Shown: positions 1-64,000 of the stretch, one piece after another
Layout of the letters: the number at the start of each line of letters is the position of its first letter
How positions within the stretch are numbered: the first letter of the stretch is position 1
From: Escherichia phage Ge15
Length of the DNA: 64,000 nt
Sequence record: PP359696.1
Direction: 5' to 3' (one strand)
Position numbers and translations under genes: made by a program
Notes under the pieces: generated by a model
What the model saw: the letters and a program-made list of their open reading frames with translations, nothing else
The model's database searches: none
Told to the model about the DNA's origin: nothing

Positions 1-10
1 TGAGGAAATT

Positions 11-2188
11 ATGATTATCACCACTGAAAAAGAAACTATTCTTGGCAATGGTTCTAAATCAAAAGCATTTAGCATCGCAGCAAATCCTAAAGTATTTAAA
101 ATTCTATCATCTGATTTGTATACAAACAAGATTCGCGCAGTGGTCCGTGAATTGATTACCAACATGATTGATGCCCATGCTCTTAATGGAAATCCTGAAA
201 AATTTATCATTCAAGTTCCAGGACGATTAGATCCACGATTTGTTTGCCGAGATTTTGGTCCGGGTATGAGTGATTTTGATATTCAGGGTGATGATAATTC
301 TCCTGGTTTGTATAATTCATACTTCAGTTCATCTAAGGCTGAATCTAACGATTTCATTGGCGGATTTGGTTTAGGTTCTAAATCTCCGTTTAGTTATACT
401 GATACGTTTAGTATTACTTCGTATCATAAAGGTAAAATTCGTGGTTATGTAGCTTACATGGATGGCGATGGTCCACAAATTAAACCTACATTCGTGAAAG
501 AAATGGGTCCAGATGATAAAACTGGTATTGAAATTGTAGTTCCAGTTGAAGAAAAAGATTTTAGCAACTTTGCTTATGAAGTTTCTTATATCATGCGACC
601 GTTCAAAGATTTAGCTATTATTAATGGTCTTGACCGTGAAATTGATTATTTTCCGGATTTTGATGACTATTACGGTGTAAATCCAGAAAGATACTGGCCT
701 GATCGTGGTGGATTATATGCTATCTATGGCGGTATTGTTTATCCTATCGATGGTGTTATTAGAGACCGTAACTGGTTAAGCATTCGTAATGAAGTGAATT
801 ACATTAAATTTCCAATGGGTTCACTTGATATTGCTCCATCACGTGAAGCTCTTTCATTGGATGATCGCACTCGTAAAAATATTATTGAACGAGTTAAAGA
901 GCTTAGTGAGAAAGCATTTAATGAAGATGTAAAACGATTTAAAGAATCTACATCTCCTCGTCACACATACCGTGAATTGATGAAGATGGGGTATTCTGCT
1001 CGAGATTATATGATTAGTAATTCAGTCAAATTCACGACTAAAAATCTGTCATATAAGAAAATGCAGAGCATGTTTGAACCTGACAGTAAGTTATGCAATG
1101 CAGGAGTTGTGTATGAAGTAAATCTTGACCCTCGACTGAAACGCATTAAGCAAAGCCATGAAACTTCAGCCGTTGCATCAAGTTATCGTCTGTTTGGTAT
1201 TAATACAACAAAAATTAATATCGTTATTGATAATATTAAAAATCGTGTTAATATTGTCCGTGGATTAGCGCATGCGTTAGATGATAGTGAATTTAATAAC
1301 ACTTTGAATATTCATCATAATGAGCGTCTTCTGTTTATTAATCCGGAAGTAGAATCGCAGATTGATTTACTTCCTGATATTATGGCAATGTTTGAAAGTG
1401 ATGAAGTTAACATTCATTATTTGTCAGAAATTGAAGCTTTAGTTAAAAGTTATATTCCGAAGGCAGTTAAAAGTAAAGCTCCTCGTCCTAAAGCTGCTAC
1501 AGCATTTAAGTTTGAAATTAAAGACGGGCGCTGGGAAAAAGAGGAACTGTTTACACTTACGTCAGAAGCAGATGAAATTACTGGTTATGTAGCGTATATG
1601 CATCGTTCTGATATTTTCTCTATGGATGGTACTACATCTCTTTGTCATCCATCTATGAATATTTTGATTCGTATGGCTAATCTTATTGGCATTAATGAAT
1701 TTTATGTTATTCGTCCGCTTTTACAGAAAAAGGTAAAAGAACTCGGTCAGTGCCAATGTATTTTTGAAGCTTTGCGTGATTTATATGTAGATGCTTTTGA
1801 TGATGTAGATTATGATAAGTACGTAGGTTATTCAAGTTCAGCTCAACGATATATTGATAAAATTATCAAGTATCCTGAACTAGATTTTATGATGAAGTAC
1901 TTCAGTACAGATGAAGTTTCTGAAGAATATACACGACTCGCTAATATAGTTAGTTCATTGCGGGGCGTATATTTCAACGGTGGAAAAGGTACCATCGGTC
2001 ATGACATCTGGACAGTAACTAATCTTTTTGATGTATTATCAAATAATGCTTCAAAAAACAGTGATAAAATGGTTGCTGAGTTTACCAAGAAATTCCGTAT
2101 TGTTTCCGACTTCATCGGTTATCGCAACTCTTTAAGTGATGATGAAGTTTCTCAAATCGCTAAAACTATGAAGGCCCTTGCGGCCTAA
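11..2188 (+). CDS. rIIA: rIIA protein (membrane-associated, rapid-lysis/exclusion-related)
   Basis: 725-aa ORF; sequence and length match T4 rIIA; followed directly by rIIB. Confidence 0.9.
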
Positions 2189-2199
2189 TAAGGAAAATT

Positions 2200-3138
2200 A
2201 TGTACAATATTAAATGCCTGACCAAAAACGAACAAGCTGAAATTGTTAAGCTGTATTCAAGTGGTAATTACACCCAACAGGAATTGGCTGATTGGCAAGG
2301 TGTATCGGTTGACACAATTCGTCGTGTTTTGAAAAATGCTGAAGAAGCTAAACGCTCTAAAGTTACTATTAGCGGTGATATTACAATTAAAGTTAATAGC
2401 GATGCAGTTATTGCTCCAGTTGCTAAATCTGACATTATTTGGAATGCATCTAAAAAATTCATTTCAATTACTGTTGACGGTGTAACTTATAACGCAACAC
2501 CTAATACTCATTCAAACTTCCAGGAAATTCTCAATCTGCTTGTAGCGGATAAGCTGGAAGAAGCGGCACAAAAAATTAATGTTCGTCGCGCTGTTGAAAA
2601 ATATATTTCCGGCGATGTTCGAATTGAAGGTGGAAGCTTATTCTATCAAAATATTGAATTGCGGTCTGGTTTGGTTGATCGTATTCTTGATTCGATGGAA
2701 AAAGGTGAAAACTTTGAATTTTATTTTCCGTTCTTGGAAAATCTGCTGGAAAACCCAAGCCAGAAAGCGGTATCTCGACTCTTTGATTTCTTGGTAGCAA
2801 ACGATATTGAAATTACAGAAGATGGTTACTTCTATGCTTGGAAAGTAGTTCGTGACAACTACTTTGACTGTCACTCAAACACCTTTGATAACAGTCCTGG
2901 TAAAGTAGTTAAAATGCCGCGTACTCGTGTGAATGACGATGATACACAAACTTGTTCTCGTGGTCTGCATGTGTGTTCTAAATCTTATATTCGTCACTTT
3001 GGCAGTTCAACCAGCCGAGTTGTAAAAGTTAAAGTACATCCACGTGATGTAGTATCAATTCCGATTGATTACAACGATGCTAAAATGCGTACCTGCCAAT
3101 ACGAAGTAGTTGAAGACGTTACTGAACAATTTAAATAA
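2200..3138 (+). CDS. rIIB: rIIB protein
   Basis: 312-aa ORF, same length as T4 rIIB; RBS aaggaaaatt upstream; synteny with rIIA. Confidence 0.9.
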   Translation: MYNIKCLTKNEQAEIVKLYSSGNYTQQELADWQGVSVDTIRRVLKNAEEAKRSKVTISGDITIKVNSDAVIAPVAKSDIIWNASKKFISITVDGVTYNATPNTHSNFQEILNLLVADKLEEAAQKINVRRAVEKYISGDVRIEGGSLFYQNIELRSGLVDRILDSMEKGENFEFYFPFLENLLENPSQKAVSRLFDFLVANDIEITEDGYFYAWKVVRDNYFDCHSNTFDNSPGKVVKMPRTRVNDDDTQTCSRGLHVCSKSYIRHFGSSTSRVVKVKVHPRDVVSIPIDYNDAKMRTCQYEVVEDVTEQFK

Positions 3139-3152
3139 GGGCTTCGGCCCTT
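3137..3152 (+). terminator. hairpin aagggcttcggccctt (UUCG loop) after rIIB
   Basis: perfect 6-bp GC stem with ttcg loop immediately after rIIB stop. Confidence 0.5.
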
Positions 3153-3170
3153 ATCATATTAAGGAAAATT

Positions 3171-3365
3171 ATGTTAGGTTATCAAGCACGAGTAAAAGAA
3201 GAATACGATCAATTAATGCTCAAAATTAATGCACTGAGCAAATTTTTAGAAAGCACAAAGTTTCTAACGGTTAGTGCAGTTGAGCAAGAACTGCTGCTTT
3301 CACAGTTCATCTCAATGAAATCTTATGCTGAGTGTCTAGAGAAAAGAATCGCACAATTTAAATAA
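3171..3365 (+). CDS. small hypothetical protein (rIIB.1-like position)
   Basis: 64-aa ORF with RBS aaggaaaatt; bracketed by two identical hairpins. Confidence 0.5.
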   Translation: MLGYQARVKEEYDQLMLKINALSKFLESTKFLTVSAVEQELLLSQFISMKSYAECLEKRIAQFK

Positions 3366-3368
3366 AAT

Positions 3369-3386
3369 AAGGGCTTCGGCCCTTTT
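3369..3386 (+). terminator. hairpin aagggcttcggccctttt
   Basis: same stem-loop as 3137-3152 followed by T-run. Confidence 0.5.
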
Positions 3387-3428
3387 GTTTTAAGAGAAAT
3401 TATGATTCCGACATAAAGGAAAGTTTAA

Positions 3429-3986
3429 ATGCAGAAAACGAATCCGGGTTTACAGAGACTATTTCAGATTCCGACATTTACCCTATCGAACAGTGACTTG
3501 ACTAGTGAAATGAAGGTCAAAATTGCTGATACAGCAAGATACTCTTTAAAACAAAACCCGAACCAGGATAAAGCAGAAGTTATTGAAAGATGCCGTATCG
3601 CAGTGTATGCTGAGTATGTTGTAGCAGATTGGTTAAGTGGGTATGTTAACAAAGGTCAAGAAGACGTCGATGATCCGTATACATATGCATGGGATGTTTT
3701 AGCACATCCAAAATACTGCGGGCTTCGGGTAGAAGTTAAAACACACCAAACTGACTCTCGATGGATTTCAGTAACGACAGGATACAGCGGAGAGTATCCA
3801 TACGGTTCTGGAATAAATCTAGGGCCCATTCTAAATCATCAAGTCGCTGACTGTATAATTATATTCAACACTAAAGAAATTCATCCAGGTGTCATCCAGT
3901 ACACTCCAAAGTTCATTGGGGATAGAGAAGACCTTCGTAAGGTAGTGCGAAAAAGCAACTACAACGGATGGTATCTTTCCATCTAA
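3429..3986 (+). CDS. denB: endonuclease IV (cytosine-DNA specific)
   Basis: 185-aa ORF; size and position after rIIB match T4 denB. Confidence 0.75.
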   Translation: MQKTNPGLQRLFQIPTFTLSNSDLTSEMKVKIADTARYSLKQNPNQDKAEVIERCRIAVYAEYVVADWLSGYVNKGQEDVDDPYTYAWDVLAHPKYCGLRVEVKTHQTDSRWISVTTGYSGEYPYGSGINLGPILNHQVADCIIIFNTKEIHPGVIQYTPKFIGDREDLRKVVRKSNYNGWYLSI

Positions 3987-4003
3987 AAATTTTCATAAAC
4001 TAG

Positions 4004-4032
4004 TTTACATACCACAAGGACCGTGGTACTAT
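4004..4032 (+). promoter_or_regulatory. T4-type early promoter (GTTTAC -35, 17-bp spacer, TACTAT -10)
   Basis: gtttac at 4004-4009, tactat at 4027-4032; followed by RBS ggagg and ATG at 4060. Confidence 0.5.
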
Positions 4033-4059
4033 ACAACTATCAACTACGGAGGAACAAAA

Positions 4060-4323
4060 ATGAAATTTAAATTCTTTTATGTTAAACATAAAATCACAGG
4101 TGAATTTGTTTATGTACAATATTCTGAAATTGACGATGCAACATCATTTATTTCATTGGGATTGTCTAAATATGAATCAGATCAACCATATCTTACTGAT
4201 AAATTGCAACAAGAGCGTTTGCTGAATGGTGATTTAAACAATTCTTGGGAAGTTCTTATTTACGATGATTTAAAGAAAGCTATTAAAGAAAATAATCTTG
4301 AAATCATTGAGATTGAACTATGA
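4060..4323 (+). CDS. hypothetical protein
   Basis: 87-aa ORF with strong RBS ggagg. Confidence 0.55.
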   Translation: MKFKFFYVKHKITGEFVYVQYSEIDDATSFISLGLSKYESDQPYLTDKLQQERLLNGDLNNSWEVLIYDDLKKAIKENNLEIIEIEL

Positions 4324-4508
4324 GTTCATTATGGTGGTGTTTTGTTTGGTTAATTAGTATTCCATTGATTTGTTTAACATTTACTTTTGTGATGAGGTTA
4401 TTATGAAAATTTTTAATTCTGTACTTATTGCTTGTGCGTGGTGGGTTGCGCAAGTTTCGGCAGTAGTGATTGGTATTCACATTTATTACGAATATTTTTA
4501 AAAAAGTT

Positions 4509-4538
4509 GTTTACAAGACTGTTCTTCCGTGGTACTAT
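4509..4538 (+). promoter_or_regulatory. T4-type early promoter
   Basis: gtttac 4509-4514, tactat 4533-4538; same cassette as at 4004 and 23949. Confidence 0.5.
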
Positions 4539-4566
4539 TACCCTATCAACTACGGAGGAACAGAAA

Positions 4567-4680
4567 ATGAAAAAGATTGTTAAAGCTATATGGAATGTAG
4601 TTATAATACTAATAGTTTTGAGTATATTCCCAATCGTTTTAATGATTGATATGTTAAACGCTTATTTTGGATTTATGTGA
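4567..4680 (+). CDS. small hydrophobic membrane peptide (37 aa)
   Basis: ATG after RBS ggagg; hydrophobic core IILIVLSIFPIVLMI; shorter than the 60-aa ORF track cutoff. Confidence 0.4.
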   Translation: MKKIVKAIWNVVIILIVLSIFPIVLMIDMLNAYFGFM

Positions 4681-4687
4681 GGAAAAT

Positions 4688-4885
4688 ATGAAACGTAAGC
4701 GTAGTGCTTTTACATTTATTGAATGGTTTTTCGATAATATTTTTCCGGCTTTATTCATTTTCATGCTGATTTTCGCCTTGGGTTCAGTTGTGGTTGGAAT
4801 CTATTTGATGGCAGTTGTCGGAATGGACATTCATCAAAATGGCTTAAAATCTGTAGTTGAAACAATTTGGAATGGTGTAAAATAA
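4688..4885 (+). CDS. small membrane protein (65 aa)
   Basis: RBS gagg then ATG; two hydrophobic segments. Confidence 0.45.
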   Translation: MKRKRSAFTFIEWFFDNIFPALFIFMLIFALGSVVVGIYLMAVVGMDIHQNGLKSVVETIWNGVK

Positions 4886-5000
4886 TGAATTTACTGAGCA
4901 TTTGGTTTTATATTCTTATGTTTTACATTGGTGCAAATTTTCCATATTGGATGGGATGGTCAACAACTGCATTCGGATTTTATACTCCTTGAGGTGAATT

Positions 5001-5216
5001 ATGAAAAGCTTTAAAGATGTAAAAGTTGGTGAAATTTTCTGTTTAGATAACGGTGATCAGTTAATTCGCATTTCACCTCTTAAGAGCACTAGCGAGAAAC
5101 CGACAGTTAATGCTACTTTAACAAATAACAGTAATGAACGTTTCTGTATTGAAAATGATACTGAAACTTATACCGTAGAAGAGTTTTGGGAATTGAGCGT
5201 CGACTGCGACGATTAA
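5001..5216 (+). CDS. hypothetical protein
   Basis: 71-aa ORF with RBS gaggtg. Confidence 0.5.
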   Translation: MKSFKDVKVGEIFCLDNGDQLIRISPLKSTSEKPTVNATLTNNSNERFCIENDTETYTVEEFWELSVDCDD

Positions 5217-5276
5217 TTTAATGGCCGCGTGTATTCATGCGGCCTTGGAGTAGAAAATAATTTAGAGGAAATTAAT

Positions 5277-5735
5277 ATGAAATATATGACTGTTACTGAT
5301 CTGAATAATGCAGGCGCTACTGTTATTGGTACAATCAAGGGCGGTGAGTGGTTTTTGGGAACTCCACATAAAGACGTTTTATCTAAACCTGGATTTTACT
5401 TTTTAGTGAGTAAATTAGATGGTCGTCCATTTAGTAATCCATGTGTGTCTGCACGATTTTATGTAGGTAATCAGCGTTCTAAGCAAGGATTCAGCGCAGT
5501 TCTAAGTCATATTCGTCAACGCCGGTCTCAGCTTGCGCGTACTATTGCAAATAACAATGTTCCATACACAGTATTTTATCTGCCTGCTTCTAAGATGAAA
5601 CCTCTGACGACGGGATTTGGAAAAGGACAGTTAGCTTTAGCGTTTACTCGTAATCATCATTCTGAGTATCAAACACTTGAAGAAATGAACCGTATGTTGG
5701 CTGATAACTTTAAATTTGTTTTGCAGGCATATTAA
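5277..5735 (+). CDS. ndd: nucleoid disruption protein
   Basis: 152-codon ORF from MKYMTVTDL with RBS gagg; matches T4 Ndd sequence and length. Confidence 0.8.
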
Positions 5736-5815
5736 TGAGTAATTTCCATAACGAACATGTGATGCAGTTCTATCGTAATAATCTTAAAACTAAAGGCGTC
5801 TTCGGACGCCAGTGA
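5735..5815 (+). CDS. stp: Stp peptide (26 aa; activator of host PrrC anticodon nuclease)
   Basis: translation [26 protein letters not shown] equals T4 Stp; start overlaps ndd stop (TAATG). Confidence 0.8.
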
Positions 5816-5822
5816 GGAAAAT

Positions 5823-5981
5823 ATGAATATCGCAAAATTATTAGGAGTTATTTCATTTATTTGCTGGATAGTAGCATGTGTTTTAACTATCTGTATCGAT
5901 GCTAGCAGTGTGTTTTCGCAAGCTTTAGCTCAGGGTATGTGTGCATATTTAACATTTGTGTTGTTATCTACTAATGATTAA
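5823..5981 (+). CDS. ac: small membrane protein (52 aa), possible ac
   Basis: RBS gagg; hydrophobic; size and position between stp and gene 52 fit T4 ac. Confidence 0.4.
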   Translation: MNIAKLLGVISFICWIVACVLTICIDASSVFSQALAQGMCAYLTFVLLSTND

Positions 5982-6115
5982 GAAAATCTTGGGCTATTCA
6001 TTAGCCCTTGCTACTTTATTAGTAGCACTATATTATGGAGTAATGTTCGGATTAATTCAAGTCGTGCTTTTCATTTCTGATGTTATTATGGCACTACATT
6101 CACTAGTATGGTAAA
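5975..6115 (+). CDS. small hydrophobic peptide (46 aa)
   Basis: ORF overlapping the preceding stop; strongly hydrophobic. Confidence 0.35.
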
Positions 6116-6118
6116 TTT

Positions 6119-7447
6119 ATGCAACTGAATAATCGCGATTTAAAAAGTATCATTGATAATGAAGCATTGGCTTATGCTATGTACACGGTTGAAAATCGTG
6201 CTATCCCAAATATGATTGATGGATTTAAGCCAGTTCAACGATTTGTTATTGCTCGAGCTCTTGATTTGGCACGAGGAAATAAAGATAAGTTTCATAAGCT
6301 CGCTTCTATCGCAGGTGGTGTAGCGGACCTTGGATATCACCATGGCGAAAACTCTGCGCAAGATGCGGGAGCTTTGATGGCTAACACTTGGAATAATAAC
6401 TTTCCTCTGTTAGATGGTCAAGGAAACTTTGGTTCTCGTACCGTTCAAAAGGCAGCGGCGAGTCGTTATATTTTTGCTCGTGTAAGTAAAAATTTCTATA
6501 ACGTGTATAAAGATACTGAATATGCTCCGGTACATCAAGATAAAGAACACATTCCGCCTGCTTTCTATTTGCCTATTATTCCTACTGTTCTTCTTAATGG
6601 CGTTTCCGGTATTGCAACTGGTTATGCAACTTACATTCTTCCTCATAGTGTTTCTTCTGTCAAGAAAGCTGTACTGCAAGCTATTCAAGGAAAGAAAGTA
6701 ACTAAACCGAAGGTAGAATTCCCAGAATTTCGTGGTGAAGTCGTTGAGATTGACGGTCAATATGAAATTCGTGGAACGTACAAGTTTACTTCACGAACTC
6801 AAATGAATATCACTGAGATTCCGTATAAGTATGATCGTGAAACTTATGTGAGTAAAATCTTAGACCCACTTGAAGATAAAGGCTTCATTACATGGGATGA
6901 TGCTTGTGGTGAGCATGGCTTTGGCTTCAAAGTTAAATTCCGTAAAGAATATTCTTTGAGCGATAACGAAGAAGAACGCCATGCAAAAATTATGAAAGAC
7001 TTTGGGTTGATTGAGCGTCGTTCTCAGAATATTACGGTTATTAATGAGAAAGGAAAACTGCAAGTTTACGATAACGTAGTTGATTTAATCAAAGACTTCG
7101 TCGAAGTTCGTAAAACTTATGTCCAAAAACGAATTGATAACAAAATTAAAGAAACTGAGTCAGCTTTTCGTTTAGCCTTTGCCAAGGCACATTTCATTAA
7201 GAAAGTAATTTCAGGTGAAATTGTTGTACAGGGTAAAACTCGTAAAGAACTGACCGAAGAACTTTCGAAAATCGATATGTATTCTTCTTATGTTGATAAA
7301 CTAGTTGGAATGAATATTTTTCATATGACTTCCGATGAAGCGAAGAAACTTGCTGAAGAAGCTAAAGCTAAAAAAGAAGAAAACGAATATTGGAAAACTA
7401 CTGATGTAGTTACTGAATACACCAAAGATTTAGAGGAAATCAAATGA
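6119..7447 (+). CDS. 52: DNA topoisomerase II medium subunit (GyrA-like)
   Basis: 442-aa ORF, same length as T4 gp52; GyrA N-terminal-like sequence. Confidence 0.9.
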   Translation: MQLNNRDLKSIIDNEALAYAMYTVENRAIPNMIDGFKPVQRFVIARALDLARGNKDKFHKLASIAGGVADLGYHHGENSAQDAGALMANTWNNNFPLLDGQGNFGSRTVQKAAASRYIFARVSKNFYNVYKDTEYAPVHQDKEHIPPAFYLPIIPTVLLNGVSGIATGYATYILPHSVSSVKKAVLQAIQGKKVTKPKVEFPEFRGEVVEIDGQYEIRGTYKFTSRTQMNITEIPYKYDRETYVSKILDPLEDKGFITWDDACGEHGFGFKVKFRKEYSLSDNEEERHAKIMKDFGLIERRSQNITVINEKGKLQVYDNVVDLIKDFVEVRKTYVQKRIDNKIKETESAFRLAFAKAHFIKKVISGEIVVQGKTRKELTEELSKIDMYSSYVDKLVGMNIFHMTSDEAKKLAEEAKAKKEENEYWKTTDVVTEYTKDLEEIK

Positions 7448-7593
7448 GTCCATTCATTGGTATTACAAGCGCTGCATTAGTATCCGGTAGCATTTTACTG
7501 GCGGGTTTAGGTGTTGTTCCAGCCGTAGCAGGAGGTCTTCTTGCGTTCGGAATTCAACGTGTTATCATGACAGTTATCACAGTCATGCAGTAA
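7444..7593 (+). CDS. small membrane peptide (49 aa)
   Basis: ATG overlapping gene 52 stop; glycine-rich hydrophobic sequence. Confidence 0.4.
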   Translation: MSPFIGITSAALVSGSILLAGLGVVPAVAGGLLAFGIQRVIMTVITVMQ

Positions 7594-7597
7594 TTTT

Positions 7598-7626
7598 AGG
7601 GAGAGCTGAGGCTCTCCCTTTTTTAT
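7598..7626 (+). terminator. rho-independent terminator
   Basis: agggagagc-tgag-gctctccct stem followed by T7 run. Confidence 0.6.
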
Positions 7627-7649
7627 TTCAAAAATTTTTTCACAAAACG

Positions 7650-7679
7650 GTTTACAACCAAAGCATACTGTGGTACTAT
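7650..7679 (+). promoter_or_regulatory. T4-type early promoter upstream of motA
   Basis: gtttac 7650-7655, tactat 7674-7679. Confidence 0.5.
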
Positions 7680-7720
7680 ACAACTATCAACTACTGATAC
7701 AGAATTACGGAGATTAGAAA

Positions 7721-8356
7721 ATGTCTAAAGTAACTTACATCATCAAAGCTTCTAACGATGTTCTGAATGAAAAAACCGCTGCGATTTTAATTACTATTGC
7801 TAAGAAAGATTTCATTACAGCTGCAGAAGTTCGTGAGGTGCATCCAGATTTAGGTAACGCAGTAGTTAATAGTAATATTGGGGTATTGATTAAAAAAGGC
7901 CTGGTAGAGAAATCAGGTGATGGATTAATCATCACAGGCGAAGCGCAAGATATTATTTCAAACGCAGCAACTTTATATGCGCAGGAAAATGCTCCAGAAC
8001 TTCTGAAAAAACGTGCTACTCGTAAAGCTCGCGAGATTACTTCCGATATGGAAGAAGATAAAGATCTCATGTTAAAACTTTTAGATGAAAATGGATTTGT
8101 TCTTAAAAAGGTTGAAACTTACCGCAGTAACTATCTTGCTATTTTAGAAAAACGCACTCATGGAATTCGTAATTTTGAAATTAACAACAATGGAAATATG
8201 CGAATTTTTGGATACAAAATGATGGAACATCATATTCAGAAATTTACTGATATCGGAATGTCATGTAAAATCGCTAAAAACGGTAATGTGTATCTTGACA
8301 TTAAACGCTCGGCAGAAAACATTGAAGCTGTAATCACTGTAGCATCTGAACTGTGA
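7721..8356 (+). CDS. motA: middle-transcription activator MotA
   Basis: 211-aa ORF matching T4 MotA in sequence and length. Confidence 0.9.
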   Translation: MSKVTYIIKASNDVLNEKTAAILITIAKKDFITAAEVREVHPDLGNAVVNSNIGVLIKKGLVEKSGDGLIITGEAQDIISNAATLYAQENAPELLKKRATRKAREITSDMEEDKDLMLKLLDENGFVLKKVETYRSNYLAILEKRTHGIRNFEINNNGNMRIFGYKMMEHHIQKFTDIGMSCKIAKNGNVYLDIKRSAENIEAVITVASEL

Positions 8357-8366
8357 GGAATAAATA

Positions 8367-8696
8367 ATGAACAAGTTAGAAATTGTTAATGAACTTCGTC
8401 GTTGCGCAGAACCTACTCAAGAGGGTTGGGATATTTGGTACCACGGAGCTTATCTTGGAACTATCGTAAAGATTAAGACTGGTAAATACATGATTATTCG
8501 TGAAAGTAAAGATGCTCCAGTAGGTATTCGTAATAATTTTATGGCAGCGATAAGTTCATTTACGGATGCAGCTTACGAAATTTACCTTGCCGATTATAAA
8601 GAATTCCAGGAATCTCAACCGGTTATTCGTTCAATTGGTGTTAACAAAGCTCAGCAGAAAACTTTGTGGCAACGTATTAAAGGATGGTTTAAATGA
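8367..8696 (+). CDS. hypothetical protein
   Basis: 109-aa ORF with RBS gagg. Confidence 0.55.
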
Positions 8697-9154
8697 ACCC
8701 ATTTATTAATCGTTTAAAAATGCTGAATGTTCCTTTATCTCGTGAAACTCCAGAAAGTCTTGTTGAAAAATTTAAAGCGCATGGTTATAAATGCACAGAA
8801 GAAGATATTCTGAAAGAAGTTCCTGAAATCTGTTGGCAGCCTGCATATTGGGATGAAAACCAAAAGTATCAACGACGAATTGTCTGTGCAGCCAACCGTT
8901 TTAAATTAAAAGATGGACGAACTCTTATTATTCCAGGTGCTCGTCATTATTCTAAAGATATGGCAGAAGTTTTAGATGTAGTTAAACCTCAATTAGTTAC
9001 TCAACAAGTTTGTGATGATGACCAAGGGTTTATTGACCAATATAGTAATTATTGGACACGTGAAGAAGCAATGATTATTGCAACTTACGCTGGACAAGTA
9101 CGTATTGAACGTGGTGGTAATGAAAAAGAACTTTACTCTGAGGACCTTTACTAA
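8693..9154 (+). CDS. hypothetical protein
   Basis: 153-aa ORF, translationally coupled to the previous one. Confidence 0.55.
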
Positions 9155-9435
9155 TGAATCTTAAACAACTCCAGATTGATGCTATTGAAGCCCATATTAA
9201 TCATATCAAACGCCTGAATGCTATGATGGAAGAAAATTATGGTACGTATGCTAATCAGCCTGGTTGGGATGCTTTAGACCATCCTTATTTGGTTAATTTA
9301 TGTAAAGGTGATACGTTAGCAATTATTCGTGATGGGTTAAAACCTTTCTTGCGCGACATGTATATTAAAATGAACGAAGAAATTATTAGCTCGTTGCAGT
9401 ATCAATTAAGGAAATTAGATGATGAGAATAATTGA
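9154..9435 (+). CDS. hypothetical protein
   Basis: 93-aa ORF, coupled start. Confidence 0.5.
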   Translation: MNLKQLQIDAIEAHINHIKRLNAMMEENYGTYANQPGWDALDHPYLVNLCKGDTLAIIRDGLKPFLRDMYIKMNEEIISSLQYQLRKLDDENN

Positions 9436-9637
9436 TTCTAAAGCAGATTATTTTAATTCTGTTAATGATAAGAATAAAGCTTTAATTCGTCACTTTATTA
9501 CTGAGATGGGATATACTGACTCTAAAGATTTGAAAGAGCACATTATAGAATGTTCTGTGGCTAAAAAGTTTTCTTTCACAGACAAATGTTTAAACGAGGT
9601 TATAAATCATTATGAACAATCTTGTAGCAAAACATGA
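9419..9637 (+). CDS. hypothetical protein
   Basis: 72-aa ORF. Confidence 0.45.
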   Translation: MMRIIDSKADYFNSVNDKNKALIRHFITEMGYTDSKDLKEHIIECSVAKKFSFTDKCLNEVINHYEQSCSKT

Positions 9638-9718
9638 TTTCAATAAGGCTTCCGTCCATAAGGACAAAAAGAAATCAGAACTTCAATCTAAACGTAAACA
9701 AAAACATAAGGGTAAAGA

Positions 9719-10020
9719 CTATGCTTACTAAAATCAAAGAAAATCCTGCCACTGAACTTGTTATTCGATGTGAAGAACTTGCAGAGCTTTATCAGGTTAA
9801 CCGAGAAGTGTGTCGTAGTGTTATCGTAGATATGGAAGACGAAGTATGTTCTCGTATTCCTTTTAGTGTCGATTTCAATCACATGAAGCCTGGTGAAATC
9901 ACTATCGTCTTTGGTTCTGACTATACTGAAGAACGGGCTCTTAATGCCCTAGAATATGAAATGTCATTCTTCGACATACAGGACTACATTGATAGTTATA
10001 AGGAACAATATGAGTCATAA
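9719..10020 (+). CDS. hypothetical acidic protein; position compatible with Arn-like anti-restriction protein
   Basis: 100-aa ORF from MLTKIKE (alternative upstream start at 9634); name inferred only from position near asiA. Confidence 0.4.
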
Positions 10021-10171
10021 TCTTCAGAACGTAGTAGAGGCCGAACGTGAGCGTGAGGCTTTAGTCTATAATGAACTATTAGCTCCGTTCTTAGCCTTAC
10101 ACTCGTACGAACAGGAAGTCTACATTGATTATGTTAAAAGCGTAGAAAAGGCCGTTTACAATCAACACTGA
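10010..10171 (+). CDS. small hypothetical protein (53 aa)
   Basis: ATG with RBS aaggaac. Confidence 0.4.
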   Translation: MSHNLQNVVEAEREREALVYNELLAPFLALHSYEQEVYIDYVKSVEKAVYNQH

Positions 10172-10217
10172 TAATGGTACTATATCCATATCAACCAAGT
10201 GGAATGAATAAAACGTT

Positions 10218-10490
10218 ATGAATAAAGACATTGAAATCGTACGTGAAATTATTACTATTGCTTCTATTTTGATTAAATTCTCTAGGGAAGATATTGTTGA
10301 AGACCGAGCAAGTTTCATCGGATTCTTGAATGAGATTGGAATTAAAAAAGATGGTCGGCAGCTAAATCAGAATTCGTTCAGAAAACTAATTACAAATTTA
10401 ACTGCCGAAGAAAAGAAAACACTGATTAGTGAATTCAATGAAGGTTTTGAAAATATTTATCGTCATTTAGCGATGTATTCTAACAACTAA
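10218..10490 (+). CDS. asiA: anti-sigma70 factor AsiA
   Basis: 90-aa ORF matching T4 AsiA. Confidence 0.9.
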   Translation: MNKDIEIVREIITIASILIKFSREDIVEDRASFIGFLNEIGIKKDGRQLNQNSFRKLITNLTAEEKKTLISEFNEGFENIYRHLAMYSNN

Positions 10491-11150
10491 TTATTTAGCC
10501 CTTCCTAGTATTCGTATCGCTTGGTTGCATATAGCCGCTAAGCGATCTTCCTCAAGTATATTACTCCCCTTATACCAATACATCGTCACAGTTCCAGCAT
10601 AGATGTTATCCAAATTAAAGTATGGACAACTATACATATAAGAAAGTTCGGCAGTCTTAGATTTTGTAGGCAAAAATGCAAATTCTGATTTAGATGAGAA
10701 ATGACGGCCACTTAAATGAATTATATATTCATTGGCCGTTTTATCCACTGGGAATCCGCCAAGGGACTTTTCAGAAATTGTGCTAGGTAGTTTGCCTTCA
10801 TAAGCTATAAGGTCGACAAAATAATTTAAGTTTTTAGGTCTGAAAGAATACACAGCACTAAAATCTGCACCAGATGAGATATGAACTATTTGCAGTTGTT
10901 CTAGAGCCGCAGATTCAAAACGTAAAGCTCGTTCTTTTTGGATTATTTCAGTATAAGTATCATACTTAGCTCTTACATAATAATCCAACAAAATACTTCC
11001 TTTGTACCATATTAGTGCCATTAGGAACAAAAGAATAATTACCGCCACTCGGGACATTAAAACCTTTCCGGTAGCGTTATCTTTGAAAATACGATCTAGC
11101 AACCCAAATAGAATATCACTAAGCGAAAATGATACTTTTGGTGTTGCCAT
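10491..11150 (-). CDS. t: holin T
   Basis: 219-aa ORF matching T4 holin (N-terminal transmembrane helix, large periplasmic domain). Confidence 0.9.
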   Translation of the reverse strand: MATPKVSFSLSDILFGLLDRIFKDNATGKVLMSRVAVIILLFLMALIWYKGSILLDYYVRAKYDTYTEIIQKERALRFESAALEQLQIVHISSGADFSAVYSFRPKNLNYFVDLIAYEGKLPSTISEKSLGGFPVDKTANEYIIHLSGRHFSSKSEFAFLPTKSKTAELSYMYSCPYFNLDNIYAGTVTMYWYKGSNILEEDRLAAICNQAIRILGRAK

Positions 11151-11159
11151 AATACCTCC

Positions 11160-11711
11160 TTACTTAAAGATATTTATAATCGCTTTGATAATAGATTTGT
11201 TTTCAAGGTCAGGGAATTTAGGGAATTCGCCGCCAAGATGTTCATGTTTTTCTAAAAGGGCAAAGAATTTTTTGAGCTCTTTAAATTTTCGTTTTTCTTC
11301 TCTATTAGCAACCTCTGCGTCAATAAGAGAACTTAAAACACTGAATAATTTATAGAGTTCATGAATTTTCTTATCACGTTGAACTACACGTTTATATGCT
11401 TCATCTTCCTTCCACCCGTCGTCGGTCCAAAGGTCAAATTCACCAGGTTCTTCTGTAGTAACATTTTGAAGAGCACCTGGAGTGTCAATAACAATTTTTT
11501 GCTTATCATATGTCCATACTGTTTTTCCTCGATGGTCTTCAACATATACCCATTCTTGCTCGCGTTCGTCAAATATAACAGCATAGCCTTCTTTAGGGTC
11601 TAAAGGTTTTTTTGGTGTCGAATGAGCCGGAAATCCTACGCCTTTTAATGGTTTATAATTTTCTTCTTTGTAAAATTCTTTAGTGTCAAAATAATAGTGA
11701 TAAATTTTCAT
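11160..11711 (-). CDS. 38: tail fibre assembly/adhesin-associated protein gp38 (T4 type)
   Basis: 183-aa ORF, same length as T4 gp38; downstream of gene 37. Confidence 0.8.
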   Translation of the reverse strand: MKIYHYYFDTKEFYKEENYKPLKGVGFPAHSTPKKPLDPKEGYAVIFDEREQEWVYVEDHRGKTVWTYDKQKIVIDTPGALQNVTTEEPGEFDLWTDDGWKEDEAYKRVVQRDKKIHELYKLFSVLSSLIDAEVANREEKRKFKELKKFFALLEKHEHLGGEFPKFPDLENKSIIKAIINIFK

Positions 11712-11716
11712 ATTCA

Positions 11717-11736
11717 GAAGGGGCCGAAGCCCCTCT
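11717..11736. terminator. hairpin gaaggggccgaagcccctc between genes 37 and 38
   Basis: GC stem with GNRA-like loop. Confidence 0.4.
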
Positions 11737-11738
11737 CC

Positions 11739-14700
11739 TTATGCTAAACGAACGATATAGTTAAAAGCAATGTTTTTAACCGTGTTTTCTGTATTACCTG
11801 TACTATTTACAGTGATAGTATGTCCGTGCGAACCAATCGCTACTGAATGCGAGTGGGCACCGATACCTACAGTGTGAGTGTGAGCACCGATACCTACAGT
11901 ATGAGCATGGTTACCCGTAGCGCTAGTAGTACCTGACCAAGTATGAGTATGGTTACCTTCTGTTGATGTTTTGGCCATATTCGACGATGCAGTAGCACCG
12001 CTCACGGTTGCAGTGAATTTAGCGTTGCCGTTTGGACCTACAGTATTGTATCCGTCATAGAATACGCTAGTGGTTATGCCGCCTTGTACCTGAGGACCTG
12101 AACGCGCGTGTTGGTGGTTACCTGCTGCGGCAGTAGTTCCACTCACCGTATGGTTATGGTTACCTGTGGTATTACTGGTTTTAGTACCATAATCAAAGCT
12201 TGAAGATGTTTTAGTACCATAATCAAAGCTTGATGTGGTTTTAGTACCCAAATCAGTATTAGATGCAGAAGCACTATGATTATGAGACTTAATACCATCA
12301 GCTTCTGCACTCAACACTGCACGACCACTCGGTTTACCCTTGATAGTTTGACCACGCATATCAGGCAGAGTGCCGGAAGGATACACAGCAGCTAACTTAG
12401 GATACAAGTCAGCATCAAATGTTTGACCTTCCATTATGGCATAACCTTCAGGAGGTGTATCAGTAGGCCAAGGAATCGGAGCACCAATTGGATAACTTGA
12501 GACAATATCTGTCTTAAGGTTATTTATTGTGGTATTCAAGTTAGCAAAATTACCAGAACCACCAGTAATATTACCATCAGTACCGAATTGAGCATTACCA
12601 ACTTTTAATGGTTTAGTAATATCGACAGAATCAGAGTTTAATGCAATACCATGTGAATATGTGTAGCTGTGCATACGAACGACGTTGCCGCCATCTCCAA
12701 TACCTAAATACCATTTCGGAACATCTGCTTTACGTCCTTGAATGAAGTTAGAAGACTCTTGTGTTGGAGCATTTATTCTAATAGCATCTGATGCCATATT
12801 TACTGTTATGCGTTGACCAGCCGTAGTTCCAGCCGCTTCTACTTTAAATCTACCGCCGCCGATATCTACATCATGATCCATGGAAACTTTACCAGTACTT
12901 AATGTAATATAGAACGGACGTAAATTAGAAATACCACCTGATTCACCAACATTCTGTGGAGTTGGAATAATATAAAGCTTATCTTCAGAACGACGGAAAA
13001 TAGCCCCGTATTCAGCATCGTAAATACGGAAAGCATCAGCAGTCCCGCCAATTTTAACCTGTCCGGTAATTGAGGCACCACCTTGAACAAACAATCCATT
13101 ATTCATTGTAACGTTGCCAACTAGAGTGCTTAATCCGTTAACTCTAAGACTTCCGTCGGTTATTAAGCTTCCTCTAGCATTAACCTGTCCATTGAACTGA
13201 GTTACAACAGGGCCTGTAGTTTCAGAACCGGTCGGAGCTACGCGTTGAGAATAGAAATAATAACCTTGGCCATCAGAAACCTCAAATACGGTTTCTCGAG
13301 CTTTATCACCAGTAGCATTAAATGAGTTACCCCATGCTTTCACGGTCACATAACTTTTGTTCTGGCCTGCACGAGTACCGCCTTCCCAAAGGATTTGTTT
13401 GGTGCCATCAATACCTGAAGCCGCTTTAAAAACTAGAGAAGCATTAGTTCCATCACCATTAAAATATAATCCATTATTAAGTTTTAATGTTTGAACAGAA
13501 GCGATGGTACCATCAGCACGCAAATTTAACGAATTTGAACCAGTTTTAATATCTAAAATGCCAGGCTCAACAAGAAGCCCATCACCCATACTAATGGACA
13601 TACGACCCGTGCCACGGAAATAGTGATACATTTTAGAATTACTGCTATACCCGATATGAGTTTGACCATCACCATTATTATTACCATCAACATCGGTACG
13701 CGCAGTAAACATTGCTTGGTTGTTATTTGGGTAATCCCATGTAGTTCCGGAATCACGGCTATAACCAACCATCAATTTTTTAGTACTGTTAATACCATTG
13801 TTCAAAATGGTAGCCGAAGAAATACCGTTGGCCATTAAATCGATAACGCCGTCGCGAACCCATTTAATACCTGTATCGTTATCACCAATGGCAATACCAA
13901 TAGAAATAGCTGAATCTAATGGATAACGTCCATTCGCACCACTATCCGGAAGACCTACGGAAATAGATTTACCTGCAGTAATACGCCCGGAGGTATCAAA
14001 CGCCCACTGGAAAGATGATGGTCCAATACCAGTCCACCAAGAAATTTCTTGTGGCTTACCTTTTCGGCAATCGGCAATTTCATGGAAAATACTTGATGCA
14101 CTTGATGCACGCAATTTACGCAAATAGTTTAAACCATTAGTAGTATTATCAGAACCATCAGCCGGTGGGTTATAAACCCAAGTAGGTAAAGAAACCCAAT
14201 CATACCCGATGTTGGCGTTAGAGACAAATGTTTTTGTACTGAAATTAATATTTTTAGTAACAATTTCAGGACCGGTGATAATACCATTAGCAGAGTTAAT
14301 ATTGCCTGACGCAGAAATATTACCACTGCGAACTTCAAGACTGCCAGAATCTACAATAAAATTACCATTACGGTTAAAGACCCAGTGTTTAGAATTGTCT
14401 GGAGCTGTAGAATCAATATAATGAACTCTAAATGAGCCTTCGCTTACTAATGTACCTACTGAAAAAGTACCGTCTTTATAACGTTGCTTAATCAGAGGAT
14501 GGTATTCAGACCCTGAGGTAGTTGAACTCAAATCGGTGAAAATTGGAGCTTTATTTGTGTGCTGATTTGCCCAAGCACCATTTCCAGCAGTTTTTGGCAA
14601 GAATTCAATATACTTTCCTGCATAAACAAACTGATTTCCATTAAGATTATACGTGCCGTTTTGTAAATAATCACCATTTTGAGTAATATTTCCACTAATG

Positions 14701-14870
14701 TTACCACCGGCAGAAATGCTTAAATCAATAATATTTCCCGAGTCATCTTTAGTAAAAAGAGTACGGTCTTTTAAGTTTATAGCCAATTCACCTTCGGCTA
14801 ATACTGAAGCAGCAGGGCGTTGACCTGCAGTTTTGCTTCTTTTAAATTGTATTTGTTTTAAAGTAGCCAT
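11739..14870 (-). CDS. 37: long tail fibre distal subunit gp37 (receptor-binding tip)
   Basis: 1043-aa ORF; C-terminus with His-x-His boxes and ...[15 protein letters not shown] as in T4 gp37. Confidence 0.9.
11853..11906 (-). repeat. 27-bp tandem duplication inside gene 37 (codes GIGAHTHTV x2)
   Basis: gtgggcaccgatacctacagtgtgagt / gtgagcaccgatacctacagtatgagc adjacent copies. Confidence 0.7.
12179..12270 (-). repeat. 30-bp tandem repeat (2 full + 1 degenerate unit) inside gene 37 (codes [10 protein letters not shown] units)
   Basis: ttttagtaccataatcaaagcttgaagatg repeated head to tail. Confidence 0.7.
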
Positions 14871-14878
14871 AAGTCCTC

Positions 14879-15544
14879 TTAATAATAGCCGAAATCTTGA
14901 ACAGAATCCTTAATAACAATTTGATCAAATCGTGGAACATGTGAAGGTTGAGACGCTGGATTCTGTGAGAAAAAGTTTGGAGCTGTTAAATTTCCAGTCA
15001 TAGTATCGCCTCTACGCAATACACGTGAATTTGCGTTATCCGTAACAATATTTATTGCTCCATCAACATAATCTTTTCTTGTGAGATCATTTGCTGCAAC
15101 TGGAGCAGTCATATCGCTTCTTACTTGTCCTGAAGCAGATACAACGCCTTTTGTGCTAATATCACCATTACGTGCATTAATTACTACAGTTCTACCTGCA
15201 GATCCTTGTGATGATTTAAAACCAATTCCATACCATGAAACAATATCAATATTTGCTGTAGCAAAAGTAGCTGCATCACCGTTACCTGGATAAACACCGC
15301 TTTGGTTTGTATTGTTTATAGCATATGGTATTTGCACGCCACCGTTAAATGTTACCTTTGAAGCGTAAGTACCACCATTAGCTTTAGAAACGAAATCGTT
15401 ATCAGCTGCTTGTGGTTTATTATATTCTGTATATATTTTAAATGATTTATAGAGTACATCGTCACCGGCTGGATTCAATGGAAAATTTCCTTGATGCCAA
15501 ATGACAGAGCCTCCAGTTGTTGAACCTACTTTTAAATCAGCCAT
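14879..15544 (-). CDS. 36: long tail fibre hinge connector gp36
   Basis: 221-aa ORF, same length as T4 gp36; synteny. Confidence 0.85.
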
Positions 15545-15567
15545 TGTATGCCCCTTTATTTTAATAG

Positions 15568-15575
15568 TATTTATA
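15568..15575 (-). promoter_or_regulatory. late promoter TATAAATA upstream of gene 36
   Basis: tatttata on + strand equals TATAAATA on - strand, about 25 nt upstream of the gene 36 start. Confidence 0.5.
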
Positions 15576-15606
15576 AAGAAAAAGGGAACCCGAAGGCTCC
15601 CTCAAT

Positions 15607-16722
15607 TTAAACTTCTCTAAATTCTTGCCCAAACACTTTACCAGTTTTAGACGATGCTTGCGTAGGAAGTACCATTATATCCGGAGGTGAAGCAGATTCA
15701 CAGACATAATTAACTCTAATACCGTTAACACCAAACTCAGCGGGTTTTGAAATTCCACCATTTCTTGATACTTCAGAAAAGCTTAAATTTCGCATGCCGC
15801 CTTGTCCTGCTTGAGCAGTTCTCTGCGCATATATCGTAAATCCTACAGCGTTTTCTGGAACAACTACATAATCTTCCTTTAATTCCCAAGACCCAGCCTG
15901 TCCAGTAAACTCAGCCTGTGTTGAAGAAATATATCCGTTTGATGAATTATAAAAACGAATGGATATATTTGTAGTTCCAAGAGCGAGTAAATCAGCATCA
16001 GCATATAGTTGCGCTTTAAGATAAAGAACATCGCCAGGAATTAAATTGTAGTCAGATAGTTTACTTATCGCGGATGAAGTCGGTAAACGCGCAATTTCGT
16101 TATTAGTTCCACCAACAGCTGACATAAATTGCTCAACGCTTTCGTATGTTCTTTTAGGAAATCCTGTCGCTCCAACATCTTCTAAACTATCAAATACTAC
16201 ATCTAATACAGTTTGATAATCATCTGTGCTTTTTCTGTTACTTAATTTAACATGTTCTAATGCGATAGCTCTTTTAGAAGAAGTGTAAAAAGCAGCATAT
16301 GATACATCAAATCTCGACAATATAGAGTCAGATGGAAAAGCAGACGTTCCTGCTGTTCTTAACCAAGATACTACTTCAGGAGGAAAATTAACCTTTCCGT
16401 TAGTTAATATAGCAACAAGTCTATTGCTTGAAAAAGAATTCATGAAACTAACAAAGGCAGCTGATGTAGTATCATTTGAAGTCGAAAAAGCATATGATTT
16501 ACTATCAACTAATGCTCCGGTGGAAGGGTCAAAAACTCTTAAATGAAGGCCTGCGCTAAATGTTTGACTTCCTACAGGATTATCCTGAAATTTAACGTAT
16601 GGTCCTGCTGTAGAAAGCGGGCAAGAACCCGCTATGCTTATTTTATATCTTACTGAATTGCTTTCCGATAAAAATGGCGTTTGGACATATCCTTGTCCAA
16701 ACTCTGCCATAAATTTTTCCAT
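15607..16722 (-). CDS. 35: long tail fibre proximal connector gp35
   Basis: 371-aa ORF; synteny between 34 and 36. Confidence 0.85.
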   Translation of the reverse strand: MEKFMAEFGQGYVQTPFLSESNSVRYKISIAGSCPLSTAGPYVKFQDNPVGSQTFSAGLHLRVFDPSTGALVDSKSYAFSTSNDTTSAAFVSFMNSFSSNRLVAILTNGKVNFPPEVVSWLRTAGTSAFPSDSILSRFDVSYAAFYTSSKRAIALEHVKLSNRKSTDDYQTVLDVVFDSLEDVGATGFPKRTYESVEQFMSAVGGTNNEIARLPTSSAISKLSDYNLIPGDVLYLKAQLYADADLLALGTTNISIRFYNSSNGYISSTQAEFTGQAGSWELKEDYVVVPENAVGFTIYAQRTAQAGQGGMRNLSFSEVSRNGGISKPAEFGVNGIRVNYVCESASPPDIMVLPTQASSKTGKVFGQEFREV

Positions 16723-16730
16723 AATACCTC

Positions 16731-19700
16731 TTATTCAACCCATTCAAATTTAACAGTTTTATTCACTGGGTCAGGAATAATGCGAACATTACCAATTCGT
16801 AAGAAATCACGAATAGTAAGATTCCCCATTGTAGCATTATCAGATGGTAAAGCACCGATATCAGATGGTTGAGGAGGGTTACCTCCATCAAATACCTGAA
16901 CAAAACTTGACCAAGAGTTTTTGGTTTTCTGCCATGTACGTGTCCAGCGAGTGGTACGTGCTTCTGGAGTCGTTGGATAAGTAATCCAATCTTGGTAAAG
17001 CGAATCAAGTGTGTTACCAAACTGAGTCAATGTACCAGGAGATTTAACTTCTTCGCCACGTTCTAGGTACGGAAGCCCAGTCACTTCATTAGTTTTTTCA
17101 ACCATTTTAAAATAACCTGGGAACTGGTTATAAGTAGCTGAATCATTAATATCAATTGACCAGAATCCTACGGTATCAGATGTTGGCGCACGGGTATATA
17201 AGTCAGAGGTTTTAGTGCCCTGAGAACGAATTCTCGAGTTAACAGTTAAACCACCTGAATTTATAGTAGCACCTTTGGCAATGATTAAGCTTTCACCAAT
17301 AGTTACTTGACCAGATGCATTATTAATAGCTAAAGGACGTAATCCATTAAATCCGCCAGTCTGATCACCCGATGCAGTAAGCATAAAATAGGTGTTAGCA
17401 GCATCATTGCGAATAAAGAATCCATAGTCGCCATTTATTGCTCTGAAAGCATTTGCAGACTTGCTGATGAATTCGCCATTGGCTGTAACTGAACTACCAA
17501 ATGTTGCAACGCCGTTCGCATTCAAAGAACCCGAAGCATTAACATTTATTGGCATTACAGTACCATTGATACTAAACGTTATATTCCCAGCTTTATTGCG
17601 TTGAGAATAAAAGTGATTAGACGTTTCATCACCAACTTCAAATACAGTAGAACGTGTTGTATCTGAACCGCCACCAAACTGATTTCCCCAAACTCTGATA
17701 GTCATCGTCTGTACTGGGTTAGTTCCAGTTTGAGGTCCTTTCTCAAAAATCAGACGAGTTGCCGTTCCAGTATTAGAAATAGTTAATGTGCTGTTTGCCG
17801 AAACTGATCCGCCAAACGTAGCAGTACTAGATGATACAAGAGGGGCACTCAGATTCGTTTGTTGAGTTAAGGTTAGTGAACCATTAACCGTCTGTGCAAT
17901 ATCCCTACGAATGAACTGAGATGAATCTAGACCATCCAATAAATTTGTATCAGCAGCTTTTGCTTTTAATGGCAAATAATTTGCTAATACACGGTTTAAT
18001 TCATATGGTGATACCGCATAGCTATTTTTCTCATACAGTTCTAAATCTTGGGTAGAACCGACTGTATCATTACCAACGAATGTAATTGAACCAGATGAAG
18101 TTTTAACAAAACCTCTTATTGCAGTAGTAGCTGCCCAGGTAGGTTCACTCTGCACAATCCATTTTAAATTTTTTGGAGATACAGCAGTATTTGCTGATGT
18201 TCCAGTCACAGTTTCAGACTGGGTTGCAACTTTAATAACACCTTCCTGTGCTTCAGTAGATTTAGTACCTAAAAGTTTTTTAGGAGTTATTAAAACATTA
18301 TCTAATGTTCCTGTAGCAGCTTCGACCTGTGTAGCTACACGAAGTGTACCACGCTGTGTCTCATTTGCTTCAAGAATATTAAGGGTATAATGGTCCCAGA
18401 GAGTTCCTGATTCAACTAATCCAGATAGAGCAACAACAGAAGTACGATCAGTACTATTAAATCTGGTTTTAATTTTTAATGGTGTAGAGATACGAGTATC
18501 GTCGACGCCTGCGTCGAATTCAACTTGTGTAGCAATTTCAGCTATACCACTTAAACTTTCAGTTGCTCTACGGTCATTTAAAGTTTTAGGAGTGACTGCA
18601 CGAGTATAATCAGTTCCTGTATTAACTTCACTTTGCGTAGCAATTTCAATTAAACCAATTCTTCCATCAGTTGATGTCTTTTTATGTAACGTTTCTGGCG
18701 TTACAACAGCATTTGCCCATCCTTCTTGACTCTGTCCAGCAATTACTTCACTTTCAACTGCTAAAATTACTGCACCTTGTTGCGTTGGAGTAGCTTTATA
18801 CTGATCCAAAGCTTTAGGTGAAACAACTAAATTATTAGTGTTTTTATTATAAACGTTGGTACCATTTAATTCACGGCTAGAAGCTGGAGTAGCACCTGCA
18901 GTAGATACAAAAGTTACAATACCAGATAATGATTCAGAACCTTGACGAGCTTGAAGCTTTTTAGGAGTGATGATTGTAGTATCATCAGTACCTGTATTAG
19001 TTTCTTGCTGCGTAGCAATTTCAGCAACACCTCTACGAGTTTCTGTAGCAGTTCTTTCATTCAGCTTTTTAGGAGTGATGATAAGGTCATCAGCAAAAGA
19101 GAATGTGGTGTTCTGATTTACTTGAGCAGTAGTTGCTATTCTTGCGATACCTCTACGGGTTTCAGTAGCAGTACGATTAGCTAACGTTTCTGGAGTAATT
19201 GCTAATTCTTTTTGTGGAGAATTTTCTAAATCGACATTAGCTTGAGCTTGTGTAGCTAAAGCAATTACGCCTAATCTTGCTCTAGTAGAATCATTTAAAG
19301 AATCTACTCTTTCTACAGTTGGAACGTTTTGCTGTACAACCCAGTATTTTCCATCAGAATCTTCTATATAAGCAAGTTGTAAAACTGGAACATAATTAGT
19401 TTCACCGTTAAAAACTAATTCTTGAACTGTAACCCATTCAGCTTCAGGTGGATATTCTGAGCGTTTTGGGAATTGCAGCAATTGAACTGAAGAAGCAATT
19501 TTATCTTCACCTGCAGCTTTGATTTTAACTGTTTGTCCTTTTCTCATGTAATTCATGGAAATTTTAACAGTATCACCAACAGAAATATCAGTAGGAAGCT
19601 GAAGTTCAATTGTCTGAGTTGTTCCGTTATTCGCACCAAATACCATAACTTCTTCGTTTGGACGAATATTAGAATTAGTCGTTATAATACGTAAACGTGC

Positions 19701-20600
19701 TTTACTATCCCCGTCAAACAATCTCCACAATTTCTCATTATCATCAAACATCAAGAAACCGTCAATCGATGTACGGCCTTCAATGGAATGAGTTCCAACT
19801 TCTTGTACTGAAGTCGTTTCATCGTATGTAGTAACAATTGTATGATAAAGTGGATTCAGTTTATCTAAATCGACAAAATTAATAATATCGCCATGATTAG
19901 CAAATCTTGGAAGTTTAACATTAATTGGTGCAGCAGAAGTAAATCTACGTACGATAAAATCATTAGATTGCGCCTGATAGAGACTTGCTGGTGTTACAAC
20001 GACAGCTTCTCTACTATAATCGGCAACATACATTTGCCACAGACGATTACTAAAAATTAAAACTAGCTGTGACTTTGGATGAGTCATTAGTACTGAACGT
20101 ACTTGTTCACCTCTAAAGTTTACAATACTTTGCACTGGAGCTACAATTAAAACTTGGTTAACTCCGGGTTTTCCTCCAATATCTTGGAGAACGATAGTAT
20201 CACCATCAATTGGAGTAGATGGTAAAGTAAATGTGATGTCATTTCCAGCTGCAGTATTAACCGAAATTGCTTCGCCAGATTTTAATTGATATGAACCAGA
20301 TGAAACCGTAATCCAGTTAGCATCTGTACGTAATGCTCTCCAGCGTCCGCTATTAAAAGCTCCTGCCGGTTTTGGAATATCATTTATAGCAGCCCAAAAG
20401 CGGTTATCATAAATGATTACAAAATCTTTTAAATATCCACGAGTTGGATCGTATTGTTGAACTGTGTTTTCTTGAATTAGGTAATCAACGTTAACACCGT
20501 CAGTTCCTACGGCACGATCAGCTAAAGCTACGTTGATTATTTTATCACCACCTGCGTCCAGACCATCTTCTGCTCTGAACTTTCTTTTAATCTCGGCCAT
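16731..20600 (-). CDS. 34: long tail fibre proximal subunit gp34
   Basis: 1289-aa ORF, same length as T4 gp34. Confidence 0.9.
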   Translation of the reverse strand: MAEIKRKFRAEDGLDAGGDKIINVALADRAVGTDGVNVDYLIQENTVQQYDPTRGYLKDFVIIYDNRFWAAINDIPKPAGAFNSGRWRALRTDANWITVSSGSYQLKSGEAISVNTAAGNDITFTLPSTPIDGDTIVLQDIGGKPGVNQVLIVAPVQSIVNFRGEQVRSVLMTHPKSQLVLIFSNRLWQMYVADYSREAVVVTPASLYQAQSNDFIVRRFTSAAPINVKLPRFANHGDIINFVDLDKLNPLYHTIVTTYDETTSVQEVGTHSIEGRTSIDGFLMFDDNEKLWRLFDGDSKARLRIITTNSNIRPNEEVMVFGANNGTTQTIELQLPTDISVGDTVKISMNYMRKGQTVKIKAAGEDKIASSVQLLQFPKRSEYPPEAEWVTVQELVFNGETNYVPVLQLAYIEDSDGKYWVVQQNVPTVERVDSLNDSTRARLGVIALATQAQANVDLENSPQKELAITPETLANRTATETRRGIARIATTAQVNQNTTFSFADDLIITPKKLNERTATETRRGVAEIATQQETNTGTDDTTIITPKKLQARQGSESLSGIVTFVSTAGATPASSRELNGTNVYNKNTNNLVVSPKALDQYKATPTQQGAVILAVESEVIAGQSQEGWANAVVTPETLHKKTSTDGRIGLIEIATQSEVNTGTDYTRAVTPKTLNDRRATESLSGIAEIATQVEFDAGVDDTRISTPLKIKTRFNSTDRTSVVALSGLVESGTLWDHYTLNILEANETQRGTLRVATQVEAATGTLDNVLITPKKLLGTKSTEAQEGVIKVATQSETVTGTSANTAVSPKNLKWIVQSEPTWAATTAIRGFVKTSSGSITFVGNDTVGSTQDLELYEKNSYAVSPYELNRVLANYLPLKAKAADTNLLDGLDSSQFIRRDIAQTVNGSLTLTQQTNLSAPLVSSSTATFGGSVSANSTLTISNTGTATRLIFEKGPQTGTNPVQTMTIRVWGNQFGGGSDTTRSTVFEVGDETSNHFYSQRNKAGNITFSINGTVMPINVNASGSLNANGVATFGSSVTANGEFISKSANAFRAINGDYGFFIRNDAANTYFMLTASGDQTGGFNGLRPLAINNASGQVTIGESLIIAKGATINSGGLTVNSRIRSQGTKTSDLYTRAPTSDTVGFWSIDINDSATYNQFPGYFKMVEKTNEVTGLPYLERGEEVKSPGTLTQFGNTLDSLYQDWITYPTTPEARTTRWTRTWQKTKNSWSSFVQVFDGGNPPQPSDIGALPSDNATMGNLTIRDFLRIGNVRIIPDPVNKTVKFEWVE

Positions 20601-20634
20601 TCTCCCGGGCTCCTATTGTGTTTTCAATAATAAG

Positions 20635-20642
20635 TATTTATA
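20635..20642 (-). promoter_or_regulatory. late promoter TATAAATA upstream of gene 34
   Basis: tatttata on + strand, about 35 nt upstream of the gene 34 start. Confidence 0.5.
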
Positions 20643-20704
20643 CTTGTTTACTTTAAGATTCGGATGGTATATAATAGAAATCTCACTAATTGAACGAGGT
20701 TCAT

Positions 20705-21622
20705 ATGGATTTAGAAATGATGCTGGATGAAGATTACAAAGAAGGAATCTGCTTAATTGACTTTAGTCAAATTGCGCTTTCAACTGCTTTGGTAAACTTC
20801 CCAGATAAAGAAAAAATTAATTTATCAATGGTTCGTCATTTGATATTGAACTCAATTAAGTTTAATGTCAAAAAAGCAAAAACTCTTGGATACACTAAAA
20901 TTGTATTGTGTATTGATAACGCGAAATCTGGATACTGGCGTCGTGATTTTGCTTATTATTATAAGAAAAACCGTGGAAAAGCACGAGAAGAATCTACTTG
21001 GGACTGGGAAGGTTATTTTGAATCCAGTCATAAAGTTATAGATGAATTGAAAGCTTATATGCCATACATCGTTATGGATATTGATAAGTATGAAGCAGAT
21101 GACCATATTGCTGTTCTTGTTAAAAAGTTCTCTTTAGAAGGGCATAAGATTTTAATCATTTCATCGGATGGTGACTTTACTCAACTTCACAAATACCCAA
21201 ATGTTAAGCAATGGTCACCGATGCACAAGAAATGGGTTAAAATTAAAAGCGGTTCTGCTGAAATTGACTGTATGACTAAAATCCTTAAAGGCGACAAAAA
21301 GGATAACGTTGCTTCAGTTAAAGTACGATCTGACTTTTGGTTTACCAAAGTTGAAGGTGAACGAACTCCTTCAATGAAAACTTCAATCGTTGAAGCTATT
21401 GCTAATGACCGTGAGCAAGCTAAGGTGCTTCTCACAGAATCTGAATATAATCGTTATAAAGAAAATTTAGTTCTAATTGATTTTGATTATATTCCTGATA
21501 ATATTGCTTCAAACATTGTGAATTATTATAATTCATATAAATTACCACCGCGTGGCAAAATTTATTCATATTTTGTAAAAGCGGGTCTTTCTAAATTAAC
21601 TAATAGCATTAATGAATTTTGA
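20705..21622 (+). CDS. rnh: RNase H (5'-3' exonuclease, FEN-1 family)
   Basis: 305-aa ORF from MDLEMMLDEDY matching T4 RNase H; ORF track start 20690 is an upstream in-frame ATG. Confidence 0.9.
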   Translation: MDLEMMLDEDYKEGICLIDFSQIALSTALVNFPDKEKINLSMVRHLILNSIKFNVKKAKTLGYTKIVLCIDNAKSGYWRRDFAYYYKKNRGKAREESTWDWEGYFESSHKVIDELKAYMPYIVMDIDKYEADDHIAVLVKKFSLEGHKILIISSDGDFTQLHKYPNVKQWSPMHKKWVKIKSGSAEIDCMTKILKGDKKDNVASVKVRSDFWFTKVEGERTPSMKTSIVEAIANDREQAKVLLTESEYNRYKENLVLIDFDYIPDNIASNIVNYYNSYKLPPRGKIYSYFVKAGLSKLTNSINEF

Positions 21623-21630
21623 GGTGAATA

Positions 21631-21900
21631 ATGGCTAAAAAAGAAATGGTTGAATTTGATGAAGCTATCCACGGCGAAGACTTGGCTAAATTTATTAAAG
21701 AAGCATCTGATCATAAACTGAAAATTTCCGGTTATAATGAACTGATTAAAGATATTCGAATTCGTGCTAAAGATGAACTTGGCGTTGATGGTAAGATGTT
21801 TAATCGTCTATTAGCTTTGTATCATAAAGATAACCGTGATGTGTTTGAAGCTGAAACTGAAGAGGTAGTTGAACTTTATGACACAGTTTTCTCTAAATGA
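21631..21900 (+). CDS. dsbA: dsDNA-binding protein DsbA (late transcription enhancer)
   Basis: 89-aa ORF; position between rnh and gene 33. Confidence 0.8.
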   Translation: MAKKEMVEFDEAIHGEDLAKFIKEASDHKLKISGYNELIKDIRIRAKDELGVDGKMFNRLLALYHKDNRDVFEAETEEVVELYDTVFSK

Positions 21901-22216
21901 TATTCGCCCGGTCGATGAGGCCGGGCTTTCAGAAAAAGAACTTTCAATTAAGAAAGAAAAGGATGAAATTGCAAAGCTTCTTGACCGTCAAGAAAATGGA
22001 TTTATTATTGAAAAAATGGTAGAAGAGTTTGGAATGAGTTATCTTGAAGCTACAACAGCATTCTTGGAAGAAAATTCTATTCCTGAAACTCAATTTGCTA
22101 AATTTATTCCTTCGGGTATAATTGAAAAAATTCAGTCAGAAGCTATTGACGAAAATCTTTTACGTCCTTCTGTTGTTCGTTGTGAAAAAACTAATACATT
22201 AGATTTTCTATTATGA
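21878..22216 (+). CDS. 33: late transcription co-activator gp33
   Basis: 112-aa ORF from MTQFSLNDIRP; overlaps dsbA 3' end. Confidence 0.85.
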   Translation: MTQFSLNDIRPVDEAGLSEKELSIKKEKDEIAKLLDRQENGFIIEKMVEEFGMSYLEATTAFLEENSIPETQFAKFIPSGIIEKIQSEAIDENLLRPSVVRCEKTNTLDFLL

Positions 22217-22866
22217 TTAAACTCCGCATGCCTGCTGGTGGTGAAAGATATATTGATGGTAAATCAGTTTATAAATTATACTTAATGATAAAACAACATA
22301 TGAATGGAAAGTATGATGTAATTAAGTATAATTGGTGCATGCGGGTGTCTGATGCCGCTTATCAAAAGCGAAGGGATAAGTATTTTTTCCAGAAGTTATC
22401 AGAAAAATATAAATTAAAGGAACTTGCTTTAATTTTTATAAGCAATCTTGTTGCTAACCAAGATGCTTGGATTGGTGACATCTCTGACGCTGATGCACTT
22501 GTGTTTTATCGTGAATATATCGGACGCTTAAAGCAAATTAAATTTAAGTTTGAAGAAGATATTCGCAACATTTATTATTTTAGTAAAAAAGTTGAAGTTT
22601 CTGCTTTTAAAGAAATCTTTGAATATAATCCAAAGGTTCAGTCAAGTTATATTTTTAAACTTCTGCAATCGAACATAATTTCGTTTGAAACGTTTATCTT
22701 GCTTGATTCGTTTTTAAATATAATTGATAAACATGATGAACAGACTGATAATTTAGTCTGGAATAATTATTCTATAAAGTTAAAGGCTTATAGAAAAATT
22801 TTAAATATTGATTCACAGGAAGCTAAAAAAGTTTTTATTGAAACTGTGAAATCTTGCAAGTATTAA
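22213..22866 (+). CDS. 59: helicase loader gp59
   Basis: 217-aa ORF, same length as T4 gp59; immediately upstream of gene 32. Confidence 0.85.
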   Translation: MIKLRMPAGGERYIDGKSVYKLYLMIKQHMNGKYDVIKYNWCMRVSDAAYQKRRDKYFFQKLSEKYKLKELALIFISNLVANQDAWIGDISDADALVFYREYIGRLKQIKFKFEEDIRNIYYFSKKVEVSAFKEIFEYNPKVQSSYIFKLLQSNIISFETFILLDSFLNIIDKHDEQTDNLVWNNYSIKLKAYRKILNIDSQEAKKVFIETVKSCKY

Positions 22867-22874
22867 TTGCTTAT

Positions 22875-22882
22875 TATAAATA
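22875..22882 (+). promoter_or_regulatory. late promoter TATAAATA in gene 32 leader
   Basis: exact tataaata. Confidence 0.4.
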
Positions 22883-22899
22883 GATTATAATTATCTCAC

Positions 22900-22965
22900 T
22901 GACCAGCTATGAGGTCATACATCGTCATAGCACCAACTGTTAATTAAATTAAAAAGGAAATAAAA
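22900..22965 (+). promoter_or_regulatory. gene 32 autoregulatory translational operator (pseudoknot plus unstructured A/U-rich tract)
   Basis: tgacc/ggtca and agctatga/tcatagc interleaved stems (pseudoknot), then ttaattaaattaaaaaggaaataaaa before ATG. Confidence 0.6.
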
Positions 22966-23874
22966 ATGTTTAAACGTAAATCTACTGCTGAACTCGCTGC
23001 ACAAATGGCTAAACTGGCTGGAAATAAAGGTGGTTTTTCTTCTGAAGATAAAGGCGAGTGGAAACTGAAACTCGATAATGCGGGTAATGGTCAAGCAGTA
23101 ATTCGTTTTCTTCCGTCTAAAAATGATGAACAAGCACCATTCGCAATTCTTGTAAATCACGGTTTCAAGAAAAATGGTAAATGGTATATTGAAAACTGTT
23201 CATCTACCCACGGTGATTACGATTCTTGTCCAGTATGTCAGTACATCAGTAAAAATGATTTGTACAACACTGACAATAAAGAATATGGTCTTGTTAAACG
23301 TAAAACTTCTTACTGGGCTAACATTCTTGTAGTAAAAGACCCAGCTGCTCCAGAAAATGAAGGTAAAGTATTTAAATACCGTTTCGGTAAGAAAATCTGG
23401 GATAAAATCAATGCAATGATTGCAGTTGATGTTGAAATGGGTGAAACTCCGGTTGATGTAACTTGTCCGTGGGAAGGTGCTAATTTTGTACTGAAAGTTA
23501 AACAAGTTTCTGGTTTTAGTAACTACGACGAATCTAAATTCCTGAATCAATCTGCGATTCCAAACATTGATGATGAATCTTTCCAGAAAGAACTATTCGA
23601 ACAAATGGTTGACCTTTCTGAAATGACTTCTAAAGATAAATTCAAATCGTTTGAAGAACTGAGCACTAAGTTCAGTCAAGTTATGGGAACTGCTGCTATG
23701 GGTGGTGCCGCAGCAACTGCTGCTAAGAAAGCTGATAAAGTTGCTGATGATTTGGATGCATTCAATGTTGATGACTTTAATACAAAAACTGAAGATGATT
23801 TTATGAGCTCAAGCTCTGGCAGTTCATCTAGTGCTGATGACACGGACCTGGATGACCTTTTGAATGACCTTTAA
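22966..23874 (+). CDS. 32: ssDNA-binding protein gp32
   Basis: ORF matching T4 gp32, including CxxC...C zinc site and acidic C-terminus. Confidence 0.95.
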
Positions 23875-23896
23875 TAGATTATATTACTAATTAATT

Positions 23897-23923
23897 GGGG
23901 ACCCTAGAGGTCCCCTTTTTTTA
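23897..23923 (+). terminator. rho-independent terminator after gene 32
   Basis: ggggaccctagaggtcccc stem then T8. Confidence 0.6.
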
Positions 23924-23948
23924 TTTCAAAAAATTTTTTCACAAAACT

Positions 23949-23978
23949 GTTTACATCCTTGTTCTTCCGTGGTACTAT
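23949..23978 (+). promoter_or_regulatory. T4-type early promoter
   Basis: gtttac 23949-23954, tactat 23973-23978. Confidence 0.5.
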
Positions 23979-24021
23979 ACAACTATCGGCAATACTGCTG
24001 ATAATTAAAGAGGAAAATAAC

Positions 24022-24249
24022 ATGGCTAAAGTTGATATTGACATCGTTGATTTTGAGTATATTGAAGAGATTATTCGTAATCGTTATCCTGAGCTTAGTA
24101 TCACAAGCGTGCAAGATTCTAAGTTTTGGAGTATTCAAATCGTTATTGAAGGTCCTCTTGAAGACCTCACTCGCTTTATGGCTAATGAATATTGTGATGG
24201 TATGGATTCTGAAGACGCAGAATTTTACATGGGATTGATTGAACAATAA
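24022..24249 (+). CDS. hypothetical acidic protein (frd.3 position)
   Basis: 76-aa ORF from MAKVDIDIV with RBS agagg. Confidence 0.5.
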
Positions 24250-24292
24250 TTATCAAGGGGCTATTAAGCCCCTATCAAAATGAGGAAACGTA

Positions 24293-24673
24293 ATGTATAT
24301 TGGCAAAAAGTATGAACTTGTTCCAAGACTTATTGATACATTTATTAATTATAGCCCACGTTCTAATTCATCAATCGTTAAAGCTATTCGAGATAATGGC
24401 GGATGGTTTGAAGTTAAAGAAGTTTCCGTCGCTAATGGATATAAAGCAGTAAAACACATTGAATGCGCAAATGGAAAGCATTTTTACCTCAAAGATAGAC
24501 TTTTAGAAATTTGCGAAGATGAATTTCATTGTTTTCGTGAGTATAAAGAACCGACTTCTGAAGAAGATGAAGTCAAAGACAAGGTTTCTGGCGTAACAAA
24601 AATTCACTGCATTGTTGACGAAAACAATGTAGATGAAATCATTGAACTTTTGCAAAAAACTTTCAAAAAGTAG
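24293..24673 (+). CDS. hypothetical protein
   Basis: 126-aa ORF with RBS gagg. Confidence 0.55.
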   Translation: MYIGKKYELVPRLIDTFINYSPRSNSSIVKAIRDNGGWFEVKEVSVANGYKAVKHIECANGKHFYLKDRLLEICEDEFHCFREYKEPTSEEDEVKDKVSGVTKIHCIVDENNVDEIIELLQKTFKK

Positions 24674-24702
24674 TTTACAGTAGGGTAGTAGTGTGATACT
24701 AT
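24674..24702 (+). promoter_or_regulatory. T4-type early promoter
   Basis: gtttac 24674-24679, tactat 24697-24702. Confidence 0.5.
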
Positions 24703-24811
24703 TACCCTATCAAAACTAATGGAGAAAAGAAAATGTTCGCACCTTATATTATGGCAGCAGTTATGTTGGTCTGTTTATATCTTTTGATTAAAGCTTGCTA
24801 AGGAGAATAAA

Positions 24812-25054
24812 ATGAGATTACAACGCCAGAGCATCAAAGATTCAGAAGTTAGAGGTAAATGGTATTTTAATATCATCGGTAAAGATTCTGAACTTGTTGA
24901 AAAAGCTGAACACCTTTTACGCGATATGGGATGGGAAGATGAATGTGATAGATGCCCTCTTTATGAGGATGGAGAAAGCGCAGGATTCTGGATTTATCAT
25001 TCTGACGTTGATCAGTTTAAAGCTGATTGGAAAATTGTGAAAAAGTCTATTTGA
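24812..25054 (+). CDS. hypothetical protein
   Basis: 80-aa ORF with RBS aaggag. Confidence 0.5.
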   Translation: MRLQRQSIKDSEVRGKWYFNIIGKDSELVEKAEHLLRDMGWEDECDRCPLYEDGESAGFWIYHSDVDQFKADWKIVKKSI

Positions 25055-25064
25055 GGAAAATATT

Positions 25065-25397
25065 ATGTCTGACATTCATGTAACTGGAATTTCACAAGTA
25101 AATATTCGCTGCCAATTTAAAACTGTACCCGGGGTGACTCATATTACTTTATCACACGACCCATATTCTCGTGGAAGACAGTTAACTGGTGTAATTAAGT
25201 TTTTCGGTGGAATTGGTGGTAATGAATTTACTATAGGCGATGAAGAAATTGTTGGCTGTAAATTAAAAGTTCAGAAAGGCGTGTTAGAACTTTTTAGTGA
25301 TGAAGTTTTTGATGAAATCTCACGAGCAGTTAACAAAGGAATGTTAACGTTAATTAAAATGATTAAAGCTAGCGGATATGTTCCTGATCCTTTTTAA
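25065..25397 (+). CDS. hypothetical protein
   Basis: 110-aa ORF with RBS gagg. Confidence 0.5.
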   Translation: MSDIHVTGISQVNIRCQFKTVPGVTHITLSHDPYSRGRQLTGVIKFFGGIGGNEFTIGDEEIVGCKLKVQKGVLELFSDEVFDEISRAVNKGMLTLIKMIKASGYVPDPF

Positions 25398-25408
25398 TAG
25401 GAGATAAT

Positions 25409-26235
<827 letters not shown>

Positions 26236-26243
26236 AATAACGC

Positions 26244-26603
26244 GTGGCGGAAAATATGAATTTTAATTATTACCCTATTTTATTAGAAAAAGACGCGAAA
26301 CAGCCAAAGTGGCAGGGTCCTCAGTTTATTAAAGGTGTCTATCAATTAGTAGTTCCTAAAGACAAGATTTACAGCAGTTGTTTCACTGAATCCGCTTGCA
26401 GTATTTTCGGTAATAGTTCTCCGTATTGGAATTTTGACATAAAGCTGGATAGAAATATCGATATTTGGTTGAAAGCTATGGATATTGGTAATATCACGTT
26501 TGATGAGAATAATTATCATATTATTGGTCGCTTTTCCAAACGTGGCAAAGAATTATATTTCACACCTGAAATTGAGAGAAAATTTGATGCTAAACCGTAT
26601 TGA
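26244..26603 (+). CDS. hypothetical protein inserted between frd and td
   Basis: 119-aa ORF (possible start at MNFNYY, 26256); no recognisable motif. Confidence 0.5.
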   Translation: MAENMNFNYYPILLEKDAKQPKWQGPQFIKGVYQLVVPKDKIYSSCFTESACSIFGNSSPYWNFDIKLDRNIDIWLKAMDIGNITFDENNYHIIGRFSKRGKELYFTPEIERKFDAKPY

Positions 26604-26618
26604 TTATATAGGTGTTAA

Positions 26619-27479
26619 ATGAAACAATACCAAGATTTAATTAAAGACATTTTTGAAAATGGTTATGAAACCGATGATCGTACAGGCACAGGAACAATCG
26701 CTTTGTTCGGTACTAAATTGCGTTGGGATTTAACTAAAGGCTTTCCTGCAGTAACAACTAAAAAGCTCGCCTGGAACGCATGTATTGCTGAGCTTCTATG
26801 GTTTATTTCCGGTTCTACCAATGTTAATGATTTACGTCTTCGTACTCATGGTAGTCTTATTCAAGGTAAAACTATCTGGGATGACAATTATGAAAACCAA
26901 GCTAAAGACCTAGGATATCATAGTGGTGAACTTGGTCCAATTTATGGAAAACAGTGGCGTGATTTCGGTGGTGTGGATCAATTAGTTGAAACTATTGATC
27001 GTATTAAAAAATTACCAACTGATCGACGTCAAATCGTTTCAGCATGGAATCCAGCTGAAATCAATCAAATGGCATTACCGCCCTGTCATATGTTCTATCA
27101 GTTTAATGTGCGTAATGGTTATCTTGATTTACAATGGTACCAAAGAAGTGTAGATGTTTTCTTGGGATTGCCATTCAACATTGCCTCGTACGCTGCCTTG
27201 ACGCATATTGTGGCTAAGATGTGTAATCTTATCCCAGGAGATTTGATATTTTCTGGTGGTAATACTCACATCTATATGAATCATACTGAGCAATGTAAAG
27301 AAATTTTACGTCGTGAGCCTAAAGAACTATGTGAACTTAAAATTGATTGGCCTATAGAGTTTGGAAATTGTGACACCGAAACACAGCTTTACTGGTTAAC
27401 TGAATACATGAAACCGAAAGATTTTATCCTTGAAAATTATGAATCGCATCCAGCAATTAAAGGGAAAATGGCAATATGA
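26619..27479 (+). CDS. td: thymidylate synthase, uninterrupted
   Basis: 286-aa continuous ORF with full ThyA motifs (PPCH, DxxLGxPFN); no intron. Confidence 0.95.
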
Positions 27480-27739
27480 TTTTACGATTTAAAGATACTT
27501 CTGGCGTTGTTCTTTTTACACTTCCTAATCCAAGCGAGTTAGAAGTTCCAGGACCAGAACAGCCTATTATCATTTATGGCAAAAAATATTATACTCATAA
27601 AATGACTCGTGAGTATTTTGATAATAAAATTTCTACAGTTAAAACTTCTTCTGATTGTTATTATGATATTACTGTTTTAACGGAAAAACAATATGACGAA
27701 TTATTACCACGCGTGCCGTCTATGCCGGGTAGTGAATAA
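27476..27739 (+). CDS. hypothetical protein
   Basis: 87-aa ORF coupled to td. Confidence 0.45.
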
Positions 27740-28019
27740 ATATAAATCCGACTTTGATGTTAATATTCACCGTGGTACATTTTGGGGAAATTACGTCGGT
27801 AAAGATGCTGGCAGCCGGGAGGCTGCCATTGAATTATTCAAAAAAGATTTTATACGTCGAATTAAATCCGGAGAAATAACTAAAGCACATTTAGAGCCTT
27901 TACGTGGAATGAGGCTAGGATGCACATGTAAACCAAAGCCGTGTCATGGTGATATAATAGCTCATATAGTTAACCGATTGTTTAAAGACGATTTTCAAGT
28001 TGAGGACTTATGCAATTAA
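27693..28019 (+). CDS. hypothetical Cys-rich protein
   Basis: 108-aa ORF; start uncertain, overlaps the previous ORF. Confidence 0.4.
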
Positions 28020-30274
28020 TTAATGTTATCAAAAGTAGTGGTGTTTCTCAGAGCTTTGACCCGCAAAAAATTATTAAAGTTTTATCCTGGGCAGCTGAAG
28101 GAACATCTGTAGATCCTTATGAATTATATGAAAATATTAAATCATATCTCCGTGATGGAATGACCACTGATGACATTCAAACCATTGTAATTAAGGCTGC
28201 TGCGAATTCTATTTCAGTTGAAGAGCCTGATTATCAATACGTAGCCGCTCGCTGTTTAATGTTTGCTCTTCGTAAGCATGTTTACGGACAATATGAACCA
28301 CGTTCATTTATTGACCATATTTCTTACTGTGTAAATGAAGGTAAATACGACCCTGAATTATTGTCAAAATATTCAGCAGAAGAAATTACATTTTTAGAAT
28401 CAAAAATTAAGCACGAGCGGGATATGGAATTTACTTATTCCGGGGCGATGCAATTAAAAGAAAAATATCTCGTTAAAGATAAAACCACTGGTCAAATTTA
28501 TGAAACTCCGCAGTTTGCATTTATGACTATTGGAATGGCATTGCATCAAGATGAACCTGTTGATAGATTAAAACACGTTATTCGTTTTTATGAAGCAGTA
28601 TCTACTCGACAGATTTCATTGCCAACTCCTATTATGGCTGGCTGTCGTACTCCGACTCGACAGTTTAGTTCATGCGTTGTTATTGAGGCAGGTGATTCAT
28701 TAAAGTCTATCAATAAGGCTTCCGCTTCAATTGTTGAATATATCTCCAAACGCGCTGGAATTGGTATTAACGTTGGTATGATTCGTGCCGAAGGTTCTAA
28801 GATTGGCACAGGTGAAGTGCGTCATACTGGTGTTATTCCTTTTTGGAAACATTTTCAGACTGCTGTTAAATCATGCTCACAGGGTGGAATTCGTGGCGGC
28901 GCTGCTACTGCTTATTATCCTATTTGGCATTTGGAAGTTGAAAATCTTCTCGTTTTGAAAAATAACAAAGGTGTAGAAGAAAACCGTATCCGTCATATGG
29001 ATTATGGCGTTCAACTGAATGACCTAATGATGGAACGATTCGGAAAGAATGATTACATTACTTTGTTCAGTCCGCATGAAATGGGTGGTGAGCTTTATTA
29101 TTCTTATTTTAAAGACCAAGACCGTTTCCGTGAATTATATGAAGCCGCAGAAAAAGACCCTAATATTCGTAAAAAGCGTATTAAAGCCCGTGAACTGTTT
29201 GAATTACTCATGACTGAACGCTCAGGAACAGCAAGGATTTATGTACAGTTCATTGATAATACGAATAACTATACTCCATTTATTCGTGAAAAGGCACCTA
29301 TTCGTCAGAGTAACTTGTGCTGTGAAATTGCTATTCCAACAAATGATGTGAATAGTCCTGATGCTGAAATTGGATTGTGTACTCTCTCTGCATTTGTGTT
29401 AGATAACTTCGATTGGCAAGACCAAGATAAAATTAATGAATTAGCAGAAGTCCAAGTTCGTGCTCTTGATAATCTTTTAGATTACCAAGGATATCCAGTT
29501 CCTGAAGCAGAAAAAGCTAAAAAGCGTCGAAATCTTGGTGTAGGTGTTACTAACTATGCAGCTTGGCTGGCAAGTAATTTTGCTTCTTATGAAGATGCTA
29601 ACGATTTAACACATGAACTATTTGAGAGATTACAGTATGGACTCATCAAAGCATCCATTAAGCTCGCCAAAGAAAAAGGACCTTGCGAATATTATTCAGA
29701 CACTCGTTGGTCTCGAGGCGAATTACCTATCGACTGGTACAATAAAAAGATTGACCAAATCGCAGCTCCAAAATACGTTTGTGACTGGTCGGCGCTGCGG
29801 GAAGACCTTAAGCTCTTTGGCATCCGTAATAGCACATTATCAGCACTTATGCCATGTGAGTCATCTTCCCAAGTTTCTAACAGTACAAACGGTATCGAGC
29901 CTCCACGTGGACCAGTCTCTGTTAAAGAATCAAAAGAGGGTTCCTTTAATCAAGTCGTGCCCAATATTGAGCATAACATAGACCTCTATGATTATACGTG
30001 GAAATTAGCTAAAAAAGGTAATAAACCTTATCTTACGCAAGTAGCTATTATGCTTAAATGGGTGTGTCAATCAGCTTCAGCAAATACATATTATGACCCG
30101 CAGATTTTTCCAAAAGGAAAGGTTCCAATGTCAATAATGATTGATGACCTTTTGTATTTTTGGTATTTTGGCGGAAAAAATTTCTATTATCATAATACCC
30201 GTGACGGTTCTGGTACTGATGATTATGAAATAGAAACTCCAAAAGCTGAAGATTGTGCAGCGTGTAAATTGTAA
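28010..30274 (+). CDS. nrdA: ribonucleotide reductase large subunit (class Ia)
   Basis: 754-aa ORF, same length as T4 NrdA; ATP-cone and catalytic motifs. Confidence 0.95.
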   Translation: MQLINVIKSSGVSQSFDPQKIIKVLSWAAEGTSVDPYELYENIKSYLRDGMTTDDIQTIVIKAAANSISVEEPDYQYVAARCLMFALRKHVYGQYEPRSFIDHISYCVNEGKYDPELLSKYSAEEITFLESKIKHERDMEFTYSGAMQLKEKYLVKDKTTGQIYETPQFAFMTIGMALHQDEPVDRLKHVIRFYEAVSTRQISLPTPIMAGCRTPTRQFSSCVVIEAGDSLKSINKASASIVEYISKRAGIGINVGMIRAEGSKIGTGEVRHTGVIPFWKHFQTAVKSCSQGGIRGGAATAYYPIWHLEVENLLVLKNNKGVEENRIRHMDYGVQLNDLMMERFGKNDYITLFSPHEMGGELYYSYFKDQDRFRELYEAAEKDPNIRKKRIKARELFELLMTERSGTARIYVQFIDNTNNYTPFIREKAPIRQSNLCCEIAIPTNDVNSPDAEIGLCTLSAFVLDNFDWQDQDKINELAEVQVRALDNLLDYQGYPVPEAEKAKKRRNLGVGVTNYAAWLASNFASYEDANDLTHELFERLQYGLIKASIKLAKEKGPCEYYSDTRWSRGELPIDWYNKKIDQIAAPKYVCDWSALREDLKLFGIRNSTLSALMPCESSSQVSNSTNGIEPPRGPVSVKESKEGSFNQVVPNIEHNIDLYDYTWKLAKKGNKPYLTQVAIMLKWVCQSASANTYYDPQIFPKGKVPMSIMIDDLLYFWYFGGKNFYYHNTRDGSGTDDYEIETPKAEDCAACKL

Positions 30275-30915
30275 TGAATTATCAAAAAATCTATAACGAC
30301 CTAATTTCCCGAGCTCAGGCTCGGGAATCTTTATCAGAATATAAAGAGACACATCATATAATCCCTAGATGCATGGGAGGTTCTGATGATAAAGAAAATT
30401 TAGTTGAATTAACAGGTAGAGAGCATTTTATAGCTCATTGGCTTTTATGCAAAATATATGACACCCCAGGATTAAAGAAAGCTTTTGGTTTAATGTGCTT
30501 GACTGGTAAAAATCGCTCATATAAAATTTCTTCTCAACTATACGAATTAGGTAGACGACGTTTATCTGAAGCTGCTATAGGACGTGAAGTTTCTATAGAA
30601 ACCAGGGAAAAGATAAGTAGAGCTCTTAAAGGAAGGAAATTTACCAAAGAGCATTTAGCTCGCATGAGAAAACCTAAAACCGAAGAAGCTAAAAAGAATA
30701 TAGCTGCTGCTAAAGTCGGCGTGCTTAATCCGATGTATGGTACAATCTCTCCGACAAGAGATGTTCCTCATACTAAAGAAACTCGCGATTTGATTTCTTT
30801 GAGAACTAAGCAAAGTATAGAGTATCCGCCTTGTCCGCATTGTGGCAAGAAAGTTAATAAAGGCAATGCTCTAAGATGGCATTATGATAAATGTAAATTT
30901 AAGGATTCTAAATGA
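30274..30915 (+). CDS. mobE: HNH endonuclease (mobE-like, free-standing)
   Basis: HHIIPRCMGGSDDKENLVELTGREHFIAHW HNH motif; located between nrdA and nrdB as T4 mobE. Confidence 0.7.
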   Translation: MNYQKIYNDLISRAQARESLSEYKETHHIIPRCMGGSDDKENLVELTGREHFIAHWLLCKIYDTPGLKKAFGLMCLTGKNRSYKISSQLYELGRRRLSEAAIGREVSIETREKISRALKGRKFTKEHLARMRKPKTEEAKKNIAAAKVGVLNPMYGTISPTRDVPHTKETRDLISLRTKQSIEYPPCPHCGKKVNKGNALRWHYDKCKFKDSK

Positions 30916-32081
30916 GTACAGTTTTTAATACATCCCCTGTTAATATTTTGACTGAGCCGATGTTTTTTGGTTCTGGATTGGGTTTAGCTCGATATGATAT
31001 TCAACGACATAGAGTATTTGAAGAACTTATTGAGAAATCTTTATCATTTTTTTGGCGTCCTGAAGAAGTAAACTTGATGATGGATGCTGCACAATTTAAT
31101 AAGCTTCCTCAGTATCAGCAAAATATTTTTACTAATAACCTGAAGTATCAATCACTTTTGGATAGCATTCAGGGTCGTGCGCCGTCTGCTGTACTTATGT
31201 CGTTAATTTCAGACCCAAGTCTTGATACATGGGTTGCTACATGGACTTTTAGCGAAACTATTCACAGCCGTTCATATACTCATATTATGCGAAATCTTTA
31301 TACTGATCCATCAAAGGTATTTGATGAGATTGTATTAGATAAAGCTATCATGAAACGCGCTGAATCTATTGGTCGTTATTATGATGACGTTCTAGTTAAG
31401 ACTCGTGAATATCAGAATGCGGTTGAAGATTATGAAGGAATTTTATCAGAAGGATTTCGTAAAGAAGAGTTAGGCAAAGTTGTTGAATGTACTAAACGAG
31501 CACTAATGAAATCTCTTTACCTCTGCCTGCATGTAATCAACGCATTGGAAGCTATTCGTTTTTATGTATCTTTCGCATGTACCTTTAACTTCCATAAGAA
31601 CATGGAAATCATGGAAGGTAATGCCAAGATTATGAAGTTCATTGCACGTGATGAGCAGCTTCACCTTAAAGGCACCCAATATATTATTCGTCAACTTCAA
31701 TCCGGTACTGATGGCGATGAATGGGTTAAAATTGCTCAAGAGTGTGAACAAGAAGCAGTTGATATTTTCATGGAAGTTAACCGCCAAGAAAAAGATTGGG
31801 CAGTTCATTTATTTAAAGATGGCGATGTTCCTGGATTAAATACAAATAGCATGTGGAGCTTTATTGATTACTTAACTGTATCTCGTATGAAACAGTGTGG
31901 TCTTCCATGTCCAATTACCGATGCTCCGGTTAAACATCCATATCCTTGGATTCGTGAATACCTTAATTCTGATAATGTTCAATCCGCGCCGCAAGAAGTA
32001 GAACTGTCATCTTACCTTGTAGCACAGATTGATAATGATGTTGATGATAAAGTTATGATGAGTTTTAAAAAATATTTTTAA
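30912..32081 (+). CDS. nrdB: ribonucleotide reductase small subunit, uninterrupted
   Basis: 389-aa continuous ORF; no intron. Confidence 0.95.
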   Translation: MSTVFNTSPVNILTEPMFFGSGLGLARYDIQRHRVFEELIEKSLSFFWRPEEVNLMMDAAQFNKLPQYQQNIFTNNLKYQSLLDSIQGRAPSAVLMSLISDPSLDTWVATWTFSETIHSRSYTHIMRNLYTDPSKVFDEIVLDKAIMKRAESIGRYYDDVLVKTREYQNAVEDYEGILSEGFRKEELGKVVECTKRALMKSLYLCLHVINALEAIRFYVSFACTFNFHKNMEIMEGNAKIMKFIARDEQLHLKGTQYIIRQLQSGTDGDEWVKIAQECEQEAVDIFMEVNRQEKDWAVHLFKDGDVPGLNTNSMWSFIDYLTVSRMKQCGLPCPITDAPVKHPYPWIREYLNSDNVQSAPQEVELSSYLVAQIDNDVDDKVMMSFKKYF

Positions 32082-32108
32082 GGAGTGGGCCGCAAGGCCC
32101 ATTTTATT

Positions 32109-33696
<1,588 letters not shown>

Positions 33697-33699
33697 GCT

Positions 33700-33729
33700 G
33701 TTTACAAGTCCCTCGTGTTGTGTTACAGT
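33700..33729 (+). promoter_or_regulatory. T4-type early promoter (part of a cassette repeated at 52104)
   Basis: gtttac 33700-33705; the 55-bp block gtttacaagtccctcgtgttgtgttaca...ttactgacataacatgagga recurs at 52104. Confidence 0.5.
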
Positions 33730-33757
33730 AGTCTTACTGACATAACATGAGGACTTT

Positions 33758-34264
33758 ATGATGGATTTACAGCTTATTACTACTGAAATGGTCGTTGAAG
33801 CATACGGTGATACTACAGATGGGATTTCTGTATTTAAAGGAAATCGTCGAGTTGGATATATCACCGATCTTAAGAAAGATTTAGCTAAACAAGTCAAGCG
33901 GAAAACGACCATTAAAGAATATCGAAATCGTCGTCTTGAGCAAGCCCGTGATATGCTTCCTGATGCGGTTGAGGAGATGAAAGTCTTTTTAGAAAATCAG
34001 CTTGCGAAATATGATTGTGATGTGTTCATTAATCAGACTCAACCTAATGTTCATATCAATAACTGCAAATGCTATATCATCGTTAATCCTTTGACGGGAA
34101 AACACCGCCTTGGTATTAGTAATCCAAATCGTAGTGCATCGGATATGGCAGAAGATGTTGAGGCATGCTTTAAAATTTCTAAATCTCCAGCTGAACATCA
34201 TATTTTAATTAACGGTCTTTCTCAAGACGATATTATAGAGGTTATTAAAACTTTATGCAATTAA
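33758..34264 (+). CDS. alc: Alc (blocks transcription of cytosine-containing DNA)
   Basis: 168-aa ORF; length and position match T4 alc. Confidence 0.8.
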   Translation: MMDLQLITTEMVVEAYGDTTDGISVFKGNRRVGYITDLKKDLAKQVKRKTTIKEYRNRRLEQARDMLPDAVEEMKVFLENQLAKYDCDVFINQTQPNVHINNCKCYIIVNPLTGKHRLGISNPNRSASDMAEDVEACFKISKSPAEHHILINGLSQDDIIEVIKTLCN

Positions 34265-34608
34265 GTAATACGACAGCAGGTTTGCTATTAATTGTAATTG
34301 CATTGGGCGGAACTTCTTTAATTTTAAAAAATAAAATTGAAAGATTAGAAACGTCTGTTGTAGAAATTACAAAAACGGCCAATGAAAACGCTTTAGCATT
34401 AAATAATTTGCGAATTCAGTATAATTATATTGATGCGATGAATAATAAAAATCGTGAGGCAATTGCTGCTATTGAGCGTGAAAATGAAAAACTGCGCAAA
34501 GACGCAAAGAAGGCGGATGTGGTGGCTCATAAGCCAGGATTGGTTGAAAAACAAATCAACAACTCCTTCAACAAGTTCGCAGAAGACATCCAGGACCTTT
34601 CTAAATGA
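34255..34608 (+). CDS. hypothetical membrane-anchored coiled-coil protein
   Basis: 117-aa ORF; N-terminal TM helix AGLLLIVIALGGTSLIL. Confidence 0.5.
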   Translation: MQLSNTTAGLLLIVIALGGTSLILKNKIERLETSVVEITKTANENALALNNLRIQYNYIDAMNNKNREAIAAIERENEKLRKDAKKADVVAHKPGLVEKQINNSFNKFAEDIQDLSK

Positions 34609-34904
34609 TTAAACTATCAGCAGTAATATTATCTATTGGTCTTCTAGTTGGTTGTTCGACAAAGCCTCTAGAAGTAAAGAAAGAAACAGTTCATCCTAAT
34701 TGGCCTGTACAAATAAAGTCATATGATGAAGCTAAACTATCTTGGCAAGTTAAAGTTATTGATGGTAAAGCTTGGGTCGGTATGCCATTTGAAGATTCCC
34801 AGGAATTTCGCATTTGGCTTAATGATGTAAAACGATATGTACATGATCAGAAAACTATGATATGTTATTATCGTCAAGAGTTAAAAGAGGATAAATGCAA
34901 ATGA
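34605..34904 (+). CDS. putative lipoprotein
   Basis: 99-aa ORF; signal peptide with lipobox LLVGC. Confidence 0.5.
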   Translation: MIKLSAVILSIGLLVGCSTKPLEVKKETVHPNWPVQIKSYDEAKLSWQVKVIDGKAWVGMPFEDSQEFRIWLNDVKRYVHDQKTMICYYRQELKEDKCK

Positions 34905-35125
34905 TTTCATGGCATCAATTTGAACATCTCAAAGGATTGATTTATGAATCCGAGATGGCTGCAATGATTTATGGACGCCAGATTCAACGGTTAGAATCTT
35001 TACCTCCAACTAATGATGTTTTATTAGCTCAATCTCGGGCTAATCTTAAAAATGAATACCAAAATAAGTGGGGTAAAGCATCTAAAGACCTGCATGATTA
35101 TATTCAATCATTGGTTGAGAAATAA
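34895..35125 (+). CDS. hypothetical protein
   Basis: 76-aa ORF. Confidence 0.45.
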   Translation: MQMISWHQFEHLKGLIYESEMAAMIYGRQIQRLESLPPTNDVLLAQSRANLKNEYQNKWGKASKDLHDYIQSLVEK

Positions 35126-35128
35126 TAA

Positions 35129-36353
<1,225 letters not shown>

Positions 36354-36354
<1 letters not shown>

Positions 36355-36551
36355 TGGCGTGGCATCATGAAACTTGGTCTATTGTTATTGTAAATAGTGG
36401 TTTAGTTGGTACTAGTAATGGACAATTTTGTGTATTCACTAGTGAAATCAGAGCTTGGGAGGAATGCCTTAAATTAAGAGAAAAGAATCCTGATGTTGAA
36501 CTAACAGTAAAGAAAACTAAACTGCCTTTACCATGGAAAACTTATGAATAA
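36354..36551 (+). CDS. hypothetical protein
   Basis: 65-aa ORF. Confidence 0.45.
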
Positions 36552-36744
36552 CATAGAAAAGATTTATCGACTTTGTGATAAAATTGAAAAAGAAAAGAAA
36601 TATCTATTTTGTTTATGGCCTATTGTTGATGGAAGAGTAGGCTTAGATGTTCTTGATTATGAAACAGAAGATAAAGTAGATGGTTCAACTTTTGATAATG
36701 CGTTGGATGTTATTGATTGGCTTGAAGAAAATTATGTGAGGTAA
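36544..36744 (+). CDS. hypothetical protein
   Basis: 66-aa ORF. Confidence 0.45.
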   Translation: MNNIEKIYRLCDKIEKEKKYLFCLWPIVDGRVGLDVLDYETEDKVDGSTFDNALDVIDWLEENYVR

Positions 36745-36746
36745 AT

Positions 36747-37022
36747 ATGTTTCCAACTTATTCTAAAATCGTAGAAGTAGTGTTTAGCCAAATTATTGCT
36801 AATAATATGTTTGAAAAGCTTGATAATGCAGCTGAGCTTCGAATTCATGCTCAAGTGACTCATGTATTGAATACTTTGCTTCCAGACCAGGTGGATTCTA
36901 TTGCAATTACTCTGTATCCAGGTTCTGCTCATATTATTGTCGTATTCGGTCTTGATGCTGAGCTAGTCATCAAAGGCGATATTCGCTTTGAATCACAGAC
37001 ATCAGAATTCAAAGCAATTTAA
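36747..37022 (+). CDS. hypothetical protein
   Basis: 91-aa ORF. Confidence 0.45.
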   Translation: MFPTYSKIVEVVFSQIIANNMFEKLDNAAELRIHAQVTHVLNTLLPDQVDSIAITLYPGSAHIIVVFGLDAELVIKGDIRFESQTSEFKAI

Positions 37023-37024
37023 TA

Positions 37025-37053
37025 GTTTACTTTACGGTAGAGTTGTGATATTA
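37025..37053 (+). promoter_or_regulatory. T4-type early promoter
   Basis: gtttac 37025-37030, tattat 37048-37053. Confidence 0.45.
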
Positions 37054-37084
37054 TAGCTCTACCAAAACAAATGAGGAAATTGAA

Positions 37085-37612
37085 ATGAGCGAATGGTTTG
37101 AAGAAGATAAGGTTTATCGCTTTAAAGCTGGATATAAAGATATTTTTAATGAAACTTGTGGGGCTAATAAACGAATTGCTCAGTTTATTGGGGAAAATTC
37201 ATTTAAAGTAAAAATAGATCCTGCGAAAAATGTTATTAGCATTAAACGCGAAATTGACGATTGCTGGTATAAAGCTGTTGATGTAATGGGCGAATCTTAT
37301 AAAGAAAGCCCGCTATTTTCAATTACTTATATGTCAGAATATTATTTTTTCGAAGAAGTTCAAAAAGATGACTCTATCAGTAAATTTGAAATTAAAACTG
37401 ATAAAGAAATTAAGTGGAAAGTAGTAGGTATTACTGGTTGTATGTTTTATATCTATGCTCAAACTGATACGAAGGAAGAAGCTAAAAAGAAAGCTCTAGA
37501 ATATCTTGAAGAGTATGAAGAAGGCCCGGTAATGATTACCCAAGATGCCGAATTAGTTTCTGTCAAATTAGTTAAAAACGTTGAAAGTAAGGAGCTGGGA
37601 TCAACATGCTAA
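37085..37612 (+). CDS. hypothetical protein
   Basis: 175-aa ORF with RBS gagg. Confidence 0.5.
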   Translation: MSEWFEEDKVYRFKAGYKDIFNETCGANKRIAQFIGENSFKVKIDPAKNVISIKREIDDCWYKAVDVMGESYKESPLFSITYMSEYYFFEEVQKDDSISKFEIKTDKEIKWKVVGITGCMFYIYAQTDTKEEAKKKALEYLEEYEEGPVMITQDAELVSVKLVKNVESKELGSTC

Positions 37613-37842
37613 GTGAAAAACCAATTACTACTAAAGAATTCCAAGAAAAAGTTAAACTATTTGCTCAGGAATTGGTAAATAAGGTTTCTGAACGATTTCC
37701 TGAAACATCGGTTCGTGTTATTACCGAAACTCCTCGTTCAGTATTAGTAATTGTGAATCCAGGTGATGGTGACCAAATAACACATCTTAAACTGGATTTT
37801 GATGGATTAGTTGAAGCACAAAGGGTGTATGGCGTACTATGA
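37606..37842 (+). CDS. hypothetical protein
   Basis: 78-aa ORF. Confidence 0.45.
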   Translation: MLSEKPITTKEFQEKVKLFAQELVNKVSERFPETSVRVITETPRSVLVIVNPGDGDQITHLKLDFDGLVEAQRVYGVL

Positions 37843-38177
37843 TGAATTTAACTGATATAATTGATAATTGTCTTGAAAATGATACTGGCGATCATAGAGC
37901 GCTTGATTCTGAAACAGCACAGTTCATTAGAATAACTTTAATGAACGATACTCTGGTGAACAGTATTCATCCTTCTGTGTATGATGCTATTATTGTGACG
38001 AAGTATCCTGTTGAGCTTCACAAAAAGATGGCTGGTGCAATTTTTATTGATAAGAAAAACCGCTTTAAAGATGGGCAGAATATAATTAGTTCTGTTATTA
38101 AAAGTATAACTAAACTTCGTCACGAAATTTATCGTGTTGAAACTGCTAAATCTGCTTATCTGGTGATTATGAAATGA
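37839..38177 (+). CDS. hypothetical protein
   Basis: 112-aa ORF. Confidence 0.45.
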   Translation: MMNLTDIIDNCLENDTGDHRALDSETAQFIRITLMNDTLVNSIHPSVYDAIIVTKYPVELHKKMAGAIFIDKKNRFKDGQNIISSVIKSITKLRHEIYRVETAKSAYLVIMK

Positions 38178-38755
38178 AAGCGAGTACAGTACTTCAAATT
38201 GCATATTTAGTATCACAAGAATCAAAGTGTTGCTCCTGGAAGGTAGGAGCAGTAATTGAAAAGAATGGACGTATTATTTCTACCGGATATAATGGTTCAC
38301 CTGCCGGGGGTGTGAATTGCTGCGATTATGCTGCTGAGCAAGGTTGGTTGCTGAATAAGCCTAAACATACTATCATTCAAGGTCATAAGCCTGAATGTGT
38401 ATCATTTGGTTCAACTGATCGTTTTGTCTTGGCGAAAGAACATCGTAGTGCTCACTCTGAATGGTCGTCTAAAAATGAAATTCATGCTGAACTAAATGCG
38501 ATTTTGTTTGCTGCGAGAAATGGTTCTTCAATTGAAGGTGCTACTATGTATGTAACACTTTCTCCTTGCCCAGATTGTGCAAAAGCGATAGCTCAATCTG
38601 GTATTAAAAAGCTGGTTTATTGCGAAACATACGATAAGAATAAACCTGGCTGGGATGATATTCTGCGAAATGCGGGTATTGAAGTGTTTAATGTTCCTAA
38701 GAAAAACTTGAATAAGTTAAATTGGGAAAATATCAACGAATTCTGTGGTGAATAA
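38174..38755 (+). CDS. cd: dCMP deaminase
   Basis: 193-aa ORF; HAE...PCxxC zinc-binding deaminase motifs; matches T4 Cd. Confidence 0.9.
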   Translation: MKASTVLQIAYLVSQESKCCSWKVGAVIEKNGRIISTGYNGSPAGGVNCCDYAAEQGWLLNKPKHTIIQGHKPECVSFGSTDRFVLAKEHRSAHSEWSSKNEIHAELNAILFAARNGSSIEGATMYVTLSPCPDCAKAIAQSGIKKLVYCETYDKNKPGWDDILRNAGIEVFNVPKKNLNKLNWENINEFCGE

Positions 38756-38991
38756 TGAAATTTCGTTTGGTACAGCTCACAGCAATTAGTTCTTATTCTA
38801 ACGAGAACATTTCATTTGCTGTAGAGTATAAGAAGTATTTTTTCTCTAAATGGAAACAGTATTATAAGTCAGAATGGGTTTGTATTGATAGGCCGTATAG
38901 TTGGAAATCTGATTTAGAAAAATGCCAAAAGTTGCTTTCCACTCTTAAAGAACGTGGAACAACTCATATTAAAACTGTAATAGGTAAATAA
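38755..38991 (+). CDS. hypothetical protein
   Basis: 78-aa ORF. Confidence 0.45.
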   Translation: MKFRLVQLTAISSYSNENISFAVEYKKYFFSKWKQYYKSEWVCIDRPYSWKSDLEKCQKLLSTLKERGTTHIKTVIGK

Positions 38992-39300
38992 ATGAAATTG
39001 ACGACTGAACAAAAAGTAGCAATTCGTGAAATTTTGAAAACTAAATTGTCCATGGGTATTTCAAACGTAGTTTTTGAAAAGTCTGATGGTACTATTCGTA
39101 CTATGAAAGGTACTCGTGATGCAGACTTTATGCCAACCATGCAAACCGGTAAATTGACTGAATCTGCTCGGAAAGAATCTACTGATATGATTCCAGTATT
39201 TGATGTTGAGCTTGGTGCATGGCGAGGTTTTTCTATTGACAAATTGATTTCCGTTAATGGTATGAAAGTTGAGCATTTGCTTCAATTTATTGGTAAATAA
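38992..39300 (+). CDS. hypothetical protein
   Basis: 102-aa ORF. Confidence 0.5.
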   Translation: MKLTTEQKVAIREILKTKLSMGISNVVFEKSDGTIRTMKGTRDADFMPTMQTGKLTESARKESTDMIPVFDVELGAWRGFSIDKLISVNGMKVEHLLQFIGK

Positions 39301-39356
39301 ATGCTTTAAGAATTATTTGTTATTATTAATTCATCTGTTAACAAAAAGGAAAAACG

Positions 39357-39692
39357 ATGTCTGAAGTACAACAGCTACCAATTCGTGCTGTCGGTGAATA
39401 TGTTATTTTAGTTTCTGAACCTGCGCAAGCCGGTGATGAAGAAGTTACAGAATCAGGACTTATTATCGGTAAACGTGTCCAAGGTGAAGTTCCTGAACTG
39501 TGTGTAGTTCACTCTGTTGGTCCTGATGTTCCTGAAGGTTTCTGCGAAGTTGGTGATTTGACTTCTCTTCCAGTTGGTCAAATTCGAAACGTTCCGCATC
39601 CTTTTGTAGCTCTGGGTCTTAAGCAGCCAAAAGAAATTAAACAAAAATTCGTTACTTGTCACTATAAAGCTATTCCGTGTCTTTATAAGTGA
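39357..39692 (+). CDS. 31: co-chaperonin gp31 (GroES-like)
   Basis: 111-aa ORF matching T4 gp31. Confidence 0.9.
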
Positions 39693-39818
39693 TATAAATA
39701 ATAATATGAATTGAGTTTCAATTCTATGTGGTAGTCTACAACTGAGAGATCTGTCGAAAGAAGATGAAATTCAGAAGAACGTGACTACCGAGTTTTAATC
39801 TCTAACGAGAATTTTTAA

Positions 39819-40067
39819 ATGATTAAACAATTACAACACGCTCTTGAACTGCAACGAAACGCATGGAATAATGGTCACGAAAACTATGGTGCATCTATTG
39901 ATGTTGAAGCCGAAGCTCTTGAAATCCTGAGTTATTTCAAACATCTGAATCCTGCTCAAACTGCATTAGCTGCTGAGCTTCAGGAAAAAGATGAACTTAA
40001 ATATGCTAAGCCACTGGCTTCTGCTGCACGAAAAGCAGTTCGTCACTTTGTGGTAACACTGAAGTAA
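39819..40067 (+). CDS. rIII: rIII lysis-inhibition accessory protein
   Basis: 82-aa ORF; length and position after gene 31 match T4 rIII. Confidence 0.75.
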   Translation: MIKQLQHALELQRNAWNNGHENYGASIDVEAEALEILSYFKHLNPAQTALAAELQEKDELKYAKPLASAARKAVRHFVVTLK

Positions 40068-40465
40068 TTTATTGGAGAGTCACTGCCTTAGTGTGAAGTT
40101 AAAACGAGGAGCCGTCGAACTGTCTGATTAATGATTTGCGAATCATTATAGTTTTAAGACCCCGGCAGTTTTACGGTGTACCTCTTGAATGTTATTCTTA
40201 TAGCGGCAAGTGCATGCTACCCCGAGGTGATGGCCAATCGGGAGTACGCCTCAAGGCCTATATATCCATCAGTATATATCTTATCCTCGAGAAATCGAAC
40301 CCGGAACCTTTAAGCTAACGGTGTGCAACAGATAAGAGCTATAAGGTATGATGACGGGTTTATGGTTATCCTGGTCGTTAAATATTCAAAAACCTATGTT
40401 CCCCTTGAGGGCTTGCGCAGGCAATGCCAATAAGTCCTGCATTTTCATTTAAAAGAGAATTTATA

Positions 40466-40642
40466 ATGGCAAAACAAGCTAAAGCAAAGAAAGCAGTTGA
40501 AAAGAAAGTTGGTGATTCTAAACGCGCTGGCTACAAGCGTGGGTCGAACTCTCGTATCAATCAAACTGTTGAGAAGATCATGCGCCGAGCACGTGCGGTT
40601 CTTCGAGATGATGCTTCTCGTTTTGGTAAGCAGAAAGCATAA
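40466..40642 (+). CDS. small basic protein (30.9 position)
   Basis: 58-aa Lys/Arg-rich ORF from MAKQAKAKK; followed by terminator. Confidence 0.5.
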   Translation: MAKQAKAKKAVEKKVGDSKRAGYKRGSNSRINQTVEKIMRRARAVLRDDASRFGKQKA

Positions 40643-40647
40643 GTTGA

Positions 40648-40672
40648 GGACTCCTTCGGGAGTCCTTTTTTA
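40648..40672 (+). terminator. rho-independent terminator
   Basis: aggactccttcgggagtcct stem then T-run. Confidence 0.6.
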
Positions 40673-40695
40673 TTTTCCAAAGATTGCACAAAGTT

Positions 40696-40728
40696 GTTTA
40701 CAGTATAGTTCCTTTGTGATAGTATTAT
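40696..40728 (+). promoter_or_regulatory. T4-type early promoter
   Basis: gtttac 40696-40701; tagtattat -10 region. Confidence 0.5.
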
Positions 40729-40752
40729 TTTACACAAACAAAGGAGAATAAA

Positions 40753-41121
40753 ATGAAAATCAATCTTAACTCATACATCAAAGGTAAAGATCACGACGGC
40801 TATAAAGCTATCGAAACTAAAGAACTTCAGTGGCATTTATATAAAGAACAATTTGAATTCGTAGGTTGCATGACTCCTGAAGGTCCTTCTGATGATTTCT
40901 CTTGGAAAATAATGTTAACTAACTTTTTTACTGGAGATACATACGAATTAAAAACTTTGATTCTTGGTAAAATTCGCTGTGAGACTTATGAAGATAAAGA
41001 AACTGGTTATTCTGAAGATGTTACATGGTATCAAAATGGTCGTATTACCGCTGATCTTTTGATTGAAAAAATGAAAGCCAAAGGTGAATTAAATTTAGAT
41101 AATTGGATTAAAGTTGCATAA
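40753..41121 (+). CDS. hypothetical protein
   Basis: 122-aa ORF with RBS aaggag. Confidence 0.55.
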   Translation: MKINLNSYIKGKDHDGYKAIETKELQWHLYKEQFEFVGCMTPEGPSDDFSWKIMLTNFFTGDTYELKTLILGKIRCETYEDKETGYSEDVTWYQNGRITADLLIEKMKAKGELNLDNWIKVA

Positions 41122-41125
41122 AATA

Positions 41126-41154
41126 GTTTACTTTGGTACAGGATATGATATTAT
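41126..41154 (+). promoter_or_regulatory. T4-type early promoter
   Basis: gtttac 41126-41131, tattat 41149-41154. Confidence 0.45.
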
Positions 41155-41191
41155 ATACCTGTACCGCAATTAAACATCTCGGAGAATAAAA

Positions 41192-41557
41192 ATGAACTAC
41201 ATCAACTTTGAACGTAAATATGTTTCTAACGGTATTGCAGGTTCTATTGATACTATCTGCCTTTGGAAACATCAAAATGGATCAGTATGCGAAATTGAAC
41301 AGTATATGACTCCTAACTACGTTTATATGCGATTTGAAAATGGCATCACGGTTTCAATCACGAAAGAAGGTTCTTCTTTTAAAATCGCTTTAGATGATGA
41401 TTTTCGTCAACGCGATTTAGGGACTCATCCTTGCTGGAATGGCGTCAATCGTAAGCTTCTGGTTAAAACTTGGATTCGTCATATTTTGAGTAACAGAGCT
41501 AAACCTGAGCATCTTGAAGCAATCTTTGATGTAGTTCTTAACGAATTTGATATTTAA
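41192..41557 (+). CDS. hypothetical protein
   Basis: 121-aa ORF with RBS ggag. Confidence 0.55.
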   Translation: MNYINFERKYVSNGIAGSIDTICLWKHQNGSVCEIEQYMTPNYVYMRFENGITVSITKEGSSFKIALDDDFRQRDLGTHPCWNGVNRKLLVKTWIRHILSNRAKPEHLEAIFDVVLNEFDI

Positions 41558-41567
41558 AATAAAATGA

Positions 41568-41581
41568 GGGGCTTCGGCCCC
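41568..41581 (+). terminator. hairpin ggggcttcggcccc
   Basis: GC stem with ttcg loop. Confidence 0.5.
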
Positions 41582-41598
41582 TTACTGAGGAAAATACT

Positions 41599-41886
41599 AT
41601 GTTTATGACTACTTATTTTGATACCCGTAAAAATTTCTGTGAAGTGGTTTTCTCAAAGGCGCCTAAAGACCTTCCTGCTCATTTGCAACCTACTAGTGAA
41701 TCGATTAAAAACTATGTTAATGTAGTCTGCCCTTTAGAGTTCCGTACAGTAAATGGGCGCGATACTTTAGCTATCACTAAACTTAATCGTGAAATTGACA
41801 TTGACCCTTCAATTGCGCGTGAAATTAACATTTCTGATATTGGCGGCGGTAATGTTAAATCGCATGGTTTTCAGATGAGGTTCTAA
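41599..41886 (+). CDS. hypothetical protein
   Basis: 95-aa ORF with RBS gagg. Confidence 0.5.
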   Translation: MFMTTYFDTRKNFCEVVFSKAPKDLPAHLQPTSESIKNYVNVVCPLEFRTVNGRDTLAITKLNREIDIDPSIAREINISDIGGGNVKSHGFQMRF

Positions 41887-42083
41887 TGAAATTCTTTTTG
41901 GGTCAAACTGTTGAATTAAAGGGAGTTGGTATACCTGGATTAATTTCTAAGGTTCTACCTCCATTTAAATGGAGTGGTATTCAAATAAAAGAGGCTTATA
42001 TTGTTTCCTGGGTAGATGGAAATGAAGACCTTCGTATGGGTGATGAATTATCTCCTATCTATGGATTAAAGGAATTAATATGA
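41886..42083 (+). CDS. hypothetical protein
   Basis: 65-aa ORF. Confidence 0.45.
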   Translation: MKFFLGQTVELKGVGIPGLISKVLPPFKWSGIQIKEAYIVSWVDGNEDLRMGDELSPIYGLKELI

Positions 42084-42286
42084 ATATAATTAATAAGATT
42101 TTTGGAATTCAGTACATTAAGGTTACATATAAAGTAACGTATAAAGGTCCGTATACCGATGAACATGAAGAGCCACAAGTTCAGTCTATTATATTAGAAA
42201 AGGACCCTAACTGGCCAGTTGAATTTCGTCTTCCTTGCTATGGTCATTGGGCTGATGTTGAAATTATAAGTATTGAAAATGTCTGA
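42080..42286 (+). CDS. hypothetical protein
   Basis: 68-aa ORF. Confidence 0.45.
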   Translation: MNIINKIFGIQYIKVTYKVTYKGPYTDEHEEPQVQSIILEKDPNWPVEFRLPCYGHWADVEIISIENV

Positions 42287-42737
42287 GTTAGAGATAAGAA
42301 GCAATTTTAGATGGCCATCATGTGCATTAAGTAATTTCGCCCAATGGCCTTTTGTTATGGATGGTATCCAATTTGGAGGTCTCGAAGGATTCCTCCAAGG
42401 ATGCAAGGTGAAAAATGTTGAACAACAGCGTCGTATATTTGGGTTATCCGGGCTTGCCGCCCAACAAGCTGGAAGGTCTTATGCTAGAGCTCAGGACCGT
42501 GGGACCCTCTTCTGGCTTGGAGTTCCGTTTTCAAGATACTCCCCAGCGTGGAAAGAATTATACACAAATGCATATTTTGAAGCAGCGTTCCAAAACAAGG
42601 GCTTTCGCGATGCATTACAAGCCTCGAAAGGAAAAGTTTTGAAGCACAGCATGGCTAGTGGTCTAACAAAAGATGATACAATACTAACCGAAGCTGAATT
42701 TATTGATGTGTTAAACCTATTAAGAGACTCTCTATGA
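42273..42737 (+). CDS. YbiA/NADAR (DUF1768)-like protein, 30.3-like
   Basis: motif SNFAQWPFVMDGIQFGGLEGFLQGCKV parallels YbiA FSNFAAWP..DG...SEHYFQAQK; locally higher GC. Confidence 0.6.
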   Translation: MKMSELEIRSNFRWPSCALSNFAQWPFVMDGIQFGGLEGFLQGCKVKNVEQQRRIFGLSGLAAQQAGRSYARAQDRGTLFWLGVPFSRYSPAWKELYTNAYFEAAFQNKGFRDALQASKGKVLKHSMASGLTKDDTILTEAEFIDVLNLLRDSL

Positions 42738-43597
42738 AGCCTACTATTTTGACTGATATTGATGGAGTATGTTTAAGCTGGCAATCAGGCCTTCCTTATT
42801 TTGCTCAGAAATATAATCTTCCGTTAGAACATATTTTAAAAATGATCCAAGATGAGAAATTTATTTCTCCGGGTAAACTCTTTAATTGTGATGAAGAACT
42901 TGGTGTCAAGTTAATTGAAAAATATAATCGATCAGATTTTATTCGTTATTTGTCTCCATATAAAGATGCACTGTGTGTAATTAACAAATTAAAAGAAGAT
43001 TATAATTTTGTAGCTGTTACAGCATTGGGTGATTCTATTGACGCTCTGTTGAATCGTCAATTTAATTTGAATGCTCTTTTTCCTGGTGCCTTCTCAGAAG
43101 TAATGATGTGTGGTCATGATTCTTCAAAAGAAGAGTTATTCAAAAAGGCAAAAGAGAAATATAACGTAATTTGTTATATTGACGATCTCGCTCACCATTG
43201 CGATCATGCGAGTGAAATATTAAATGTTCCTGTTTATTGGATGGCGCGAGGAGAGCGTGACAATATTCCAAAAACCGCTCAGCGAGTTTATACATGGAAT
43301 GATGTAGAAAATAAGCTTTTTTCGCCGAAGGAAAATAAAGAAAGTTTTGATAATGAAAAAGCTATAAAAGATGTAATTGAGAAGATGGTTAAAAACGATT
43401 CTTTTCGTTGGAACACTACCTGGAGAACTCCTGGATTTAATCCGTATAATCCATATTATACACATCCATATAATCCATATTATACACACCCGTATCATAT
43501 GAATCCATTCCATACGTGGAGTTATACTAAGCCTGGTGATGCAGGGTATTTTAATAGATTTACTAGTGGTGATAATATTTTCCAAGGAGCATTCTAA
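42734..43597 (+). CDS. HAD-like hydrolase with C-terminal Tyr/Pro/His-rich repeats, 30.2-like
   Basis: N-terminal ILTDIDGV (DxDG HAD motif I); C-terminal NPYNPYYTHPYNPYYTHPYHMNPFH repeats. Confidence 0.6.
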   Translation: MKPTILTDIDGVCLSWQSGLPYFAQKYNLPLEHILKMIQDEKFISPGKLFNCDEELGVKLIEKYNRSDFIRYLSPYKDALCVINKLKEDYNFVAVTALGDSIDALLNRQFNLNALFPGAFSEVMMCGHDSSKEELFKKAKEKYNVICYIDDLAHHCDHASEILNVPVYWMARGERDNIPKTAQRVYTWNDVENKLFSPKENKESFDNEKAIKDVIEKMVKNDSFRWNTTWRTPGFNPYNPYYTHPYNPYYTHPYHMNPFHTWSYTKPGDAGYFNRFTSGDNIFQGAF

Positions 43598-43644
43598 TGT
43601 TTGTCGTTCACACTATTTATGAAAATGAAGGTAATACTACACGT
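43232..43644 (+). repeat. 413-bp direct repeat, copy 1 (3' end of 30.2-like gene plus first 48 bp of 30.1-like gene)
   Basis: identical to 45617-46029 by direct comparison. Confidence 0.9.
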
Positions 43645-44017
43645 CCGTATAATCCATATTATACACATCCATATAATCCATAATTTAATCCGTATAATCC
43701 ATATTATACACATCCTATAAAAAATTAAAATTAACCACAATAAGCGAATTGATTAAAAATATTTATTGTTCATTATCCGTCAGTAATCATCCCGGGCAAA
43801 TGCCCGGGAATTATTCTAGGATTATTTTCTTTGTTAAAAAAGACAAACGGTATTAACTGATGTATTTACTATTTACCGCTCCCTGCAGGGGGGATTATCA
43901 GAATCCGCGGTTATTCATTATTTATATACATTCAATAAAAAAGTAACCTCATAAAAAATCCTGTACTCACAGGGTGATGCGGGATAACTGACGTAAGGAG
44001 TGCTGCAGGGATTTGAT
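43645..44017. other. left arm of inserted block: scrambled phage micro-repeats then unique AT-rich DNA with GC palindromes
   Basis: 43645-43680 repeats 43442-43477, 43684-43715 repeats 43436-43467; then cccgggcaaatgcccggg, ctgcagggggg, ccgcgg. Confidence 0.6.
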
Positions 44018-44108
44018 TAGACTGGCCCCCTGAATCTCCAGACAACCAATATCACTTAAATAAGTGATAGTCTTAATACTAGTTTTTAGACTAGTCATTG
44101 GAGAACAG

Positions 44109-44474
44109 ATGATTGATGTCTTAGGGCCGGAGAAACGCAGACGGCGTACCACACAGGAAAAGATCGCAATTGTTCAGCAGAGCTTTGAACCGGGGATGAC
44201 GGTCTCCCTCGTTGCCCGGCAACATGGTGTAGCAGCCAGCCAGTTATTTCTCTGGCGTAAGCAATACCAGGAAGGAAGTCTTACTGCTGTCGCCGCCGGA
44301 GAACAGGTTGTTCCTGCCTCTGAACTTGCTGCCGCCATGAAGCAGATTAAAGAACTCCAGCGCCTGCTCGGCAAGAAAACGATGGAAAATGAACTCCTCA
44401 AAGAAGCCGTTGAATATGGACGGGCAAAAAAGTGGATAGCGCACGCGCCCTTATTGCCCGGGGATGGGGAGTAA
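44109..44474 (+). CDS. insC: IS2 InsC (orfA, HTH regulator/transposase N-terminus)
   Basis: 121-aa [29 protein letters not shown]... with A6G slippery site at 44426-44432. Confidence 0.85.
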
Positions 44475-45143
44475 GCTTAGTCAGCCGTTGTCTCCGGGTG
44501 TGCCAAACGTGTTTACCGGATCATGCGCCAGAATGCGCTGTTGCTTGAGCGAAAACCTGCTGTACCGCCATCGAAACGGGCACATACAGGCAGAGTGGCC
44601 GTGAAAGAAAGCAATCAGCGATGGTGCTCTGACGGGTTCGAGTTCTGCTGTGATAACGGAGAGAGACTGCGTGTCACGTTCGCGCTGGACTGCTGTGATC
44701 GTGAGGCACTGCACTGGGCGGTCACTACCGGCGGCTTCAACAGTGAAACAGTACAGGACGTCATGCTGGGAGCGGTGGAACGCCGCTTCGGCAACGATCT
44801 TCCGTCGTCTCCAGTGGAGTGGCTGACGGATAATGGTTCATGCTACCGGGCTAATGAAACACGCCAGTTCGCCCGGATGTTGGGACTTGAACCGAAGAAC
44901 ACGGCGGTGCGGAGTCCGGAGAGTAACGGAATAGCAGAGAGCTTCGTGAAAACGATAAAGCGTGACTACATCAGTATCATGCCCAAACCAGACGGGTTAA
45001 CGGCAGCAAAGAACCTTGCAGAGGCGTTCGAGCATTATAACGAATGGCATCCGCATAGTGCGCTGGGTTATCGCTCGCCACGGGAATATCTGCGGCAGCG
45101 GGCTTGTAATGGGTTAAGTGATAACAGATGTCTGGAAATATAG
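44432..45143 (+). pseudogene. insD: IS2 insD (orfB transposase catalytic part), frame disrupted by internal deletion
   Basis: orfB reads [23 protein letters not shown] then shifts at about 44501; the downstream DDE region (44523-45143) is in another frame. Confidence 0.8.
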
Positions 45144-45367
45144 GGGCAAATCCAATAAACAATTGGAATTTACTTCCATTGATCTGTTTACTCAGTGGTT
45201 GTCACTTTTATCGAGAAAGGTTTGCAGAACGCGGGTTTTTTTATAAGGTTCCTGATGTACTGAGGGATTATTTATCAGCTATACCGCTGGAAATAAATGA
45301 AAAGGCACGATACAAACCCGGCATCGCTAACTATCACAATATCATCACATGTGGTTTTTCAACGTTG

Positions 45368-45616
45368 TTACCCTATATAAGGCACGGCACCATGACAAAT
45401 ACGGGTATTCGCGCCGATAACAACTTCACCTGCAGTTTCATCAATAATTACCTGGTCTGCAATCTGAATATTTTTCTCTTTAACATTAAGCTTCAGATAG
45501 TTTTTCAGTTCCTGTGACAGAAGGTTGGGAATAAGCGGTTGACGCTTCCACCAGTGCGGAATAGCGGGTGGGTTTGTCGCGCTGAGGTTCGCGTCCAGTA
45601 AAAAAGGCAATAAGTC
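45368..45616 (-). pseudogene. 3' fragment of a non-phage gene (C-terminal about 80 codons ending ...GANTRICHGAVPYIG)
   Basis: coding-like - strand frame ending at a stop at 45368-45370, truncated at the junction with phage repeat copy 2; higher GC than the phage. Confidence 0.5.
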
Positions 45617-46029
45617 GTTTATTGGATGGCGCGAGGAGAGCGTGACAATATTCCAAAAACCGCTCAGCGAGTTTATACATGGAATGATGTAGAAAATAAG
45701 CTTTTTTCGCCGAAGGAAAATAAAGAAAGTTTTGATAATGAAAAAGCTATAAAAGATGTAATTGAGAAGATGGTTAAAAACGATTCTTTTCGTTGGAACA
45801 CTACCTGGAGAACTCCTGGATTTAATCCGTATAATCCATATTATACACATCCATATAATCCATATTATACACACCCGTATCATATGAATCCATTCCATAC
45901 GTGGAGTTATACTAAGCCTGGTGATGCAGGGTATTTTAATAGATTTACTAGTGGTGATAATATTTTCCAAGGAGCATTCTAATGTTTGTCGTTCACACTA
46001 TTTATGAAAATGAAGGTAATACTACACGT
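45617..46029 (+). repeat. 413-bp direct repeat, copy 2
   Basis: identical to 43232-43644. Confidence 0.9.
45626..45982 (+). pseudogene. truncated duplicate of the 30.2-like gene 3' end (118 codons from internal Met)
   Basis: translation identical to the C-terminal 118 aa of the 42734-43597 product; upstream context is foreign. Confidence 0.6.
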
Positions 46030-46251
46030 GATTACGGTCACGTAAATCAATTTTTTAGATGCAATCCAGAATTCCGAGCTCAAAAAGACGAACGAATTTT
46101 TAAAAAATGTGTAGAGCAAGGTTTCATTTACGTCAAGCACTGGATGCAAGGAAATAAAGTTAGAACTACATATCATAAGTCTTTGCCTGAGCTTAATGAT
46201 GAATTGATTTATAATAGAGCTGTAAACCAAACTTTGAAGGATGAGCAATGA
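45982..46251 (+). CDS. hypothetical protein (30.1 position)
   Basis: 89-aa ORF; start overlaps the stop of the 30.2-like ORF (TAATG). Confidence 0.55.
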   Translation: MFVVHTIYENEGNTTRDYGHVNQFFRCNPEFRAQKDERIFKKCVEQGFIYVKHWMQGNKVRTTYHKSLPELNDELIYNRAVNQTLKDEQ

Positions 46252-47711
46252 TTCTTAAAATTCTGAATGAAATAGCATCTATTGGATCAACTAAACAGAA
46301 GCAAGCAATTCTTGAAAAGAATAAAGATAATGAATTGCTTAAACGGGTATATCGTCTGACTTATTCTCGTGGGTTACAGTATTATATCAAGAAATGGCCT
46401 AAACCTGGTATTGCTACCCAGAGTTTTGGAATGCTGACTATTACCGATATGCTTGACTTCATTGAATTCACGTTAGCTACTCGGAAATTGACCGGAAATG
46501 CTGCAATTGAGGAATTGACTGGATATATCACCGATGGTAAAAAGGATGATGTTGAAGTTTTGCGTCGAGTGATGATGCGAGACCTTGAATGCGGTGCTTC
46601 AGTATCTATTGCAAACAAAGTTTGGCCAGGTTTAATTCCTGAACAACCTCAAATGCTGGCAAGTTCTTATGATGAAAAGGGCATTAGTAAGAATATCAAA
46701 TTTCCAGCCTTTGCACAGTTAAAAGCAGATGGAGCCCGGTGTTTTGCTGAAGTTAGAGGCGATGAATTAGATGATGTTCGTCTTTTATCACGAGCTGGTA
46801 ATGAATATCTAGGATTAGATCTTCTTAAGGAAGAATTAATCAAAATGACTGCTGAAGCCCGCCAGATTCATCCAGAAGGTGTGTTAATTGATGGCGAATT
46901 GGTATACCATGAGCAAGTTAAAAAGGAACCAGAAGGCCTAGATTTTCTTTTTGATGCTTATCCTGAAATTAGTAAAGCTAAAGAATTCGCCGAAGTAGCG
47001 GAATCTCGTACTGCTTCTAATGGAATCGCCAATAAATCCTTAAAAGGAACCATTTCCGAAAAAGAAGCCAAATGCATGAAGTTTCAGGTCTGGGATTATG
47101 TCCCGTTGGTAGAAATATACGGTCTTCCGGCGTTTCGTTTAAAATATGATGTACGTTTTTCTAAACTAGAACAAATGACATCAGGATATGATAAAGTAAT
47201 TTTAATTGAAAACCAGGTAGTAAATAACCTAGATGAAGCTAAGGTAATTTATAAAAAATATATTGACCAAGGTCTTGAAGGTATTATTCTCAAAAATACC
47301 GATGGATTGTGGGAAAATGCTCGTTCAAAAAATCTCTATAAATTTAAAGAAGTAATTGATGTTGATTTAAAAATTGTAGGAATTTATCCTCACCGTAAAG
47401 ACCCTACTAAAGCAGGTGGATTTATTCTTGAATCAGAGTGTGGAAAAATTAAAGTAAATGCTGGTTCAGGCTTAAAAGATAAAGCCGGTGTAAAATCACA
47501 TGAACTTGACCGTACTCGCATTATGGAAAACCAAAATTATTATATTGGAAAAATTCTAGAGTGCGAATGCAACGGTTGGCTAAAATCTGATGGCCGCACT
47601 GATTACGTAAAATTATTTCTTCCAATTGCGATTCGTTTACGTGAAGATAAAACTAAAGCTAATACATTCGAGGATGTATTTGGTGATTTTCATGAGGTAA
47701 CTGGTCTATGA
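46248..47711 (+). CDS. 30: ATP-dependent DNA ligase
   Basis: 487-aa ORF near-identical to T4 DNA ligase from MILKILNEIASIGSTKQKQAIL...; adenylation lysine motif region present. Confidence 0.95.
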   Translation: MILKILNEIASIGSTKQKQAILEKNKDNELLKRVYRLTYSRGLQYYIKKWPKPGIATQSFGMLTITDMLDFIEFTLATRKLTGNAAIEELTGYITDGKKDDVEVLRRVMMRDLECGASVSIANKVWPGLIPEQPQMLASSYDEKGISKNIKFPAFAQLKADGARCFAEVRGDELDDVRLLSRAGNEYLGLDLLKEELIKMTAEARQIHPEGVLIDGELVYHEQVKKEPEGLDFLFDAYPEISKAKEFAEVAESRTASNGIANKSLKGTISEKEAKCMKFQVWDYVPLVEIYGLPAFRLKYDVRFSKLEQMTSGYDKVILIENQVVNNLDEAKVIYKKYIDQGLEGIILKNTDGLWENARSKNLYKFKEVIDVDLKIVGIYPHRKDPTKAGGFILESECGKIKVNAGSGLKDKAGVKSHELDRTRIMENQNYYIGKILECECNGWLKSDGRTDYVKLFLPIAIRLREDKTKANTFEDVFGDFHEVTGL

Positions 47712-47896
47712 AAGCTTACTTAGAAACAATTGTCGTTGCTCAAAAAGAAGGTGGAGATGTTTCTACTTCTGTATCACAAATTATGATTGAATTTATAGAT
47801 GCATATGCTTATAATAAATTCGCAGAAACATTTGATGCCTATGAAAAAGGTCCAAAGTTTGAAATATATCGTACTCTCTTACCAATAGATTATTAA
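47708..47896 (+). CDS. hypothetical protein
   Basis: 62-aa ORF coupled to ligase stop. Confidence 0.45.
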   Translation: MKAYLETIVVAQKEGGDVSTSVSQIMIEFIDAYAYNKFAETFDAYEKGPKFEIYRTLLPIDY

Positions 47897-47913
47897 AGGC
47901 CTTCGGGCCTTTA
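47896..47913 (+). terminator. hairpin aaaggccttcgggccttt
   Basis: GC stem with ttcg loop. Confidence 0.5.
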
Positions 47914-47945
47914 ATTTTATAAATAGAATAAACACTAGAGAGGAT

Positions 47946-50042
47946 ATGATGGAACTCATTACAGAATTATTTGACGAAGATACTACTCTTCCGATTACAA
48001 ACTTAAATCCAAAGAAGAAAATACCACAAATTTTTTCAGTTCATGTTGATGACGCAATTGAACAACCAGGCTTTCGTTTATGTACCTATACATCTGGAGG
48101 TGATACTAATCGCGATTTAAAGATGGGCGATAAAATGATGCATATTGTTCCTTTTACATTAACTGCTAAAGGTTCAATTGCTAAATTAAAAGGTCTCGGT
48201 CCAAGCCCAATTAATTACATCAATTCAGTTTTTACTGTTGCGATGCAGACGATGCGTCAGTATAAAATTGATGCCTGTATGCTTCGTATTCTTAAGTCTA
48301 AAACTGCTGGTCAAGCTCGTCAAATTCAACTTATTGCTGATAGACTTATCCGCAGTCGTTCAGGTGGCAGATACGTCCTTCTTAAGGAACTCTGGGATTA
48401 CGATAAAAAGTATGCATATATTCTTATACATCGCAAAAATGTATCACTAGAAGACATTCCAGGAGTTCCAGAAATTAGCACCGAGCTCTTTACTAAAGTT
48501 GAATCAAAGGTTGGTGATGTTTATATCAATAAAGATACTGGAGCTCAAGTAACTAAAAATGAGGCAATTGCTGCATCTATTGCGCAAGAAAACGATAAAC
48601 GTTCTGACCAAGCTGTAATCGTTAAAGTTAAAATTTCCCGTAGAGCAATTGCACAAAGTCAATCATTAGAATCTTCTAGATTTGAAAGTGAATTATTCCA
48701 AAAGTATGAATCTACCGCAGCTAATTTCAATAAACCTGCTACGGCTCCTTTAATTCCCGAAGCAGAAGAAATGAAGCTTGGAATTAATTCATTAGCTTCT
48801 AAAACTAAAGCAGCAAAAATTATTGCTGAAGGAACTGCAGATGAACTTCATTATGACTATAAATTCTTTTCAAAAAGTGAGGTTAATGAAGTTTCTGAAA
48901 AAATTAAAGATGTAATTCTTAATGCGATTAAAAATGAACCAACTACTTCAATAAAATGTTTAGAGAAATACGCAGCAGCTGTTAATCAATTATTTGAAGA
49001 ATATAAAGATAATTGGCTTGATAAACATAATAAAACCCGTAAAGGACAGCCAGATGAAGTCTGGGAAGAAATGACTAAAAATTCCTGGAACGCAGCAAAA
49101 ACTAAATTCCTCAAAAGAATGATTTACAGCTTTTCTGGAATTGGTGCAGGTCCAATGATTGATATTACTATTGCCCGTGATGGTTCTAAATATACTCCAT
49201 CACAAAAGCGTGGCATTAGAGAGTATTGCGGTTCAGGATATACTGACATCAATAATCTTCTTTTAGGACGCTACAATCCAGAACGATATGATGTAATGAG
49301 TGAAAAAGAAATTGAATCTGCTATAAATAACTTAGATTCAGCTTTTGAAAATGGTGACCGTATACCAGAAGGCATTACAGTTTATCGTGCTCAAAGCATG
49401 ACTGCTCCTATATACGAAGCACTAGTTAAAAATAAAGTGTTCTATTTCAGAAATTTTGTATCTACTTCTTTAACTCCTATCATTTTTGGACGTTTTGGAA
49501 TTACGCATACTGGTATTGGTCTTTTAGAACCAGAAGCTCGTAATGAATTGACAGTTGATAAAAATGAAGAAGGAATAACTATTAATCCAAGCGAAATAAG
49601 AGCGTATAAAGAAAATCCTGAATACGTTAAAGTTCAAATAGGATGGGCAATTGATGGAGCTCATAAAGTTAATGTTGTATATCCAGGAAGTCTCGGAATA
49701 GCAACAGAAGCTGAAGTTATTCTACCACGAGGATTGATGGTCAAAGTTAATAAAATAACTGATGCTTCTAATAATGACGGAACAACATCTAATAATACAA
49801 AACTCATTCAAGCTGAAGTTATGACTACGGAAGAACTCACCGAATCAGTCATTTATGACGGTGACCGTCTAATGGAAACTGGTGAAGTAGTTGCAATGAC
49901 AGGTGATATTGAAATAGAAGACAGAGTTGACTTTGCATCATTTGTTTCATCAAATGTTAAACAAAAAGTAGAATCATCTCTTGGAATTATTGCGTCTTGC
50001 ATAGATATTACAAACATGCCTTACAAGTTCGTTCAAGGATAA
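47946..50042 (+). CDS. alt: Alt-family ADP-ribosyltransferase (capsid-packaged, injected)
   Basis: 698-aa ORF; N-terminal MELITELFDE; position between ligase and baseplate genes as T4 alt. Confidence 0.75.
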   Translation: MMELITELFDEDTTLPITNLNPKKKIPQIFSVHVDDAIEQPGFRLCTYTSGGDTNRDLKMGDKMMHIVPFTLTAKGSIAKLKGLGPSPINYINSVFTVAMQTMRQYKIDACMLRILKSKTAGQARQIQLIADRLIRSRSGGRYVLLKELWDYDKKYAYILIHRKNVSLEDIPGVPEISTELFTKVESKVGDVYINKDTGAQVTKNEAIAASIAQENDKRSDQAVIVKVKISRRAIAQSQSLESSRFESELFQKYESTAANFNKPATAPLIPEAEEMKLGINSLASKTKAAKIIAEGTADELHYDYKFFSKSEVNEVSEKIKDVILNAIKNEPTTSIKCLEKYAAAVNQLFEEYKDNWLDKHNKTRKGQPDEVWEEMTKNSWNAAKTKFLKRMIYSFSGIGAGPMIDITIARDGSKYTPSQKRGIREYCGSGYTDINNLLLGRYNPERYDVMSEKEIESAINNLDSAFENGDRIPEGITVYRAQSMTAPIYEALVKNKVFYFRNFVSTSLTPIIFGRFGITHTGIGLLEPEARNELTVDKNEEGITINPSEIRAYKENPEYVKVQIGWAIDGAHKVNVVYPGSLGIATEAEVILPRGLMVKVNKITDASNNDGTTSNNTKLIQAEVMTTEELTESVIYDGDRLMETGEVVAMTGDIEIEDRVDFASFVSSNVKQKVESSLGIIASCIDITNMPYKFVQG

Positions 50043-50045
50043 ATC

Positions 50046-52103
50046 ATGGAACTTATTACAGAATTATTTGACGGCGCTTCGGCGCCGGTTGTTAACTTAA
50101 ATCCTAAGCATAAAATACCTCAAATTTTTGCTATTCAAACCGGTGAAGAAAGCGTGCTTCCTGGATTTAGATTTTGTACATACACCTCTGGCGGTGATAC
50201 AAATAAAAACGTTAAGCCAGGCGATAAAATGATGCATATCGTAATGATAGGTGTTAATGAGAAACTATCATTAGTTAAACTTAAAAACTTGGGTGGAAAT
50301 CCAATTGGTGTCATTAATGCGGTTTTTGATACTGCTCTTCAAACAATGAAACAGTATAAAATTGACGCATGCCTATTCCGCGTACTAAAAAGTAAAACAA
50401 ATGGTGCAGCTCGTCAAATGCAAGTTATTGCTGACCGTTTAGTACGTACTAAAGGAGCAGGTCGATATGTTCTTTTAAAGGAAATCTGGGATTACGATAA
50501 AAAGTATGCATATATTATGGTTTACCGTAAAAATGCCAATTTAGAAGACATTCCAGGTGTACCTCCTATTTCAACTGAGTTATTCACAAAAGTTGAATCA
50601 AAGGTTGGTGATGTTTATGTAGATGTTAAAACAGGTAATGCTGTTCCTAAAGCTGTTGCTGTTGCTGCTTCTATTGCTTTAGAAAATGATAAGCGCACGG
50701 ATCAAGCTGTTATTCAGAAAACTAAAATTAGTCGTCGATTGGCAGCACAAGCTCAATATTCTACTGTCGATGCTTCGCTTCAGGGTGATAGCTTCGCTGC
50801 CAAGAAATATCAAGAGTTTGAATCTAAAGTTCCGGTATATAAAGCAGAAGGACCAATGAACTCTGGTGTTATTCAGATTGGTTCAAACTTCAGCAAAGGA
50901 GCTATCGGTGGTATGAGAAGTGCTTCTCGTTTTAAATCTAACGATTATGAACTAGAAAGCTTCCGAAATCATATTGCATTGGCTCATGCACGTTTACGTG
51001 ATCCGTCTATCAGACTGCAGAGCGATATAACACATCAAGGTTCTCAAGAATATTTAAAGAATAAAGAATTTTTTGATTATAAAACCGATAAAATTTTGAG
51101 CGATCTCGCTGACATTAATATTTCTAATAGCTTTGATGTTATTAAGAAAATTATCAATGATTTAGTTAAAGGTTCTAAAGCCACGCCAGACGAAAAGGTA
51201 GCTATTATTCAATTTGTTATGAATGGCATTTATAAATTGATTAATGAATCTGCTGCTCAGGCATATGAATACGCAAGCACCGAAGTAACTCCAAAAGGAT
51301 TAACTCAGGCTGAGTCTGATGTAATAGAAGATTATTGTGCAGATTCATATGTTGAAATGAACTCGTTCCTCTTGGGTAAACCAGATTCTACCCGTGAAGA
51401 ATACATGGAACGAGCTATTAAACACATCGAGACAATGGATTCTGCATTCGCTAAAGGTTCAGTTCTTCCTCCAGGAACTACGCTTTATCGTGGACAAGAA
51501 GTTACTTTTAAAACTTTACGTCATAATATTGAAAATAAAATGTTCTATTTCAAGAACTTCGTATCCACATCGCTTAAACCAAATATCTTCGGTGAGCATG
51601 GTAAAAACTATATGGCTCTAGATGATTCCGGCGCAGTATTTTCTGGCGAAGGAGAAGGTTCAGTTGATGCTGAAGATTTAATGCATATGGGTAGTCACTC
51701 TGCTTATGCGAATGAAGACGCTGAAACTAGCGTAGGTATGGTAATTAAAGGGGCTGAGCGAATCAAAGTTATCGTTCCAGGTCATTTATCAGGATTTCCA
51801 TCAGAAGCTGAAGTTATTTTACCGCGTGGAATTTTGCTGAAGATTAATAAAGTGAGCACGTACATGATGAAAGAAACTGCTTATAATAAGTATCTAATCG
51901 AAGGCACAATCGTTCCTCCTTCTGAACAATTAGAAGAATCGGTATATGATGGCGATCATCTAATGGAAACTGGTGAAGTTCGTCCAATGGCTGGGTTTAA
52001 TCAATTCCTTGTAGAAGAATCAAAAGAAGAGGAAAACGAAGTTTCTCAAATCTTGGCTTCTTTGGTTAACATCAACGGAATGTCTAAAAAGTTCAAGATG
52101 TAG
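50046..52103 (+). CDS. Alt-like paralogue
   Basis: 685-aa ORF; same N-terminus MELITELFD and collinear similarity to the upstream alt product. Confidence 0.7.
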   Translation: MELITELFDGASAPVVNLNPKHKIPQIFAIQTGEESVLPGFRFCTYTSGGDTNKNVKPGDKMMHIVMIGVNEKLSLVKLKNLGGNPIGVINAVFDTALQTMKQYKIDACLFRVLKSKTNGAARQMQVIADRLVRTKGAGRYVLLKEIWDYDKKYAYIMVYRKNANLEDIPGVPPISTELFTKVESKVGDVYVDVKTGNAVPKAVAVAASIALENDKRTDQAVIQKTKISRRLAAQAQYSTVDASLQGDSFAAKKYQEFESKVPVYKAEGPMNSGVIQIGSNFSKGAIGGMRSASRFKSNDYELESFRNHIALAHARLRDPSIRLQSDITHQGSQEYLKNKEFFDYKTDKILSDLADINISNSFDVIKKIINDLVKGSKATPDEKVAIIQFVMNGIYKLINESAAQAYEYASTEVTPKGLTQAESDVIEDYCADSYVEMNSFLLGKPDSTREEYMERAIKHIETMDSAFAKGSVLPPGTTLYRGQEVTFKTLRHNIENKMFYFKNFVSTSLKPNIFGEHGKNYMALDDSGAVFSGEGEGSVDAEDLMHMGSHSAYANEDAETSVGMVIKGAERIKVIVPGHLSGFPSEAEVILPRGILLKINKVSTYMMKETAYNKYLIEGTIVPPSEQLEESVYDGDHLMETGEVRPMAGFNQFLVEESKEEENEVSQILASLVNINGMSKKFKM

Positions 52104-52132
52104 TTTACAAGTCCCTCGTGTTGTGTTACAAT
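52104..52132 (+). promoter_or_regulatory. T4-type early promoter (second copy of the 33700 cassette)
   Basis: gtttac 52104-52109, tacaat 52127-52132. Confidence 0.5.
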
Positions 52133-52163
52133 AGTTTTACTGACATAACATGAGGAACACAAA

Positions 52164-52454
52164 ATGAAATCTTCTTTACGCTTTTTAGGTCAAGAACTTG
52201 TAGTTGAAGGCGTTATTCCTGCTGATAACGCTTTTAATGAAGCAGTTTATGATGAATTTATCAAAATTTTTGGAACAGATAAAAAGTTCGGAATTTTTCC
52301 TTCTGAAAATTTTTTAAAGCCAGAACAGACTGAAAGCATTTTCCAGGGTGTAGTAACAGGTAAATTTGAGTCAGAAGCTCCGGTAAAAATTGAAGTTTAT
52401 ATTGAAGACAGTTTAGTTGCTTCAGTTGCTGCTTTTATTTCATTCCGTAAATAA
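52164..52454 (+). CDS. hypothetical protein
   Basis: 96-aa ORF with RBS gagg. Confidence 0.5.
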   Translation: MKSSLRFLGQELVVEGVIPADNAFNEAVYDEFIKIFGTDKKFGIFPSENFLKPEQTESIFQGVVTGKFESEAPVKIEVYIEDSLVASVAAFISFRK

Positions 52455-52460
52455 AAATAT

Positions 52461-52478
52461 GGGGACCGTTCGGTCCCC
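52461..52478. terminator. bidirectional hairpin terminator between convergent genes
   Basis: ggggaccgttcggtcccc. Confidence 0.55.
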
Positions 52479-52482
52479 ATTG

Positions 52483-53448
52483 TTATATTGCTCCTAATAT
52501 TTTACTTTGCGAGTTGACAATTCCCGTCATAGTATTAATGTTTGAAATGCTTCCAGCAGTTCCTCCTAATCTACTAAGTCGTGAAAGCGAATTAGATAAT
52601 CCAGTAACACCTCCACTATTTCCGAGAACGCTTTGAATGCCATTTATAGCAGCAGATTCAAGCCACTCAAGCGCAGCTTGTCTATCAACCGACCCAGCCT
52701 GCATGACTCTATACGCAAAAGTAACATCAAATGTAGTTATTTGGTTATCTCCATCATATGATAACTCAGGAGCGCTCACTGACACTGGAATGCATCCGGT
52801 GAACATCACTGCAGTATGAGGTAATCCATTACGAGCATGAAGATTAACCTGAATATCTGCCTCGACATCTTGTGGCAAAGCACGCAGTCCAGTTACTGGG
52901 TCTTGAACAGCGTTAACCCAGTCTTGCATTGCACGATAGTTACAAGCTTCTGAATCCATTCTAAATGAAATAACCAAAGGGTCTAATTCTCTCCCAGTTA
53001 TACGAATATTAGGAGAGTTATAGTTCCAGTCAGTTTCATAGGATAATCTATTCTCTGGCATTTTTACAGAATATATCATCAATCCAGATGAATTATACGC
53101 CATATTAAAGAAGTCAATTAAATATGTACCAACTGTAAATGAGCCCAATAAACTTTGAACTGTACGTTGACTCATGGCACCAATAAGATATTTACTAACC
53201 CCTGATTTTCTTATCAGTTTTTGTGTGCCAGCAGTAATTAGCGTGGTAATTCCCTGATTAATATCGCCTTGAGTCAATCCTAACCAGTCTGAATTTAGAC
53301 CCAAGTTATTATAAGAAAAGTTGCTAATTGAACTTATCAACGAAGAGCTTTTAGTTGATGGAGTTGTCGCAAAAACGCAGCTAAACATATTATTACGTTG
53401 AAAATCTGCGTTTATTGCTTGATTATTAAATTCCTCTAAAGAATACAT
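52483..53448 (-). CDS. 54: baseplate tail tube initiator gp54
   Basis: 321-aa ORF; synteny 29-48-54. Confidence 0.8.
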   Translation of the reverse strand: MYSLEEFNNQAINADFQRNNMFSCVFATTPSTKSSSLISSISNFSYNNLGLNSDWLGLTQGDINQGITTLITAGTQKLIRKSGVSKYLIGAMSQRTVQSLLGSFTVGTYLIDFFNMAYNSSGLMIYSVKMPENRLSYETDWNYNSPNIRITGRELDPLVISFRMDSEACNYRAMQDWVNAVQDPVTGLRALPQDVEADIQVNLHARNGLPHTAVMFTGCIPVSVSAPELSYDGDNQITTFDVTFAYRVMQAGSVDRQAALEWLESAAINGIQSVLGNSGGVTGLSNSLSRLSRLGGTAGSISNINTMTGIVNSQSKILGAI

Positions 53449-54542
53449 TAAAAAGTCCCCGCATATAAAGAAGCACGGTTTAACGTGATAATTTCTCTCA
53501 TAGTAATCTCAAGAGTAAATGTACTAGGGAGGTTTGGAGCAATAGCTAATCCGTTAAAGTTACCATTAGGCGTTTTATCAAATCTGATGCTCTGTATTTG
53601 GCATGGGCCAAATATTTCCGTTTTTCCATCAAACTTAGATGTTGCACCAAAGTTTTTCACCATCCAAATTGTCGGGTTTGAAACTACTAGAACGTTAGTT
53701 AAGCTCGATGTCATTTTCTCAAATAGTGTTTTATTTTTAGCTGCGTCTTCCGGAGATAAAGGTTCAATTAACGTAGAACGATACCAATCATCCAAATACC
53801 CCTTTATTTCAGCAGCATATTGAGATTTGCCCGTTTCACCATAAGAAAAATAGTTAAAATATTGATAGATATTGATAATAGCCATCAAATCTTCTGTTGA
53901 ACGTGGAGTCAAATCCCATGTAAACACTTTAGTTCTATTCTCAGCACCACCATACATACTTCTGGCTGTCGTATAAATCTGTTCATTATTATCAGCCATT
54001 ATACCTTGTGTTATACTTTCCAGTGCCCCAAATACTGCAGTTGAAGCAATATTACTTAACACACCAGTAGCAGTACCTCCGCCTCTGCTGATAAGACTTT
54101 CTTGAACATCATTAAATCTATGTGATGATGTATCAACGTCAGATTTAGATCTCGGTAAAAGAATGTTTGCGACAGGAGCTTTACTTATTGTTCCTGAATT
54201 ATTGTTTGATATTAATCCATTTGATAGTTTTGATACTGTACTACTAATAGTGTTTCTAGCTGTACTTAAAATACTCGAAGATGAAGAAGAGTAGTTAGAT
54301 CTCATCGATCTAAGACTTCCAGAATCCCTAGATGACATATTGTATGCAGTAAATAATAATCCATTCTTATATAGATCTGTTACCTGGAAGTCCCCTGTAG
54401 TGTCATTACCACTAGCACGCCCAGTTGGAAACTGGGCAGTGTATGTTTTAGTTACTACTTCTGATTTAGTACTCTGTCCGGCTGAAATTTTCTCACCGGA
54501 CTTTTTAATTAAATCAGCAGTTATTTCTTTAACAATTGCCAT
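53448..54542 (-). CDS. 48: baseplate tail tube cap gp48
   Basis: 364-aa ORF, same length as T4 gp48. Confidence 0.8.
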   Translation of the reverse strand: MAIVKEITADLIKKSGEKISAGQSTKSEVVTKTYTAQFPTGRASGNDTTGDFQVTDLYKNGLLFTAYNMSSRDSGSLRSMRSNYSSSSSSILSTARNTISSTVSKLSNGLISNNNSGTISKAPVANILLPRSKSDVDTSSHRFNDVQESLISRGGGTATGVLSNIASTAVFGALESITQGIMADNNEQIYTTARSMYGGAENRTKVFTWDLTPRSTEDLMAIINIYQYFNYFSYGETGKSQYAAEIKGYLDDWYRSTLIEPLSPEDAAKNKTLFEKMTSSLTNVLVVSNPTIWMVKNFGATSKFDGKTEIFGPCQIQSIRFDKTPNGNFNGLAIAPNLPSTFTLEITMREIITLNRASLYAGTF

Positions 54543-54550
54543 ATTATTCC

Positions 54551-56323
54551 TTAATTAACTCCAGTCGCATCAAATACACCAGGAGCAGTCGTGCTCGTTA
54601 CGGGTGTCATATTATGAACGACAGTATTTTTCTTAACAACATTATTAGTATTATTGATCGAAGGAGATGCTTGTTGAACAGGAGCTTGCTGTGCTTTGTT
54701 CTTTTCTATTACCTGGACTTGTTTTGCTTCTGGCGATTTAGCAGAAGTTTGAGGTTTGGCATTAGGCTGATTTTTCTTGAGCTCTTGATAAGTAGCATCA
54801 ATTTTAGAAAATCTAGCAGCAAGTTCTTTTTTAACTGCCGGTGAATTATTTAAATCCGGATCATCCATCCGTTTTTTAAGGTCTTCATAAGCAGCTTCAA
54901 CTGATTTAACCGTTGAGTCTTTACTCATATCAGCTGAATTAGCATATTCATCAAAACGATTCATAGCAGCGCGAGCTTCATTAGCTTTCATTAAAGCAAT
55001 TTTAGCTTCCTCCGGAGAAAGTTGCTTTAATTTTTCTTCTTCCTCTGCTCTCTCTTCATCAGTCGTTAGTGCTTCTTTATTATCAACACCACGAATCCAG
55101 TTAGATGCACGAGTTTTCCAGTTCGCAATTTTGTCTAGTCCTTTTGCTATTGGACCAAGATCGCCATTCATTCTTTTATATTGATAATTTGCAACTTTTT
55201 CTTGGTCTTCTTTGCTAAGAGAAGCATTTGTAGTGTTTTGGAAATTTTCTAGTGCTCTTCCTTCTACTTCGTCAGCAGTGTCTTTCATGCCAGGAATGAC
55301 TCGAAGAATTGCAGCAGATAATTTAGCCATTCCAAGTTGAATAAGCTCTCCTAAATTAAAAAGAACCTTTCCAAGCCCTTCTACAATAGCTGCTGTCAAT
55401 CCGCCCCAATCTCCAGCTTCCCACAGCTTCTTAATTTTATCAATAGAACTAAAGATGCTCTGTAATAAAGGGCCCCATGTTCCGGTTTCGCTAGAGAATT
55501 TAGTAAAGTCTGTACTAAACAAATCCCAAGCCTGTGAAAATTTATCTGACCAATATTTGAAATGAACCATCAGCAGGTCTATTCCGACAACAACAGCCAA
55601 TATCATTGCAGTCATTTTAGCAGCTTCAATAGCAGCACTGACTGTATACTTAAATAGCATGCTTGATATTTTATCAGTAATTGAAATAGATTTCTTAAAT
55701 CCGAAATCAACAGTCTTTGTTAATTTATCTAAAGCTTGAGATAATTTTAAGTTAAATGCATCTTTTTTCTGTTTTTCTTCTGGCGATTCTTGTTTAGGTT
55801 CAACTGGCTGAGGGGTAGGGAAAAAATCAGCATCAGGATCATTATTAACTGCTTCAGGAGCCGGTAATAAAGGACCAACAGATTCAGCTGTATCGTCCTC
55901 AACAACTTTAACAGGAATAGCGCTTTCAACCGTGGCTAAACTAGTTCCAGTCTGTTGAATTCCAGCTGTCTGGATTTTTTGCTCTAGTAAACTTGTTAAT
56001 TTATCTAATTTGCTCCCGAGTGATTCACCGATTTCTTTATTAATATTGTTGCCAATTTCAACAGTTTCAGCAATTAACTCAGAACCAGCAGTAGTATCAC
56101 TCACTGCGCTTTCTACATTGTCAATTGCTCCAATTATTTCATTCGATTTTTCTTCGACAGTTTGAGCAATTAATTCAGAAGCAGCTTGAGCATCATCCAA
56201 TTTCGTAGATATATCGTTAAGCCCAGATAAAGTGTTGGAAGCGGATTTAGCCGCTTCCTGTGTTGGTTTATTATCTGAAATAACTTTTCTACGCATCGTT
56301 TGCATTTCTTGTGGCTTTTTCAT
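54551..56323 (-). CDS. 29: tail tube tape-measure/baseplate hub protein gp29
   Basis: 590-aa ORF, same length as T4 gp29. Confidence 0.85.
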   Translation of the reverse strand: MKKPQEMQTMRRKVISDNKPTQEAAKSASNTLSGLNDISTKLDDAQAASELIAQTVEEKSNEIIGAIDNVESAVSDTTAGSELIAETVEIGNNINKEIGESLGSKLDKLTSLLEQKIQTAGIQQTGTSLATVESAIPVKVVEDDTAESVGPLLPAPEAVNNDPDADFFPTPQPVEPKQESPEEKQKKDAFNLKLSQALDKLTKTVDFGFKKSISITDKISSMLFKYTVSAAIEAAKMTAMILAVVVGIDLLMVHFKYWSDKFSQAWDLFSTDFTKFSSETGTWGPLLQSIFSSIDKIKKLWEAGDWGGLTAAIVEGLGKVLFNLGELIQLGMAKLSAAILRVIPGMKDTADEVEGRALENFQNTTNASLSKEDQEKVANYQYKRMNGDLGPIAKGLDKIANWKTRASNWIRGVDNKEALTTDEERAEEEEKLKQLSPEEAKIALMKANEARAAMNRFDEYANSADMSKDSTVKSVEAAYEDLKKRMDDPDLNNSPAVKKELAARFSKIDATYQELKKNQPNAKPQTSAKSPEAKQVQVIEKNKAQQAPVQQASPSINNTNNVVKKNTVVHNMTPVTSTTAPGVFDATGVN

Positions 56324-56853
56324 TCAAATAATCCAATAATATTACCAATTCCAGTTATTGGACCATTAGGGCCAGGAATTGCTAAAGTTGTAAAAATATC
56401 ATTTGCCCATTTTAAAACAAATGCTGGCATCTCAAGAAAATTAATTTCTTTAACTTCATCATTGACCTTAAGCAAGCATTTGGATAACATATCGCTCACC
56501 GTTAAAAATTGTTCAAATTTTCCAGGCGGTCTAAAATAAAATGTATTTCCTTGGTATTGAAATTCTAATCTTTGGCATACATAAACATCATTAATGTCAT
56601 AAGTATAACGATCTATTTCTTTACGAGATTTAATCTTTCCATTAAATTCCAATAAATGAATGGAAACGAAATCAACTTCTGCCGGTGATAAATTCGGGCA
56701 AATAGAATCAATAAGAAGTTTTAAATTTTCATCAGGACCTTTAACATCTTTTAAAATGTTATAATGTTTAAGACCCATTTTAGGAATAGAAACTTCTTTA
56801 TTGCTTATTGGAAGAACTACTTTCTTCAGTGGTAGTATCAGATTTAAATTCAT
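56320..56853 (-). CDS. 28: baseplate hub distal subunit gp28
   Basis: 177-aa ORF; synteny. Confidence 0.8.
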
Positions 56854-57973
56854 TTTTAACCTTAACTGGGTCTATTGTTTCCAGTTTCGTTGCATTAGTG
56901 AACATATATAGATGAGTTACTGAATTATTATTAGATAATTCGTGGATAACTTCATCAACGTAAAATTCTGTTTTAAATTGGTTTTTACTATCATTAAAAA
57001 TAATTTTAACGCCAGGAGTCAAGTTAAAATTACCGACAGTAGAACATTTAGCATAGCCATCGTATTGTGCCATAGTTTGAAGACGAATAGCTTCTTCATA
57101 TCCATTCCTATAAGTCATTTCAGAATAAGCACCTGACCTTGACACTACAATAGAGTTTTCTCCCTTTCCTGTAGTAATCATTGGCAATGAAGAATCTAAA
57201 AATGAATGCGCATAGATAGTAGCGTTTTTCATTGGGTCACGTTTGTGAGGATTTGATTTAGTCAACCAAACGAAATCATATGCTAATGGATATTTTAATT
57301 CTTGGATGAATTGACCTATTAAAGATGGCTCACCGACAATCATTGGATACGGTTCTTGATTTATCATCATATCATAGTCCATCATGTTAACTCCCATGAT
57401 GTCTTGCCACACAAATACAAATTTGTCACTTCCTACAGCTAGAGCAACTTCTCTAACATACGACAAATAGTTTTCAAATGTGCTAGTCCATGGAATATCA
57501 GGAACATAAGCATTTATAGCATTTATTGCTGGAGTTAATAACGTGCGATCCTGATAAATGACACCAAGCATTTCCTTTATAGATTCACCTGCATCAGAGA
57601 AAAACGGTCTGCCAAATTTAAGATTTTCTATAGAATGAATAGTTCCCAATTCAATAGCAATGATGTTATCACCCTTTGAATCTACTGACACTGAAAAATG
57701 CTTACATCCATAAATTCGTGTTTTAACATTATTAATATCATTTGCATTAGCTACAGAAATCTGAATTATTTCATTTCCATCCATTTTTGTATGGATATTT
57801 TTAGAATCATAAAACTGCAGCATTCCTTCATTTCGGCCATAAAGAGAATCCCGCATAGTTAATGTGGTAATAGTAGCAGCTAATTCAACAAATCTATTAT
57901 TACTCCAAGCGTCGTAGCTATCAAATAATTTAACGCTGAGATTTGGATATCCTGGGCGTTGCAACATACTCAT
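56798..57973 (-). CDS. 27: baseplate hub subunit gp27
   Basis: 391-aa ORF, same length as T4 gp27. Confidence 0.85.
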
Positions 57974-58722
57974 TATTGTTTATCCTTCTCAATCAGTTTT
58001 AATACGAATCCGCGCTCAGCAGGAATCATTTTCATTATTGAATTTAAGCTATAATTACTTTTTACGAGTGTGTGATTAATTTGATAAAAAGTAAATATTT
58101 CATCTGGGTTAACTAATAGCTTAAACACATCTACTATATCAGTGTATTTTTTTACATACTTATTACAACATGACATATGTAATGTTAAATTAATAGGATT
58201 CATTGCATCGAGAATTTTTTCTAATGTTTCTATCTCGATGGCATCAGCAAGTTCTATTTGACTTGATTCGCTAATTTCCTTCCAGTCATACCACATTTCA
58301 TCTACTTGAACGGAATGAATATTTTCAGTAATCATCTTTGCTTTATTTTCATAAAACTCAGAAGGAAACTTTAATTTAATTTTAACATTAGCTACATCAA
58401 AAACAGGTTCCTTTAATTCTTTTTGATATATTTCAAATGGAACTGTCTTTTCTTTTTTACATTTTGGACATACAAATGTGACCGGTACTTTAGTTTTACC
58501 TATTGACCCTACAAATACCTGCAAAAATATAAATGGTTGCCAAGTCTTCGGATAGTCTCCAAAATAATCGGCAATTAAATCAGCAATTATTTCTTTTTGT
58601 TCTTGTGGTGACCGATGTTCTATATCGTTTCGAACTAACAAAAAATCTCGATAATCTTCTACCGTAAATGGTTTAAAACGATGAACACCATCTGGTAATT
58701 TACAACGAATAATGTTTGCCAT
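57973..58722 (-). CDS. 51: baseplate hub assembly catalyst gp51
   Basis: 249-aa ORF; synteny. Confidence 0.8.
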
Positions 58723-58739
58723 AGATGCTCCTTTTATTC

Positions 58740-58751
58740 TATTTATAAATA
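58740..58751. promoter_or_regulatory. overlapping divergent late promoters (TATAAATA on both strands)
   Basis: tatttataaata: - strand TATAAATA at 58740-58747 (gene 51), + strand at 58744-58751 (gene 26). Confidence 0.45.
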
Positions 58752-58772
58752 TGATAAATAAAGGAGCTAAAT

Positions 58773-59399
58773 ATGTATGAATACAAATTTGATGTGAGAG
58801 TTGGTTCTAAAATAATCAACTGTCGCGCATTTACTCTTAAAGAATATCTAGAACTTATTACTGCTAAAAAGAACGGTTCAGTAGAAGAGATCGTTAAAAA
58901 GCTAATTAAAGAATGCACAAATGCAAAAGATTTAAACCGCCAAGAATCAGAACTACTATTGATTCATTTATGGGCGCATTCTCTTGGAGAAGTTAATCAC
59001 GAAAACTCCTGGAAGTGCATCTGTGGAACTGAAATACCAACCCATATAAATCTATTACATACACAAATAGATGCACCAGAAGACCTCTGGTATACACTGG
59101 GTGACATTAAAATTAAGTTCCATTACCCTAAAATTTTTGATGATAAAAATATAGCCCACATGATAGTATCATGTATAGAAACGATTCATGCTAACGGTGA
59201 AAGCATTCCAGTTGAAGACTTAAATGAAAAAGAGTTGGAAGATTTATATTCTATCATCACAGAGTCAGATATTGTAGCTATAAAAGATATGCTTTTAAAG
59301 CCTACTGTTTATTTGGCTGTTCCAATTAAATGTCCAGAGTGTGGAAAATCTCACGCTCATGTAATAAGAGGACTCAAAGAATTCTTTGAGCTATTGTAA
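58773..59399 (+). CDS. 26: baseplate hub subunit gp26
   Basis: 208-aa ORF with RBS aaggag. Confidence 0.8.
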
Positions 59400-59797
59400 T
59401 GGCAAATATTAATAAGCTTTATTCTGACATTGACCCAGAAATGAAAATGGATTGGGACAAAGATGTTTCTAGATCCCTTGGATTAAGGTCAATTAAAAAT
59501 AGCCTTTTGGGAATTATTACAACCAGAAAAGGGTCGAGACCATTTGACCCGGAATTTGGATGTGATTTATCTGACCAGCTTTTTGAGAATATGACTCCTC
59601 TTACTGCTGATACTGTTGAGCGTAACATTGAAAGCGCAGTAAGAAACTACGAGCCGCGTATTGATAAATTAGCAGTTAATGTAATACCAGTTTATGATGA
59701 TTATACTCTGATAGTAGAAATACGCTTTTCGGTCATCGATAACCCTGATGATATTGAGCAGATAAAACTACAACTGGCTTCCAGTAACAGAGTATAA
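59399..59797 (+). CDS. 25: baseplate wedge subunit gp25 (GPW/lysozyme-like fold)
   Basis: 132-aa ORF matching T4 gp25. Confidence 0.85.
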   Translation: MANINKLYSDIDPEMKMDWDKDVSRSLGLRSIKNSLLGIITTRKGSRPFDPEFGCDLSDQLFENMTPLTADTVERNIESAVRNYEPRIDKLAVNVIPVYDDYTLIVEIRFSVIDNPDDIEQIKLQLASSNRV

Positions 59798-59863
59798 TGC
59801 TTCACGTATAAACGTGGTATAATGAATCTAAGTCCATCCAATAACAATTGAATAGAGAACAAT

Positions 59864-60277
59864 ATGAAATTAGAAGATCTTCAAGAAGAATTGAAGAAAG
59901 ATGTGTTTATAGATTCGACTAAATTACAGTATGAAGCAGCTAATAATGTGATGTTATATAGTAAATGGCTCAATAAGCATTCAAGTATTAAAAAGGAAAT
60001 GCTTAGAATTGATGCACAGAAAAAAGTTGCTCTTAAAGCTAAATTAGACTACTACTCGGGACGAGGAGATGGTGATGAATTTAGTATGGATCGTTACGAG
60101 AAATCAGAAATGAAAACAGTTCTATCAGCTGATAAGGATGTTTTAAAAGTTGATACTTCATTGCAATATTGGGGAATTTTATTGGATTTCTGTAGCGGAG
60201 CTCTTGATGCTATTAAATCACGCGGATTTGCTATTAAGCATATTCAAGACATGCGAGCATTTGAGGCTGGAAAATAA
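59864..60277 (+). CDS. uvsY: recombination mediator UvsY
   Basis: 137-aa ORF matching T4 UvsY. Confidence 0.85.
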   Translation: MKLEDLQEELKKDVFIDSTKLQYEAANNVMLYSKWLNKHSSIKKEMLRIDAQKKVALKAKLDYYSGRGDGDEFSMDRYEKSEMKTVLSADKDVLKVDTSLQYWGILLDFCSGALDAIKSRGFAIKHIQDMRAFEAGK

Positions 60278-60501
60278 TGAAATATAGCATTGATGATGCT
60301 TTTAATTATGAAGAAGAATTCGAAACGGAAATTCAATTCTTAATGAAAAAGTATAATCTCAAGCGTCAGGATATTCGTATCCTGGCCGACCACCCATGCG
60401 GTGAAGATGTACTTTATGTTAAAGGAAAATTTGCCGGATATCTTGATGAATATTTTTATTCTAAAGATATGGGCATTGATATGCATATGAGAGTTATATA
60501 A
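60277..60501 (+). CDS. hypothetical protein (uvsY.-1 position)
   Basis: 74-aa ORF coupled to uvsY. Confidence 0.55.
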   Translation: MKYSIDDAFNYEEEFETEIQFLMKKYNLKRQDIRILADHPCGEDVLYVKGKFAGYLDEYFYSKDMGIDMHMRVI

Positions 60502-60504
60502 ATA
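60497..60504 (+). promoter_or_regulatory. late promoter TATAAATA
   Basis: exact tataaata about 28 nt upstream of the 60532 ORF. Confidence 0.4.
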
Positions 60505-60531
60505 GATATATATAATTTAGAGGAGACAATC

Positions 60532-60699
60532 ATGTCAGATAAGATTTGCGTTGTCTGTAAAACTCCAATCGATTCTGCATTGGTTGTTGAAACAGACAAA
60601 GGTCCTGTACATCCTGGGCCTTGTTATAATTACATTAAAGAACTACCAGTTTCAGAAAGTTCGGAAGAACAATTAAATGAAACACAACTTTTGCTATAG
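60532..60699 (+). CDS. small Cys-containing protein (55 aa)
   Basis: RBS gaggag; CVVC...C pattern. Confidence 0.45.
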   Translation: MSDKICVVCKTPIDSALVVETDKGPVHPGPCYNYIKELPVSESSEEQLNETQLLL

Positions 60700-60722
60700 T
60701 GTGACCTTTAGTCTATAGTTTT

Positions 60723-60746
60723 GGCCCTTCCTTTTTGGTTGGGCCT
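60723..60746. terminator. bidirectional hairpin between convergent transcription units
   Basis: ggccc...gggcc stem flanked by T-runs. Confidence 0.45.
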
Positions 60747-60754
60747 TTTTTAAT

Positions 60755-60997
60755 TTAAAAGCTTTCTTCTACTTCATCGTCTGAATCTTCTAATTCAGCT
60801 CTTTTTCCTGCCAAAGCATCTCTGACTGAGATGTCATCAGTATCTTTTAATTCAGTTTCTTTAACTCTTTTCTTGTAATAAGCTTCAAGTTCTTCTAGAC
60901 CTTCTAATGTTTGACAAGAGGCAATTTTACCCATAAATTCATCAATAGAAGCTTCATAAAGAAATTGTTTAAATTCTAGTAACATCTTTTTCTCCAA
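60755..60997 (-). CDS. UvsW.1 small acidic protein
   Basis: 80-aa ORF immediately downstream of uvsW. Confidence 0.55.
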   Translation of the reverse strand: MEKKMLLEFKQFLYEASIDEFMGKIASCQTLEGLEELEAYYKKRVKETELKDTDDISVRDALAGKRAELEDSDDEVEESF

Positions 60998-61010
60998 AGG
61001 GCCGAAGCCC

Positions 61011-62519
61011 TTATAAATTAACTGTTTTCATTACGTAATTAAATTTTTCATCTGCGTAGCGCTGAATACGATCAATGCCATGTTTTAAAAGATAGTTCAA
61101 ATGAACGTATTTCTTTTTCGTATTAGCAGATTTTGGTTTAACACCGCAATCATCGATGAGGTCCCAGACCGTTGCGATTGTTTTAGAACCATGCTTACGT
61201 AATACGCGACCTATTGTTTGCAATACAATAATTTTAGATTTAACACCGTGTGCTAAAACAACGTGATGCAGATTTTTAACTGAAATGCCAGTAGAAAATA
61301 CACCATAACTAGCTACTATAATTATTCCTTTACCGTTTTCAGCTAAGGTTTTCATTACGTTGCGTGTTTCGGTATCAACTTCCCCTGATACGTAATAAAC
61401 TTTATCGTATTCATTTTTAATTAAATCGAAAATAGCTTTACCGTGCGATACGTGTTTAAACATGACAAAAGCGTTTTCATCTTTTTGTGCAAGCTTAATA
61501 GCTAATTTAGCGATCCATTTATTTCTTTTACTGAGCCCAGTAATAATTTTTATTTCTTCTTGGTAAGTTTTTCCCTTTAATTTAGTAGTGAACTCATCGG
61601 GATAGCGAAGAAAAATACTATTAATTTTTAGCTCAGTTACTTGTCCATCTTCCATTAATTTAGAGGTCGTTACTGGCTTAAATATTTCACCAAACATTCC
61701 AACATACTGCATGATATTAGCTTTGCCATCACGTAATGAACCAGACAAACCAAATTTAAACATACAGTTATTTAAACCTGATATGATAGATGAAATACTT
61801 TTTCCTGTGGCAAGATGGCATTCATCATTCATCATCATTCCAAACTGTGAGAACCATTCTTTTGGCTGTTTTACTACAGTTTGCCATGTACCAACAACAA
61901 CTGGCGCATCATTTTTATATTTATCATCTTTTGATGCTCCACCGCCGATTTTCTTTATCATTGCATGACTGAATAAACGATAGTCAACAAAGTCATCAGC
62001 CATCTGAGTTGTTAAAGCAGTTGTTGGAACAATGATAAGAATTTTACCTTCATAATTTTCCAAATAATATCGAGCGAGCAAAGCTTGAATTAAAGATTTA
62101 CCTGCGGATGTTGGAAGATTAAGAATTCTACGACGATTAACTAATCCTTCGAACACTGCATCTTTTTGATACCAATGCGGTTCAATTCTTTTATTTCCTG
62201 AATAGATTTCTAATTTAGAAAGCCATTCATCAAAATCTTTTCTTGATAATTCTTCTTTTTCGTTAATCTGTGGGTCAATCCAGGCTTTATAGCCAAAGTT
62301 ATCGCAGAACTTTTTAATTTGCCCGACTAAGCCGAATGGAAGAAGACGATTATAATCTAAAAGACGGATTCGTCCATCCCAGTTGCCATATCTGAAGCGA
62401 GGGTTAAATCTATATCCATCGGCCTCAAACGAAAAGAAATCTCTTAATTCGTGGAACGTGCTCTCTTCACAATCGATGCGTACATGACTGAAGTCGTGAA
62501 AATGTACTTTAATATCCAT
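61011..62519 (-). CDS. uvsW: UvsW SF2 DNA/RNA helicase
   Basis: 502-aa ORF; Walker A NLPTSAGKS and DECH box. Confidence 0.85.
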   Translation of the reverse strand: MDIKVHFHDFSHVRIDCEESTFHELRDFFSFEADGYRFNPRFRYGNWDGRIRLLDYNRLLPFGLVGQIKKFCDNFGYKAWIDPQINEKEELSRKDFDEWLSKLEIYSGNKRIEPHWYQKDAVFEGLVNRRRILNLPTSAGKSLIQALLARYYLENYEGKILIIVPTTALTTQMADDFVDYRLFSHAMIKKIGGGASKDDKYKNDAPVVVGTWQTVVKQPKEWFSQFGMMMNDECHLATGKSISSIISGLNNCMFKFGLSGSLRDGKANIMQYVGMFGEIFKPVTTSKLMEDGQVTELKINSIFLRYPDEFTTKLKGKTYQEEIKIITGLSKRNKWIAKLAIKLAQKDENAFVMFKHVSHGKAIFDLIKNEYDKVYYVSGEVDTETRNVMKTLAENGKGIIIVASYGVFSTGISVKNLHHVVLAHGVKSKIIVLQTIGRVLRKHGSKTIATVWDLIDDCGVKPKSANTKKKYVHLNYLLKHGIDRIQRYADEKFNYVMKTVNL

Positions 62520-62521
62520 AA

Positions 62522-63139
62522 TTATGCCTTACTAAATTTGCCTTTAGAATCTCTTTTCATGAGACGACCTTTAATAAATCCGTCGGGAATAATACCGTCT
62601 GGTTGTATTAATTTATTTATTGCGCCATTATTGACCCAAAAAGTTCCTGTGGTAGTCGGTTTGACTTTACATCCTTTTCTGGACTTTCTATTAGGATGAA
62701 CCATCCCTTTTACAAATCCTTCTGGAACAAGTTCTCCAGGTTTAATAAAAATATTTTTAGTTCCATTAGTGTAGCAAGTTTTACCTAATACCGTGCCTGG
62801 TGAGTTTTCAAATCTTTTAGCGGAAGATTCTTTCATCTTTGCTATAACCTCTGTAGTCATAACAATTCCACCAATTCCACCAGGTTTCATATTATAATAA
62901 TTTTTGCTTTTTATTAGTTCAGGAGTTATAATTTCTTCTTCATACATGTACGCTTCTTCGGAAGTTTTAAACTCTTTTAATATTGTTCTAGAGAAATTGT
63001 TTTCACCATATTTCTTTATAGCCTGCTGAATTGCCTTACCGGAACCAAGGTAACCATCATTCAAGTCATCAGTAGAGTGTTTTCCTATATACTTTTTACC
63101 ATTTATTAGATTTGTTGTTTCATATACAAAGTGGTACAT
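62522..63139 (-). CDS. segD: GIY-YIG homing-endonuclease-like protein (segD-like)
   Basis: N-terminal HFVYETTNLINGKKYIGKH GIY-YIG motif; position between uvsW and inh. Confidence 0.65.
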   Translation of the reverse strand: MYHFVYETTNLINGKKYIGKHSTDDLNDGYLGSGKAIQQAIKKYGENNFSRTILKEFKTSEEAYMYEEEIITPELIKSKNYYNMKPGGIGGIVMTTEVIAKMKESSAKRFENSPGTVLGKTCYTNGTKNIFIKPGELVPEGFVKGMVHPNRKSRKGCKVKPTTTGTFWVNNGAINKLIQPDGIIPDGFIKGRLMKRDSKGKFSKA

Positions 63140-63188
63140 ACTATTTTCCGAGTAATAAATATATCTATATTTATACTGAGGAAATATT

Positions 63189-63869
63189 ATGATAGATAAA
63201 GATTATATTGCAGAGCTGAAGGCTCTTGATGATAATAAAGAAGCTAAAGCTAAATTAGCTGAATATGCTGAACAGTTTGGTATAAAGGTCAAAAAGAATA
63301 AATCTTTTGATAATATCGTTAATGATATTGAAGAAGCCCTCCAGAAGCTCGCTAGTGAACCTATGCCAGAGACTGATGGGTTATCTATTAAAGACTTAAT
63401 TGATGCTGCTGATGCTGCAGACGGATTAAAATATGACGATGAAGAAGTCAATCCAGAAGCAGCACTTCTGATTGATTCTCCGGTTAAATCTGACATTAAA
63501 ATTGAAGTAGTAGAAACGGATAAAATTCCTGAAAATACCGATGTTTTGATTGAAGATACTCCTTTTGTTGAAGAAAAATTCGAGCAGGCTGTAGCTGAGA
63601 TTATTGAATCTGAAAAGCCGTCTGTATTTACTCTTCCGGAAAACTTTAGTCCGAATCTTCAGCTGATTGGAAAAAATCCAGGATTCTGCACTGTTCCTTG
63701 GTGGATTTACCAGTGGATTGCTGAAACTCCGGATTGGAAATCTCACCCAACTAGTTTTGAACACGCGTCGGCGCACCAAACTTTATTTAGCTTAATTTAC
63801 TACATTAATCGTGACGGATCAGTTCTAATTCGTGAAACACGTAATTCTTCTTTCGTAACATTAAAATAA
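63189..63869 (+). CDS. inh: Inh-like protein (inhibitor of prohead protease)
   Basis: 226-aa ORF; length and position just upstream of hoc. Confidence 0.65.
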   Translation: MIDKDYIAELKALDDNKEAKAKLAEYAEQFGIKVKKNKSFDNIVNDIEEALQKLASEPMPETDGLSIKDLIDAADAADGLKYDDEEVNPEAALLIDSPVKSDIKIEVVETDKIPENTDVLIEDTPFVEEKFEQAVAEIIESEKPSVFTLPENFSPNLQLIGKNPGFCTVPWWIYQWIAETPDWKSHPTSFEHASAHQTLFSLIYYINRDGSVLIRETRNSSFVTLK

Positions 63870-63878
63870 GGATAACTT

Positions 63879-64000
63879 ATGGCTTTTACAGTTGATATAA
63901 CTCCTAAAACACCGACAGGGGTTATTGATGAAACTAAGCAGTTTACTGCTACACCCAGTGGTGAAACTGGAGGCGGAACTATTACATATGCTTGGACTGT
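63879..64000 (+). CDS. hoc: Hoc (highly immunogenic outer capsid protein), 5' partial; runs off window
   Basis: MAFTVDITPKTPTGVIDETKQFTATPSG... matches T4 Hoc N-terminus. Confidence 0.8.
   Translation, partial: MAFTVDITPKTPTGVIDETKQFTATPSGETGGGTITYAWT

Follow-up and report, generated by a model that had tools for sequence, protein, structure and literature searches.

Phage T4 has one functional alt gene, which encodes a head-packaged and injected ADP-ribosyltransferase (ART). Escherichia phage Ge15 (PP359696.1) carries two genes of the same family in tandem in the stretch of 64,000 nucleotides that was analysed here (the window). The question raised by this locus is what the second gene does: whether it repeats the work of the first or, as a sequence-only reading of this DNA had suggested, its diverged product has a host target of its own.

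Layout of the alt locus

The two open reading frames were found exactly where they had been described, adjacent and both on the plus strand (47946..50042, 698 aa, and 50046..52103, 685 aa). The first, Alt1, opens with ATG ATG. A start one codon earlier than the one listed in Table 1, at 47946, is also possible; the Shine-Dalgarno sequence GAGG (47940-47943) suits the second ATG, which gives the MELITE start annotated in T4 and a protein of 697 aa. The pair sits between gene 30/alt.1 and alt.-3/gene 54, that is, at the position of alt in T4.

The stem-loop that follows alt.1 is terminator-like and may keep transcription of gene 30/alt.1 separate from that of the alt operon. It was missed by a simple terminator scan; the annotation of phage OE5505 has a "putative transcriptional terminator" at the corresponding place. 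Downstream of it lies TATAAATA, which matches the T4 late-promoter consensus; the window contains 12 matches to this consensus as compared to 9.3 expected by chance, and the one at 47918 is credible because it is placed directly before the alt operon. No promoter consensus was found between Alt1 and Alt2, where only 3 nt separate the stop codon of the former from the ATG of the latter. Judging from this arrangement, the two genes appear to form one operon behind the late-promoter consensus, with Alt2 translationally coupled to Alt1, and both are probably expressed late. The early-type promoter of alt.-3 would mark the end of this late operon. The product of alt.-3 is not an Alt paralogue; the gene is reported to have a role in CmdTAC escape (PMC11618068).

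Table 1. Features of the alt locus, with positions in the window.
Feature	Coordinates	Strand	Description
Stem-loop	47895..47912	+	AAAGGCC-TTCG-GGCCTTT, then AATTTT; directly 3' of the alt.1 stop codon; read from the sequence
Late-promoter consensus (T4 type)	47918..47925	+	TATAAATA; motif match, ~24 nt upstream of the Alt1 start codon
Alt1 CDS	47949..50042	+	697 aa plus stop; Bas37_0033-type Alt allele
Alt1 N-terminal propeptide	47949..47966	+	MELITE; ends in the ITE prohead-protease (gp21) motif
Alt1 conserved N-terminal alpha/beta domain	47967..48653	+	Pfam PF26846, Tevenvirinae_ADPRT
Alt1 variable central region	48654..49193	+	Aligns with the stretch that is all-helical in the model of Alt2
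Alt1 ART domain	49194..49835	+	R480 (49386-49388), S505-T-S507 (49461-49469), E587-A-E589 (49707-49715)
Alt1 protease motif and C-terminal propeptide	49836..50039	+	LTE630-632, then acidic propeptide (65 aa, pI 4.2); contains YDGDRLMETGEV
Alt2 Shine-Dalgarno	50035..50039	+	AAGGA; within the last Alt1 codons
Alt2 CDS	50046..52103	+	685 aa plus stop
Alt2 N-terminal propeptide	50046..50063	+	MELITE, with the ITE protease motif
Alt2 conserved N-terminal alpha/beta domain	50064..50747	+	PF26846
Segment between two CTAAAAAGT copies	50385..52092	+	Copies at 50385-50393 and 52084-52092
Alt2 central all-helical domain	50748..51281	+	Specific to the Alt2/altb lineage
Alt2 ART domain	51282..51929	+	R482 (51489-51491), S507-T-S509 (51564-51572), E587-A-E589 (51804-51812)
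Alt2 protease motif and C-terminal propeptide	51930..52100	+	LEE629-631, then acidic propeptide (54 aa, pI 4.6); contains YDGDHLMETGEV
alt.-3 promoter	52104..52132	+	Early-type sigma-70: TTTACA, 17 nt spacer with extended TG, TACAAT
alt.-3	52164..52454	+	96 aa, DUF5498; neighbour gene
Bidirectional terminator hairpin	52459..52480	.	Between alt.-3 and gene 54

Alt1 and Alt2 are paralogues of the T4 Alt family

Pairwise BLASTP aligned Alt1 and Alt2 over their full length with 41% identity (E 2e-156), a result far beyond chance, which bears out the proposal that they are collinear paralogues; all the sequence blocks quoted in its favour are present in the alignment of the two proteins. The centre had been singled out as the most divergent part, and it is: when identity was calculated over segments of 40 residues, it was 55-82% in the N-terminal 220 residues, 7-20% in the centre (alignment columns about 241-420), up to 47% in the ART domain and 28-40% in the C-terminal tail. 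By domain, the values are 67% (N-domain), 9% (helical) and 34% (ART). The architecture is shared and consists of a 6-residue leader ending in ITE, an N-domain of ~230 residues, a variable helical domain, an ART domain of the C3/VIP2 type, an L-x-E motif and an acidic C-terminal propeptide.

The assignment of both genes to the Alt-family ARTs of the R-S-E type was confirmed by profile searches. The Pfam PF03496 profile scored 129 bits with Alt1 (E 1.8e-37) and 72.8 bits with Alt2 (E 3.1e-20), the cut-off being 23.4, and PHROG 802 ("Alt-like RNA polymerase ADP-ribosyltransferase") matched both proteins end to end (E 9e-273 and 1.7e-255, respectively). PF26846 and PF03496 are both precomputed for the cluster representatives P0001 and P0121 (98-99% identical). 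The catalytic R, S-T-S and E-x-E residues are invariant in an alignment of 22 family sequences, and the second ORF, for which their absence had been considered, has all of them (R482, S507-T-S509 and E587-A-E589). Within the T4 Alt family, Alt1 and Alt2 are paralogous ARTs, both intact, with masses of ~76-78 kDa.

The ART domain of Alt1 was assigned from its sequence, which matches CdtA/Iota Ia with the YR and E-x-E motifs aligned. In the case of Alt2, an ART fold is predicted by the AF2 model (pLDDT 75.7; mean pLDDT 82.7 for the N-domain taken separately), in which residues 630-662, exactly around the C-terminal protease site, are disordered. Foldseek paired this model with Vis, Certhrax, CDTa, C3, VIP2 and Iota Ia (E 2e-7 to 1e-5, target-normalised TM <=0.68), with a probability of 1.00 for Vis, C3, CDTa, VIP2 and Iota Ia. 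The C3-like and binary-toxin ARTs (Vis, Certhrax, CDTa, Iota Ia, VIP2, C3bot) have the catalytic fold and the R / S-T-S / E-x-E residues in common with the Alt proteins; however, they are only 15-20% identical to them, are secreted, rely on their own translocation components and do not have the parts that target a protein to the phage head. Both Alt1 and Alt2 are predicted to be arginine-specific and are probably active as enzymes.

Prohead-protease sites

The cleavage sites of the prohead protease gp21 in T4 Alt have been mapped by mass spectrometry at ITE-6 and LTE-619 (PMC5694885; PMC9026906). As had been noticed, Alt1 and Alt2 begin with the same leader, MELITE, which ends in the first of these sites (ITE4-6; PMC5694885), and LTE630-632 of Alt1 and LEE629-631 of Alt2 align with LTE617-619 of T4. 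The P1 glutamates, E6 and E631 in Alt2 numbering, are invariant across paralogue types among the 22 aligned family members. The mature mass calculated for T4 Alt, 68.2 kDa, agrees with the published value. Since L/I-x-E motifs are short and further copies occur elsewhere in both Alt1 and Alt2, the presence of the motif alone is no proof of cleavage. The conserved YDGD.LMETGE block lies just past the second site, so that it would belong to the removed C-terminal propeptide and not to the mature enzyme. In a representative library, the N-domain is rarely found other than in fusion with an ART domain of the Alt family. From these features we infer the packaging and cleavage of both proteins, in particular of Alt2.

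Comparison with T4

T4 Alt (gpAlt, NP_049811) is an NAD+:arginine ADP-ribosyltransferase whose locus, architecture, leader and two gp21 sites are those of Alt1. The N-domain and the C-terminal propeptide of the two proteins are 99% and 94% identical, but the helical and ART domains only 33% and 66%, and no DNA similarity between Alt1 and T4 alt was detectable over 48756-49184. The central region of Alt1 is 65% identical to that of the middle gene of Dhakavirus E33. Alt1 is a mosaic, with an effector part that is a different allele from that of T4 Alt. With these values Alt1 did not qualify as an orthologue of T4 Alt proper, namely the same effector directed at Arg265 of RNA polymerase alpha, and neither did Alt2 (helical 15%, ART 35% identity to T4 Alt). 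Effector modules at >=90% identity were found in 172 records for the T4 type and in 318 for the type present in the window.

As to Alt2, T4 keeps one copy of CTAAAAAGT, and the 1,699 bp between the 9-bp repeats are missing, which leaves alt.-1 and alt.-2 as remnants. In T4 and its closest kin the remnants of Alt2 are frameshifted and truncated. T4 is the exception, a phage that lost Alt2 by deletion, with alt.-1/alt.-2 as what is left of it. The note in the T4 annotation, which describes alt.-1/alt.-2 as a partial duplication, is corrected accordingly: the gene was once full-length, and a deletion left these two ORFs.

Distribution in relatives and selection

The possible novelty of the pair did not survive comparison with its relatives. 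Intact orthologues of Alt2 with at least 95% identity are present in 401 phage records, and in roughly three out of four close relatives (T4-like coliphages) the Alt/Alt2 pair is the standard arrangement. It has been annotated as Alt/Alt2 (Bas37), alta/altb (JS98), a second "alt" (RB51) or alt_1/alt_2; two genes are the normal, already known state of the alt locus in Tequatrovirus. Escherichia phage KarlGJung (Bas37, MZ501089) has the same genes in the same order (Bas37_0033 "Alt" and Bas37_0032 "Alt2"), and the pair also occurs in RB51, PinkRuby, ime09, HY01, CrRp10 and others. The DNA of the KarlGJung-type group is 97.4-98.7% identical to the window across 4.8 kb (97.9% for the Bas37_0033 region), with no difference of substance, and a PinkRuby protein is 100% identical to Alt2 over residues 131-685. 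The window is one more member of the KarlGJung/RB51/PinkRuby group.

More distant relatives, JS98 with alta/altb and Dhakavirus E33 with a three-gene array, also carry their Alt paralogues in tandem at this locus. JS98 altb and E33_c belong to the Alt2 lineage: Alt2 resembles Dhakavirus altb (helical 45-46%, ART 58% identity) far more than it resembles its neighbour Alt1. E33_b, from a different genus, carries the ART module of Alt1 at 94% identity. The N-domains, on the contrary, are genus-specific (42-46% identity between genera), and the leader is M(T)EQLNE/MENLNE instead of MELITE; E33 also has a third copy. The a/b duplication is older than the split between Tequatrovirus and Dhakavirus; the N-domains have stayed similar inside each genome, and the effector modules track their own lineages and have been exchanged by recombination.

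Among 5-6 phages, dN/dS was 0.02-0.09 for both genes, with dS up to 0.28. For Alt2 it was 0.02-0.05 in most pairs, with up to 105 synonymous vs. 18 non-synonymous differences. Both genes are under strong purifying selection.

Function of the second gene

We consider it likely that this standard Tequatrovirus alt locus is a late operon for two delivered ARTs with different targets. By analogy with T4 Alt, both proteins would be built into the prohead core through their conserved parts, be trimmed at both ends by the prohead protease to about 70 and 69 kDa, remain in the head and be injected together with the DNA. Each would then use NAD+ to mono-ADP-ribosylate arginines of host proteins within seconds of the onset of infection, and Alt1 and Alt2 would be steered to different targets by their dissimilar ART domains and by helical domains that are unrelated. 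Distinct targets are plausible on the grounds of sequence divergence; target recognition is attributed to the helical domain because it is variable, and not from the structure of a complex. In published work, two Alt alleles could not replace one another: plaquing against Mokosh type I was restored by T4 Alt but not by Bas37_0033 (10.1101/2025.11.20.689424). The contribution of Alt2 may be small or host-specific, because T4 grows well without it and even alt is non-essential in T4 (PMC9026906).

Alt2 might instead be a redundant back-up or dosage copy, packaged like Alt1 and sharing all its host targets, RNA polymerase alpha among them. The two genes have in common architecture, leader, operon and the E-x-E motif, which is associated with arginine targets in ARTs of this class; moreover, T4 manages without Alt2, and T4 Alt itself modifies many proteins, according to reviews (PMC5512222). 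A copy of this kind agrees poorly with helical domains that are unrelated, with ART domains only 34% identical, and with two lineages that are each 95-100% conserved within Tequatrovirus, recognisable across genera and under strong purifying selection. Since two much closer Alt alleles are already functionally different (10.1101/2025.11.20.689424), redundancy of this more distant pair seems to us unlikely.

Somewhat less probable still is that Alt2 is made late and left unpackaged, acting in the producing cell, as ModA and ModB do after their synthesis, or on a non-protein substrate such as RNA or NAD-capped RNA. ModA and ModB are small proteins of about 200 residues and are not known to have the PF26846 domain or propeptides. 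These adjacent R-S-E ART paralogues of the same phage group have diverged in substrates, ModB attaching NAD-capped RNA rather than plain ADP-ribose, which establishes the breadth of T4 ART substrates (PMC10468400), and, according to reviews, they are synthesised once infection has begun and do not arrive from the head as T4 Alt does (PMC5512222). In line with such a role, our literature search retrieved no virion proteome covering Alt1 or Alt2, no paper joining Alt2, ADP-ribosyltransferase and phage, and no experimental datum on Alt2. However, Alt2 keeps the full scaffold associated with delivery (MELITE, the PF26846 N-domain at 67% identity, the aligned L-x-E and the acidic C-terminal propeptide), its P1 glutamates are invariant, its N-domain is of a kind found almost only with Alt-family ART domains, and it is translationally coupled to Alt1 behind the late-promoter consensus.

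That Alt2 is a functionless duplicate decaying towards the T4 state, as the T4 remnants and the single-gene Alt1N::Alt2 fusions seen in two Logan assemblies could suggest, is very improbable and effectively refuted by the selection analysis (dN/dS never above 0.09); the 685-aa ORF is intact in the window and in hundreds of orthologues, the copy in the window has every catalytic residue, and the lineage is kept in Dhakavirus.

A further proposal has, in our estimate, an even chance of being correct: that the head delivers Alt2 as a second effector, whose host target, and possibly anti-defence function, differs from that of Alt, and that the alt locus is a cassette system, in which a genome-specific delivery scaffold (the N-domain and the two propeptides) carries interchangeable helical-plus-ART modules swapped across phages and even genera.

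For this window alone the result has little significance, the pair being the common, annotated state of the locus. For the family, it appears that roughly three out of four sequenced T4-like coliphages inject a pair of different ARTs, and some perhaps three, and what is known of Alt comes essentially all from T4, which has a single Alt of a minority allele. Since Alt alleles differ, according to a recent preprint, in the host defence that they neutralise (10.1101/2025.11.20.689424), the Alt2 lineage is a reasonable candidate for an extra host-takeover or counter-defence activity. If Alt2 is indeed a second effector, fifty years of work on T4 would have missed it only through a deletion in the laboratory T4 lineage.

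The alt gene pair and its neighbourhood

Two ORFs on the + strand, 47946..50042 (698 aa) and 50046..52103 (685 aa), occupy the alt locus of the window in a gene order that is the same as in T4. The first one opens with ATG ATG, and a GAGG at 47940 is correctly spaced for the second ATG (47949), which gives the MELITE start of the T4 annotation and a protein of 697 aa (Alt1). The BLASTP alignment of Alt1 with the product of the second ORF (Alt2) extended over the full length (41% identity, E 2e-156), and all the conserved blocks quoted in the sequence-only reading were found in it; the two genes are adjacent, collinear paralogues, as that reading had claimed. It had also placed the greatest divergence in the centre. 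This is correct: in 40-residue windows the identity was 55-82% over the first 220 residues as compared to 7-20% at alignment columns of about 241-420; the catalytic domain reached at most 47% and the tail 28-40%.

Features of the alt locus, of the gene 30.2 insert and of the comparison with T4 (window coordinates)
Feature	Position	Remarks
Direct repeat, 413 bp	43232-43644; 45617-46029	perfect; phage DNA flanking the insert
Insert in gene 30.2	43645-45616	1,972 bp; absent from T4 and PinkRuby
Insert stretches, no match	43645-44017; 45157-45383
gp30, DNA ligase	46248..47711	5' neighbour of the pair
alt.1	47708..47896	5' neighbour of the pair
Stem-loop	47895-47912	3' of alt.1 stop codon; phage OE5505 has an annotated terminator at this position
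T4 late-promoter consensus TATAAATA	47918-47925	followed by Shine-Dalgarno, then Alt1
Alt1	47949-50042	697 aa
DNA vs. T4	up to 48755	95.6%
DNA vs. T4	48756-49184	similarity not detectable
DNA vs. T4	49185 to about 49900	47-82%
DNA vs. T4	49919-50393	96-98%
Internal TATAAATA	49322-49329	+ strand, in Alt1 CDS, about 720 nt upstream of Alt2
Alt2 Shine-Dalgarno AAGGA		within last Alt1 codons
Alt2	50046-52103	ATG 3 nt past Alt1 stop
9-bp repeat CTAAAAAGT	50385-50393; 52084-52092
Missing from T4	50394-52083	T4-window alignment
Early-type promoter TTTACA-17-TACAAT, extended TG	52104-52132	for alt.-3; directly past Alt2 stop
alt.-3	52164..52454	3' neighbour of the pair
Bidirectional terminator	52459-52480	3' of alt.-3
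gp54, gp48, gp29		minus strand; 3' neighbours of the pair

A late-promoter consensus lies in front of Alt1 and the 3-nt gap between the two genes holds no TATAAATA, so the alt genes form one unit, probably transcribed late, and alt.-3 a separate one. A promoter of its own for Alt2 was rejected on the same ground; the copy of the consensus inside Alt1 is uninformative and probably meaningless, because the window has 12 matches where chance alone would give 9.3. The alt.-3 gene (96 aa, DUF5498) has wild-type length; C-terminal extensions of T4 Alt.-3 allow phage escape from the CmdTAC defence (PMC11618068).

Further upstream, gene 30.2 carries an insert that contains E. coli K-12 DNA in three pieces (100% identity), namely IS2 with a 193-bp internal gap and the flanking yaiX/yaiP region, and GC rises up to 0.47 there. 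A search with 42500-46300 as query matched 659 phage records, and in each of them the match covered about half of the query at most. The pattern resembles a single-crossover integration of a circle with phage homology, or an assembly chimera.

Family membership, catalytic residues and fold

Alt1 and Alt2 both matched the ADP-ribosyltransferase exoenzyme family PF03496 in Pfam (E 1.8e-37 and 3.1e-20, respectively) and, from end to end, PHROG 802 ("Alt-like RNA polymerase ADP-ribosyltransferase"); no NCBIfam model matched either of them. PF26846 (Tevenvirinae_ADPRT) and PF03496 are also precomputed on cluster representatives 98-99% identical to the two proteins. The R/S-T-S/E-x-E motifs of the ADP-ribosyltransferase (ART) domain are intact in Alt1 (R480, S505-T-S507, E587-A-E589) and in Alt2 (R482, S507-T-S509, E587-A-E589), and these residues are invariant across a 22-sequence alignment spanning several paralogue types. 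In the C2/C3/Iota class of ARTs, arginine targets are associated with E-x-E rather than Q-x-E.

The AlphaFold2 model of Alt2 (mean pLDDT 75.7, pTM 0.71) starts with an N-domain of alpha/beta type (about residues 1-240), continues with an all-helical domain (about 250-415) and the ART domain (about 420-625), and ends with a disordered stretch (630-662) and a short terminal helix. Foldseek matched this model to Vis, Certhrax, CDTa, C3bot, VIP2 and Iota Ia in the PDB (E 2e-7 to about 1e-5). No solved structure of an Alt protein was found; at the sequence level Alt1 matched only distant toxin ARTs, and Alt2 had no match among solved structures.

Prohead protease sites

Mass spectrometry has shown that the prohead protease gp21 cuts T4 Alt after ITE-6 and LTE-619, giving a mature protein of 68.2 kDa (PMC5694885; also PMC9026906). 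Our alignment puts the T4 LTE at 617-619, and we calculated the same mature mass, 68.2 kDa; therefore the residue numbering holds. The aligned columns contain ITE4-6 and LTE630-632 in Alt1, ITE4-6 and LEE629-631 in Alt2, and the P1 glutamates E6 and E631 do not vary across the family alignment. The block YDGD(R/H)LMETGEV stands just past the C-terminal site, within the acidic C-terminal propeptide (pI 4.2-4.6) that T4 removes. Since the cleavage motifs are conserved in both proteins, packaging and double processing are most likely for both, with predicted mature sizes of 70.1 kDa (Alt1) and 69.1 kDa (Alt2). The literature searched contained no report of Alt2 function or of its detection in virions.

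The N-domain was also considered as a general delivery module for other effector types, and this was rejected as far as tested: among 1.84 billion representatives no more than 69 clusters contain it, in every case N-terminally and in proteins of about 600-710 aa, and eight of the 10 most atypical matches carry PF03496 (the other two have no Pfam match).

Distribution of the pair and its reduction in T4

A megablast search of 50,697 phage records with 47700-52500 returned 540 matching records, 350 of which contain at least 80% of this segment; the best matches listed were 97.4-98.7% identical. They are often annotated as "Alt-like ... (x2)", as alt_1/alt_2, or as alt plus alt.-2. In tblastn, residues 131-685 of Alt2 matched 401 records with an identity of at least 95%, and the range of 60-95% was empty save for one record at 80-90%. 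KarlGJung (Bas37) has bas37_0033 annotated "Alt" and bas37_0032 "Alt2", RB51 has two genes annotated "alt", JS98 has alta and altb, and Dhakavirus E33 has three tandem copies (2293-8405 of its locus; 631, 693 and 707 aa). The first of these, E33_a, showed no L-x-E-S..YDGD site in a regular-expression scan and no C-terminal propeptide match in segment BLAST. Paralogues of alt, including a full-length duplication in 44RR, were already described by Nolan et al. 2006 (PMC1524935). The pair is thus not unusual, and the locus is ordinary and well annotated. The sequence-only reading, which read the sequence correctly, had itself allowed that a pair standard in all close relatives would be conserved rather than novel; in substance this is what we found.

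The exception is T4, where two small ORFs, alt.-1 and alt.-2, come after alt; its record describes them as an 'old duplication of the first part of gene alt'. Their products match Alt2 from residue 1 to about 117, and the junction of the segment missing from T4 falls within the 9-bp repeat CTAAAAAGT. T4 has therefore lost full-length Alt2, through a deletion of 1,699 bp between the direct repeats; upstream of it, a frameshift divides what is left into two ORFs. On this evidence, the annotation in the T4 record has the event the wrong way round.

Module-wise evolution

Alt1 is a mosaic, distinct from T4 Alt: protein identity between them is 99% in the N-domain, 33% in the helical domain, 66% in the ART domain and 94% in the C-propeptide. 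At 90% identity or more, the effector module of the window was present in 318 records of the phage collection and that of T4 in 172. Each type combines with Alt2; phage OE5505 has a T4-type Alt plus Alt2. Between Alt1 and the product of the middle E33 gene the ART domains share 94% identity, as compared to only 46% for the N-domains, which suggests that the effector module has passed from one genus to another. A tandem pair is also present in a Logan contig (SRR23924977, 1904-6085), whose second gene encodes a 694-aa protein (P0129) with an Alt2-type N-domain (92% identical) and a divergent effector (helical 58%, ART 72%); the second position probably holds yet another effector allele there.

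The N-domains group by genome: paralogues share 67% identity in Tequatrovirus and 61-68% in Dhakavirus, as compared to 42-46% between the two genera. For the helical, ART and C-propeptide parts the grouping is by lineage instead: Alt2 is 45-46%, 58% and 60-66% identical, respectively, to its counterparts altb and E33_c, and 9%, 34% and 43% identical to Alt1. The simplest reading is that the a/b duplication is older than the genus split and that either gene conversion or co-adaptation to the phage's own head core has kept the N-domain alike within each genome.

Two proteins from Logan assemblies (P0125 and P0127) begin with the N-domain of Alt1 (100% identity as far as about residue 180 or 210) and continue as Alt2, with about 93-100% identity per 30-residue window, and P0125 is the sole alt gene on its contig. 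Recombination between tandem N-domains would yield exactly this fusion, which may be either such a natural recombinant or an assembly collapse. One of the two comes from Logan contig SRR24155011 (4001-6055), where it is encoded by a single alt gene flanked by alt.1 and alt.-3 and follows Alt1 to about residue 180.

Selection and function

Among the window and five other phages, pairwise Nei-Gojobori dN/dS was 0.02-0.08 in Alt1 and 0.02-0.09 in Alt2; the highest dS was 0.28. These values rule out Alt2 as a pseudogene and argue that both genes are functional.

T4 Alt is packaged in the head (about 40 copies), injected with the DNA, ADP-ribosylates RNA polymerase alpha and other proteins, and interferes with MazF (PMC9026906, PMC5512222, PMC9503650, 10.1101/2025.11.20.689424). 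According to a 2025 preprint, it confers evasion of Mokosh type I; Bas37_0033, which is of the Alt1 type of the window, does not substitute for it against Mokosh and is itself required for fitness on a clinical isolate (10.1101/2025.11.20.689424). Therefore, alleles far closer to each other than Alt1 and Alt2 already differ functionally. The role of Alt2 is a real question, but one that hundreds of known genomes share, rather than a discovery in the window.
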